From Gnetum montanum (lineage: Eukaryota > Plantae > Gnetophyta): a stretch of DNA of 64,000 nucleotides. Below, piece by piece: positions 1-64,000 of the stretch. The first letter of the stretch is position 1, and every line of letters starts with the position of its first letter. The notes beneath the pieces were generated by a model that was given only the letters and a program-made list of their open reading frames with translations, was not told the origin of the DNA and ran no database searches. Made by a program: the position numbers and the translations under genes. The stretch spans positions 292,902 to 356,901 of the forward strand of contig MNCI01001846.1 in the NCBI GenBank assembly GCA_015680685.1. Direction: 5' to 3'.

Positions 1-2974
1 GCCATCTGTTGCAAACAAGGTATATTTGATGCATCGATTGTTCAATCTGAAGATGGGTGAAGGTGCATCAATTACAAATCACATCAATGGATTCAATACG
101 ATAATTAGTCAATTGAATTCGGTGGCGATCACCTTTGAGGACGAAATCTAAGCATTGATCTTGCTATCATCTTTGCCAGAGAGTTGGTCTGCAACAGTGA
201 CTGCTATGAGTAGCTCATCAGGTACTTTAAAATTAAAGTTGAATGATATTTGAGACTTGATTCTTAGCGAGGACATTTGCAGAAGGGAGTCAAGCGAATC
301 CTTAGGGTCTACTCTGAATACAGAAAGCAGAGTAGGAGCTCACAACGTGGTCAAAACCATGATAATGGTAGATCGAAGTCCAAAGGTAGAGGAAAATCTA
401 AAAATCACAGGAAAGTTGTTTGCTGGAATTGTGACAAGAAGGGTCACTTTAGAAATAAGTGTAGGGCACCAAAGAATAAGAAAAATCACACTCAAGATGA
501 TGAATCAACGAATGCAGCAAAGGAGATTATTGTTGATGCTTTGATTTGCTGTGTGGACAATCCTATTGAATCTTGGATTCTAGATTCATGTGCTTCATTC
601 CACTCCACTCCATGCAAGGAATTATTACACAATTATGTTGCAAGGAAGTTTGGAAAGGTTTATCTTGCAGATGATGAACCTTTGGATATTGTGGGAAAGG
701 GTGAAGTTTAAATAAAGACCACCCAGGGGATGCAATGGAAATTGCAAAATGTAAGACATGTTCCTGGACTTAAGAAAAATTTAATCTCCATTAGTCAGAT
801 GGATTTGGATGGGTATACAACAACATTTGGTGATAGATCATGGAAGATTACCAAGGGAAACTTGGTTGTTGCACGAGGTAGTAAGGTGGGAACATTGTAC
901 ATGACTACAACAAAGAAAGATGTAGTTGCAGTTGCTAACTATGATGGTGATTCAGTCCTATGGCACCAAAGACTTGGGCACATGAGAGAAAAAGGTATGA
1001 AGTTGTTGGCTTCAAAGGGAAAGTTATCAAAGTTTAAATGTGATGATGTTGGCTTGTGTGAAGATTGTGTTTATGGGAAGCAAAAACGAGTTACTTTCTA
1101 AAAGATAGGGAGGATATCACAAACTGAAAAGCTTGAACTGGTGCATTTAGATGTATGGGGGCTAGTTCCAATGAAGTCTCTTGGAGGCTCAAGCTATTAT
1201 GTCACCTTCATTGACGATTCCACTAGGAAGGTATGGGTTTATTTTCTTAAAAATAAATCTGATGTGCTTGCTACTTTTAAAAGGTGAAAAGCTGAAGTAG
1301 AAAATCAGACTGGTTTAAAAATAAAATGTCTGAAGTCAGATAATGGAGGGAAATATGACAACCAAGAATTCAAGAATTTCTATTCAGAAAATGGAATCAG
1401 GATGATCAAGATAGTTCCAAGAACGCTAGAGAAAAATGATGTTGCTGAACGGATGAACAAAACCTTGAATAAAAGAGCTAGGAGCATGAGAATACACTCT
1501 AGGCTACCAAAGTTCTTTTAGGCAAATGCAGTTAACACGGTAGCCTACCTCATTAATCGAGCACCTTCAGTTCCATTGGAGTTCAGAATACTAGAGGAGG
1601 TATGGACTAGGAAGGAGGTAAATCTTTCACATTTAAAATTTTTTGGGTGTGTCTCGTATGTGCATATTGATTCAAATGATAGAGATAAGCTTGATCTTAA
1701 AGCCAAGAAATGTTATTTTATTGGATATGGTTCTGATAATTTTAGTTATCGTTTCTGGGATGATCAAAATAGGAAAATTATCAGACACAGGGATGTCATT
1801 TTTAATGAACACATGGTGTACAAGGATAGGTTCAGTTTAGAATCCAACATTGTAGGGAAGCAAGAAAAGCAATGTGAGAAGGTTGAACTGGAAGAGATAT
1901 CTGAGAGGGATGTGGATGGAATGACTCAAGCAAATCCTGGAAACAAGATAGCTGAAAATGAAAATGACGTTGCAGAAACAACCACACCAGAGCCTTAGTT
2001 AAGAAGGTCTGCAAGAACACCAAAGCCTAGAGAAAGGTACTCTCCCTCATTACATTACTTATTGTTGACTGATGCTGGGGAACCAGAATGTTTGGATGAA
2101 ACAATGTAGGCAACAGATTGTGTTGAGTGGGAGGTGGCTATGAGAGATGAGATGAAGTCACTCCACAAAAATATGACATGGACACTAACTGAGTTGCCAG
2201 AAGGAAAGAAGCCATTGCAGAATAAGTGTGTACAGGGTCAAGGAAGAACATGATGGTAGCAAAACATACAAAGAAAGGTTAGTAGTTAAGGTTTTCCAAT
2301 AGAAAAAGGGAATTGACTACATAGAAATTTTTTCACCTGTAGTAAAGTTGACTGCTATTAGAGTAGTACTAAGTATTGTGGCTACTGATGATTTGCATCT
2401 AGAGTAGCTAGGTGTCAAAACTGCATTTCTACATGGTGACCTCGAAGAAGACATTTACATGACACAATCAAAAGGTTTCCAAGTTCTAGGGAGGGAAAAT
2501 CTGGTGTGTAAATTGAAGAAAAGCCTATATGGGTTGAAGCAGGCTCCAAGGCAATGGTACAAAAAGTTTGATAGATTTATGTGTAAAAATGGCTTTGTTC
2601 GAAGCGAGATGGATCACTGCTACTATTTCAAAAATACTAATGACTGTTATATAATATTTTTGTTATATGTTGATGTGCTAGTTGCAATGACTAGCATGAA
2701 GGAGATCAATAGCTTAAAGTAGCATTTGGCAAGAAAATTTGAGATGAAAGACTTGGGGCCAGCTAAGTAAATACTTGGGATGAGAATATCTAGAGATAGA
2801 TCAAAGGGATTGCTGAAGCTATCTCAAGAAAAGTACATACGAAAGTTGTTGAAAAAGTTTAGTCTTCAAGATGCCAAGATCAGAAATACTCCTATGGGAA
2901 GCCATGTTCATCTTTCCAAGGAGCAGGCACCAAAGACAAATGAGGAGAGAAAACACATGGTCAAAGTACCTTAT

Positions 2975-3834
2975 TGATGAGACATGAATTGCTCATAGTG
3001 TTGGCGGCCGCGTTAAGGCACCCACGATAAGGCACCCACGTTGTATCATGGGCCGCGATATCGCNNNNNNNNNNNNNNNNNNNNNNNNNNNNNNNNNNNN
3101 NNNNNNNNNNNNNNNNNNNNNNNNNNNNNNNNNNNNNNNNNNNNNNNNNNNNNNNNNNNNNNNNNNNNNNNNNNNNNNNNNNNNNNNNNNNNNNNNNNNN
3201 NNNNNNNNNNNNNNNNNNNNNNNNNNNNNNNNNNNNNNNNNNNNNNNNNNNNNNNNNNNNNNNNNNNNNNNNNNNNNNNNNNNNNNNNNNNNNNNNNNNN
3301 NNNNNNNNNNNNNNNNNNNNNNNNNNNNNNNNNNNNNNNNNNNNNNNNNNNNNNNNNNNNNNNNNNNNNNNNNNNNNNNNNNNNNNNNNNNNNNNNNNNN
3401 NNNNNNNNNNNNNNNNNNNNNNNNNNNNNNNNNNNNNNNNNNNNNNNNNNNNNNNNNNNNNNNNNNNNNNNNNNNNNNNNNNNNNNNNNNNNNNNNNNNN
3501 NNNNNNNNNNNNNNNNNNNNNNNNNNNNNNNNNNNNNNNNNNNNNNNNNNNNNNNNNNNNNNNNNNNNNNNNNNNNNNNNNNNNNNNNNNNNNNNNNNNN
3601 NNNNNNNNNNNNNNNNNNNNNNNNNNNNNNNNNNNNNNNNNNNNNNNNNNNNNNNNNNNNNNNNNNNNNNNNNNNNNNNNNNNNNNNNNNNNNNNNNNNN
3701 NNNNNNNNNNNCGAACTGCGACCTAAGGATAACTTTCTAGGTGCCACAACTAGTCCATCTGCAGAGTTCGACCGAATCGCGCGTGCGACGCTCGTTTCGT
3801 ATGGTTGAGTGTAGGGGTACCTCGCCACTCATCA
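2975..3834 (+). mobile_element. Athila-family (D-type) LTR, probably solo, inserted in copia RT; spans assembly gap 3065-3711
   Basis: TGATGAG...CTCATCA termini. Perfect 5-bp TSD CTTAT (2970-2974 / 3835-3839) splits copia KVPY|ASAIGSLMY. The last ~120 bp closely match the 3' end of the D LTRs, and GCGATATCGC occurs at the gap edge. Confidence 0.88.
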
Positions 3835-4586
3835 CTTATGCTTCAGCAATTGGAAGCTTGATGTATGCTATGGTATGTACTAGGCTAGACATAGCTCATG
3901 AAGTGGGAGTTGTTAGCAGGTTTATGTTTGATCCAAGAAGGGAGCATTGGGAAGCTGTAAAGTGGCTCCTCAGATATCTGAAAGGAACTTCAGGTATGAC
4001 ACTTTGTTTTAAAAGGAACAGCATTACTCTACATGGTTTTTCTGATGCAGATTTGGGAGGTGACTTGGATAGCAGGAAGAGCACCACTTGTTGTCTCTTT
4101 ACCGTGGGCAACACGGCTATGAGCTAGATGTCTCAACTTCAGCAGAGCATTACTCTCTCAACCACAGAAGCAGAATATATGGCTATCTTAGAAGCTAGAA
4201 AATAGATGATCTGGTTGAAGGGTCTTCTAAAAGAATTGGGTAAGACACAGGACAGCAATGAGTTTTTCACTGATAGTCAAAGTGTCATACATCTAGCTAA
4301 AAATTCAGTCTTCCATTCCAAATCCAAACACCTTCAACTGAGGTATCATCATACTAGGGAATTGATAGATGATGGAACATTATTGCTAAGGAAGATTCCT
4401 GGTTCCAACAACCTTGTAGACATGTTAACCAAGGCAGTCTCACCTTTGCTAAGCTGAAACTTTGCACAACCTTAACAAGCCTCCATGGTTAGCAATGAGG
4501 AGGCATTCTTTGTGGGATTAATAGCATCTGTGGAATAAGCAAGGGAGTAAGAGCTTTTTTGTTTGATCTGTCTCCAAGTGAGAAAT

Positions 4587-4947
4587 TGTTAAGTTATGTA
4601 GTGACTGATCCAACACGAATCAAAACCAGTTAGCAGCAATGAGCAATAGTTAGCAGTAGTTACCAGTTCTAGCAGGTGGTTCTGGTCTAGTTTCCAGCAA
4701 TGAGGAATAGTTAGCAATAGTTAGCAGTAGTTTCCGGTTCCAGCAGTTGGTGGTTCTGGTCCAATTTCCGTTCTCTTCCGTAACGGCCAAAAACATTCCT
4801 GTAACCATAATTGTATCTAGCAAAAATTGTTTAATAACAATTCTCATGCATTTCCGGGTGGTGTGCTTGCTTAAATGCCACACAAAGCTGTGTGTGTTGC
4901 CTGTGTTTTCTTTTTCTTCTGTTCTTTATTTGTTCCTAAATATAACA
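4587..4947 (+). repeat. 3' LTR of the copia element
   Basis: Starts TGTTA right after the PPT and ends TAACA (terminal inverted repeat). Contains short internal GTTAGCAG-type repeats. Confidence 0.8.
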
Positions 4948-5563
4948 TGACATCCACAGCCCAATCTTCTCGGTAGATAACCTCTGCTCTTTTTAGCAAA
5001 TCTTTGCAATTGGAAGAGATTGAAATAGTACTAGCTTTCAGTGTTGCCAATGTTGTAAATGATCGTGCTCTTTCTTGCATCTTATCTAATATTTTATTCA
5101 TTTATTTAATCTACACAGCAATTTCATAAGTAGCGGGTATAGAATCTATGGTCTGCACCCTACCAAAGCATGCAGCTAGCAAATTGTGAAAACAAGAAAC
5201 CAAGGACATGCACGGGAGGAGGAGGCAAATGGGGCTAATCCTTTCACGGCATATATATAAATGACATCTTGAGCCTCCAGTGCTGCAGAAGGCAAATGGG
5301 GCTAATCCTTTCACGGCATATATATAAATGACATCTTGAGCCTCCAGTGCTGCAGATTCAAGGTCTCTTAGTAGCTTTCTGTCCAAAAGGTTTGACTCTT
5401 GCCTTCCCCCATTTCTGTCTGCATCTGTGAGATATAAGTGCAGATCCTCCAGTCTCATTTGCATCCGAGGAAAACTGTCCCCAAACTCAAAGATAAGCCT
5501 GGCTTCTTGGCCAATTTTGTTGGCTGCTGATGTGAGTGCAACCTTTGCAAGCTCTGTAGCCAA
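4948..5563 (-). pseudogene. CC-NLR (Rx_N-type coiled-coil) resistance-gene N-terminal fragment
   Basis: ATELAKVALTSAANKIGQEARLIFEF...LYLTDAD...LLRDLESAALEAQDVI resembles an Rx-type CC with an EDVID-like motif. Start codon is TTG, a 67-bp tandem duplication shifts the frame, and the sequence is cut by the copia LTR. Confidence 0.7.
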
Positions 5564-6234
5564 TTTTAACCCAAAACTCTACATTTCTAAACACAACAGA
5601 AAGAGCAGATAATATTGCTTCCGTTCAAAGATACCTCAATAGAATTGCAAAAAAAGAGAGGTTCTCATACTTACACGATAAGGAGCCTGTCTTCCCCGGT
5701 TCAAATGTTCAAGATGAGAATCCAATCCCTCTAATCCAGTCGCTGCTTACCGGAGAAGGTGAGGAGACGATGAATTAAAATAAAGCATTTGCAGCACCTT
5801 TTAACTAAGCAAAGGAAACTTATAAAGAATCTTTCACATGTTTAAACAAACGCATTATTCACAAAGACCGAGAATATGAATAGTCAACATCTTCCAAGAA
5901 TCAAAGGTAGTGTTCCAATTTGTTCTTAGAGGACATTCGATGGCATTATCTCAGCTTAATATACGTTCAAGCTAGCTAGCATGTATAGTACATGTTAAAT
6001 CCCTTGCAAATTAGTTGATTTTTTTGGCTGCACAAGCCTCGTTGCTTGTGTGCCAAAGCATATCCAGCATACATGCACATGTTTTTCATCTATATTCACA
6101 ATAAAAATATAATATTATTTTATAGTACTGGCCTCCTCTGGGTCGCCCCTGAATTTATCTTTTCTTCGAAAAGAATATACAATAGTCTTCTTCTTTTTTT
6201 GGTTAACCTACGGACTACTTAAAAGAGCAACCTG

Positions 6235-7812
6235 GATATCGTGGCGCAAATCATATATGCTACTATCCAAGGAGATTTTGTGCTGGCAGCTGCATACGCA
6301 CATGAATTGCCTCGTTGCGGTGTTCCAGTTGGTCTGACAAATTATGCTGCAGGTGAGTCCCAAATCATATTCTTATTGTAATAGTTCTTGTTAGTGTCTT
6401 GGGGTTGTTGATATGCTATTATTTTGTTCTACAGCCTATTGTACTGGCCTCCTCATGCCTAGAAAAAGCTAGGACTGGACGAAGAGGATGTTGGTAATGA
6501 GGGTTAGAACTTTTTTCGACCATTTAACTATGATGTTTTTATTGAAATTGCTTCCTTAGTTAATGTATTCAGTAGAGGTATACATTCAATTGAAATTTAC
6601 GCATCTAATTGTGCTTCCTAGATGCTTCCTATTTTGCCTTATTGATCTCAGGCCACTGGTGAGGACTTCAATGTAGAACAAACTGACAACCGCAGGTCCT
6701 TTAGGGCTCCTTTGGATGTTGGTCTAGTAAGAACAACTACGGGTAACAGGGTTTTCGGTGCTCTGAAGGTTTGTGGCAGCAATGTTATAGTAGGATTTTC
6801 GTTGTGAAATCCATTTGTGTTTTCTTTTTCTGGGGTACCTGGCTGGTTTTTACAACTAACAATTTTCTTGGTGTTTCCTAGGGTGCACTGGATGGAGGTT
6901 TGGAAATGTTGCGGCATATATGCAGGTTGTTAACAGACTCCACAAAGTAGAATTAACTAGCGAATGCCTAAAAGTGGTGTTTTATCTGGCACTGCTGCCA
7001 TTAACTAGTTGATTGATAATTTGCTTGTTTTTGACTTTATGGTTTTCATTGGTAACACTCATTCAAAGCATTAACTTTGCAGTTCTTGTCTTTTGTTGTG
7101 CTGTCTCTATTTTATTTAACGCCTGTTTGGTTGCCGGATTGTTTGGGTGCTGGTTTTTTTTTTTTCATCTATTTTTTTTTTTTAAATTGTCTGCTTTCGG
7201 TTGCTTCTCTGGAGTTCTGCCCAGATGAAACTAAGTTGGCCCACCATTTCTATTTTCGGTTTATTCTCTTCGGATTTCACCGATTGATGTGTAATCTCCT
7301 CTGGAAACTCAACGCCTCTATGGTTTCAAGATAAACGGATTCACCTAACCAAACGGGCCGTTAGGTATTTAGATACTGCAGTTCACATTTTTATGGTGCT
7401 CTGTTTATTTCTTATACAATATCTTCATTATACTTTTAGTTGCTGAGGGAGGACGAACCTGAGAAGTATGTCTCATTTTAGCGAGTATATCAAGAATGGT
7501 ATTGAACCCGAAAATTTGGAAGAGATGTACAAGAAGGCTCATGCTGCCATCAGGCTGACCCATCTATCCAGCACACTGAAACATGTCCCCTAGGAGAAGA
7601 AACAGTGTCATTTCTTAATTTCTTTTATCTTTTTAAGTGTCACAATAAGTTTTTTTTTTAGTATTTTTGTTAAAATGTTAACATTAACTTGTTTTGCCAG
7701 CTCTTTGACTAGAAAACTTACCTGCGAGGAGAGGAAAGCCAAATTAATAGCCAGGCTGAATGCTCTAAATGCTGGTGATGCTGAAGAAGAAAAGGATGAT
7801 GATGATGAGTAA
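6235..7812 (+). pseudogene. RPL5: 60S ribosomal protein L5 (uL18) pseudogene, unprocessed and 5'-truncated
   Basis: Exons ~6235-6352 ([39 protein letters not shown]), ~6435-6502 (YCTGLL, frameshifted), 6652-6768 ([39 protein letters not shown]), ~6882-6900 (GALDGGL, truncated), ~7440-7605 ([23 protein letters not shown]) and ~7701-7812 (KLTCEERKAKLIARLNALNAGDAEEEKDDDDE*). Mostly GT-AG borders; frameshifts and a deleted segment. Confidence 0.92.
7119..7360. mobile_element. Tourist-like (PIF/Harbinger) MITE in an RPL5 pseudogene intron
   Basis: Imperfect 14-bp TIRs ACGCCTGTTTGGTT / AACCAAACGGGCCG, flanked by TTA on both sides (7116-7118, 7361-7363). Confidence 0.65.
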
Positions 7813-9699
7813 ATTGTTAATGTTTCTTGAGAACTCCGTGTTGCTTGGCCAAGTTAGGACATTTAAAAGTTATATCTAGGATTTTTTCAATTTCAATTTT
7901 GTAGGAATGAATGTGATGTTTTTTAAAGCTTTTTGATCGTTGTGCAAGAATTCTTTGACGGAAATTTTCTGAAGACCTGTTGTCTTGTTTTTGAAATGCT
8001 GAAGTTTTCAAACGTTTCCTATTCGGTGGAATAGAATGTGGATTTTACAGACTTTTGAAGTCTATGAATGCAAATGTTCAATGACGATTCAGAATTTTGT
8101 GTTCCCTTTTTATTTAATTTTTTTCTTTTTTCTGTTAAACTTTTCATACAATTTATCAGTTTCCTTTTTTTGTCGGAAACCATGTCAAAACAATGGCCCG
8201 TTTGTTTTCTTGCTTTAATTAGCTTGGCTTGAATTTTGAGCCCAAAAATGCTTAAAAACCTTTTTTTGTAAATGTAGGATTACTTTTGAATCTGAAAACC
8301 TTGGTAGGTTGTTGGACTTAAATGTCGTAACTTCTTTGTTACATCTTTGCAGTTCAGATCTTTATTTGGAAGAAAAAAAGATTGAACACAGAAATGGTTA
8401 GAATAGATTTTATCAATATATCAATGGCATAGGTTTGATTGGCAGAATAATGATTGATGGTCAACATTAATTTTCTTCTTCAATTTACAGCTTCCTACCA
8501 CATTGAACACATTAAATTGGTCAGAACATTATGATTTGACATTTGTTTTATGTACAATTTGAACCCGTGAAAAGTTGTTTCCATGAGCTACAACCTCATA
8601 ATGTTTCATGACTTTGTTTCATTGACATGAAGTTACTAGAGAACATGCACTAAATGAAAAAAATTGATAATTAGTTAGTTATAGATGTTATGAGATTTTT
8701 TAATAACGGTGCCAAAAACCAAAATAATAATAGTAATAATAAATAGTAACAATATATCCACATCAATAATACCCTAGTTTATGATAACTAGACACAAAGT
8801 GCATTACATCATAGCTTCAAAACATCAATAATGTCATTGAAAGAGAAAGGAAATACTTAATGGTTTTGGGGATGCCAATATGGGTTTTCACCCTTGCAAC
8901 CAATCCTAAAAAACCTCCTTTCAACCTTCTTTCTAGGGTAGGACAAAGTTCAAGCATTGCTCTCTATCGGAAGTGCTCTTTTTGGATAAGAAAACTATTT
9001 TGGATAAGGAAACTATTGTGGCATCTAGGGTAGGGTAAAAGGTTGTTTAATAATTTTTATTCCAAAGCCAATTTTTAAATCAAATCACACTAAAATAATA
9101 TAGTTTGGAAACAAAACTAGATGAATATACACCATGAAATTTTTATAGAACATAATAGTATGTCAGATAAACATCCTCATCTCGAAGTTATAACTTGCAA
9201 ATCATAAGATAAGATGTATGCTGCATACTGTAATCAATTGAGATATGACTTACTGAAACTTTTGACTTGGACACTTGTTTGGTCAGGACTCGTTCTCGCA
9301 AAGGCTCGAATCCTGTAACAGGATGTTCTGTTAAATCAAATCCCGTAAGAAGCATTAAACAATCAAGACATGCACCACAGCAGAAAATCATATATAGCAT
9401 CTACTTAAATTTTATAAGAATGTACCATCAAATTTGACTTCTTCAACTGGTTTGAATTTCTGGCGTCATAGCCGACCCACTTTGAGGACTACCACGGACA
9501 GACAGAAAACCTAAAGAATGGAAAACTAAGTAAAGCGTCTAATTTAAATCAAAGAAATCAGAAATACTGCTATATTTAACAGCAAGCTGAACTGAGCATC
9601 GAGACGTAATACAAATTAGAAATGTTGCTATATTGTATAAGCCAGTTGAGGCAGCAAGCCTCTGTTACAATTGCAGAAGGTATACATAAATATGCCTCC

Positions 9700-9852
9700 T
9701 AAATAAACAAGGAAAGTTCTAAAAACGATTCTACTTTCTAAAAACGATTCTACTTTCTAAAGCAAGAATGGCCTTGACAAAAATAATGCTGAAAACGATT
9801 CTACTTTCTAAAGAAAGAATGGCGTAAACAAGGAAAGTTCTGAAAACGATTA
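9700..9852. repeat. Short local repeats (AAAACGATTCTACTTTCTAAA units)
   Basis: Three copies of AAAACGATTCTACTTTCTAAA plus a duplicated TAAACAAGGAAAGTTCT. Confidence 0.7.
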
Positions 9853-10403
9853 AAGCATGGCGCTGTTACAACGATGATGTTGGCTGCCATTTCGGCATGT
9901 CTGCTGCAAAGCAAAGATGGGCAGAGATCAACGGCTCTGATGGCGCTGTTGCTTGCTTGTTACATAACGTACGCTCTTGATTTTCTTTATTATTATTAAT
10001 TATTTTGTTGGTTCACCTTGATTGCAAATAATGTGTCCATAAAGAGAATGTATTTATTTGTAACTACTTATGATTATTAAAATTTAGGTTTACTCAATAG
10101 TAAAATTTAGATTTACTCAATATATGATGATTAAATAAATAAGTTTTTATTGAGTATAATAGAATACAAAAAAGTTTTTTAAACTATTAGTTTGGATTTA
10201 AATAATTAAAGTTTTATTTTAAAAACATCTCAAAGTTTACAACTCCTTATCCATTAAGTATAATTTATGAGTCAAAACTTATAACTTACAATGTGTTAAG
10301 TTAAATTAAAGGAATTTTTTTAGTGCAACTTGGTTGAAGCTCCATGTGACTCTTTGCATTAACATTGTTTACAACTCATTCATTGTTAATGGTATCAAAC
10401 AAT

Positions 10404-10476
10404 GAGGTGTTAGCTTAGTGGTAAGACTCTTGATTTGAAAATTCCAAGTCATCGGTTTGGCTCTGGAGGACAACAC
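10404..10476 (+). mobile_element. Degenerate tRNA-derived SINE head or pseudo-tRNA
   Basis: A-box TAGCTTAGTGG and a degenerate B-box GGTTTGGCTC at tRNA-like spacing. No convincing cloverleaf. Confidence 0.35.
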
Positions 10477-11930
10477 TAAGTTATAAAGTATTGATTGGAC
10501 TATATATCTTAGGGTGTACGTATATTTCAATTATTTCACACTTCCAATACCCACTATTAATGATATTCATTGCAAAATCAATAAATTGCAATAATATGGC
10601 AATAGATAATTTTGTAAATAGCTCATGTTATTATAAATAATTTGTTTAGTGCAAGTGTTATGTTTCAAAATAAGGAAATTTCAAAAAGAGTTAATATTCA
10701 AGAGTGCAACATATATAACATTAACATTAAAATCAAATATAAGTAAATTAATAAGATAGTTATACAAAGGTTTGTAAAAAGGATTTAGTTAATGTATATT
10801 TTCAGCATATTTATATTATGTTTCTGTCATAGTTGCAAATATGATGCAGTTTTTATTTGGGTCAGCTTTAAATTTTGATTGTAGGGTTTACCTTGTAGAC
10901 TTTGTAGGTTTATTANCTAGCTTAGTTATATATTTATAATATATATCTATAAATTGGCCAAGAGAATCTTATTAGTTTACAAGTAAGAAGTTCTTTGAGT
11001 AAAAAATTTCACGACTTCTGGATGAAGAATAAGATTTAAAAACCCAAATTTTCATGCCTTCTAGATGAAGAACAAGAGTTCTATACCTTATTTTTCCTAA
11101 GGATGGGTTTTCTGAAAAGAAAATTTCATCAATTAGTGTATGCTCTCATCCTCGGCCAATTTCCATCAATTTCCCTTCGCGACGTTTTGGTTAACAATGG
11201 TTGACGGGTTTCTTCTCCTGTAGGCCGCTATTTACAATAGAGCCAGCTAGAGCCTAGAGCCAACCAAGAAGCTAGTGGGACGTTGGTTTTTTTTTCCCTC
11301 AGTAACTGCGGGAGCAGGTGGTAGGTTTTGGGTGTGCCTCAACTCTCTGTCTACAAGGCATGCACATCAGCAACAATGGAGACGTGCGACGGAGGTGAAA
11401 ACAAAAGAGGCTCGATGTCAACCTAACAGCAACTCGGGCAGGGCCTCTTCGGGCATAGTTGGAGACGAATAAGTGACAGATTGTGGGGCTCACATAGGTC
11501 GCGCAAGGTAGGAAATGACAGATGCGCGACACCAGATAGTTGCACCTCTCGCATGTCTATCAACAATGGTGGACGTCAATAATGAACAACATTTTTTTCT
11601 CTGTTTTTCTCTCTTTCAGCAGGCAGAAGTCTTTCTCTACTCATAAACAGAAACTCCGCAGAGAAACATTGTTACTGTAATTGACTCAAAAAGACTCAAG
11701 GCAAAGCATTTCGTCTCAAAGAAGTAACATGGAAATTGTGTACCCATTACCGATTTACTACGCTTCAGTAGGTGCTCCCGAATCCAACACAAACTATTCA
11801 TCTAATGAGGCATATTTATGGTTTTCAACGAGACATAACCTTTGGAACGAGGACGCAACCTTTCTAAACGTATTATGCAACCTTTCTAAACATATTTCTG
11901 TTTTGCAACAGACATAACCTTTCATAACAT

Positions 11931-12066
11931 GTCAGCGTTAGTCAGCGTTAGTTAGCGTTATGGACAAAGTTGGTGTTACCAAAATATAACTGGTAATGGC
12001 CTCTAGGGAAAGTCAACATTAGTCAACGTTATGGACAAAGTTGGCATTACCAAAATATGACTGGTA
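11931..12066. repeat. Local duplication (GTCAGCGTTA units plus GGACAAAGTTGG...CCAAAATAT..CTGGTA twice)
   Basis: Directly visible ~55-bp duplicated block preceded by 10-bp tandem units. Confidence 0.6.
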
Positions 12067-12418
12067 CATGACAAATTTGCAACTACTACATTTGATAAAA
12101 TTTCAGAGTGATTAGAGCCTTTATACAAAAATTGCATCATGACAAAATGATTATAAATAACTAATTGAAGATGTTATAATTGATGCAATAAATGTCCTTT
12201 ACTCTTTCTTATTGAGCTATTATTAAATGGATATATACTTCTCCTTATTAGTTTGAGGATTTTCATATTTTAAATGTATTTAATAAGGCCTAAATAATGC
12301 AATCATCATCATGCTTTTGGATGAAAAAGATCAAGAATATTTGGAAAGTTTTCATTTTTCTAAAAAATTAAATTTTTTACAGTGTCTTATCCGTCATGAT
12401 CTTCCTATCGGTACTTGT

Positions 12419-13297
12419 TGATGAAACCTATTTTATCATGGACTACAATATTGTATCTACGATATCATAACCTTACATATGTCAACATAGATGTGATGTA
12501 GTGGGCCATGGTCATGCCTATAAATATTAATCCAATGTTGCATCAAAACAACTTTTGCCTAACCCTTAGCAAAATTTTTGCAGTTTCTTTTCGTAACTTA
12601 GAGTTAGAGTTAAAGTGAATGTCTATAGATGGTGAACTACAATTATACAAAGTCTTTATTCAAGTGGATTGTTCTTGAACACAATTCATGACTAGCAATA
12701 AAGATCGAGATTGTTTTTCATCATTAAAACATTTTACTTAGCTTAATCTTACTTAACATAATTTTACTTGTTAGCATGTTTACTTTTATTAAGTCATTTA
12801 CATTTTCTAAGCACTTTACTTTTCTAATGTCCTTTAGTAAGGCAATATAAGTACAACCAGTCTTGAGTGGAATGTGTAATAGTTTGGTAACCCAGTAGTG
12901 ACTTCGCTTGATTCACTCGATAGTGAATTCACTTGGTAATCCTAGTAATGGTTACATTAGGTGAGGATGTGCATGGCAAGCCAGGAACAAATACTTATCA
13001 CCATAGGCTAGAATACATTTACATTTCTATCACACTTAGACTTAGACCTTCTCATCATTTTTATTATGTTAGTACTTAGTTTTAATTTGAGCCAAGCAAC
13101 ATCATCATATCATATTCCTACCTAAGAGTTAAACCATACAACCTGCACTTTACTAACTCTATGTGAGAAGATAATGATCGCTAACTAAATATCAACTACT
13201 AGTATATTTACATTGTCCATCCACAGATTATGATTAGGTCACATGTGAACACTCATGACTTGTATGGTTGAGTGTTGGAATACCCAACCACTCATCA
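12419..13297 (+). repeat. 5' LTR of element A
   Basis: TG...CA termini, following PBS, decayed GATATC motifs, TATAAATA near 12518, and 3' end similar to the C/D LTRs. Confidence 0.8.
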
Positions 13298-14710
13298 TTG
13301 GCATCGTTGCTAGGGATGTATCTATTTGCTAGTTAGTTAATTTTTCAAAGCTCATTGTATCAAGAATCATCAAGTCCATGTTTTACACTTAAATAATTTT
13401 CTTAAAAGAATACATCCAAGCATCAAACACTTAACATGACTTCTACAACTAAGGAAAAATCTCCACCTACTATTGAATTGAATAAAAGTCATGACAAGGA
13501 TTATAATGAAGAAGAATGAAGTGCATAAATGCAAACCAAGATTTCCTATGCTCACACTGATCCTTACTATCCTAGCTTCATATTTTTTTTTCACCAAGAT
13601 GAACAACTTAGATGGAGAGATTTACACAACAACATGGTCTTGCCACTAGAACATTCAACATAATCAATGCTTCAAGCAACCCTTATGAGGTCAAAACTTG
13701 ACCATGTACAAGAAGCCTACCACATCACCAAACACATGACCAAGCCATACCAACCCACAGAGGCTCAGGCAAGAAAGGATGTTGTCATGAAGACAAGGCA
13801 TAAACATGACCAGGAAATGAAAGCACCTTAAATAATTTTCCTAGAAGAAAAAGAAGTTACGTTCCAAACTGAGAATTTTTATCAAACTCATGGGTCTCAT
13901 TCTCAAAGACCAATCATCTACATTAAATATCTTGTTAAGATTAAATTGCATTCAACTCTTGCAAAAACTCCTAGAAGAGATAACGAAGACTCTAGACTTA
14001 TGAAGAATTCAAGGTCTAAGACTTTGATTGAATCTAAAAGGGATGTATCAAGGAGTCACAAAAGGAGAATCAGCTGGCATCATTCTCCAACTCCTTCATC
14101 TTCTTCCTTTCATTCGTTTGGGAATTCTAGCAACAGAGAAAGATGACTAAGGGATCATAATGGAAAAACATGAAAAAACTATAAGAGATATGCATATCAG
14201 AGAAGGCATCTTGATAAAGTGGAAGATAACCATGATGAATAAAGAGAAAGGATTAAGCATGAAGAAAGAGAGTATCATGAGCATTGGAGGAGTCACTACT
14301 ATAATAGAGTTCACGAACCCCTAAACTATGAAGAACCCCTACTAGCCATTCAAAATATGATCAACATCAGGAAAGCTATGTGCATTCTTACTAGTCATGT
14401 AAGAGATAGTCACATCAAGCGACTAGACATGAATAACATTCAAAAATTTGAAGGTGGATATAATACTGATTCACAACACCATATCTAAGCCTTTCACAAT
14501 GCTTGTTCCCTCAAAAACATGAAAAATAATTAGTAAAAATTGAAGTTATTTTCTAGAACACTCATAAAGGAAGCAGAAAGCATGTACAAATCCTTACAAC
14601 TAGAATCCATTTGAAGATGGAATACTATGCTAGAGCTCTTCAATGACAAGTACCAAACTTATTCTAGAGTGTCCAATGTGAGAAAATAGATCTAAGGATG
14701 GAAGCAAGGA

Positions 14711-17700
14711 TGATGAGCAGTGAGTAGTCCCTACGTCCAACCATAAGAATCACAAGCATTGCACTAGTGATCTTATCAAATTCTATGGACTTTAGCTACT
14801 AACAATAGGTAAGGTAGCAACTTAAAGATGTGATCGTTGTCTTCTTGGCTTCGCTTGTGTAAGTGCAAGAGTATGGTTAAGTGTAAGCCAAGGCATATGA
14901 TTTTCATTTATATTTTTATATGTCATTTGATTTAGTCTAAGTGTTAAACATGGTAATTAATTGTGAATTAACTAATTAAATATCTAATGTGGTTCTAGTA
15001 GAGTAGCATGTCCCTTGGTTGAAATTTTACCTTTTGAATCTTAAGGTCATGACATTGTTTGTTATGTGCCTTGTGCATTTCATTTGATGATAGGGCCACT
15101 AATCTATTCTACTCTAGCATGTTGACATTCATCAGTCTTTTTCTTTGGGCTATAATTAAGTCCAAGTTAAGATCATAGGCTATTAAAAGTGTACGAAGCT
15201 TAAATTAGATGGAAAGTGTTGGAAGTTTTCCGTACATGAGCTCATAGGGAGAATACCCAATAGGAAGTTTCCACATTGAACGACAACCCCAAAGAGCATC
15301 ATTAAATTTGTTGCTTTAGTCCTTCTTATATTTACTAACTATTCATGTTAGTATTTTGGTAATTTCTCGATTAGTAACCTTAGCTTGACCATTAGCTTGG
15401 GGGTTTAAGAGTCATTAGTTTATTTTCAACCCCCAAGTGTTGCATAATCTTTCGAAAAGTGACGCTTGTAAAGTGCATTCCATTGTCAAAAATTACTACT
15501 CTTGGCACACCACCTATTGACAACATTCTATTGTACAAACTATGTGACCATAGAGGATGAACAGTTGGTGATGGTAGTGGCTTCAACCCATTTGGTACAA
15601 TAGTCAATAGCCATGAAGATGTAAGCCTTCCTATTTGACATAGGGTTGACGGACCCCCTAAAATCAATCCCCCAAAGATCAAAAGGTTCTAATGATTGGA
15701 TCCACTATTGTGACCCCTCAATGCATGTGGTTATTTCTCCATCATGTTAACACTAGGCATAGGAACGAAAGAAGTGATGGGCATCTTGGAAGATCGTGAG
15801 CCAATAATATCCTACTGTGAGGATCTTAATGGTCGACCTCCTCCTAGTATAATGACCCCTACAAGACCCCTCATGTGCATCCTAAAGGATTCAAACCTGA
15901 TCTACATCAAGGACACACCATTGTACCAAGCCATTGGTGCAACTCTTGTAGAGGTTACCCTTGATTTGCATGAAGTGCTTGGCCTAATGAAGAAATTGTT
16001 ATTTCTTCCTATGGCCCCACTCTTGTGGCATCTCTTGCATGAGTAGATAGAAAAGGATGTTTTCATACTAGTTAATTTTTTTGAAAGTTTTAGAGTGAAC
16101 AACACCAGCAAAGAGAAGCTCATTAGGAAATTGATCTAGTAGTGGACTCTCATCCTCTTTGTTGTCCCATCTTAACCAAGACAAATGGCCAGCCATCACA
16201 TTCTCAATCCCCTTGTAGTTAATCATTGTTAAGTCAAACTACTAAAGGATCACCAACAATCCTATGCCACAGGGGCTCACCATTGGCTTGTTCATTAGGA
16301 ACTAGATGACACTGTGGTTAGTCTACACAAGGATTTTGTATCTAAGCACATAGTACTTGAATTTCTCCAATGCATACACCACTACCATGAGCTCCTTTTT
16401 AGTGGTGGTGTAGTTGAGTTATGCATCCACAATACTTCTATTTGCATAGTGGATGTAGTATGGATGTTTATGATCATCCAACTATGTAAGCATGATCCCC
16501 AAGGCATAATTGGATGCATCTATCATGATGTAGAATGGCCTAGATGAGTTTGGTGTTCGTAAAATTGGAGTTTCTACGAGTTTCAAATTCAACTATTGGA
16601 ATGCATATTCCTTGGTCCAAATAAATAGTGCATCTTTCTTTGTAAGTTTTACCAATGGCTTGGTGATCTTTGAGAAGTTTTTGATGAAGCACCTATAATA
16701 ACTAGTGTGGCCAAGGAATGACCTCATGTCCTTTACTATTTTGGGTTGTCTAGTTATTCCTTGGATGATCCTTATTTTGTTTGGGTCCATGTTGATCTCT
16801 TTGTTTGAGATTTAATGCCCCAAAACAATGCCCTCTTAGACCATCAGGTGGCTCTTCTACCAATTGAGCCTCAAGTTAGTTTCTACACATCATTAAAGAA
16901 CTTGCTCCAAGTGTTCCAAGGCTTACTTAAAGGTAGCCCTATAGGTAGAGAAGTCATCCATAAAAACCTCTACCCTACTACCAATTTGTTGTTGGAAGAT
17001 GCTACGGACATACTATTGGAATGTGGCAGGAGCATTGCACAAGCCAAAGGGCATATTTCTGTATGCAAAAGTCATCTAAGGACTTGTAAATATTATCTTG
17101 GCCTAGTCTTTAGGTATAATCTAAATTTGGTTAGAGCCACTATAATCATCTAGAAAGCTATAGTAACAATGCCCTACAATAGTATCTAGCACTTAGTCCA
17201 CAAATGGCAATGGGAAATGATCTTTGTAAGTTACCATATTTAACAACTTTAAATCTATACAAAGTCTACATTTTCCTCCTTTTTTAGGCAAAATAACAAG
17301 TAAGATAACCCACTCACTATCCACAATAAGATAAATGAACCTGACCTTGAGGAGTTATTCAATCTCCTCTTTGACAATTTACTTGAGTTTTGGGTTCAAG
17401 AATCTTTGCTATTGTCTCTTTGGTTTAATGGAAGAATCTATATAAATTCTATGATGGCTTGGATCAATTCCTATTAACTTGTGATATGACTAGGCAAAGG
17501 TTGTTGACCATTTGTTAATAACCTCCAACAATTTCTTTTTCTATACAGAAGCAAGTGTGGCATTAGCAATTATTGGCTTATCATTGTTTAGAAATGCATA
17601 CTCCATTCTTGCTAATAGAGCCTTTAATTCAAGGGACTCTTGCTTAAAAGTTTCAAAGATCTCCAACTCTTTTCAATAGATCTCATTTTTTACATTACAG

Positions 17701-20700
17701 AGTTGGTGATGAAGTTGCTCCAACTTATTCATGCTTTTCACATAGGAGCTAGTAAGGCCCTCAGCTGGTTCCATGCATATTGTTGATTCAACCTCATTTT
17801 TAGTTATCAATCACTAAGTGCCCTCTTGTTTAGTGACTACTGCATATAGCCACCTTTGAACCTCTGTAATATATGCACACTAACTACATGTTTAAAGTGA
17901 TGTGTCCTTGATGATCCATAGTTATTACATGCAGTCACACCTTGTCTCACTATACGCAATGCATAGAACTTTCTTCTTCTCAATTTTTCAAACTCATTTT
18001 TCTTAAAAATTTTCAAGGAAAGGTCTTTGATCCCCAACCTGACATCTATGGGGCTCAACCATGTTCTTTTCATTATGATAGGGAAGTCCCCTTTGCTATT
18101 TTCCACATAGATTACTAGAAAATTAGCAAGATATGACCACCCACAAATGGTGATCACGATGTTTTCCAAAAATTCCAAAAGAATAGTGATAGATTGGTCT
18201 ACCAACTCTAGCATGATATTACTCTTTTTTAAGGGGGACAAGGTCCAGGCTTTGTACATTTCTTGCGAAATCAAGTTAACTCTAGAACTTGACTCTAAAA
18301 GAACCTTACACAACTCATTTCCAACAATCTATAAGTAGATAAGAGGATTCCCATGATCAAATATCTTCTTGGAAATATGGTGAACCTTAATCCAATCTAT
18401 GACCACATGGATCAACATGACAACATGCAACTAGGGATCACTTTAGTTTAAAGGTTGCTTGATAGAAATTCTAGAGGTGGAAGTAGCAGGGTTAACAACC
18501 ACAGGTGTTTGTGAGGGCTTTGTAGGACTATTGGTTCTAAAGAATGGTCTTTTTCAAGGCTTGGATTCAAAACCACTTGATAGAGGAGATGATTGTAAGT
18601 TTACTACCCCAATAGCATTCCTCTACTATGAGTAAGTAGGTATCTCACCCTACATGGATGGAGCAAGTGGTAGAGGAGTTGAAGATGATGGTGTAAGAGT
18701 GGAATAGCATTGAAGAGGATAGTAGGAAAATGGGGACTCCCCCTTGGTGATGGTGCTCTATAGTATTCAAGAGGATAATAGTGATGTGAAAAGAAAGTGT
18801 GACTACTACCTTGGAGGTGGCATATCCCATGACTATGGGTGTTACTGGGATTGTTCTTGAGGTTGAGGTGGCACTCCACTTAGATAATATGCTTGTTGGT
18901 GGAACTACTGTAGATAGTTGCCTTGGGGATAAGGAAATCGCCTAGGTGCTTGCCATTTTACTAGTCTAGGATTTAGGGGATACACCCTAGATTCTTATAG
19001 GTGTGACAAGACAGAGCAACATTACTTAGGATGTTCACATTGGCATATGTCATAACCGTCATCATCAATTTCTAAATCTATAACATCCTATACTACTACA
19101 GCTTTACCTTTATCTTTACGATATTCTCATTCAACATCCTTTTTCTTCCTTTGCTCATGACCACTACCTCCTTGATCTCTACTTTTCTCTACAATCTTTA
19201 TAGTAGTTTGAAATTTCTCATCCAAGAAGTCCCATATCCTATCAACCTTAGTTAACATTTCAGTAACAAACTTTTGAATTAGCAAGGTTTTCCTTTACAC
19301 CACTTCATCAAGTGGTGTATCTTCCTCAGTCTCACAAAAATGAACCTCCCTCTTGTGGATGGAGGGGTCTCTATTATATTCTTTTGTACTTTCTCACTTT
19401 TTCAACTGTCCTTCCTCTTTGGCCACTTGCTTAATGAGCCTTTAAATCTAATGAACCCTTAGCTTAGAAAGTCTCTATTCAGCATAGACCCCAAGGGTTC
19501 TCCTTGTTTGAGTCTTGAGCCCATTTATGAGATGGCGTAGTTGATCCCTTTGAGAGTATCTAAGGACTCATGATTGTCTTGTTTTTACCCTTGGATTTTC
19601 CTCCTTAGATTAGATACTCTAAGGTACATTTGGTACTTATCTTTGAACAGCACCTACATCGTACTCCATTGTCAAATAGATTCTAGTTCCAAGGATCGGT
19701 ACCAACTTTCTACCTCCTTTATAAGTGTCCTTGTGAACAATTTTAGCTTTTGCCATTCATTTTCTACATTCTGCAAGGCACAAGCATCATGGAAGGCTTG
19801 CAAAAGATTATGTCACTCTAAATTATATCCCCTTTCAAACTTAGGGTTCTGTTCATGTGTAGCCACTTAATGCAACTATCCTTCAAATGTCTAGTGGGAA
19901 TTCTGATAGCTTTTAAAATATTCAACTTGTTTCTAGTAGCTAGTAGGGACTCATCATAGTCATGATGATTTCTATAACCCCTATCATGGCTATGATGCCT
20001 ATGATGAGTCCTGTTGTGCCTTTGTTCTCTATGATGATCTTCCCCATGTTGCTCATGCCCACAATCCCTGTTGTCTTAGCAGGATCTATGATCATCCCTA
20101 TCTTGACATTCATCTTCATCATGATTTCTGTTACCTTTGCTTCTCCTATTAGAGTTGGAGGAGGAAGACGATGAGGATGATGATGAAGGTGAAGAGGGAG
20201 GAGAACCAACACCAGAAATGATGCCTAATAGCCCCTCTTCTTTGATCCCTACCCTGATCATCATGTTTGTCTTTCTCCTAGTGCTTGTCATTGTTCCTAC
20301 CATGGTTACCATCTTTCAAGGCCCCTTGATCTTAATACCCATTCTTCTTATTACTAGGGTTATCCACAGTTGACTACAACCACTAGTTAAGGGTATTCTT
20401 CTCAAAGAGAGGAGGAGAGTTTGTGTATTGTTAGGCACCTAAAATGAAGTCGACATCTTCTTTGTGCATTTGTAGGAATAGGTGGGTAGAAAAATTTTTA
20501 CCTTTTGAAGCCTCGTATCTAACTTCCATTTGCTGATCTTTCTTTTGTTATGCTTTTGTGGGATAATAAAACTAATAAGCATGGTTATGAACCTCGTACT
20601 CTGGATTGAGTCTAGTAATGCCCAACTTGATGATATTGTTTAACAAAATTGTTGGAAGAAATTAATTAGGAGGTAATATGATGTTGTCTTCCATGTCCCT

Positions 20701-21821
20701 CCATCACAATTGCTCGTCCTGATGTAGGATGAAGGTGAAATCCACAGTGTAGGCATCTGGATGATGTCTTTATGCCTTCTTGCCTTTGAATAAATCCACT
20801 TACAAATGGTGATGGAGAATCCTCCCTGTGAAAAGAAGCCATATTAGTGATTTCTCAAAACTAGTGTGCGTTTAGTAATATTATGTTTTTTCTAATGATT
20901 TTGCTTTAAGTTTTCTTTTACAATGTTCTTAGGAAATTTCATGATCTTTCCTATGTAGCACACTTAGCTAACTAATGTCCCTAGCAACAGTGCTAATGAT
21001 GAGTAGCGAGTAGTCCCTACATCCAACCATACAAATCATAAGCATTGCACTAGTGATCAAGTCAAATTTTGTGGACTTTAGCTCCTAAATGCACAATAGG
21101 CAAGGTAGTGACTTAAAGACGTGATCATTATCTTCTTGGCTTCACTTGTGTAAGTGCAAGTGTATGGTTAAGTGTACATCAAGGCACATGATTTTTATTT
21201 ATATATTTATATTTTATTTTATTTTATTCTAAGTGTGGAACAAAGTAAATAATTGTGAATTAACTATCTAATGCTTTAATCTAATTATCCTAACATAAGC
21301 ATTCAAGTCCACCTTTCATGCACATCCTGAACTTGTTAGGAATGCTATTGGGTTATCAAGTATTAGGCTATTAGGTGAACTAAGTGATAACACTGCTAGG
21401 ATTATCATGTGTTAACAATATGTTTGAGGTGGTCATACTTATGTATATTTATTAACTGTATTAATTACCTATGGACATTATTGTAAAATTCATAAATAGT
21501 AAAGTGCATGAATGGAAATATTAAGCTTTCTTAAGTGCTGCAAGGAGTTCCAAGAATCTTGTCTTTATTGCTGGCACATCAAAGTGTTTAGGTTCATTAA
21601 TTTTTGAATAAGGATTTGTATAATTCTTGAAGTCCTACTATAGGAACTTAGAAAATATTCTAACTTTGATGGAAGAGAATTACAAGAACTTGGCTAATCT
21701 ATTGACTTAACATGCCATAAATGCAAGGGGTACATGCATTTATATAGGGAAAGATAGACACTATGTCGATGGGGCTATGTTGAGAAGGATGCATCAATGT
21801 AGCCCATTGAATGATTTATCA
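14711..21821 (-). mobile_element. Athila-type gypsy element B (gag-pol, degenerate) inserted in gag of A
   Basis: TSD AAGGA/AAGGG (14706-14710 / 21822-21826); removing B restores A gag GWKQG|IDKFFDATM. 5' LTR 20997-21821, PBS ~20978-20995, gag ATG 20842, protease LLESSSRVNLI, RT EVFMDDFS ~16950-16970, RNase H, integrase GVPRVVIFDNGMHF. The 3' LTR is kept only at 14711-~14989, followed by an internal deletion into integrase. Confidence 0.9.
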
Positions 21822-24800
21822 AAGGGATAGATAAATTCTTTGATGCAACAATGGACATGTACTATTCATTTTTTCATAGATGCCTTGGCCATAAATTTTC
21901 TCAAAGGAAATAACTCAGACATATCATCAATGGGTTGTAATATGCCCAAGGCATATTACATGAAATGATATCTCATCAAATTCAAAGACTCATTAACCAA
22001 GTGGTAAGAAAAGAAGAGCTAAGAAAAAAAATTCAATAGAAGAATACAACAGAGATCTAGAAATGAGAAAAGGGGATGTAAGAATATGTGAGTCACAAGA
22101 AGAAAAAACTTTGGAAGACATGATCCAATAAAAGACTCTACCAATTCAAAAATCGATTAATGACATTACAACAAAGGTAGAGAAAATGTGGGATTCAATA
22201 GATGAGAAATTTACTACAACACTAAAGATAATAGAGGAAAAGATTAAATAAGCCCTAAATAAAAGCAAATATAGAAAGAAAAGAAGAGATAATGAATAAG
22301 AAAATTACAGGAATAAAGGAAAAGTTGTAGTAGTAGAGGAAATAACAAGCTCCAATTTAAAAGATGACGAAGGATGTAAAGTGTGCTAGTGTAAACATCC
22401 TAAGTAATTTTGTTTGGTTATGGCCCACTTACGAGAGTTTGGGGCATATGTACCTAATCTAAAATTTTTCAAGAAACAAATACCTATATAGTTAACTTAT
22501 CAACAAGGTAATTTTTGAAAATCCTAGCAACAATCATACTATCCAAGTGGGGCTTATCCTTAACTGCAAGAACAATATCAGCAATAATCACAACAACCAC
22601 AAATGTGGGGAATTCCACTATCAAGGCAATAGTATCCATACATGTAACCAAATCCCTATGGATACTACATCCAATGTTTGATCTCTCCATGGAATACTTC
22701 TATTGAGACTTCATAACGCTACTATCCATTAGAGTATCATAGACTGGCTACCTCCCACATGGATCCAAACTCTTGCATACCCCAACCAGTAGCTATCTTT
22801 TCAATCCAATCTTTCAACAATTTACCACCGATACCACCACCAGTTATGCAAGAGGAACTGCCAACACAACCATATCAAAAGAGCACTACCATGATAGTCA
22901 CTACATAAGAGGTATGATAACAATTGAACTAAGAGCTAGGAAACATTCCTTCTTTAGGAAAAGTCTAGAAAAGGTTTGAAGAATGAAGAATTTACCTAAC
23001 TATGTCCCATCCACACAAATCCCTTAAGAAAATACTATGCTTCAAACATCCAAAGAGAAGAGCCTTAAAACTTTCATGCTTACGTAAGTAATAACCCATT
23101 AGATCAAAGCAGGAGCACTTCCTAAGAAAAGAACAAATCTTAGAAGTTCGTTAGTCTATCTTCAAATAGCAGGACATAAACAATGCAAGCCTCTATTGGA
23201 TTCTGGGTCAAGAGTAAATCTTATTTCACATGATATGTACAAAGCTTGGAATCTTCTCTCACTGAAGAAGAGTAAAATTTTATTAGAGCTTGTAGATCAG
23301 TCAATTGTTGTTCCACTTAAATAAGTGAAGGATGTAATCACTACCATGAGTGGTTAGTCTGATCCTACTAATTTCCTAGTTATACATGTGGGAAAGAACA
23401 AAGGGAGATTTCCCATAATCATGAAAAGAGCATGGCTTAGCATTATGGACATCAACCTTGGAATTAGAGACTTGTCCATGCAAATTTATGAGGATGAAGC
23501 TAGAGTTATCTAGAGATAGAGAATTCCATGTATCACATATAATAACAATGGGTGAAATTGTGAGGAGAAGATTTAGACCACAAAACACAAGAGTATTATA
23601 GCATGTAATAGATGTGTAGAATACATGTGTGTATAATAGTGTTTGTATGCAATAGTCACTAGACAAGAAAAAGAAGTAAAATCTAACATATGCTTGAAAC
23701 CTTTGGATAAAATTACAAGTGCCTATGTCGAAGAAATAGATAAGCTAGAATACTTAAGAAGATAACCTTCCTACATGAAATCATGATAAGCAAAGGACAT
23801 TGAATGGGGATATTTAGAGATAATAGAAAAGTACGAACTAGAACCTCTAGAACTAAAGGTCCTACTAGATGCACTAGAATATGCTTTTCTAAACAATAAA
23901 AAACCAACAATCATAAATGTCAATCTTGATAAAGAGCAAAGGAGAAAATTATTGGAAGTGGTGAATAAATTTTTGACTGCATCTACATGGTCCTATGATG
24001 GAATTACTAACATTGATCTATGCATCTATCAATACCAAATCTATATAGATCTAGCCATTAAACCACATCATCAACCTCAAAGAAGATTGAATCCCAAACT
24101 TAAAGAAATTATCAAACAAGAATTGGAGAAACTATTAAAAGCTGGGTTCATCTATCTCATAGTAGACATTAAATGGATTAGTCCATTAGTCATTATACCA
24201 AAGAAAGGTGGCAAGTGAAGGGTCTTCATTAAAGTTTGATTATTTGACATGGAAATATTCAACGATCATTTCCTTTTACCATTTGTTGACAAAGTCTTAA
24301 ATACCATTGCAAGACACTAGTACTATAGTTTCTTAGACAAATATAGGGGGTATAACCAAATCTGCATTGCACCAGAAGATTAGTAGAAGATCACATTTAC
24401 TAGTCCATGGGGAATATTTGCATACAACCAAATACCCTTTGGCTTGTGTAATGGTCCCACTACTTTTCATGACTTATGCTAAGTATCTTCCAAAATCATA
24501 TTGGCAATGAATTTGAAGTATTTGTGAATGATTTTTCTACATATAGGCTAGATTTCAAACAAGTGTTGGACCATTTAAAGTAAGTTTTGAAAAGATGTAT
24601 TGAAACTAATCTAAAGCTCAATTGGCAAAAGAGCCATTTAATGATTCAAGATGGCTCATTAAGGATTAGAGATAGATCTAGAAAATATCAAAGTCATTCA
24701 CAACATCACTTAATGATCATAAATAGTTAAAGATGTCAACTCATTTCTTGGCCATACAAGATATTATAGTAGATTTATTGGAAAATTTCAAAGTTTGCAA

Positions 24801-27800
24801 ACCTGCTAGTCGAACTAACAAAGAAAGATGCATCATTTCGGTGGACAAACAAAAGTGAGAAAGCATTTGAGACCCTAAAATAGAATTTCATCAAGAAACC
24901 AATCTTCTAAGCTCCGAATTGGTCCAAGCCTTTCTACATTATGGTAGATGTTTTAAAATATGCATTGAAAGCAATATTAACTCAACTTTACGATCAAAAA
25001 TGACCTTATTATATACACTGCACTAGCCAAAGCATCATCAGGGCACAAGTCAATTACACCACGACAGATAAGGACCTTATGGCTATGGTGTATGCACTTG
25101 AAAAATTCATACATGTGTTTGGGTACTCTATTTATGTCTATACTAATCATAGTGCTATTAGGTTTTTGATGACTAAACTAGCAATAAGTTCAAGAGTGAT
25201 AAGAGGGTTCACTATTTTGCAAGAATTTGACATTACAATGATTGATTGATGAGTGGCGGGTATCCCTACACTCAACGATACGAAATGAGTGTAGCATGCA
25301 CGATCCGGTCAAACTCCGCAGACTAAATGCCTAAACGTCGCAAGGAACACTTGGGGTTAATTAAGCATTGTCTTCCCAAACTTACTTGTTGTTGTCACGG
25401 TCTATGGTTAAGTAAGTTTGAGGTATATGATTTTTTTGGTCTTTTATGGCTTTTCTCCTATGCTATGAGGTAAAGGGTAGAGAGACTAAAACTAACTCTA
25501 ACTACAACACTAAGTCCTAGCGTCAGCATCCGTTCCCACTTATCGTACACACCCTGAACTGTGCAACTGTGGCTACCAAATGCTAATCGTTACTGGGATT
25601 ACCACACGTAACGCACGTGCTCGAAGCGGTCGTACTAAGGCACTTAACTACTCTAAGTGTGATAAGCAGTCGTTCCTTGGCTAGCTGTACACATTCGTAG
25701 ATGCTCGTAACCAAGTCGTACTTATTCCACGATCTAGGAGGAAAGGGTAAGAAGGCCTAATCGCGATGAGTAGCTAATTCCTTGATTAGCTGTACACATT
25801 CGTCAATGCTCGTAATCAAGTCGTACTCATGCCATGCTAACAACATGTAATAAATAACAATAAATAAAATCTATCCATGCACTACAAGGTATATCCACAA
25901 AGCTCATCTTTATTGCCGTACACAACTTGCGTTCAGGTACAAAGCTGCTTGAATAAAGATTCGTTCACTTGGGGACTCCTACTGCAGGCACATGGAAAAT
26001 TATTCTATCTCTGGAGTGATCAATCTGCCAGAGCTTCGCTACTTTATGCCTATTATTCTCAATAAGGGGAGTGACGCCTCTTATTTATAGATATGGCGGC
26101 TGATCGCGATATCGCGTCGGCTGTGATATCGCGTACACAATATCACGGCTCATGCGATATCCCATCCCATCATACCCCCATGACTAAATGAAAACTCGTC
26201 CTTGAGTTCATTACAATGATATCGAGTAGGTATGGAATTATTGAGGGAATGGAACTAATGGGATGACATGTGAACAGATCATTATTACAAGACTTGACAC
26301 AAACTGGTGTTCATGACAACAAGGGTGAACACCTTATTACATTGACATCAGGCCACATTTGGTAGCTGAGAGAAAAGAGGAGAGAGAAGAGAAGAGAAGA
26401 AGAGAGAAGAGTCTTGCTGCTGCCAACACCTAGATTGTGCTTTTCGTTGTCCATCCGTAAGTGCATCATCAATCCTACTCCTTACATAACTACTTTCAAC
26501 ACTGTTCCATTCCAAGTGCTTTCTCCAAATCCGGTCTGTTGTTGTATGATTGCCATCTGCACACACAACACAGTCATGTATTAGCAAGGATAAATGAATT
26601 TCAATGTAGTTATACCTTGCTTCGGTGTAAGTCCTTTGGCTGGGTTGTGGTATGGCTGATACGGATCTGGGATTGTATAGATGATGACTACCGAAGGTGT
26701 AGGGGTTAGGAAGAGAAATGAAAAAATTCGGGGCTTAGGAGAAAAATCAAAAAATCAGGCCCTGTACCCCCATGACTAATCGCGAACCTCTGGTAGCGAA
26801 AGAATGGAGAAAGAAAAGGAGTAGGGAAGAGAGATAAAGCTAGATAACTAGGACATCGATAAAAGAGATGTCAAGATGGAAATGAACAAAAGAAAATTAA
26901 TTGCAAAATGTTAAGGAAAAGAAGTTAACAAATGCACCAAATAGGAGTGTCAGTGGGTCCTCCCCAAGTAGGTTCATGCCCTTAGTGCCCTGACAATCCC
27001 ACATTCAAAGAGTCTGTAGGCTCTGGGAATGTCCTTTGGAACAAGAGTTAAAGTCTTAACCATAAGAATTTACCAAAAAGAAAACAATGTATCTACAAAA
27101 ATATACACTAATGATACAATCGGCAATGAGGTGAACGGTGGAGAGAAGAGTGGAGAGAAGAGGATGGAATGGAATCCCAAGGACAAGGTGGTGTATAGCC
27201 CCTTGTGTATTACATGGTTAATGTGACTTGGCAAATCTCATTCCAACTCTGGCCTCAAACCAACCACATCCAGTGACTTCGCATTAATACATTTGGCCAA
27301 ACCATCCACTTGGAGTAACAAGGATGCATCTCCAAAAGCCACCACCATTCTGACGAAACAAAGGAGAGAATGGGAAGCGAGAAGGGCCGTAGTTAGAGGG
27401 AACACTTTGGTTCCATAACCAGTGCTTGCAGCCCAAAGTTATTTCATCTAAGGGGTGTGCTTTGAATCCTCACTTTGGCTTTTTTTTTTGTGTTTTGTGT
27501 TTTTATGCATGGGGACCACACCATGCAAAGACTTCTTATTTTTATTGTCTCAACTTCCGAAGAATGGGTAACATCGGAACGGTAAGAAAACTTAAGAAGA
27601 AAAAATCCAAGCACCCAAGTGAACAGCCAACACAACTGCATCAAGTTCCCTTGAAGTCACACCCTTTTCAAACCTTGAGTCCTTCCTTAGTTTGATAAGT
27701 ACTCAGTCACCGATTCGTTAAAGTTTTTATGAAAAAGGGAACTGCACATTTCCAACCCAAGAGAAACCATAGACTTTGATGGATGAATGGATGAAGTGGA

Positions 27801-28199
27801 CTCATTGCTTGCCATATCAAAAGAACATACCTTAGTGTCAACATTGTAACTTAAAGGTAAAAACCAAACATTAGCAATCAATGAAAAATAGTTCATTCCA
27901 TTGGACCAAACACTTATTGGTTGACGAACTTACATGGTGGATGTCACACATACACATACACGCAACAAAATGAAAAAGTATAACGATGATGTGAAACAAA
28001 AATAAGAAAAGTTAAAGAAATTTGTAAAACAAAAACAGAAAAAGTTAAAGAAATTTGTAAAACAAAAACGTGTAAGATAAAAATGTGTAAAAAAAAAACT
28101 TAAAAAGGAACTAAGGGCCCCATATGGTTAGCATAGGTGGCCATCTCCCCCATGACTAAGTTGTAAGGGAGACCAAAATACGGAGCGCCTGTTTGAATT

Positions 28200-31100
28200 T
28201 CATAACAGTGCCCAACTTCTCCCTGCTGATGTTCTTAGGTTAAGGGATGGAAGTTGGCGACGCTCACGTTCCAATGTATCTATGCCACGGTTGTTAGCAT
28301 GAGTTATCTCCTTAGTTCGTTCCATGCATACTTGCTTGCTCCCTTGAGTAGCTATCAACCATTGGGTGTCTACTATTGGTTGTGAGGTTGCTACATACAG
28401 GCATCTTTGTGTTTCACTTTCAAGGGAACACCTATTACATGGAGACGTTCCCTCCATGTCATCACCCAATGAATCACTGTATGTGATGCATGGAATCTTC
28501 TTCTTCTCGATCTTTCCGTAAAAGTTCATCTTAGAAATCTGCAAGGAAAGATCATGGATACCTAGGTACGCATCTATAGTGCTTAGCCATGGTCTTCCCA
28601 TTATAATGGGGAAGTTCCCTTCATTATTTACCTTGATCACTAGGAAATTGGCTGGGTATGACCACCCACACATAGTGGTGATAACGTCCTCCACCAATCC
28701 TAAGGGAATGGTAATGGACTGGTCAGCCAGCTCTAATTGTATGTTACTCTTCTTAAGTTGGGGCAGGTTCCAGTCTTGATACATCTTTTGTGAAATTAAG
28801 TTGACTTCAGAACCTGAGTCAAGAAGAGCTCAATGTGGTGCATTTCTGGCAATCTACAAATAAATTAAGGGACTCCCAAGATCAGATAGTTTCCTAGGAA
28901 GGTGGCCCACCTTTATCCAGTCAGTTATGGTATGTGTTAACATAACCGTTTGCGTACTTAGTTGTTGGACTGAAGGGTTCTCCGAAGCGTTAGTGGTTAG
29001 AGGCCTATACATGTACTCAACCGCTTGTTGTTGCGAGAGTTTGTCGAGGCTCCTGGTTCTGAAAAAGGGTCTCTTCTTTGTACAATTACAATTGGCAAAA
29101 CAAGTACCCGGTTGGCTATCTACACACTGTATATTTACAGCTCTCACGGCGTTGCGTTGTTGTGGTTGGGTAGGTAACTCCCCTTGCATTGTTGGAACAG
29201 GTTGTATGGGAGCTACAGGTGGAAGAGGTGAGGGTGGAGTTAGAGGATGGGATGCATGTGAGATATCTCCCGAAGGAGAAGGAGTCCTCCTGAAGTACTC
29301 CTGAACTTGGTAGTGATGTTGGGGAGTGTTGTGACCCATAGAGTCACCTAGAGAAACCGGCTGCTGCACATAATATCCATAAGGATCGGGTTGTTGGTAA
29401 GGGTATTGATGTGTTGGCGGTGGCATCCCCCATGATTGTGGATGTTGCCACTGCTGATGTTGTCCGATAGGCTATGGAGGCGTTCCACTTGGATAATACG
29501 TTAAGGGTTGGTGGAACTGCCTTGGGTTACCTTGTGGATAAGGTAACCTTCGGGGTGTTTGCCGTTGATTAAGTCTTGGATTTAATGCATACACCCCAGA
29601 CTCCTGCAGATGTGAGATAATTGGGCAACATCCCTTGGGATGTTCATAGTAGCAGACCTCACATCCACTATCATCATCTGTCTCAGAGTTCACAACATCA
29701 TCGGGGATAGGATTTTTCCCCTTACCCTTGTTATGTGCAGGGTTTAAGTTTCTCTTCTTAGTTTTTCCTTTGTCACTACCTTGTTCTAACTTAGACTCTT
29801 CTACAATTTTTAAAACGGTTTCCATCCTTGAGTCTAAGTGATCCCACATTTGGTCCATCTTGGCCGATACCTTGATTATTAACTTTTGGATCGGCAAGAT
29901 CTTCCAGTTCACCAACTCTTCGAGTGGTGACTCATCCTCCTCATCACAAAATTTCACTCCCTTCTTGCGAAGGGAGGAGTCACGATTATACTCTTCTGCA
30001 CTTTCCCGTTTACGTAGCTCGCCCTCTTCTTGCGCTACTTGTTCCAACAAGCTTTCTACTTCATGGGCTCTAAGTTTAGCAAGTCTCCCTTGGGCATAAG
30101 TCCCAAGAGTCCTTCTCGTTTCATTCTGAAGCCCATCCACGATGTGGCGAAGTTGATCCCGTTTAGCGTACCCATGGCCTGGGCAACGATGTAACAATGT
30201 GTAGTAATGGGCCATGGCAGCATCCAAGGGCTCATAAGCACCTTGTTTCCAACCTTGGATCTACTTCCGCAAGTTAGACACTCTGGAGTACGTCTGATAT
30301 TTGTTGTTAAACAGTTCTAGCATCGTACTCTACCTCCTGATGGTTTCCAGTTCTAAGGACCGGTACCAGCTTTCTGCTTCTTTAGTGAGTGTCCTTGGGA
30401 ACAACTTAAGTTTCTACCACTCATTATCAATATTCTGCAAGGTACAAGCATCGTGGAATGCCTGTAAATGATGTTGAGGATCAGCGTTGTATCCCCCTTC
30501 AAAACGTGGGATATTATTTATGTCCAACTGCTTGATCCTGCTATCTTTCAAATGCCTTGTGGGGATCCTAACTGCCTCTGTGATATCAAGCATGCTTCAG
30601 GTTATGAGTAGAGGCTCGTCATGATCATTTCTATCATGACGTCTGTGATGTCTTCGTGTTGGTTCCCTACTCTCCCTACGTCCTTGCCCTTGTCCTAACT
30701 CCTCTCGACCTTCCTATCGAGGTCTTTCATCTACTTTACTTTTACCCTCTCCGTTGTGCTCATGATGGCTGTGCCCAGATGTGGAAGGAGAGTGTGAATG
30801 GTGCGATGAAGGATAAGAGGAAGGGGATCCATCACCACGGTGGTGTTTCTTACCTTCTCTTCGGCTGCTTTGGCCCCGATCGTTATAACAATCTAAGTGC
30901 CTATCCTTAGTGTGAGTGGTGGTTTCCACCATGAACAGTTGGTTTTCACGGGGATCAGAGCCTGTAATATGTATAGTTGATCGTAGGCCTTGATGCCTAA
31001 CCTCTTCACCGTTGTGAGGAGGGGGAACATCGTTTTCTAAGAAACCCGCTATGAGGGGCTCTTCGTCTCTTATTTCACTAAGGACATGGGAAACCTTACC

Positions 31101-31472
31101 CTTCAACAGTGTGTGTTGGCTCTCTTGCCTTTCGTCCCTCATACGTTGCAAAGCGGTGGGATGATAATCCCTTATATCATATTCTCCAGCAACGTATTCA
31201 GCGAATAAGTCCTGCATGCCAATCTGTGCTAAGGCACGGAAGAGCATGCTTGGGACAGATCGATCTGGTGGTAACACTATGTTACCAAACAAATCTCTCC
31301 AGCGCAACTATTCATCCTAATGGAGGATAAAAGTGTGATCAGTAATATACTCATCGAGATGAGTATAAACTATCTTATACTGCGTAGGACTTGGCTGATT
31401 TGGGTTATGTGTTTGGTGCTGACTGTCTTCTGTGTTATTCCTAGATGAGTTAATCTTTTGAGAAGAAGCCAT
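28200..31472 (-). pseudogene. gag-protease polyprotein of element C (several premature stops)
   Basis: Starts MASSQK at 31472; LRWRD N-terminal domain, His/Arg/Asp-rich linker, gag core (KLFPRTL, IQGWKQG), CEVCYYEHPKGC motif, P/Q-rich region, protease LLDSGSEVNLI...IIMGRPWL; ends at stop 28200. Internal stops are mostly explicable as C-to-T changes. Confidence 0.88.
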
Positions 31473-32269
31473 CTTATCGATGTGCTGTCACCATTAAATA
31501 TGTTCTTAATTAACTAATCAACCCAAAGGTTCATTAAGGCTCCCAACGATGTGAAAGATTCCTAATGTTCTAATTGGCGTACAAACACTTAGTCCCCAGC
31601 AATGGCGCCAATGATGAGTGGCGGGTATCCCTGCACTCAACCATACGAAATGAGTGTAGCACGCACGATCCGGTCGAACTCTGCAGACTAAATGCCTAAA
31701 TGCCTCAAGGAACACTTGGGATTAATTAATCGTTGTCTTCCCAAACTTACTCGTTGTTGTCATGGTGTATGGTTAAGTAAGTTTGAGGTATATGATTTTT
31801 TTGGTCTTTTATGGCTTTTCTCCTATGCTATGAGGTAAAGGGTAGAGAGAATAAAAATAACTCTAACTACAACACTAAGTCCTAGCATCAGCATCCGTTC
31901 CCACTTACCGTACACACCTTGAACTGTGCAACTGTGGCTACCAAACGCTAATCGTTACTGGGATTACCACATGTAACACATGTGCTCGAAGCAGTCATAC
32001 TGAGGCACTTAACTACTCTAAGTGTGATAAGCAGCCATTCCTTGGCTAGCCATACACATCCGTAGATGCTTGTAACCAAGTCGTACTTATCCCACGATCT
32101 AGGAGGAAAGGGTAAGAAGGCCTAATCGCGATGAGTAGCCGATTCCTTAATTAGCCGTACACATTCGTCAATGCTCGTAATCAAGTCATACTCATGCCGC
32201 GCTAACAACATGTAATAAATAACAATAAATAAAATCTATCCATGCACTATAAGGTATATCCACTGATGG

Positions 32270-32402
32270 GACGTGATATCGCATGGGCCGCGATATCGTG
32301 TATGCGGTATCACGGCAGTCCCGATATCGCGTACGCGATATCGCGTTGTCCCCTGTGATATCGCATACGCGATATCATAGTCCGTCGCAATATCTATAAA
32401 TA
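32270..32402 (+). promoter_or_regulatory. LTR U3 array of GCGATATCGC-like palindromes with TATA box (element D 5' LTR)
   Basis: About eight GATATC-centred units followed by TATAAATA at 32395-32402. Equivalent arrays at 40155-40290, 26082-26165 (minus), 41353-41440 (minus), 3055-3064 and 63943-63992. Confidence 0.75.
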
Positions 32403-33262
32403 AGAGCGGCTCTCCCTTATTTGACATCCCAGTTTTAGAGTAGCGAAGCTCTGGCAGTTTGATCCCTCCAGAGTTAGTTTATTTTCCAGTGTATGCCTGC
32501 AATGTGGTGAATGTGGTTGTACGGTGTCTTTATTCGAGTGTGCTGTACTTGGACACGCACATGACCGACAATAAAGATCGAGATTACTTCATCATTGTAG
32601 CATTCACTTTGTCATTTATTTACTTGTTATTTATTACTTTCATAGCATGGTGTAAGTACGACTTGATTACGAGCATCTACAGATGTGTACAGCTAGTCAA
32701 GAAATCGGTTGCTTATCGCAATTAGTCTCTCACCCTTAAACTCCTAGAAGAAGAATGAGTACAACTTGGTTACGAGCATTTAAGTGTGACTACTTGGTAG
32801 CCCAGTGGCATAGCCAAGATCTGCGCTTGGTAATCCCAGTGGTGTATTCAGGATCTACACTTGGTAATCCCAGTGGCGTACCTAGGACCTGCGCTTGGTA
32901 GTCCCAATGGTAGTCGTGCACGAAGTCCAAGATGTGTACGGTTGATCAAGGAATCGGTTGCTCGTTGCACTTAGGCTAGAATAGATTCTCTTACCCTTTC
33001 CCTCTTAGCTTAGTTTAGTTAATATTATTTTTCCACTATCATCAGGAGTAGCAATAGAATAGGAACACATCATACACCTCACTCTAGACTAAACCATACG
33101 TGACATATGATAAATACTAGTCCAGGTGAGAAGACAGCGAACTGTGACCTAAGGTTAACTGTCTAGGTGCCACAACTAGTCCGTCTACGGAGTTCAACCG
33201 GATCACATGTGAAACGCTCGTATTCGTATGGTTGAGCGAAGGGATACCTCGTCGCTCATCAT

Positions 33263-33280
33263 TGGCGCCGTTGCCGGGGA
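33263..33280 (+). other. Primer-binding site complementary to the tRNA-Asp 3' end
   Basis: TGGCGCCGTTGCCGGGGA, one base after the LTR's terminal CA; typical of Athila elements. Confidence 0.9.
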
Positions 33281-33402
33281 CGATGCTAGTTATCTAGATT
33301 ATTTAAATCATACAAGGTCGCTGTAAAGAACTTAACGATATATCTCTTAGAAAGAAGAAATAATTTTAAAAGTCATGCATAAATTCACACACAACTCCAA
33401 AC

Positions 33403-35393
33403 AATGTCTCTCCTACAAGATAATCATAACGCCACACTTAGTGAGGAAATTCATCGGAGAACTAACGAATTATATGATGATGAAGATTGGAGTATACAAC
33501 CTGAAGTGGGAGTTTCTTATAAAAATAAAGACGAACAAAAACAATGTCATCACAACACATGAAGACATAACTTACCTAATGACGATGAACCCCCACTAGC
33601 CACTACAAGCTTAACACAAATACAAGAGGCTGTTCGAATCTCACGTAGGCATCATAAAGAGAGCCGACTACCCAGGCTCGATTTAAATAACTTTCCTAAA
33701 TTTTCAGGAGGCTATGACTTAGATCCACATCAACATTTACTAGCCTTCTACAATGCCTGTACATGGAATAATATTGATAACAGTTGGCAAAAACTTAAGC
33801 TCTTTCCTATGACACTTGTTGACCAAGCTAAAGTATGGTATAGATCGTTAAAACCAACCTCGATACGATGCTGGTCAACAATGGTAGAAGTCTTTAATGA
33901 AAAATATCAAACCTACGCTGGAGTGTCAGCCTTGAGGAAACAAATCCAAGGATGGAAACAAGCAAAACATGAACCCTTGGACATGGCCTTAGAAAGATAT
34001 TATGCACTGTTAAACAACTGTACAGGCCATGGGTTTTTCAAGGAAAGGATAATGTATCATATCATTGATGGGCTACGTAATGAAACAAGAGAGACTTTAG
34101 GAACATATGCCCGAGGTCAATTATACAACCTATGAACCCATCAAATCCAAGAGCTTATTAAGCAGGTAGCAAAAGAAGAAGGAGAATTAGCCAGATGGGA
34201 GAGTTGAAAAACATCAACAGGACCAAAAAAGTAACTCAACAAAGGTCCATGATCATAACAAGGAGAGATCAACAAATCTCAAGGTGGAAGTATCATCTTT
34301 GACAATACAACAATCGTTAGAAGAAGCAGAGGCAAAGATCAACAAAATGTTGGAGCAGATGTATCAAAAGTGTGGGGAGTATATCAACAACATTGGAGAT
34401 AGAGTTTTAACAACCCAAGAAGTAGGGCAAAATAGTAGACATTCAGAGAAAAAGAATAAAGGGAATAAGTGCTTCACTGCCAATCCTATGGATGAATGCA
34501 ACATATGCCTGTACGATCACCCCAAAGGCCAATGCCCAATATTGTTACATCTACATGAGCATTGGGAAAACACGTTACATCCAAAGTTCGTACAGAGATA
34601 CTGTGTTAGACCACAGTGGCAACAAACCCAGTCATGGGGGAGACCATCCTTAGACTAGAGGCACCCTTCAAATTTTCCGAATCCAAATGCTTATTACGTC
34701 CAACATCCTGTTTCTACATTTGGGCCACCATACTCTATCTCACCACAATACCATTCTCCACAATACTATCAGCCCATACTTCCAACACGACCACCACCTT
34801 ATGCACCTTCTATTCCTCCTAACTTCCAACATTCTTATCCTTTCCCTCCTTCCACAATGCCACCAACTGTTCCTAAGGTGTTTGTGCCACCGCAACAATC
34901 CACGAACAACACTTGTGCTACTGCTACCAACAGCAGTGAGCAACCTCAGCAGCATCAAAGGCGTCCTTTCTTTAAACACGGTCGTAGGAAGGGACAACAT
35001 AATTCTGAGGCCACTGCATCTTCTAACCCAGCACAAGTTCCACATTGTGGTGCACCCTTACCTTTGAACACAATGCCTCATGTAACTTCATCAGGGCCAT
35101 CATCAAATGCTCCAACAACCATACAGCCCAATGAACACAATCATGGGAGGCATCAACCTAATCCTTGCATACCATCTAACGGTCACAAACATCATAGTGG
35201 ATCAACTCGTTATCTGGAAACTACATCGTATAAAGTGCCCCACTATGCTCATTATTATGAAGTGTGTGAAATCCAAGGGGATAAGTATGGACCGATTTCA
35301 ATATTTCCAATATGCAAGGATTCTCATTTCCCATTTATTAATCCTTGCCATACTCAACCGTTTAGTTATGGGGGATATCCCCCATTTCAATAA
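33403..35393 (+). pseudogene. gag of element D (disrupted; start approximate)
   Basis: KLKLFPMTLVDQAKVWYRSL...IQGWKQ, CNICLYDHPKGQC and RRPFFKH, all homologous to the A/B/C gag. Stops (e.g. 34133) and frameshifts; no protease follows. Confidence 0.85.
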
Positions 35394-36764
35394 CAAGCAG
35401 GATTAATAAATATATTTTTTTTATTTTCTTTTATTTTACAACTTTTTATTTTCCATTTTTTCATTTTTCAACTTTTTGTGTGTGTTTGTGTTTTATGTTT
35501 TTGTAAGTAATCTTATCTATGAATAAAACACTCATGTGGATCATTGGTTGAGGTGTGTTTTATGTTATTAAGTCATGAGTGATCAATTATTTTGGAACAG
35601 TGAGCCCATTGCATCCACTCATCCACTCTATCGATAAGAGGTTCTGTCTAAGGGTACAGTGATATTCTTGAAATTTCTAAAACTTACAATTAATTTTGTG
35701 TCATTGTACCCAGAATGAAGAAGGATGGACCAAGAGGGAATGGTTAGGGTGTGACAGCAAGGGGACTTGTGGATTCTCTTTGGTGTCATCTGTGGATGTT
35801 ATCATGTAACTTGGTTGTACTAAGATCCTTGTAAATCTAATGAAAAATGGGAGTAAGAGTAATCAAAAGGGCACTTGAAAATCAAACGCTATTCTAGAAG
35901 GTCCCACTGGAAAGACATGCACCCATGCCTGAAGGTTGGCGGTTTCTCTAGATTCAGTAAAGTGAAAAAGAAAAAGAAAAAGAAAAGAACAACAAAGTGC
36001 CATAAAACAAAAATCACTCCTCCCTTGTACTAAACGCCAAGTGATCGTACGCCTTGTTGCTATGGTACTCTCATAGTTGTTCATCATGGGATGAACCAAT
36101 GCGATGTCACTGTTTGGAAGGATGGATTTGGTCTTGATCTTGGAATGACGGGTTAATGACACATTAATTATGCTTTACATGCAGGATTCATTGTGCCTTG
36201 AGTCAATTACCTCATGTCCCAATTTCTACAATCCCTTTCTATAGTTTATCTCATCTCACTATTCGTGTAATTGTAGCACATGTCCCATGTAGCATAGAAT
36301 TTTCATCTCATTCTGGTGATATTTACCTGTGTGTGTTTTGTGGAGTTAGTGCAGATTACCTCTAACCCTTCTAGTGCCCACGGACACTTTAAGTGTGATT
36401 ACACAAGGGCATAATAGGTTGAAACCTACTTTGGGGAGGATCCACTTGTGTAATTTTGTTATAATCTTCATTAATTCTATAGCTAGAACACACAATTTCT
36501 TACCCTTAGCTTGCGTTTACATAACTTTCTTTCCCTATTATTATCCCTCTTAATTTTCAGTTCCAATGTACCATTAAATTCCCTTTTCTTCATAACCCCC
36601 AAAATTAAAATTGTTAAAATTCACATCATTATCATTCATAGTGCCTTTAAACTTCATGTAATTACCCTTGAACACCTTTATGCATGCTAATGTCCTTCAT
36701 ATTTTGCCTTAATTTCAGAAAAATCATTAAAAATTTCGATCTTTTGGAGTGTCTCACATTAGTA

Positions 36765-36830
36765 GGGACAAGATATCGCGTACGCGATGTATCGTACACG
36801 ATATCGCGTCCCCTATTCCTATAAATAGGG
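36765..36830 (+). promoter_or_regulatory. Putative internal promoter for ORF2 (GATATCGCG motifs + TATA box)
   Basis: AGATATCGCGTACGCGAT...CGATATCGCGTCCC followed by TATAAATA at 36820-36827; same layout as the LTR U3 array. Confidence 0.6.
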
Positions 36831-37148
36831 TACCCCGCCGCTACACTTAGCTTCATTTTCAAATTTCTGCGAGGGGAGTTGTTGAATTTTTTCTCTGCGA
36901 CTTGCGACTGTGTGACCCTTGATTTTTCCATCATATCTCGCGCACTGGTGCTCCGATTTTTGTTCCGTTTGAACCTGCTTGAACCCAGAGTGTTCAGTTT
37001 AGTTGTGGGGGAGAGACACTTATCGAAAAGTGCTCAAATTTTTTGAAATTTATCATTGCCCAAGGACATCAATTAGGGTCATTAACTTAACACTTAACAT
37101 AATTGTGCCGAATATTATATACCCCTTAAGTACACCGGAAGATTAGCA

Positions 37149-39977
37149 ATGAACCCACTTAAGTTATAGGACTTATCATTTTACCTTTCAGGCAAGATCA
37201 CACGATATAATATCTAATCTTTAATTAAGGCAAGTAGTAAGGTATAACTTAATTCTCCAAACAACCTTGTCGGACAACATGCAGAACATGAGGTACACTC
37301 ATTTAGCATCCATCAGGAAGAACCTCCTACCAGATGATCTGAGCAGGTAGAAGGAGAAGTTGCTGCTGCACCTGAACCGGGACAACAACTCACATTGTCC
37401 CAAGAATGTGTTCAGGCTATCCACAAGAAGTCCACATTCGTTGTAGTGATTGTGGAACTTAACTTCGATTCTTTTGCAGAGTTTGCTCCTGAGGCTGTTA
37501 GGGATCACCTCAAAGGGTCTCCCTTATGGCCTGTCCTCTCGACAAGCAGTGCTTGGTACTTAGGTGAAATGTACCAGTTCTGGCACAATAGGGAACAAGG
37601 CACCACAGTTAACATTGGTGGTGTGATAGTAGACTTTTCTGCACAGGCGATTTCAGAAGTGCTTAACCTTCCGAATTTAGGACCCCACGTTGCTCGGTTA
37701 TCTACCTAATCAGACCCTGATGTGCGAAAGGAATGGCTAGAGAAGGCTTACGGCAGAGATAAGGCTTTTGGCGAGCTGACAACGGAAGAGCGGATCTATT
37801 TCAAAATCAGAACTTATCACCTCTTCCCCACAAAAGGTTTAAAAAGAATATCGACGTATGCGGTAAGAGGATGTGCAGTGTTGATGGGAAAGGTTAATGC
37901 TAACCTACCCCATCTATATTTAACGGAGATCCTAAGACGGTTTGAAAAATGGAAGACAGGAAAGATGGCATTGCCTTTCCCCTGTCTTATTAGAAAACTG
38001 TGTCAGTGGGCTGGTATTGGGGGGTACACCAATGACGTCCTCCGTAAGGCCCAACAAGCTTCCTATGCTGAATTGTTAAAAGCGCTAGCTCCAAGGAAGA
38101 GTACTGGCAAGGAGCTGGAACCCGAAGAAGAAGAAGAACAAATGACTGGACCACCTGCAACTCAACTTGCAGGACCCAGCCAAACTCCAGCCATGGGTCC
38201 CAGCCAACAACAAGAGGAAGCAAGACTTAGCACAGGTCAGGATCAACCATTGCGCCAAGACTATAGACTATCAATGAGCCATCTCAAGGCTATCACTGAG
38301 ATGGTCAGTTGGGGAAGTCATGATGACACAAGTCTCTTCCATGTCATCGATGATGCCGTTCAGCCTACAATCTCATTGGATCACATAAAAGGTGAAATAT
38401 CCATCCAAACAGGAGGAGGGGAAAATGAATGGTCACAACAGATCTCTGGGAACGCGGCATCATTTCAAGTGCAGTTAGAGACTGGTGAAGGTGCCACTGT
38501 GGTGGTCATGCAACACCAGAATGCCGCGGGAGCTGTTGAGGTGGTCACTGACCACATCAAGGAATCATTTAATGTGCCTGTTGTGCCACAGGCAGATCTT
38601 TTAGAAGCAAAAGATGCTCAAACTCTTGCCAGAACCTCAATGTCTCCTGCAGAGCATGAGGATGCATTAGACAGGTTGCTTCAAATAGAACAAACTTTGA
38701 CGTCCCTGTTTGACATCCCTGAGGATGTCACGGCAATTCAGTCAGACCTCATCTCTACCAAGGGGAAGCTGGTCATCTCTGAAGTTAGGGCGGAGCATGC
38801 TGAAGCAGAAGTACACAAATTACAAGAGCAGCTCACAGCCTTGCACGCAGCACAGTGGAATCCTTTGCAATTTGTTCCCGCAAACCAGCTCAAAAACTTC
38901 AGAACTGAGCAACTGACTAAACTAACTGCAAAAAATAAAAAGGTGGCTGAGGAAAAGGAGAAGGCTGTTTGGGATTCCTCAGTAGTTGAAGCGCAAACCC
39001 ATGCGCACTTTAAGGCACTCAAAGCCTTAGAAGAGGAGAATAAGAAGTTGGTTGCAGATAATCTCCGGTTGACATTTGTAGAAAAACAAAAGAATGTTCT
39101 CAATGAGCACTTTCATCAACTTCGGGAACAATTCATTCGAGTCAACCGTGATGTGAGTCATTTAGCCAGGGAGAATCGAACCCTCTCGATGGAGGAGGTA
39201 TGCACCATTCGCCAGAATTCAGCAATTGAAATCAGCGCGTGGCAAGATGAAGCTAAACAACATGAAAAGCTGAAGGAGCACTTCCGTGATCAGGTGGGAA
39301 TGTACAAACAAATCCTGGAAAAGGAGATCCACATGGCCAAAGCTCAGATAAATAATCTTAGTGCCCAAGACACTGATTGGAGGACCATTGTGGACACTTA
39401 TGCCTTCGCCCATCAAGCGGAAGTTAAAAACCAGGACCTGCAAATCCAAGATTTGATAGAATACATGGAGTTGGCAAACCTTAGATATGCCAACCTTGCC
39501 ATGTTAACAGTAGGACACTGGAGATCAGAGCTGGAGCAGCAGGTAGCATCCACTCATCTCAAATATGAAACAGAATTTATAGAATGTAAGAAACTGGTTG
39601 AAAAATTGGACATTGTAAATTTTGAGCTCGAGGTGGTTAAAGCAAGCTATCAGGGACAAAAGGATGTGTCAACCAACCTGGCTCGACAGCTAACAAACCT
39701 TCATGAATACAAAGATAAAGCTAGAGCCTATGAAGAGGAACGACGGGTGTTCGTGGCATGGTACGTCAAGGCCAATCAGATGTTTCCACAACTACCATGT
39801 TCGTGGGAGGTGCTGACTCCATCAAACATAGGAACACTTGCATGGACGGCACAGGACCCTCAGACTGAAGAGGAGAAGCTCCAAGCTATTCTTCAACGCC
39901 ATCAAACTTCCAGGATTGGAGCACACGACAAAGGAAAGACACCTATGGAGGAGCCACCACCACTAGGAACTACATGA
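37149..39977 (+). CDS. Accessory env-position ORF2 of element D: plant-transposon-protein-like N-terminal domain plus long coiled coil; open from 37710 to 39977
   Basis: One frame from ATG 37149, with stops at 37167, 37215, 37245, 37335 and 37707, then >750 open codons. Motifs VNIGGVIVDFSAQAISEVLNLP and LPFPCLIRKLCQWAGI recall the Athila ORF / putative plant transposon protein domain. C-terminal half is heptad-rich and ends near DKGKTP. Confidence 0.8.
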
Positions 39978-42025
39978 GTTCCTCATTTTTGTAAATAGTG
40001 TAGCATTTTTTCTATGTTGTGTCTTTCCCACACTGCGGAGTTGTATTTCACTTTTTCAGTTAATAATCCCATACCTATCCACTGTGTAATTAATGGAACT
40101 TGTTCTCCTTGTAACTCGAGGACGAGTTTTCATTCAGTTGTGGGGGTATGATGGGACGCGATATTGCATGGGCCACAATATCGCGTACGCAATATCACGG
40201 CCGTCACGATATCACATTTCCCGCGATATCGCGTTGTCCCCTGCGATATCGCGTACGCGATATCGCAGTCCGCCGCAATATCTATAAATAAGAGCGACTC
40301 TCCCTTATTTGACATCCCAGTTTTAGAGTAGCAAAGCTCTGACAGTTTGATCCCTCTAGAGTTAGTTTATTTTCCAGTGTCTGCCCGCAGTGTGGTGAAT
40401 GTGGTTGTACGGTGTCTTTATTCGAGTGTATCGTACTTGGACACACACATGATCGGCAATAAAGATCAAGATTACTTCATCATTGCAGCATTCACTTTGT
40501 CATTTATTTACTTGTTATTTATTTAATGTTATTTATTGCTTTCATAGCACGATGTAAGTATGACTTGATTACAAGCATTTATGGATGTGTACGACTAGTC
40601 AAGGAATCGGTTGCTTATCGCGATTAGTCTCTCATCCTTAAACTCCTAGAAGCGGAACGAGTACTACTTGGTTACGAGCATTTAAGTGTGACTACTTGGT
40701 AGCCCAGTGGCGTAGCCAGGATCTGTGCTTGGTAATCCCAGTGGTGTATTTGGGATCTACACTTGGTAATCCCAGTGGTGTACCTAGGACCTGCGCTTGG
40801 TAGTCCCAATGGTAGTCGTGCACGAAGTCCAAGATGTGTACGGTTGATCAAGGAATCGGTTGCTCATCGCACTTAGGCTAGAATAGATTCTCTTACCCTT
40901 TCCCTCTTAGCTTAGTTTAGTTAATATTATTTTTCCACTATCATCAGGAGTAGCAGTAGAATAGGAACACATCATACACCTCACTCTGGACTAAAACATA
41001 CGTGACATATGATAAATACTAGTCCAGGTGAGAAGACAGCGAACTATGACCTAAGGTTAACTGTCTAGGTGCCACAACTAGTCCGTCTACGGAGTTCGAC
41101 CGGATCGTGCGTGAAACGCTCGTATTCGTATGGTTGAGCGAAGGGATACCTCGCCGCTCATCATCCACAAAGCTCGTATTTATTGTCGTACACAACTTGC
41201 GTTCAGGTACAAAGCTGCTCGAATAAAGATCTGTTCACTTGGGGACTCCTACTGTGGGCACATGGGAAATTATTCTATCTCTGGAGTGATCAATCTGCCA
41301 GAGCTTCACTACTTTATGCCTATTATTCTCAATAAGGGGAGTGCCGTCTCTTATTTATAGATATGGCGGCTGACCGCGATATCACATACGCGATATCACA
41401 GGGGAAGACGCGATATCGTGGCTCATGCGATATCGCGTCCCATCATTGATAAAAAAGGGATTCAAAATATTGTAGTAGATTACTTATCAAGGTTAAGATG
41501 GGAATTTTAGGAAAATGACGAACTAGTATCAAATCAATTTCTTGATGAAAATTTATTCACAAGAACAACAATTGTTGTAGACTCAATAGTGAAGTTATGA
41601 ATCACTAATTATATGACATATCTTACTACACAAGAGCTTCTTGTTGAATGGGATAAGAAACAAAAAAGAAAAAAGAAAAAGAAAATAGTTTCTCCACAGG
41701 GTAAAAAGGTATATGAAAATTAATGGAAACCTCTATAAAATATGTGTTGACAGGTTGATAAGATGATGCCTTTTAGAAGAAAGTCAACAAAGGGTCATAC
41801 AAATTGCACATGAAATCAATTTCTATAACATTTGCTTTTCCTAGATGTCTTTTTCCTTTTTGAAATCAATCTTCTTAACCATAAAAAGGAATTGGTATTA
41901 AGCAGGTAGGAAGACTTACATTCATCCAATTACATAATATAATTTTCCTAATTCTTGCAACTTTTGCCATTGTGAAGGGCATTTGTTTAATGTTTGTTCT
42001 TTTCTACTAAAAAAAGAAGAAGTTG

Positions 42026-42315
42026 AAGATGGAAAAAACCATCTTAAGGTGAAAAATGAAAAATCTAGTTAATATCAATGCTAAGAATGATTAAATGATA
42101 ATAAAAAATTTAGAAAAGACAAAAGCTTTGCGAATATTTTTACTTGTACTAAATAAAGCATTGATTACTTTGGACAAAGAGCTAAAGATAGAAAAAAACA
42201 ATCTCAAGGTGAAGAAATGAAAAATCTCATTAATATCAATAATAAGAATGATCGAATGATAATAAAGAATTTAGAAAAGACAAAAGCTTATGTGAATATT
42301 TTTACTTGTACTAAA
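42026..42315. repeat. ~160-bp tandem duplication, two diverged copies
   Basis: AAGATGGAAAAAACC...GAATATTTTTACTTGTACTAAA is repeated at ~42185-42315. Confidence 0.8.
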
Positions 42316-44536
42316 GACAGACAAAGAGCTTGTAGGACATTTTTTCATATTTGATAGGAATATTGTCAACTAAAAAAAGTAAAATAAGCATTGAGGTAAA
42401 GGTCACCTAGAAGTTGTTCAATCATCTTTTGGTGAATCTTGCTTTGATGCAAATATTAGCATTAAGCCATAACTCTCTATCTCGAATCCTTTTGCTATTT
42501 TAAGTTCAAGCATGGGTGTTGAAAGTGATCTAAATGTTGTTAGGATTGGAATCTCCTCCTTACTAACAATTAATTTTCATCACCTGCATTTTAAAGCATC
42601 AATTGTAAGGTTGTATACTTAAGCAAACATTTCTAAAATTGGGATATTTTATCTTTCTATATTATTTTTTATGTTGTCTATTCTATGTCAAATATGTGAT
42701 GTACTTTAAATTTATTTTTCTGCTTATTATTAATATTTTTTAAGGCCATGAAGAAGTAAGATATGTAATTGCCTCGAAATCCTCCTTTTCAAGGTAAAAC
42801 TCTTAATTGAATAGCTCAAATTATAAGTGTGATTCTCATGAATATTAACAGGATATAAAGGTCTATTTTGAGTATGTATTCTGAGGTTAAATATTGTTAA
42901 AAATAAATGTTTTCCCTTCCCACCTTTACTTAAAACAAGGTCAACATCTTACGCAAAGCTAAATGTCTTCCATGAAGAAGTAAGATACTTTGTTAGGAGG
43001 CTAAGCAAGGAGAGTAGGTGGGAGAATGAACGGAACACAGAGACTGTTTGCACCGAAGGCTCTGCAAACGCATTTGCAGGCTTCCATCTTAGCATGCACC
43101 AGCAAAAACGAGAAAAAGAGCGTAAGTCGGTAGCAAAATCTGCGACGGTGAAAATTCAACATCAAAGTGTTGGAAAACAGTTTTAACTTTGAATATTTCC
43201 TAAATTCGTAATGAAACTGCATCGCAAGTCTCCTCCATTTTATGTCTTTTGGTGACGAGATTCCCCCTCACTTGGGTGACTTGGAAGAATGCCAAAAATG
43301 AGTAATGGCGTTAATCTTTGCCAACGCCATTCTCAAGTGGAGCAGAGTGCTTACTACTCATCGTATTCGTCGTCTGCTTTCTTCCTCCAGATGTGGACTT
43401 TTCTTACAAGAAGGTAAAATTACGTGCACTCTACTTTAATGTCGTTAGGTATAATGCTGAGTGAGCGAAAACTACCTGTGATTTGTTTTTGTTTTCTTCT
43501 CCATTTTAACTAGTACCCATGTAATTAGTCATATGGCAAGTGTAATAGGGATTCTGGCGTCGTTTCTTTTAAAATACAAGGTTGCCTCTGATATATAAAT
43601 GGAAAAATCTATCCAACGCATTTCCAGTAGAAATTTTGATGTAATATTTAGTAAAAGTGTTGATTCCAACACTAGAATGATATTAAAATATGAAATTTAC
43701 CGACTTGATTGTTTTGGACTAAGTGTAACAAGATGTCAGATACAAGAATTTGAAAGAACTCTCAAATTTTTTGAACTTAAAGATGGCCTGTGAAATAAAG
43801 TTTAACAATAGCAGGTCAGTGCAATACTACTTAGGTTTTGGATATTGATTTACATAGCGTTACCAAGTGAATCATGTTAAAAGATATTGAGACACCCACA
43901 AGACACTGCTGTGATTCTGCTTTACATCCCTGAAAAACATATATTCAGAGAAATTATGTGAAAAGGATTGAATGGTTGACACAAGCAAAAATGTGATGCG
44001 AATTATCCAATTCAAAATTAGCCATGCTTTAGGCCATAAGGTTAAATTAATTAGGGATGACAACGTTGTTGTTGCAATAGAATGTAAATGTGTCCTTGTG
44101 AGTTTTTGTGTTCTTGTGCTATTGGATCTACATGCTCATGCTTCAAATAAAAATGACTGCCTATTTGGAGTTCAACACTTTGCGCTTTTGTTCATGAATA
44201 AGGGGAAAAATTAGTTAAGTGGTTGGTGTTTGGACCAAGATAATTCATAATTGTGTAATGAATTTTTAATGTCATAAGCCATCCATGGATCACAATCTAC
44301 AGATAAAACAGCAAAGAACTAGGAATGGAATTGTTATCTTGGAAGAGTGATTCTTTTCTCCTTACTGATCATAACATGCTTAAATATCAATTTTTGCCAG
44401 GAATTGACCTTGTGTTTCTTTACACACACAAGATTTATGCCCAATCTGTGACCAAACTATTACCTGTGGTGGACTTCAAAGGCTTGCTTCCAGGCACTTC
44501 AATTTTAATTACGTAATAAAAAAGGCTGTCATCCTA

Positions 44537-44703
44537 AAAGGATCATCACCTAGAGACTCAATGCTCATCCTACCAAGTAGGTTTGTGTGAGGGCTGGTAG
44601 ATAAGTGAAAATCTAACCTCTTTTCAAGTGGCTGTTCTCAAGCTTGAACCTAGGTATTACAACCTATGAAATGAGTACCTTACCATCACTCCAACCTGAC
44701 AAT
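44537..44703 (-). mobile_element. Au-like tRNA-derived SINE, full length, with 14-bp TSD
   Basis: Minus strand shows A-box TGGAGTGATGG, B-box GGTTCAAGC, GAGAACAGCCACTTG and a T-tail. Flanked by AGGCTGTCATCCTA at 44523-44536 and 44704-44717. Confidence 0.85.
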
Positions 44704-45713
44704 AGGCTGTCATCCTATATTATTGAAATTACTAGGTTGTAGTCTTTTTGTTTGGTAGTATTTTTTTGAATGGATTATGCATTTACATACATGGCATGCT
44801 TTTTAACCTTACATATCTATTTTAAAGATGTTATCCTGAAGAAATGTGTTTCTGATCAATGGCCACAAGGAGTCTACATTATGGGTTAAATTTTTTTATG
44901 GACTTGTATGACTTATATTTATAACTTCTGCATAGTCATTGTAGTTGGTTATTTCATGTTCTCAAATAGTTGTTCCTTAGGTATTCCATTTCAGAGTTTG
45001 GCTTACCCACATGCATTGAGATTGTTATTGCAACATCCAGTATGGTGTCAACCAGAAATTGTTCTGATAAATAACACATTCAATCGCAGGTATTGTTATG
45101 TCTTTCCCAGTTTTGCTTGTAATCTCTTTTCTTATATAATGTACCAAGTTATTTGTGTTAGGCCATTGTACTTATTCGTTTGTTATCATTAGGTAGCATA
45201 TAGATTGGTCAAATTCACTGTTGCATTTTGTCTATTCAAGTGGCTTCTCATTTATTCATTTTGGAAATCTTGATGAATGAAATTCACCTTGGTGCTGTTG
45301 ATTTGCATTAATAATTCTACCTATTTCAGCATCTACATTTCCTTACGTATCTGTCATTATACATGGAAGCTTCATTATACATGGAATCTTAATGATGGGA
45401 TAACTGTGATAACTCTTTATTTGAGATGAACTTTTGACATTTTCTTAATTGCATGGAATCTCACAGGTGGCTAACCATGTTAGGTCAATCAAATGAAGAT
45501 CATTGCCATCCAGATTTCTTAACATACGTGAGATCAACATTAGAGAATCTTGAAGGTTTTGTATCTATTTAATTGTTCTTTATGCCCAATTTTGTTCCAC
45601 TGTTTAGCACACATTTTACTATAGAATCTTGAAGGCTCCTGACTTTCAAGAACACATTTTTTATAAGCTGATCATGATAACATTGTATTTGTTGCTTTCA
45701 TGTAAAAAATAAA

Positions 45714-45792
45714 GGAGGTGACTTTTCAGTTAAGGAGTGTGATTTGCAACCCCAAGTCACAGGCTCAATCCCTACAGGCTGCTGAGATTTAC
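45714..45792 (+). mobile_element. Degenerate tRNA-derived SINE head
   Basis: tRNA-like layout with TTTGCAA loop and B-box-like GGCTCAATCC. Confidence 0.3.
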
Positions 45793-48700
45793 AGGCATTA
45801 TGTAAAAATTGTTGAAACTGAACTGGTCCAATAGATCCATGGAGTCTAGATGTAATTAAAAATAATTTCATAAAGTATATTCCGTGTTTGTAGTGATTTT
45901 CTTGTTGTTTGTGGTTTGATTTTTATTGATATGCATACTCTTTAGTATCAAACCATTATTTTTTTAGCAAGTAATGATTTTTCTACTCAAAGTCAACCAT
46001 AGTTATCCAACCAATCAATTTCATGTTTAAGGGCCAGTTCAGCATGAAACTTGACTTGTTCAGTTTTTAATTTTCGGTTCTCATTTTGAGTGCATGATAA
46101 TATGTAGGTGGCCAAAAAAGTTTTTTCCCACTAACATAGAAGAAGGATGATGACCTTTATAACCTATTTTTTACAGGATTCTTGGCCATTCAATTAGTTG
46201 TTTGGCTAAGGGATGTTGATTTGTAAAGTGTCACCTGCAAAAGAACGATTTTATCATAGTAAGTTTTGTTGATCAAGCACTAAGGGTATGGCACAAGTGT
46301 TGTTGTTTGTTTCATGTAGTAGAAAAGATATCATCGCTACTCTAGAATTTGAACTTGGACTGTGGAATTTGTCTTTCTGTTTTTTCAACCAAAAAAGAAA
46401 AAAAAAAAGCAACAGCTTTTTTAATCTCTTAGAAGCCTGATGTCTCAAATATCTCCAAGTAAAATGCTAGTGGTTTCAGATGTTTATTACGATAGGTTTC
46501 AATGTTTTATTTGGAAACAAATCCATGGAGATTCTCCTTCTGCAGTAACAATATTTTCAGTAACTTAGAAACAAGATATTTTGCAATATTCTGCTAGGAA
46601 ACATAAATAAAATTTATTGCATTAAACTTTGACATTTTGGCCTTTATTGGTTGCTTTACCAATAGTAATATACCTAACAACCTGGCAAACGCTCTGTTGG
46701 GAAATAATTGTTAGTTGTTCTTCTTGAAGCACACTTGGTGATGTGTTTGTAGTAGGCAATCATTATATATAGAGGTAGCTTTGGTTTCATGTGCATTTTA
46801 TATGTAGTTTGGTTGCATGTTTTATTGAATATTTTCATTAAATAAATTTTAGTTATAGATTCATTTTTCAGGTTATTCATATCAATGGCTCAACTTGAAG
46901 AATGATAAGAGAGAATCATGGGGCAAAGTTGGAGTCTTCCTTGTAGCTGTTAATTCATTTTTCAAGAATGATATGTTACCTATTAATGAACGCTCTATTG
47001 TAATAGACAGTTTGAAATAGGTTCAACACTACTGGCTTAGACATGTTCAGATGAGCTTGATTTGAATATTTGTACATTTTATTATTAAACCCACAAAAGT
47101 GTTTTACTTTTATTAATTGTGACGGAATTCCAAAGCTCCAAATTTTTGGAGTTTAGAATACTTTTTCATGTAGTAGTAGTTACCATATTAGAGAAGTTGA
47201 AATGGCAGTTTTGAAGAACTTTATCACCTTTCCGATTCTTCTATCATCCAGATGTTTCAGCAAGGTCAGTTCTAACCAACACATTCATAATCAATTGTGA
47301 GGTTGTATTACAGCCTTCTTGTGGAAACAATCTTTGTCAGCCTCAGATGTCATCCAACTATTATAACTAAAAGAGTTTTACTAAATGAACTCTATGTTCT
47401 TCATCATTGAAACTGTGATGATGTAGTGGGACTGGATGGATATTAACTGCTAAACTGCAAGCCTTCAGAAATTCCTCATATATTTCTCATTGTTTTATGT
47501 GAAGTCAGATTTGACTGCAACTCACGATGTACCTTTTCAATCCTGTTAAAATTATTTCATTGTTTATTAAATATATGTTTGTTTACGATGGCACCATCTG
47601 CTTGCTAGCCATTGCATTACTTTTCTATATTTAGCACATATTGTTTATCTGATTTTATTTGTATTACTGTCTATTTCCAGACATAGATGGATCCAATTAC
47701 CTATTCAGTAATTGCAATGGTCAACTTGCATTAAACAGAGTGGCTTCAACACCTGACAAGATAATAGCAGGTAAGGATTGTTTAGTTTTATAAAAATTCT
47801 TTCTGTAAATTTAAGGACCAACCAAAGCCTTGCATGCCTTAAAACTCACAGACATCAAAATGTGCAGTATGTTTTGCATAATAGTGTTGGGGTCTGAATG
47901 CCAAGATACTTGGGCTGATGGGACTGCAATTATAGTTTCAGTTGTGAATGATTAACTTGATTTTTTTATGTATGGATTTTCAGTAAATTATATGCATGTA
48001 TATTTCATTTTAATCATGAATATTAAGACAACAGGTTGGTTTGGTTATGTATGTAGTTTATGGGTCATGTCCAGGTTAATTTTCTTGCAGGAGTGGCATT
48101 TATGGGTGAAAACATTCTAGTGAACTTATTGCCGCATGAATCACTTAACTTATTGTCATCTTTGTTGCCTTTATCCTGTTGAATTGGGAATACTAGACTG
48201 GTGATTTGAAGATATCTTTATGGTTTTATCATTTTTATTGTGCCCCCAGGTGGCATAGGTGGACTTGTACCTTGAACCCAATATTTATAAGAGAGCTGTG
48301 GCTGCAATTCAAGGTACACCTACGTTTTCATTAAATTATCAGTTGAATAAAAAATTAATAAATTACACATTGATCAGAGACCTTGGGCAATGCATTGGAT
48401 TGAAGCTTCTTGGAATGTATGAGGAAACAGAATGAGGAGCATGGATCTCTGATACGTTATGTCACAAAAACGATATAACTGTGTTCACATTTATGTAAAC
48501 ATTATGTTGATGTATCCCATCCAGCAACCTAGGAGAATAGTGAATTTGCATTTTTTACTACTGGGGAGACTATAACATTTCCATCAATCCTATGACAAGG
48601 TTAAGTGTGAAGACATATCAACAGTGGTCAGGTCAACATATAGATGCATAAATAAGCCACCAAGTATGGCTGTACTATTAGAATTGAAATCATTTGTACA

Positions 48701-49583
48701 TCATCTATTTATATAAATTTACCATAATATAGAGCTTGCAATACATTATATGTCATGGTCTGTTTAATCCAACTTAACATACTCAACAGTCTGTGAATAT
48801 TCAATCTTGATGGGCATTAATTTCCTTTTAAGAGCATGAGATCTAGAAATTATCTACGTGTTTCTAGAATTGATGCAGTATTAAGGGTTCTTTTGCTCTT
48901 TTACTCTGCAATGATTGTTTTATGTAATGTAGAAATGTACCTTTTAATAATCTTTCTCAACTTCTGGAACCATTTTGTTAAATGAATGATATTATTTTTA
49001 CAAACAATTCTAAAAGTAATTTTATGCATACCAACTTGACCTTATTGTTATCTGCTGCAGTCTGAATTCCTGTATAGTGTTTTAACTATCTATGTCCTAG
49101 CATGGAAATAATTAATTTATTTTTCTAACATGTATTTTTTAAACCTCATGAATTTTACATGCTTGCTTCACAGATGTTAAACATTATCTTGATCTACATG
49201 ATTCTGAATTTTTATCTGAGCTATCAAGTTGTAGTTCTAACGAAGGACTCGGGTTAAAACAAGTTCGACCGTTAAAAGATCCTGTTGTGTGTCACTTATG
49301 GAGAGACTTCTTACTGTTTTTTCCTTGTAATTTTATATTGCTTCTTCATGGAGGATTGTATGGATGTAATTAATATGTTCATGTTACAAGATCAATTGAT
49401 GCGTATACCTCTATGCATTCTGCAATAAATAATTCCTTATTTAGTACAATTTGCTTCTTGAAAACATATTAGCCATTGACATGCATAATAGACAAGCCTT
49501 AAACACACAGTTAATTTTAAAGTAACTATTTTTATATTTTATGTTAAATTGTCATTTATATTAGTATAGAATCTAAATATTTT

Positions 49584-49985
49584 ATCATCATCATCCTAGC
49601 CTTATCTCAAATACATAGGATTGGTTATATGAATTCTTTTCCGGCATTCACTTCTATTAAGAGCGAGATAAATAGTAAATCTGATGTCTTTCTTTAAATT
49701 TACAAACTATGTATGTTTATGTCTACCTCTTTATTATTTATCCTTGACTTTAATAAAGTGACTTCTTCTAACAGGGTGCTTTTTTTTTTTACTAAACTAT
49801 CTAAGGCAACTTTCTTTAATCTTCCTATCTATTAGTGCTATTCCCAAACTTCTCCTAATAAAATAGTTGTTGAATAGATTTGTCTCAGTCACATTCAACA
49901 TCTACTTCAATCATTTACATTTACATTTCTGCCACATGTATGCATTGAACCTGCTACTTCTTGATATGTCAACATTTAGTACCAT
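49584..49985 (-). mobile_element. RTE-clade LINE 3' fragment
   Basis: Minus strand encodes an ECRKRIHITNP-like RT C-terminus and ends GGCTAGGATGATGATG (microsatellite tail). Confidence 0.7.
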
Positions 49986-50019
49986 GAAGGATCGTAGATT
50001 TGATTGCAATTTTTTAGGG

Positions 50020-50495
50020 ATGAAACTATGAAAGAAAAATGACAATCCTTAAAGTAGAATCATACATGGGATTTAGTGCCTTTGTCTAAAGGGAGAAAAC
50101 ATATAAAGCATAATTGTCAGTAAAAAGGTTTGCATAGAAACCTGGTATTGATTTTAGAGATTTTTTTTTCACCAGTTGCTAAACATTCTTGAATTATAAT
50201 TGCTTTATCATTGGTTGCTTATTTGGACTTGGAATTGAAAGGGATAGAAAGAGCAAGTTGTGAGGGTTAAGTCCAGAAGAATACATTTCCAATATGTTTT
50301 CTGGTATGTTTGATTCAAATGTGATTAGTTCTCCTCGTGCCTCTGATTTTCAAGTTAAGCAAAAATAATTTTTTCAAAACTTTAGTAGAAAGAGCACAGA
50401 TGGAAACTATACCGTATAACTCTACAATTGGTTCAATGATATGTGTTACAGTTTGCACCAGGCCTGTCCAGCTCATGTTGCTGGTTTTGTAAGCT
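50020..50495 (+). mobile_element. Heavily deleted copia RT remnant
   Basis: NHTWDLVPLSKGRK, GIDF..FSPVAKHS and PYNSTIGSMICVTVCTRP fragments. Confidence 0.7.
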
Positions 50496-50799
50496 ATTTT
50501 GTGTAATGTTAACTTTATGTTGTAAAGGGGACTTAGAAGGTTCCATATAAATCTGAAAAAGTAATTTTAGGGAGTTTATAGAGGGATGTAGAAACTGTTG
50601 TGAGGGCTATAATGAAAGATTGGCTATATGTGTTTTGTAAGCTTGTTGGGGCTTACATGCTTCTTGTACTTAGGGATTGATTTGCCCTAATTTGTTTTAA
50701 TACAATAGCTGTGCACTTTTGCTACAAGAGTTCTTTTTTGCCATTCGTTTTTAATACATAGCAATATTTTATGATAAAGATACTAAGACCTATCCTATT

Positions 50800-50895
50800 C
50801 ATCATCATCATCCTAGCCTTGTCACAACAAAATGGGGTTGGCTACAAGAGTTCTTTTTTGCCATTCGCCTCTATGAAGAGCTAGATCTTTGTTTA
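50800..50895 (-). mobile_element. RTE-clade LINE 3' end
   Basis: CATCATCATCATCCTAGCCTTGTC...TTCTTTTTTGCCATTC, the same end as the 49584 copy. Confidence 0.6.
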
Positions 50896-50921
50896 TTTGA
50901 ATGACATTTGGGGAATGTCCT

Positions 50922-51062
50922 AAAAGGATCAAAAGGATCATCAACTGGAGCCACATTGCTCATGCCGCTAAGCAGGATCCTCGAAGGGTTAGTAGATGAA
51001 CGAAAGTCTAACCTCTTCGAGTGGCTGTGCTTAAGTTCGAACCCAAGTCTTTGACTTGAGAA
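50922..51062 (-). mobile_element. Second, 5'-truncated copy of the Au-like SINE
   Basis: AAAAGGATCATCA...TGCTCAT...TCTAACCTCTT...AGTGGCTGT...GAACC aligns with 44537-44660. Confidence 0.75.
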
Positions 51063-54000
51063 ACAAAAATGACAATCCTTAATGTCTTAGCATTTGCAAA
51101 ATCTTAAAAGAATCTCATCCATGAGATTTGGCAGTATTTTACATTTGACTGCCAACCTGATGCTAACCCTCCTCCTTTTGTATCTGGGTTTGGGATCAGC
51201 ATTGGTGGAGTTCAAGACCTATCTCATTGTCTGCCAATTTTTTATTAATATATTCTCTTTTTACTTGTTCAAAAGGAAAAAAAAAAAAAACAAAAAACAA
51301 AAGGTTCATTTTAAAAAATATTTCAAGGCTGAGCTAGATGCCACATGAGTTTGATTCAAGAGGCTAGAATGGCTTTCTCTATTTTTTTTTCTGCTGACAT
51401 TGAGATGCTTCTAGTTCATATTATAATGCAGATTTGTTCTACAAGCTGAGTCTTTACCAAACCTCTGCTTACTGAGCCCATGTTTGAATATAGCTTTGTT
51501 AAAGTACCCTATTGGACTTCACTATCAAGTCTGAGAGAAGTTTTTCTTCCCCTTAAATTTAATGAAGAAATGCATTTTTTATTTCTGGTTTGGTAAATCA
51601 TGCAAATAAGTCTCTTTTAAATGGTTTGTAATATTTGGGAATGTCAATTTTCAACATTATTTGATACAAGATTAAGTGATTAATACATGTATTTTTTTTC
51701 AGGTTCTCTTTCTACAGATACGAATGGGAGATACATTTTTGTTGATGATACTCTACATCACTGCATTATTGTAGCTGATGCAAATGGGATGGTACTTGAC
51801 TGTGTGAGTAACTACATGTTTGCTAATTGATATACACATCACAATATGAGGAACTACCTGATTTTAACATTTAGCTTCGTTTATCCGACTTGTGTAATGT
51901 AGCTTCTGCCTCTGCAACCGTAGCATCACTATAGTTATTTTTCTTTAATGTTGCTGGTGAACAGTAATGTGCTACTTTCTTTAAATATTTTCTGTTCATT
52001 ACTTCCATCCACATGACATGCTTATTCAAATCCTTATTTCAAGTGACACAAATTTATCATGTAGTAGACTGTTGATCATGATCATTCGTTCATATCTGAA
52101 ATCCCAATTAGTTTCTGGTTTTACTCAAAATTTTTATTGTTAACTTGTTTGGAAAAATCTAGCTTTTAAAGTCTACACTAGATTCCTATTGGTAAGACAC
52201 TGCCCCAATCAAGAGATGGATATAATATCCTCCTTCAGGACTGTGAAATGACGCCAATGAAATTGCCTTCATTGATGTCATAGTTACTAGAAACGGTACA
52301 GCAAAAAATTGTGTTTTCAATTTACCACTTCAGGTTTCACAAGATTGAAATAATGAAATGCAGTGGCAGGTTCATGTTTCTGGTAACTCTGATTGATGCA
52401 CAAATACTACATTTGAAAATAGATTGATAGCGGCTAGAAATTAAGAGTAACTTTGAGCCATGATGAGTAGCATACTATGTCAACCTTCAAATTCTTGGAC
52501 CTATATAGTGGCAAGGTTACAAAGAAAGAAACCTGCCAATCTTTGAGAAACTTTAAAACTCTAGCTTATAATCCTTTTCTATTCTTCCAGGAAATAACAG
52601 ACTCATTAAAATTATAATTTCATGACTGTGATAATGTTTCAAACATTTAAACACTATTGTTATAAGCAAAATGCATTTGGACTTCTTCTTTATAATATTC
52701 ATCAAATGCCAACAGACCATGCTTATGGTAGTTTGCAAATATTTACTATAAGAGTGTAATTTTATCTTTAAAATAATTTTACAGGTAACTGCTATGCAAG
52801 CTTAGATACATTGCTTGAAATCAATTTTATATTCCTTGAAGCTTAGATAGGTAAACTCTTTTTTTTTTTGTTGGAGACTTGTTTATGGTTTTGTCTTTTA
52901 GGACATAGTTCTTGATTAATTGCATCATTTTTTCTCTAGATTGGCTCTTCTCCAGGCTTCAAGGATGGACCCTTTCACAATGCCATGTTATGTTGCCATG
53001 CTTTGTGCATCTTCAATAATGATGAAAATTGTTTGTATTTTGCAGATTATGAGGTGCGCATGTAATTAAAACATTTTCATCTATTTTTATATAAGTCTTC
53101 TACTTCACTATCAAAATTTTATTCGGTTTATTTTTTCATGGAAATTCTGAAGGTATCTATTAACCTCAAAAAGTGCAAAATGTTACATGAGAATTATCTC
53201 CATGAGGGAAAAACCCTTAAAGGGATAGCCCAAGATAAATAAAACAGCCATTCGTACGAACAAACAAAACAAAACCAGGATACAGTGACAGGGCTGGCCA
53301 ATAAACACACACAATCTTTTATGTATGTGACATCTCTTTCTTAATTGCATATCATAGTTGACAAAAAGTTTTTCTCTTTTGTGAAATTCTTCAAAAATAT
53401 ATATTTTTCAATTGATTTTGTTGTTATCATTGTCTTTGCCTTAATTCCATCAATATAGGTTAGCCTGTTACACCGGCAGATGATTTAACAAATGTTTTTA
53501 TAACTGTCTACCTCATACCAACACAGAGATATGTTTTTACCATCCCCCAAGGAGCATGTGTAACTTAGACCTAATAAATTATAAACAAAATGCTTTAATG
53601 AGATTTTTCAAATTTGATTTAGATTCTCTAGATTTTCAAAGTTCATACAACTATTAAAGCAATGGATTTTCATACATGGATCTACTGGCCTTTGGTATGC
53701 TACAGACTACTCTGACTACTCTGTATTGGCAACTGTACAGTTTTGGTAAGAGGTCACTTAGTTTGCTTGGCTGTCTACTATAAAATGAGAATGCACATAA
53801 CTGGGTCATATCACCTACACAGATAACTTTTGTTGCTATTTTCATTTGCATGAATATAATTTACACTAATGTCAAAGTAGTAAATTAACTAATTGGCACA
53901 CACAATTAACACACTAGTATATATTACATATAGTTCAAATGCTGCTTTGGGACTCATGTTGCCAAGGCCAAACCATGTGCACAAAGGAATCATGGTTCCT

Positions 54001-55270
54001 TGGTGAGGACACTACCTCGATCAGCCTCAAACACAAATCTAAATAAAACCATGTCGTCTAGCATGGCCAGACGTTAGAAGAATCTAATCCCTATCAAAGG
54101 TGCTGAAGTCAAGTTTCAAATGTGGTCCAAACAGGGCTAGAAGACAAACTTTCCTAGGAGGATGAATTCCAAAATCTCAGTAGTCACATTGCAATATGCA
54201 TGTTTGGCACTTGGAACACTGGTTGGTATAACAGAGCAGCCTGAGGAGCAGGGGCCATTGCAAATCCTATTTTCCCAAGTGGACAGCTGCCGTTGGCCCA
54301 ATTTGCACTTTTTTGTATGTACAAAGAATATTTTTTGGATACCTATAGAATTTTATACCAAGGACAAGAATTCTAATATCTGTAATAGAAGAAGTTGTGC
54401 CAACCAGGTATGTTGATATTTGAAGATGACCTGTAATGTTGAATAAGTGGTTAAGAGGAAACAAATGTTGGTTAGTGATGGTGAAGAAAATACAGCCAAT
54501 GTTATCATAATTTGGGTAAACATTGCTTTAAATAGTAAGTGGGATAAATAAATACCATGTTAGATTGAAGATGAAATCACATGTGCTGACTTTATACCTA
54601 AGTTTGATGGTTAGGATGGGTGGAAAACCTTTTTTGGTCACCAGGAAAATCCTAACCTTAAAACAACTTATAAAGAGGCTTTCCTTCTCTCCATGTATTG
54701 CTGAGTTAGTTGAATGCTTTTTTGAGTTGATTCTATTGCATTCTACATACACTTCTCTTCATTTTTCTTGTCAACTCTAAGCAATTGCAACTTGAAGGCT
54801 AGCATGGTATTAGAGTCTATCACCTAGAGCTGAAGCTTGGATTGCATGAGGATATACACGTAGATGAAATATCTGAGAAGTACTTGTTCATGTTTCTTCA
54901 ATCATATAGATAAAATGATGACATTGATAATATTTGAAGGAGATTTTTTTGGCTTGAAGTTTTATAGTGACGTGTTGACATTTCGTCAAGCTTTTATATT
55001 CTTGTTTCCCTCTTAGAGCTCTATGAATCGGTTAGAAACCTATTCCTTTTTGCTGTTGGTTTACTTGCATTTGGGGGAAGGGTTTTGATCTTGATCAACT
55101 TTCTTTTCTATTCACTGGCATCATTGAGCAAGGAAATATTGGTCAAGAGAGGATGCAAGAGTTCATAAAGATAAATGAGGAACAATGCTTACTGAAAGCC
55201 GAAAACAACAATGTAGTGAGCATCTACAAAGGAGTCCAAATATTGTTAAACAATTGCTCCTTGGTGGCTA

Positions 55271-55535
55271 CATCATCACCATCATCATCATCCTAGCCTT
55301 GTCCCAAAAAAAAAGGGGTTGGTTACATGAGTTTTTTTTTCACCATTCACCTTTTGCTAGATCCTTGTTTATTTGCAATTTTTTCAAATCATCTTTAATT
55401 CATTTTTCCCATGTTTTCTTTGGTCTTACTTTTGGTGGCTTTTCTGGAATAGTGATATAGCAAACTTTTTTTATATACTCATTGTTTGATCTTCTTTGCA
55501 CATGTCCAAACCATCTAAGCGACCATTCTTATAGT
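55271..55535 (-). mobile_element. RTE-clade LINE 3' fragment
   Basis: CATCATCATCCTAGCCTTGTCCC tail; the minus strand encodes RLRWFGHVQRR near 55520-55490. Confidence 0.75.
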
Positions 55536-57128
55536 TGATCTTAGTGGCTACATACGTTTTGAAAACTCAAAAGAAAGGAATTGTAGTGGTTTAGATTTTA
55601 CGTTTCTTTTCCTACCCTAAAAGGAAGGCTTTTACCCTAAAAGGAAGGCTTTTAGTAGTGCTCACAAATTCTAGAAACCCAAAGGGGCAGACCTCAATGG
55701 ATTTGAGGTGTCTAAGGCAATGAAAGAGCTACAAGTTGAAGTCTAAGTGGTCTTTTCTTGTTGCCTTTGACATAGAAGTATATGAGAGTATATTGCCCTT
55801 CCACGTTCGATTTTAAATAAGGGTCATAAAATCAAATACTGTGTTAGTCAATTTCAAGAACAACATGGGAATAGGCTTGGAAGAAGAGTTGCATTAAGAA
55901 AAATTTGCATAGTCTGCTTATCTTGGTAGCCAAAGTAGACTAGATGTTCAGAGGATATCTTTAAGAAACTAACTATGAAACAGCCATAGTAGCCATGGAT
56001 GGATCCCACAAAAAAGGAGGTATAAGAGTGGGGAGCTATAGATGAAGTTTCTTTTTTTCTTCAATTCTTCTAATAATAGATGAACATCATCACAAAATGG
56101 TGGAGAATTGATACATTGCATGAGACATTGGATATGTTTGAGAGGGCTTTAATCAAAAATTCTGATATGAAGATTATTTATCTTTTAAATATGATGATAA
56201 AATGTTTTATGGAAATGGAAGTCTTTGGAAGTCAATGAGCTTTGAGGAATCAAAAAGATTCTTGACAAAGGTTACAAGCTGCAGTGCATTGCTTGGGCTT
56301 TTCTTATTAGAATTTCTCCAATAGTTGCTACTTATGGTTAGATCATCACCACATTGTTAAAAAGTATGAATTTTAAAACTCTCATAGGTATTTTAATGGA
56401 TTTCAACTAGTATAATATCTACATTTAGGTAAGCACAAAAATAGCTCTTTTATATGACGAGGCAAACATTAGTAGGGTATTGAGTTTCAAAGGGCAAGGA
56501 TAAGTAAAATAAAAGCTAGATTAGCTAGAAAAACGAGAGTCAATAAGAAATGTGGAGCTTTATAGGAAGAAGAAAAACAATATAAATTACCTAGGATGTA
56601 GCAAAAGGGGTACTATGTAGTAGCGCGCAGAACTCCATATGATCAGATTTAGAAGAAAGATTAAGCATATTAGGTGGAGCAAGCTAGGTGGAAATCAAAC
56701 TCTAGTAATAATAATGATAACTTTGTAGCACTTGTGCAAGTTGTTTTGGCCAAGAGCCCAACTACCAATCATAAATTGATAATGCTAAATAGTATTCTGT
56801 CTATAATGCTTCATGAAGAGCCTATAAGTAAGGCTAAATAATATTGCATCCATAATGCTAACATATTTGTAATCACACAGAACAAAATTTGGAAGGGCAA
56901 GGGAAGCATGCATGGAAAGCAACAATCCATGAGAATTTAGAAATATTTTACACCACAAGACTTATTACCAAACTTGGAATTAGTTATCCTACTATCATGC
57001 AATCACAATGATCTAACCAAGATTGTTATAAAATACATTGAATATGGTAAAATGGTGACTTAGATAATTCTCATATAGTAGATGAATTAAAATTCAACTC
57101 AGTTTTGATCATACAGATGGATTTTGAA

Positions 57129-59345
57129 ATGAGCGGGGGGAGTAGGAATGGAGGCTATTGGGTAGGCGCGAGCTGGAGATGGAGGGTGTAGTGAGTAGGC
57201 AGCCAAAGAGACGGTAGTGGGCAGTGGATCGATAGGATTAGTAGCGGGCATGCTGGCCATGGGAGGGTAGTAGGTGAAGGGGAGCGGGATGGAGGCGCGG
57301 AATGTCGACCCTATGAGTTTGAGGATTAAGGTCGTTTTTGGGGCAGGGCTCTAGACATTGGAACATAGCTTGATTGGGTGTTTCATGTCCACAGGTGCAC
57401 TGCCAAAATTGGAGGCAGTGAGGAGGTGGGCAGTAGCCCAGTGGAACTTTTGTTTGGCAGGCATGAGGAGCCTACAAGGGGAACTATTGCTGTTCATTTT
57501 CCCCTTGGTTAGGGATAGGGATCATGTGCTAGTCAGCGGGCCTTGGTTTTTCGGAGCCAAGGGTTTGGCGTTAACAAAATGGAGGCTAGGGATGCATTGG
57601 GACTCGACGTTGTTCCCATGCGCTGGTTGGGTCCGAGTTTCTGGGATTCTGTGGGAACTGTGGACCCTTGATTTCCTTTGGATGTTGGTGGAGAGTTTTG
57701 GGGAGTTTATCTCCTTTGATAGGGCCATAGTGTTGATGGACCGTATAGGCTATGCATGGTTCTATGTGTGGCGGTCTCTGGCTCACAAAGATTTGGTGTA
57801 GGAGGTAGTCCTTGAAATGCTGTTGGGGGAAGAGAAGGTTCACGTGGAATATGAAAATGTTGTGGTTGGGGAACCCTGGCGACAATAGGCACAGCTTGCT
57901 TGTCACATTTGTGGTAAAGAGGGACATGTGGCTATGGCCTATCGGGTGGGCCGACAGGCGGCGGGCCAAAGGCAGACTGATGGGGGTTGGACAATGGTCT
58001 CCAAGAGGGGAGAAAAGACACAAACAAAGGTGTTGTCTCGATTGATGGTTGTTGGGAGCCAGAAGTTGTTAGTCACGCCCGTGCCTAAGGAGGGAAAGGG
58101 CTTGGTAGCAAGTCCAGATGTGGTGGGAGGGAATAAGGTGGCTCAAGCCGGAGACGTGAGTGTGTTGCAAGAGACTGCTGGCGTGGGGGGTGAGCTGGTC
58201 GCTGTTGAGGGGCTGGTTTCACCTAGTCAAGAGGTGCCATGCGTGGGCTAGGGTGATGTTGGGGGGCTCACCTTGGAGCCTGGGGGGGGGGGGGGGGTTT
58301 TGGGGNTTATGGAGGAGATATTGGGTGCAGGATTCTCTAGGTGGGAGGAGGGTTTCCTGATATCTCTGGAATCTAAGAAAGTGGGTTGGCCTTTTGGGAG
58401 GTGGGGGCATTGTGGGAGACTTGCGCTAAATTGACATAACGTGATATTGACTTGGGGGCCCAAAGGACCATCTAGGATGTCTACAAACGTAGATAGTTGA
58501 GTAAGCCATGAGGATCCTCTCATGGAATTGCAGGGGATAGGGCACCCCTTTCAAATGTTGTACCCTTAAGGATATAGTGGCTAGAGAGCACTATGATGTT
58601 GTTTGTCTACAAGAGATGAAGGTTCAACAACAGAAATTTCATTGATTAAGATGGCCCAGATGGTTTTTGCATGTTGTGCCTTGTAGGGGGAGGGCCAGAG
58701 GCTTGGCCATCATGTCCAAGGGGTCTTTTATGATGGTGGATGAGTCCTGTTGGAGCATAAGTTTACGATTGCAACAACAAGGTTTGTGGATCACAAACTT
58801 CTATGGGGCTCAGTAATGGGAGGAACACCTTCAGGAGCTAGAGCGAATAGCACCTAGGATTGTTGATCAGAAACAATGGATTCTACTGGGGGATTTTAAC
58901 TAGCGTCTCCATCCATGGGGAAAATTTGACAGGGATATTTCAGACCCCTGAGGGGGTCAAGAGTTCAAGGAATTTTTGATAGTCCATGAGTTGGTCGATA
59001 TGGAAATTAGAGGGTGTCAGTTGACATGGTGTAATCAAAGAAAGGGGTAGGATAGGCTCATGACCAAAATTGATTTGGTGTGGGCGAGCCTGTATGTCTT
59101 GATGTAAAAAGAGGTGAATGTTGTTGGTAAGGAATGCATGGCTTCAGATCATAGACCTTTGGTCTGTATGATAGGGCCTCCCGAGGAGCGAGAGCCACGC
59201 CTTTTTAGATTTGAGCTATCCTAGCTGATGAAGCTGTCGTTGTGATCGTTAGTGGAGGACATTTGGGGCACCTATAAGCAGGGTGCTGATCCCAGAGAGT
59301 TTCTAAAGCAAGTGCTGACTTCACTCAAGTAGCATATTTGGGGGA
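57129..59345 (+). mobile_element. L1-clade LINE, degenerate: ORF1 + endonuclease, lacking RT
   Basis: ORF1 SLIGCF..GPWFFGAKGLALTKW..WVRVSGILWELW (DUF4283-like) and zinc knuckle CHICGKEGHVAMA. ORF2 starts MRILSWNCRG at 58508, with WILLGDFN, SDHRPL and RPFRFE. GC/G-rich relative to flanks; boundaries approximate. Confidence 0.85.
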
Positions 59346-59349
59346 TCTG

Positions 59350-62300
59350 GTCAGAGGACAAATTCTCCTTCAAATATGGTCAGAGAGAGCTTATGCCTTT
59401 TCTGGGACTCTATCTCGGCTGCTTGCCAAGTTTGTGGGTAAAAATCCCAAGTCAATATTGAAATCAAGATAGGGAACTAAAAATTTTGTAGCAGTGGGTT
59501 TTGCAAATTCTATATCCTCTGGAGGGAGCTACAACTTTGAATAAGGAGAAGCTCCACATACCTGAAAAAGCTCCGGTTCTGCAAAAATTAGAGGCAGCAG
59601 CATCAAGGAAAATGGAAAAAATGGATGGAGTAAATGGTGAGATTTTCAAGACAATGAGCTAGATGAAGCATATGGTCTTCAACAGCCAGTCACATATGCT
59701 GAAGAGTTTAGTTCATCTGGAAACAAACATGAGAAATTATCAGACCAAAGAATGGAATATGAGAAAGCATTAGGGGCCACCAAGTATGAAAATTTTCAAC
59801 AATATTTGGACAAAGGATTTGCACTCTTAACATCAACTAAAAAGGGTCTTAATGAAAAAACTGAAATTAGGATCATGGAAGACATGCTACATGAAGCAGC
59901 AGACTTGTTTTCCAAAGCTGCTGTGATTAACCCTTCAAGCTTGACAGTTATGGGACAGTGTGGTAACACTTTGCTAGTTCATGGACAACTGAAGCTTAAA
60001 ATGAGCCAACGCTTAACAAGTTTGCTGTTTTCTGGGAAGGTGTCTGAGTTTAAGTATGAATCTGCTAAAGCCACGTTACATGACTTGTGTGAGGAATTCC
60101 AGAGCCTACTGGCTGGAGCAGGAAGCAAGTATAAGGTGGCATTATCCTCAGATAACAAGGATGTTAGGTCGCTGGATAACTGGGGGCTGGCTCTTTGTCT
60201 GCAGGCTCAGTTGGTTGGAGCTGAAGGAGTAAGAACTGTTACCCCTTTTCTAACTATGTTTTATTCATTGGTTTTCTTTTTCTTTTGTTTTTTTTTTCAA
60301 AACAATATCAGTATAGGTATATGGGGCCATCCTTCAAGAGTGATGGTAAGTTGTTTTTCATGTTATAAGACTTGGGTTAGAGTTTATGTGCAGTAACCTG
60401 AAAATTCATTGCTTTACCGGCCATTCAAACAAGATAATCCTTTTATATGGGAAGAGCCTTGGGTGATAACCTTAAAAGTAGGCATTACTAAACTGCATGA
60501 ACTTTGGTGAAAGGAAAATCTACCTGATAGTGATTGCAACCTGATATGAGTAAATTTAGGATGTCTTCGTAATCTATTTTACAATTTGTTTACATGTCAA
60601 GTGGTGTTACTAAATTTAGGGTATTCAAGGAGGTATTCTTCTATGAAAAGAACCAGATTGCTTAATGGTGCTTTTAAGGGTAGGAGCCTTCCCAAAAGTT
60701 CAGTCCTTTTAGGTTATGTCAAGTATTTCAAATGAAGAAACTTGCCAGCTCAAATACAATCTCAAAAACATGGTGACTTTGGAAACATCTGCAGCATTAT
60801 CTAGATTGTAGGTTTTATTGTTTCAGTAAGGTTGGGGATGATAGGGAACTGGCGGCACTACATATTGTAAAAACTCGGTGCTATGTACAAAATTATAACA
60901 AAATTAGAGATTTCTTCGTCTTGAAATGGTATTCTCTGTATAGACCATTTCCTTTTATGATGAATTAGGAAATAACTGATATTAAAAACTTTTTATAGTA
61001 ACAATATTTTAAGTACAAAAAATGGCTTATTTAAGAAAATTCTTAAACTTTCCTTCCTCTAAGCCTTGTCTGTTTTACTACACTACAGATCCCCTATCTT
61101 TTGGTTCTGTTATGATGCAATCTTTATAGCTTTTCATTATTCCTAGAAATTGCTGCATTCTAGAACCTTGGCCTTGAGGGATAGTATATGAATTTTTCAT
61201 ATGCATTAAAAAAGCTATTTGATCAAACAAATTGTTACTGAGCGTAACAAACCCTTAACTACATCTAATGCATTAGATTATCATGATTGAGGTTTTACAA
61301 ATCATGGATCTGATGCACTCTTGTTACAAGTTTGGTGTTTTGGATATGACCAAGGAAAGAAGATGTACATTAGTTTTGTCTGATTAAAAGTTTACAGCCT
61401 AGTTCTTCCAAAAAGTGTAGAAATCTGTGTTAGTTGAATCATTGAAGGATAGAAACATGAAAACATAAACGGTAGCAAGTTAAAAACAATGAGAAACTGT
61501 ACATGGATTTACAGATGATTTCTTTGCATCCATGGAATTGCCAACTGAAAAATAAAAAATAAAAAAAATCTTTTCATTGCAGTGGCAACTTGTTAATTTG
61601 TGACCGGTTGTGTGAATGTTATATTTTTCCTTGATGTAGACAATTGTACATGTTCATGAAGTTTCACTTTCACATGTGTTCTGGGTATGTGTTTATTGTT
61701 TATACCTTGGGATGAAAAGCATTTGGGACATGTCCTAGGTAGTTAGCCCCTGCCTTATCATTGCTGTTTTCTTCCCAACAAGAAAACAAAACCACCAGTT
61801 CTCTACTGGCCAGATCACAACTATTATCATTGACTATTTAACCTAGTATTAGCTATTCAATTGCACCATTACAATTTTGTAATAATGTGGCTATTAATCA
61901 AATTAGGGACTATACAAACATATCAGAGAGGAACCAAAATATGCATATGGTCATGAAAGTCAACATGATGTTAAACTTTAACACTACTAGTAGGCATCCA
62001 CTTCAACACTACTAGTAGGTATCTTGGATGGTAGTGTCTTTAGAACTCTTAGGACCTTTTGCAACTTTTTAAGGTGAACTTTAATGATTTATGCTATTTA
62101 TTCTCTCTCTAATCGATGAAAAATCAATTGCAACTGATAATGAATCTAGTATGATTTGAAATGTCTTGCAAAAAAGAAAAAAATAAGAAGAAAAAAAATT
62201 ACAAACTATAGATGGTACAACATGCTTGTCATCAAATAAAGCATCCATGAACCCAACGGATGGTAGGACATATTTGATTCACTAGGATTTGCTAGTGAAT

Positions 62301-63783
62301 TCTGGAAAGATGTATCATTAAGTTCTCTGTGCAGCTCTTAAGTCTTTGCACTGTGCTTTCTGTGGTCGCCAATTTGACCTGGGCATCTACGACACTGCTT
62401 AGCCTTTCATACCTGACCAGCATTATTGTGGGCCTATAGACAAAATCTGCTAGGATAAGCTTTAGGCGTATTGAATTTCGTGCTGGTGCTGATAAGATTG
62501 GCAAATGATTCAAATCTTATTATGGCTGATTTGATGGAAGTCGGATGTCTAGAATGATCTATTCTATAGACATAGTCCAATGCATTTGCCTAGGCTTTCT
62601 TTAGGTAATCAAAAGTATTAATGAATGATGTGGAGTACAGGTTGAACCTGCAAATGGAATGTTAAAATCCTATTCAACAGAACATTTCTAAATTAGTCTG
62701 TTTTGACTCCAATGTATGCTTCATGAAAGATCAAATATTACTTCATTTGTAATCTACGAGTAGTTAGGATCAAAACAACAAACTTATGCACATACCAAGT
62801 GTTTTGCATGATTGGGAATGATAAATTGGGTGCATCAAAATAAAGGATATTCATTCCATTGCTAAGTGACTTTATATTGTTCTTCAAGCAAGAAACATGA
62901 CAAGATGTTATTAGCTGTACTGTAAATTTTCCAATTTAAGGCTTACAGTAGGAAGTTAAATGATTGCTATATTAAATAAAACAAAACCGTTACACAAGAA
63001 CCGTGGGTGGTATTAAGTATTGGGGGTGAAATGGACTTTGTATAAGAGTATTTCAAGATGTATAGTCTTCTTCCATGCTCATCTTTTTGCAACTTTTGTG
63101 AAGATAATTTCATGGAGCCAATCTTACAACCTTTTATTCATTGTAAAAACTTCAATGGGCACAATGGTAAAAATAATGTCATCCATGCTAAATTGGAACT
63201 ATTTGCTTTTCAAGATGTTGAAATAGGACATAGCTAGTGTGTTTGTCATACTTCCTTAAGTAACAGAAAAGTAACAAGATGCGCGATTTCCTACATTTTG
63301 AAATGTAACATTTCCAGTTCCATACTTTGTGTAGGACTCAATTTTTTAATTAATAGTTTTTATGTAGGATTCTAAAGCAGCAAAACAAGTTATATCTAGC
63401 TGCAAGTAACAAATTTGAAGCAGTGATGGGGATTAGTCAGATATATGCACCACAAGGTGCTTTTTTGCAATGACAATCATATTCATCATATTGTTAGTTG
63501 TCATATGAATTTTTCAGATATTATTTTATCTGCCTTGATTTCGGCTTTGAATTGGGAAAAACATAAAGCTTTGTGGAGTTGGGGATCAACAATGCATGAT
63601 CGATCACGATTACGTCCAAGTCCAAAGACAAACAAGGGCAAAATAAGGTTATTGTTGAAAGCTAAGAAGCTTTTCTAGGATGCACTCAATTTAAATCCAA
63701 GACTTACCCAAGCAGAGGTTGCCATGATTTCTTGCGCCATGATGCAGGATGAACTAGAAGAGTCTGGGTTGCATCAAGAATAA
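59350..63783 (+). pseudogene. TPR-like superfamily gene (At5g02590-like), decayed
   Basis: Exon ending 60228 (LFSKAAVINPSSLTVMGQCGNTLLVHGQLKLKMS...CEE...AGSKYKVALSSDNKDVRSLDNWGLALC). Exon 63368-63456 (NKLYLAASNKFEAVMGISQIYAPQ, needs a 1-nt frameshift). Exon 63569-63783 (LWSWG..RSRLRP..KAKKLF*DALNLNP) has an in-frame TAG at 63676. Confidence 0.78.
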
Positions 63784-63916
63784 ACTAGAGCTAGTTAAGT
63801 TTGCATACTGGGATCCCCAAATCTTGTTGGAGGTTGATAGTAGATGTTAAAGGTTTTGGGTTTAATGCTTCAGTCAACTTGATGCCATGTGCTAAACACT
63901 TTACGTTCATCATCAG

Positions 63917-64000
63917 TGATGAGACGCGACTTGCACTGGGCCACGATATCGCGTACATCCCATGCGATATCGCATACGCGATATCGCGTCCCGCCGTCAT
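63917..64000 (+). mobile_element. 5' end of another LTR of the GATATC-array Athila family (continues beyond the window)
   Basis: TGATGAGACGCGA...GGGCCACGATATCGCGTAC...GCGATATCGCATACGCGATATCGCGTCCC, like the LTR starts at 2975, 32264 and 40149. Confidence 0.85.

What the first reader, a model, noticed from the sequence alone, without database searches (positions are those of the whole stretch)
36765..39977. Accessory ORF2 has its own internal copy of the LTR promoter module (GATATCGCG palindromes + TATA)
Seen: ~3.5 kb downstream of the 5' LTR, D carries AGATATCGCGTACGCGAT..CGATATCGCGTCCC followed by TATAAATA. This is the same motif-plus-TATA layout as the LTR U3, placed ~320 bp upstream of the ORF2 frame. 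I see the motif cluster nowhere else outside LTRs, and C, which lacks ORF2, has no such cluster at the equivalent position. Known: env-position ORFs of plant gypsy elements are usually thought to be expressed by splicing or subgenomic RNA. Inference: ORF2 is a separately transcribed unit co-regulated with the LTR by whatever binds the palindrome. One speculative possibility is that ORF2 protein itself binds it, as a transactivation or sequence-specific anti-silencing loop analogous to VANDAL VANC proteins.
Basis: partly seen in the sequence, partly recalled or inferred. Interest (0 to 1): 0.8.

Follow-up and report, generated by a model that had tools for sequence, protein, structure and literature searches.

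The report
LTR promoter copy before retrotransposon ORF2
A plant jumping gene carries a second, shorter copy of its own promoter signal (palindromes plus a TATA box) in front of an extra gene, which likely lets that gene be switched on separately; a similar layout is already described in an unrelated group of plant jumping genes.

Summary
Element D (32264-41163) is a decayed Ty3/gypsy LTR retrotransposon, Athila-like, with gag but no pol. It carries a 48-bp dyad of LTR-type GATATCGCG units (36765-36812) and TATAAATA (36820-36827) upstream of an ORF2 with a Transposase_32-like domain. The motif-plus-TATA pattern occurs four times in the window: three LTRs and here (0 of 100 shuffles). Other copies in two organisms share the module. 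It heads a CpG-rich stretch. Sister element C keeps both flanking anchors but lacks the module and ORF2.

Corrections: ORF2 starts about 450 bp after the TATA, not 320, and is broken in D. Other copies have a splice acceptor directly before its start codon, so splicing and an internal promoter are not alternatives.

Best reading (0.55): an internal promoter feeding a spliced ORF2 mRNA. No start site was seen, and poly(A) reads show no step at the TATA. The main rival is env-style splicing from the LTR (0.27). The VANC-like loop has no direct support (0.06).

Sireviruses (Ty1/copia) have the same layout (PMC2829016), so this is a gypsy variant of a known kind, with an intact internal TATA. Two word searches of this scan's notes found no earlier match.

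The parts
32264..33262 (+). 5' LTR of element D. U3 palindrome array 32273-32378 (7 units), TATA at 32395, AATAAA near 32571, poly(A) site at 32591
   Evidence: poly(A) loose ends behind 32591 in 110 (X22) and 68 (X23) reads
33126..33131 (+). only strong splice-donor-like word found in D's LTR/leader (candidate distal donor of the rival model)
   Evidence: pattern scan of 32421-33570; use not shown
33263..33281 (+). primer-binding site, TGGCGCC type (tRNA-Asp assignment recalled)
   Evidence: Calypso and Diaspora use tRNA-Asp (PMC1142308 passages)
33563..35393 (+). broken gag; no protease, RT, RNase H or integrase follows
   Evidence: PF03732 E 1.6e-12; ORF list
36765..36812 (+). internal palindrome cluster: two GATATCGCG units and a worn middle unit, forming a 48-bp dyad with GGGAC/GTCCC ends as in the LTR array
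   Evidence: predicted single-strand hairpin -12.9 kcal/mol
36820..36827 (+). TATA box TATAAATA; its CTATAAATA starts 19 nt after the start of the last unit (23 nt in the LTRs)
   Evidence: bridged by contigs of other copies
36828..36998 (+). CpG-rich stretch after the TATA (predicted start site and 5' leader), not LTR-like
   Evidence: 9 CpG against 2.7 expected at the spacer rate, P 0.002, boundaries chosen by eye; shared in DNA runs X1 and X11
36999..37015 (+). internal PPT-like copy, also present in C at 26779 (minus strand)
37217..37268 (+). conserved block with donor-like words (GC at 37230, GT at 37242); predicted 5' end of a short intron before ORF2
   Evidence: high DNA depth in X1 and X11; same GT word in C at 26615, 16 of 500 shuffles
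37268..37269 (+). break in D: other copies carry extra sequence here with a branch-point-like word, a YAG acceptor and a start codon
   Evidence: loose ends in X1 (36), X11 (9), X21 (12) and X24 (8+8+11)
37269..39977 (+). ORF2 pseudogene. N-terminal Transposase_32-like domain, acidic low-complexity middle, coiled-coil-like C-terminal half, no transmembrane segment; stops at 37335 and 37707
   Evidence: PF20167 E 3.2e-11, 43.9 bits against a cut-off of 45; highest 19-residue hydropathy 1.27 and crude heptad windows
40134..40148 (+). terminal polypurine tract
40149..41163 (+). 3' LTR of D (K2P distance to the 5' LTR 0.073); 5-bp target duplication at 32259-32263 and 41164-41168
25247..41446 (-). 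element C, into whose 5' LTR D inserted. Sister family, gag and protease only; lacks the module and ORF2 but keeps a donor (26615), branch word (26584), acceptor (26557) and ATG cassette

Best explanation
This Athila-like retrotransposon carries a shortened copy of its LTR palindrome array plus a TATA box about 450 bp upstream of ORF2, and this module likely acts as an internal RNA polymerase II promoter that makes a separate, probably spliced ORF2 mRNA. Steps. (1) Shown: the module exists, is LTR-derived in sequence, is shared by other copies in two organisms, heads a CpG-rich stretch and is absent from ORF2-less C. (2) Inferred: transcription starts about 25-35 nt after the TATA. (3) Inferred from splice signals: a short intron just before the start codon, perhaps with a further upstream intron, is removed. 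(4) Inferred: the mRNA ends at the 3' LTR poly(A) site, whose position in the LTR is shown by reads. (5) Inferred: the same factor, most likely a host transcription factor, reads both arrays, so genomic RNA and ORF2 mRNA rise together. Copy D itself cannot make ORF2.
For: The cluster is non-random and keeps LTR-like TATA spacing. Of 16 listed contig pieces (17,450 in all), two from run X1 run from inside the cluster through the TATA into about 100 nt of non-LTR sequence, with 17 and 21 differing letters, so they come from other copies. At 36831, 54 contigs of X1 and 46 of X11 (organism F) show one shared differing letter, up to 50 and 37 letters from their ends. The flank just upstream is poorly shared: bins 36688-36751 have depth 1,517-3,732 in X1 and 113-177 in X11, against means of about 80,000-99,000 after the TATA. 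CpG observed/expected is 0.94 after the TATA against 0.29 in the spacer and 0.41 in ORF2. C has both anchors but neither module nor ORF2. A donor-like word close to the acceptor is kept in D and C; C shows a complete 59-nt donor-branch-acceptor-ATG cassette, and a local intron needs a nearby first exon. In stranded run X21 the sense/antisense ratio is 0.11 upstream, 0.60 after the TATA and 7.6 in ORF2. Precedents: Sirevirus motifs before ENV (PMC2829016); Grande gene23 has its own promoter (PMC7264820).
Against: No start site was observed: one search shows no pile of sense starts near 36850, though these libraries do not capture 5' ends. In the oligo-dT run X24 depth is 4.9 upstream, 3.7 after the TATA and 47 in ORF2, so there is no step at the TATA and no continuous first exon. 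No local splice joint is among the 6 joints. No listed contig links module and ORF2 on one molecule. C keeps the splice cassette without the module. The donor match between C and D is weak alone (16 of 500 shuffles), and 54-59 nt is short for a plant intron (recalled). The X21 shift rests on a depth of about 12 and on reads mostly under 90% alike (247 of 331). Arabidopsis ATHILA ORF2 is described as spliced from the full-length RNA (PMC7197481). The absence control is one element.
Confidence: 0.55

Rival explanations
1. ORF2 mRNA is spliced env-style from an LTR-initiated transcript to the acceptor before its start codon. The internal array is kept as an enhancer, a chromatin-opening site or a hairpin and small-RNA target, not as a start site.
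For: The acceptor sits directly before the start codon in other copies. Poly(A) depth jumps at ORF2 and not at the TATA. A donor-like word lies at 33126 in the LTR. ATHILA ORF2 is stated to be spliced (PMC7197481) and Bagy2 splicing is reported (PMC7264820). Sirevirus LTR palindromes are siRNA hotspots (PMC4728375 abstract).
Against: It does not explain an intact TATA at LTR-like spacing, the CpG-rich stretch behind it, or the conserved local donor. No LTR-to-ORF2 joint is among the 15 of 59 joints or the 12 of 85 'letters between' rows shown; hidden rows could hold one.
Confidence: 0.27
2. The module is a neutral relic: a U3 fragment copied inward once by template switching and carried along passively by the ORF2-bearing subfamily.
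For: It resembles the LTR array and its GGGAC/GTCCC ends. Extra units appear in some reads and contigs, as in unstable arrays, though these may be LTR-derived (table 5c). D is dead.
Against: The adjacent upstream flank is far less shared than the module and its downstream sequence in both organisms. CpGs persist where the rest of the element lost them. Homology stops exactly at the TATA, with no R or U5 remnant.
Confidence: 0.12
3. ORF2 protein itself binds the palindrome and activates or un-silences both its own promoter and the LTRs, like VANC of VANDAL.
For: Circumstantial only. There is no transmembrane segment, so it is not an env-like membrane protein. A nuclear signal is predicted for the sunflower PF20167 protein (PMC11728184). 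The Athila domain and VANC are both modelled as coiled-coil pentamers (PMC13547354). CpG retention is local to the arrays, as VANC's CG effect is local (PMC5735166). C, which lacks ORF2, has the same LTR motif and could be a target in trans.
Against: No DNA-binding family matched in Pfam, and no VANC or PMD family. No binding or methylation data exist. CpG retention is equally expected for any selected host-factor site. The VANC21 motif is AT-rich (YAGTATTAY), whereas this one is CG-rich. A CGCG core resembles host CAMTA sites (recalled).
Confidence: 0.06

Closest known systems
Sirevirus (Ty1/copia) repeated motifs, Bousios et al. 2010 (PMC2829016)
   Same: Palindromic CG-rich units arrayed in the LTR just before a conserved TATA and forming CpG islands; extra copies upstream of the env-position ORF, present in 9 ENV-bearing and absent in 4 ENV-less elements; an internal promoter was proposed.
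   Different: Here the superfamily is Ty3/gypsy; the core is GCGATATCGC, not CGG-CCG; the array starts at the very 5' end of the LTR; and the internal copy has a full TATA box, whereas that paper could not conclusively identify an internal promoter.
Athila/Calypso/Bagy-2 env-position ORF2 (PF20167, related to PF03078; sunflower Athila 14 aORF, PMC11728184)
   Same: [quoted passage not shown]
   Different: Usually described as spliced from the full-length RNA. I found no report of an LTR-motif-plus-TATA module before it. This ORF2 is about 900 codons with a long coiled-coil-like half and no membrane segment. D has no pol.
Maize Grande gene23 and Retand antisense ORFs (PMC7264820, PMC11963269)
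   Same: Accessory ORF of a non-chromovirus gypsy element transcribed from its own promoter; nuclear protein, regulatory role proposed.
   Different: Those ORFs are antisense and carry TRP28 (PF04195); the passages read do not describe their promoter as a copy of the LTR module.
VANDAL VANC anti-silencing system (PMC5735166)
   Same: Transposon accessory gene plus short motifs repeated in non-coding parts of the same element.
   Different: DNA transposon, unrelated protein family, binding and hypomethylation shown by experiment. Here none of that is shown.

Membership tests
LTR retrotransposon, Ty3/gypsy non-chromovirus, Athila lineage | Paired LTRs, target duplication, PBS and PPT | tested here: met
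   LTRs 91.6% alike, 5-bp duplication, PBS and PPT in place
LTR retrotransposon, Ty3/gypsy non-chromovirus, Athila lineage | Retrotrans_gag domain | tested here: met
   PF03732 E 1.6e-12
LTR retrotransposon, Ty3/gypsy non-chromovirus, Athila lineage | RT phylogeny within Athila | not testable with these tools
   D and C have no RT, so the label is Athila-like only
LTR retrotransposon, Ty3/gypsy non-chromovirus, Athila lineage | tRNA-Asp primer site | tested here: inconclusive
   PBS seen; its match to tRNA-Asp is recalled, not aligned
LTR retrotransposon, Ty3/gypsy non-chromovirus, Athila lineage | Sense ORF2 of the PF03078/PF20167 group | tested here: inconclusive
   PF20167 E 3.2e-11 over profile positions 24-176 of 177, but 43.9 bits is just under the cut-off of 45
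Sirevirus RM system | Ty1/copia element with Met-tRNA PBS | tested here: not met
   PBS differs from the Sirevirus TATCAGAGC; gag is PF03732
Sirevirus RM system | CGG-CCG core in the palindrome | tested here: not met
   core is GCGATATCGC
Sirevirus RM system | Palindromes before the LTR TATA and again before the extra ORF, with CpG enrichment, absent when the ORF is absent | tested here: met
   only one ORF-less control
env-like membrane protein | Transmembrane segment | tested here: not met
   highest 19-residue Kyte-Doolittle mean 1.27; D lacks the first codons
Internal Pol II promoter (Grande gene23 kind) | Mapped start site or reporter activity | tested here: inconclusive
   stranded ratio shifts after the TATA, oligo-dT depth does not; no 5'-end library
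VANC-type anti-silencing factor | Homology to VANC or PMD families | tested here: not met
   no such Pfam match at E 0.1; no fold comparison was made
VANC-type anti-silencing factor | Sequence-specific binding and induced hypomethylation | not testable with these tools
   needs EMSA, ChIP or methylome data

The most novel reading that the evidence does not exclude
PF20167-type ORF2 is a sequence-specific DNA-binding activator or anti-silencing protein that reads the GCGATATCGC array in front of its own gene and in every family LTR. That would be a Tat- or VANC-like feedback loop in a plant LTR retrotransposon, which ORF2-less copies such as C exploit in trans, and it would give the env-position ORF of Athila-like elements a function and a defined target.
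Probability: 0.06. Interest if true: 0.85.

Novelty: new variant of a known kind. Interest (0 to 1): 0.42.

Why it matters
How the extra ORF of plant LTR retrotransposons is expressed, and what it does, is still open. If this module fires, gypsy and copia lineages have independently copied their LTR palindrome array in front of the extra ORF. This family would then offer a compact, testable case: about 60 bp with an intact TATA and a natural negative control. It would also mean that 'spliced from the LTR' is not the only route for Athila-type ORF2. The array gives a defined probe for asking whether a host factor or ORF2 binds it.

Tried and rejected
No host genome is held, so the genome-wide co-occurrence test could not be run. 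Homologue search with the 755-aa open part of ORF2: 0 of 7,992 candidates at near length; its first 130 residues among shorter proteins gave 1 of 42 (P0001, 134 aa, unnamed), too little for an alignment. Metagenome scans found no locus: 87 pattern hits and none confirmed, 0 matches to the module pattern. The run search listed no RNA holder. No profile search of protein representatives, no Atlas look-alikes and no fold were obtained, so a remote DNA-binding fold remains open. The sigma-70 scan does not apply to a plant. Rejected: nested solo-LTR remnant (no R/U5 homology); ORF2 start at the ATG of 37150 (out of frame); membrane env. DNA contig depth was used only as a rough guide to sharing, because the tool warns that it is no copy number; the motif bins 36752-36815 were left out of the argument because LTR reads cross-map there (loose ends). 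PMC3276544 passages held nothing on an Athila internal promoter. PMC311225 is not held. Two word searches of earlier findings gave nothing that bears on this.

Full report
Anatomy. Self-comparison of the window and the sequence show element D at 32264-41163. Its LTRs are 91.6% alike (K2P 0.073), with a 5-bp target duplication, a PBS and a PPT. Inside are a broken gag (PF03732), no pol, a 1.9-kb spacer and a frame of about 900 codons whose N-terminal part matches PF20167 Transposase_32 (E 3.2e-11, just under the curated cut-off). D sits in the 5' LTR of a sister element C on the minus strand (K2P 0.075), which has gag and a protease remnant only. The LTR palindrome array lies before the LTR TATA, and poly(A) tails attach at 32591, so the array is in U3. 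The Athila label rests on the PBS type (tRNA-Asp recalled), the ORF2 domain and the layout; there is no RT to place on a tree.

Observation. Of 6 clusters of the 10-mer palindrome in the window, 5 are LTR starts and one is this site; 0 of 2000 simulations gave such a pair. Motif plus TATA occurs 4 times, against 0 in 100 shuffles. The cluster is a 48-bp dyad resembling the LTR array, and the likeness stops at the TATA. C keeps both flanking anchors (0 of 500 shuffles each) but lacks the module and ORF2. ORF2 is broken in D.

Other copies. No genome is held and both metagenome scans were empty, so I used public runs (24 listed, 20 DNA holders in 7 studies, six coded organisms). On 36560-37519, 13,262 contigs of X1 (organism A, possibly the window's own source) and 4,173 of X11 (organism F) were laid. 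Two of the 16 listed pieces run from inside the cluster through the TATA into non-LTR sequence with 31 or more letters on both sides and 17 and 21 differing letters. A third, from X11, has only 21 letters on the left and is not counted. At 36831, 54 and 46 contigs share a differing letter, up to 50 and 37 letters from their ends. The flank at 36688-36751 is far less shared than the sequence after the TATA. So the module belongs to the family and is not peculiar to D. No listed piece is long enough to link module and ORF2. CpG observed/expected is 0.94 in the 171 bp after the TATA, against 0.29 in the spacer and 0.41 in ORF2 (9 against 2.7 expected, P 0.002, boundaries chosen after looking).

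Loose ends at 37252-37274 in all four runs show that other copies carry extra sequence that D lacks, with a branch-point-like word, a YAG acceptor and a start codon. Just upstream lies a block shared by both organisms with donor-like words at 37230 and 37242. C has the same GT word at 26615, a branch word at 26584 and an acceptor at 26557 followed by ATG, a 59-nt intron; the frames after it are short. The donor match alone is weak (16 of 500 shuffles). ORF2 mRNA is therefore probably spliced, and the question is where its first exon lies.

RNA. Four raw-read runs of organism A were laid on 32264-40148 and two on the promoter region. Most reads come from other copies (in one search, 247 of 331 and 159 of 203 are under 90% alike). 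ORF2 is transcribed in sense: in stranded X21 the sense/antisense ratio is 7.6 in ORF2, 0.60 after the TATA and 0.11 upstream (sense direction taken from the LTR poly(A) signal). This fits an internal start, but the depth is low. The oligo-dT run X24 goes the other way: 4.9 upstream, 3.7 after the TATA, 6.8 on the donor block and 47 in ORF2. That fits splicing at the acceptor but shows no step at the TATA. It can be reconciled with an internal start by a short first exon, weak 5' coverage or divergence of the expressed copies; it fits LTR splicing equally. No splice joint of either kind was listed (6 of 6 joints; 15 of 59 shown), and D's missing acceptor makes it a poor reference for them. RNA does not decide the matter.

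Mechanism. I put 0.55 on an internal promoter with a spliced leader, read by the same, most likely host, factor as the LTR; 0.27 on LTR-initiated splicing with the array in another role; 0.12 on a neutral relic; 0.06 on ORF2 binding the array. ORF2 has no transmembrane segment and a coiled-coil-like C-terminal half by crude scans, and no DNA-binding, VANC or PMD family matched. No fold or remote search was obtained, so this stays open.

What is known. PMC2829016 (passages and section 9 read) describes the same layout in Sireviruses: palindromic CG-rich motifs before the LTR TATA, and extra copies upstream of ENV in 9 elements that have it and none in 4 that lack it; an internal promoter was proposed but not identified. 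Its supplementary figures were not seen and may show TATA boxes near ENV. PMC4728375 (abstract and opening) links LTR palindromes to siRNA. PMC7264820 (parts 1 and 2 of 3) reviews spliced sense ORFs and Grande gene23's own promoter. PMC7197481 (passages) states that ATHILA ORF2 is spliced. PMC11728184 (passages) reports PF20167 in a sunflower Athila ORF with a predicted nuclear signal. PMC11963269 (passages) proposes DNA binding for TRP28. PMC5735166 (abstract and first part of Results) defines VANC. PMC13547354 and its preprint (passages) model Athila-domain pentamers. PMC1142308 (passages) gives the tRNA-Asp PBS. Searches listed no report of this module in a gypsy element; the library lacks most subscription papers.

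Verdict. A real, family-wide cis-element, probably an internal promoter, in a dead copy. It is a gypsy counterpart of the Sirevirus layout with the added feature of an intact internal TATA: a new variant of a known kind, interest 0.42.

Noticed in passing
window 26615-26300 (minus strand): C keeps a complete donor-branch-acceptor-ATG cassette followed by short, broken frames unrelated to ORF2, so the spliced slot may hold different cargo in sister families.
   Followed up: partly
window 34630, 35362, 36999, 40134 (+); 28159, 26779, 26187 (-): Several PPT-like copies per element, one at the end of the gag or gag-protease frame and one just downstream of the internal module's position; recalls the multiple PPTs of Sireviruses.
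   Followed up: partly
window 32264-32394, 40149-40280, 41360-41446, 26082-26172, 63917-64000: The U3 array begins within about 10 bp of the LTR start and varies from 3 to 7 units between copies; D's two LTRs differ in array structure.
   Followed up: partly
window 2998-3834: An LTR of the same family, mostly an N gap, interrupts what looks like a Ty1/copia RT region.
   Followed up: no
window 36869-36900: Purine run followed by a pyrimidine run just after the predicted start, strongly shared in organism F (bin depth 439,916); looks like an RNA hairpin in the leader by eye, not folded.
   Followed up: no
window 36000-37100: Run X21 shows strong antisense signal over the spacer, with 144 molecules beginning at 36226; may be read-through from host genes or internal priming.
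   Followed up: no
window 14300-25150: Nested remnants of related gypsy elements (three gag hits and two longer mutually similar stretches); none has ORF2 or the motif cluster.
   Followed up: partly
window 37183-37199: A further acceptor-like word (pyrimidine tract then CAG) 50 nt before the donor suggests a possible mini-exon and a second leader intron; the region is shared in organism F but hardly in X1.
   Followed up: no
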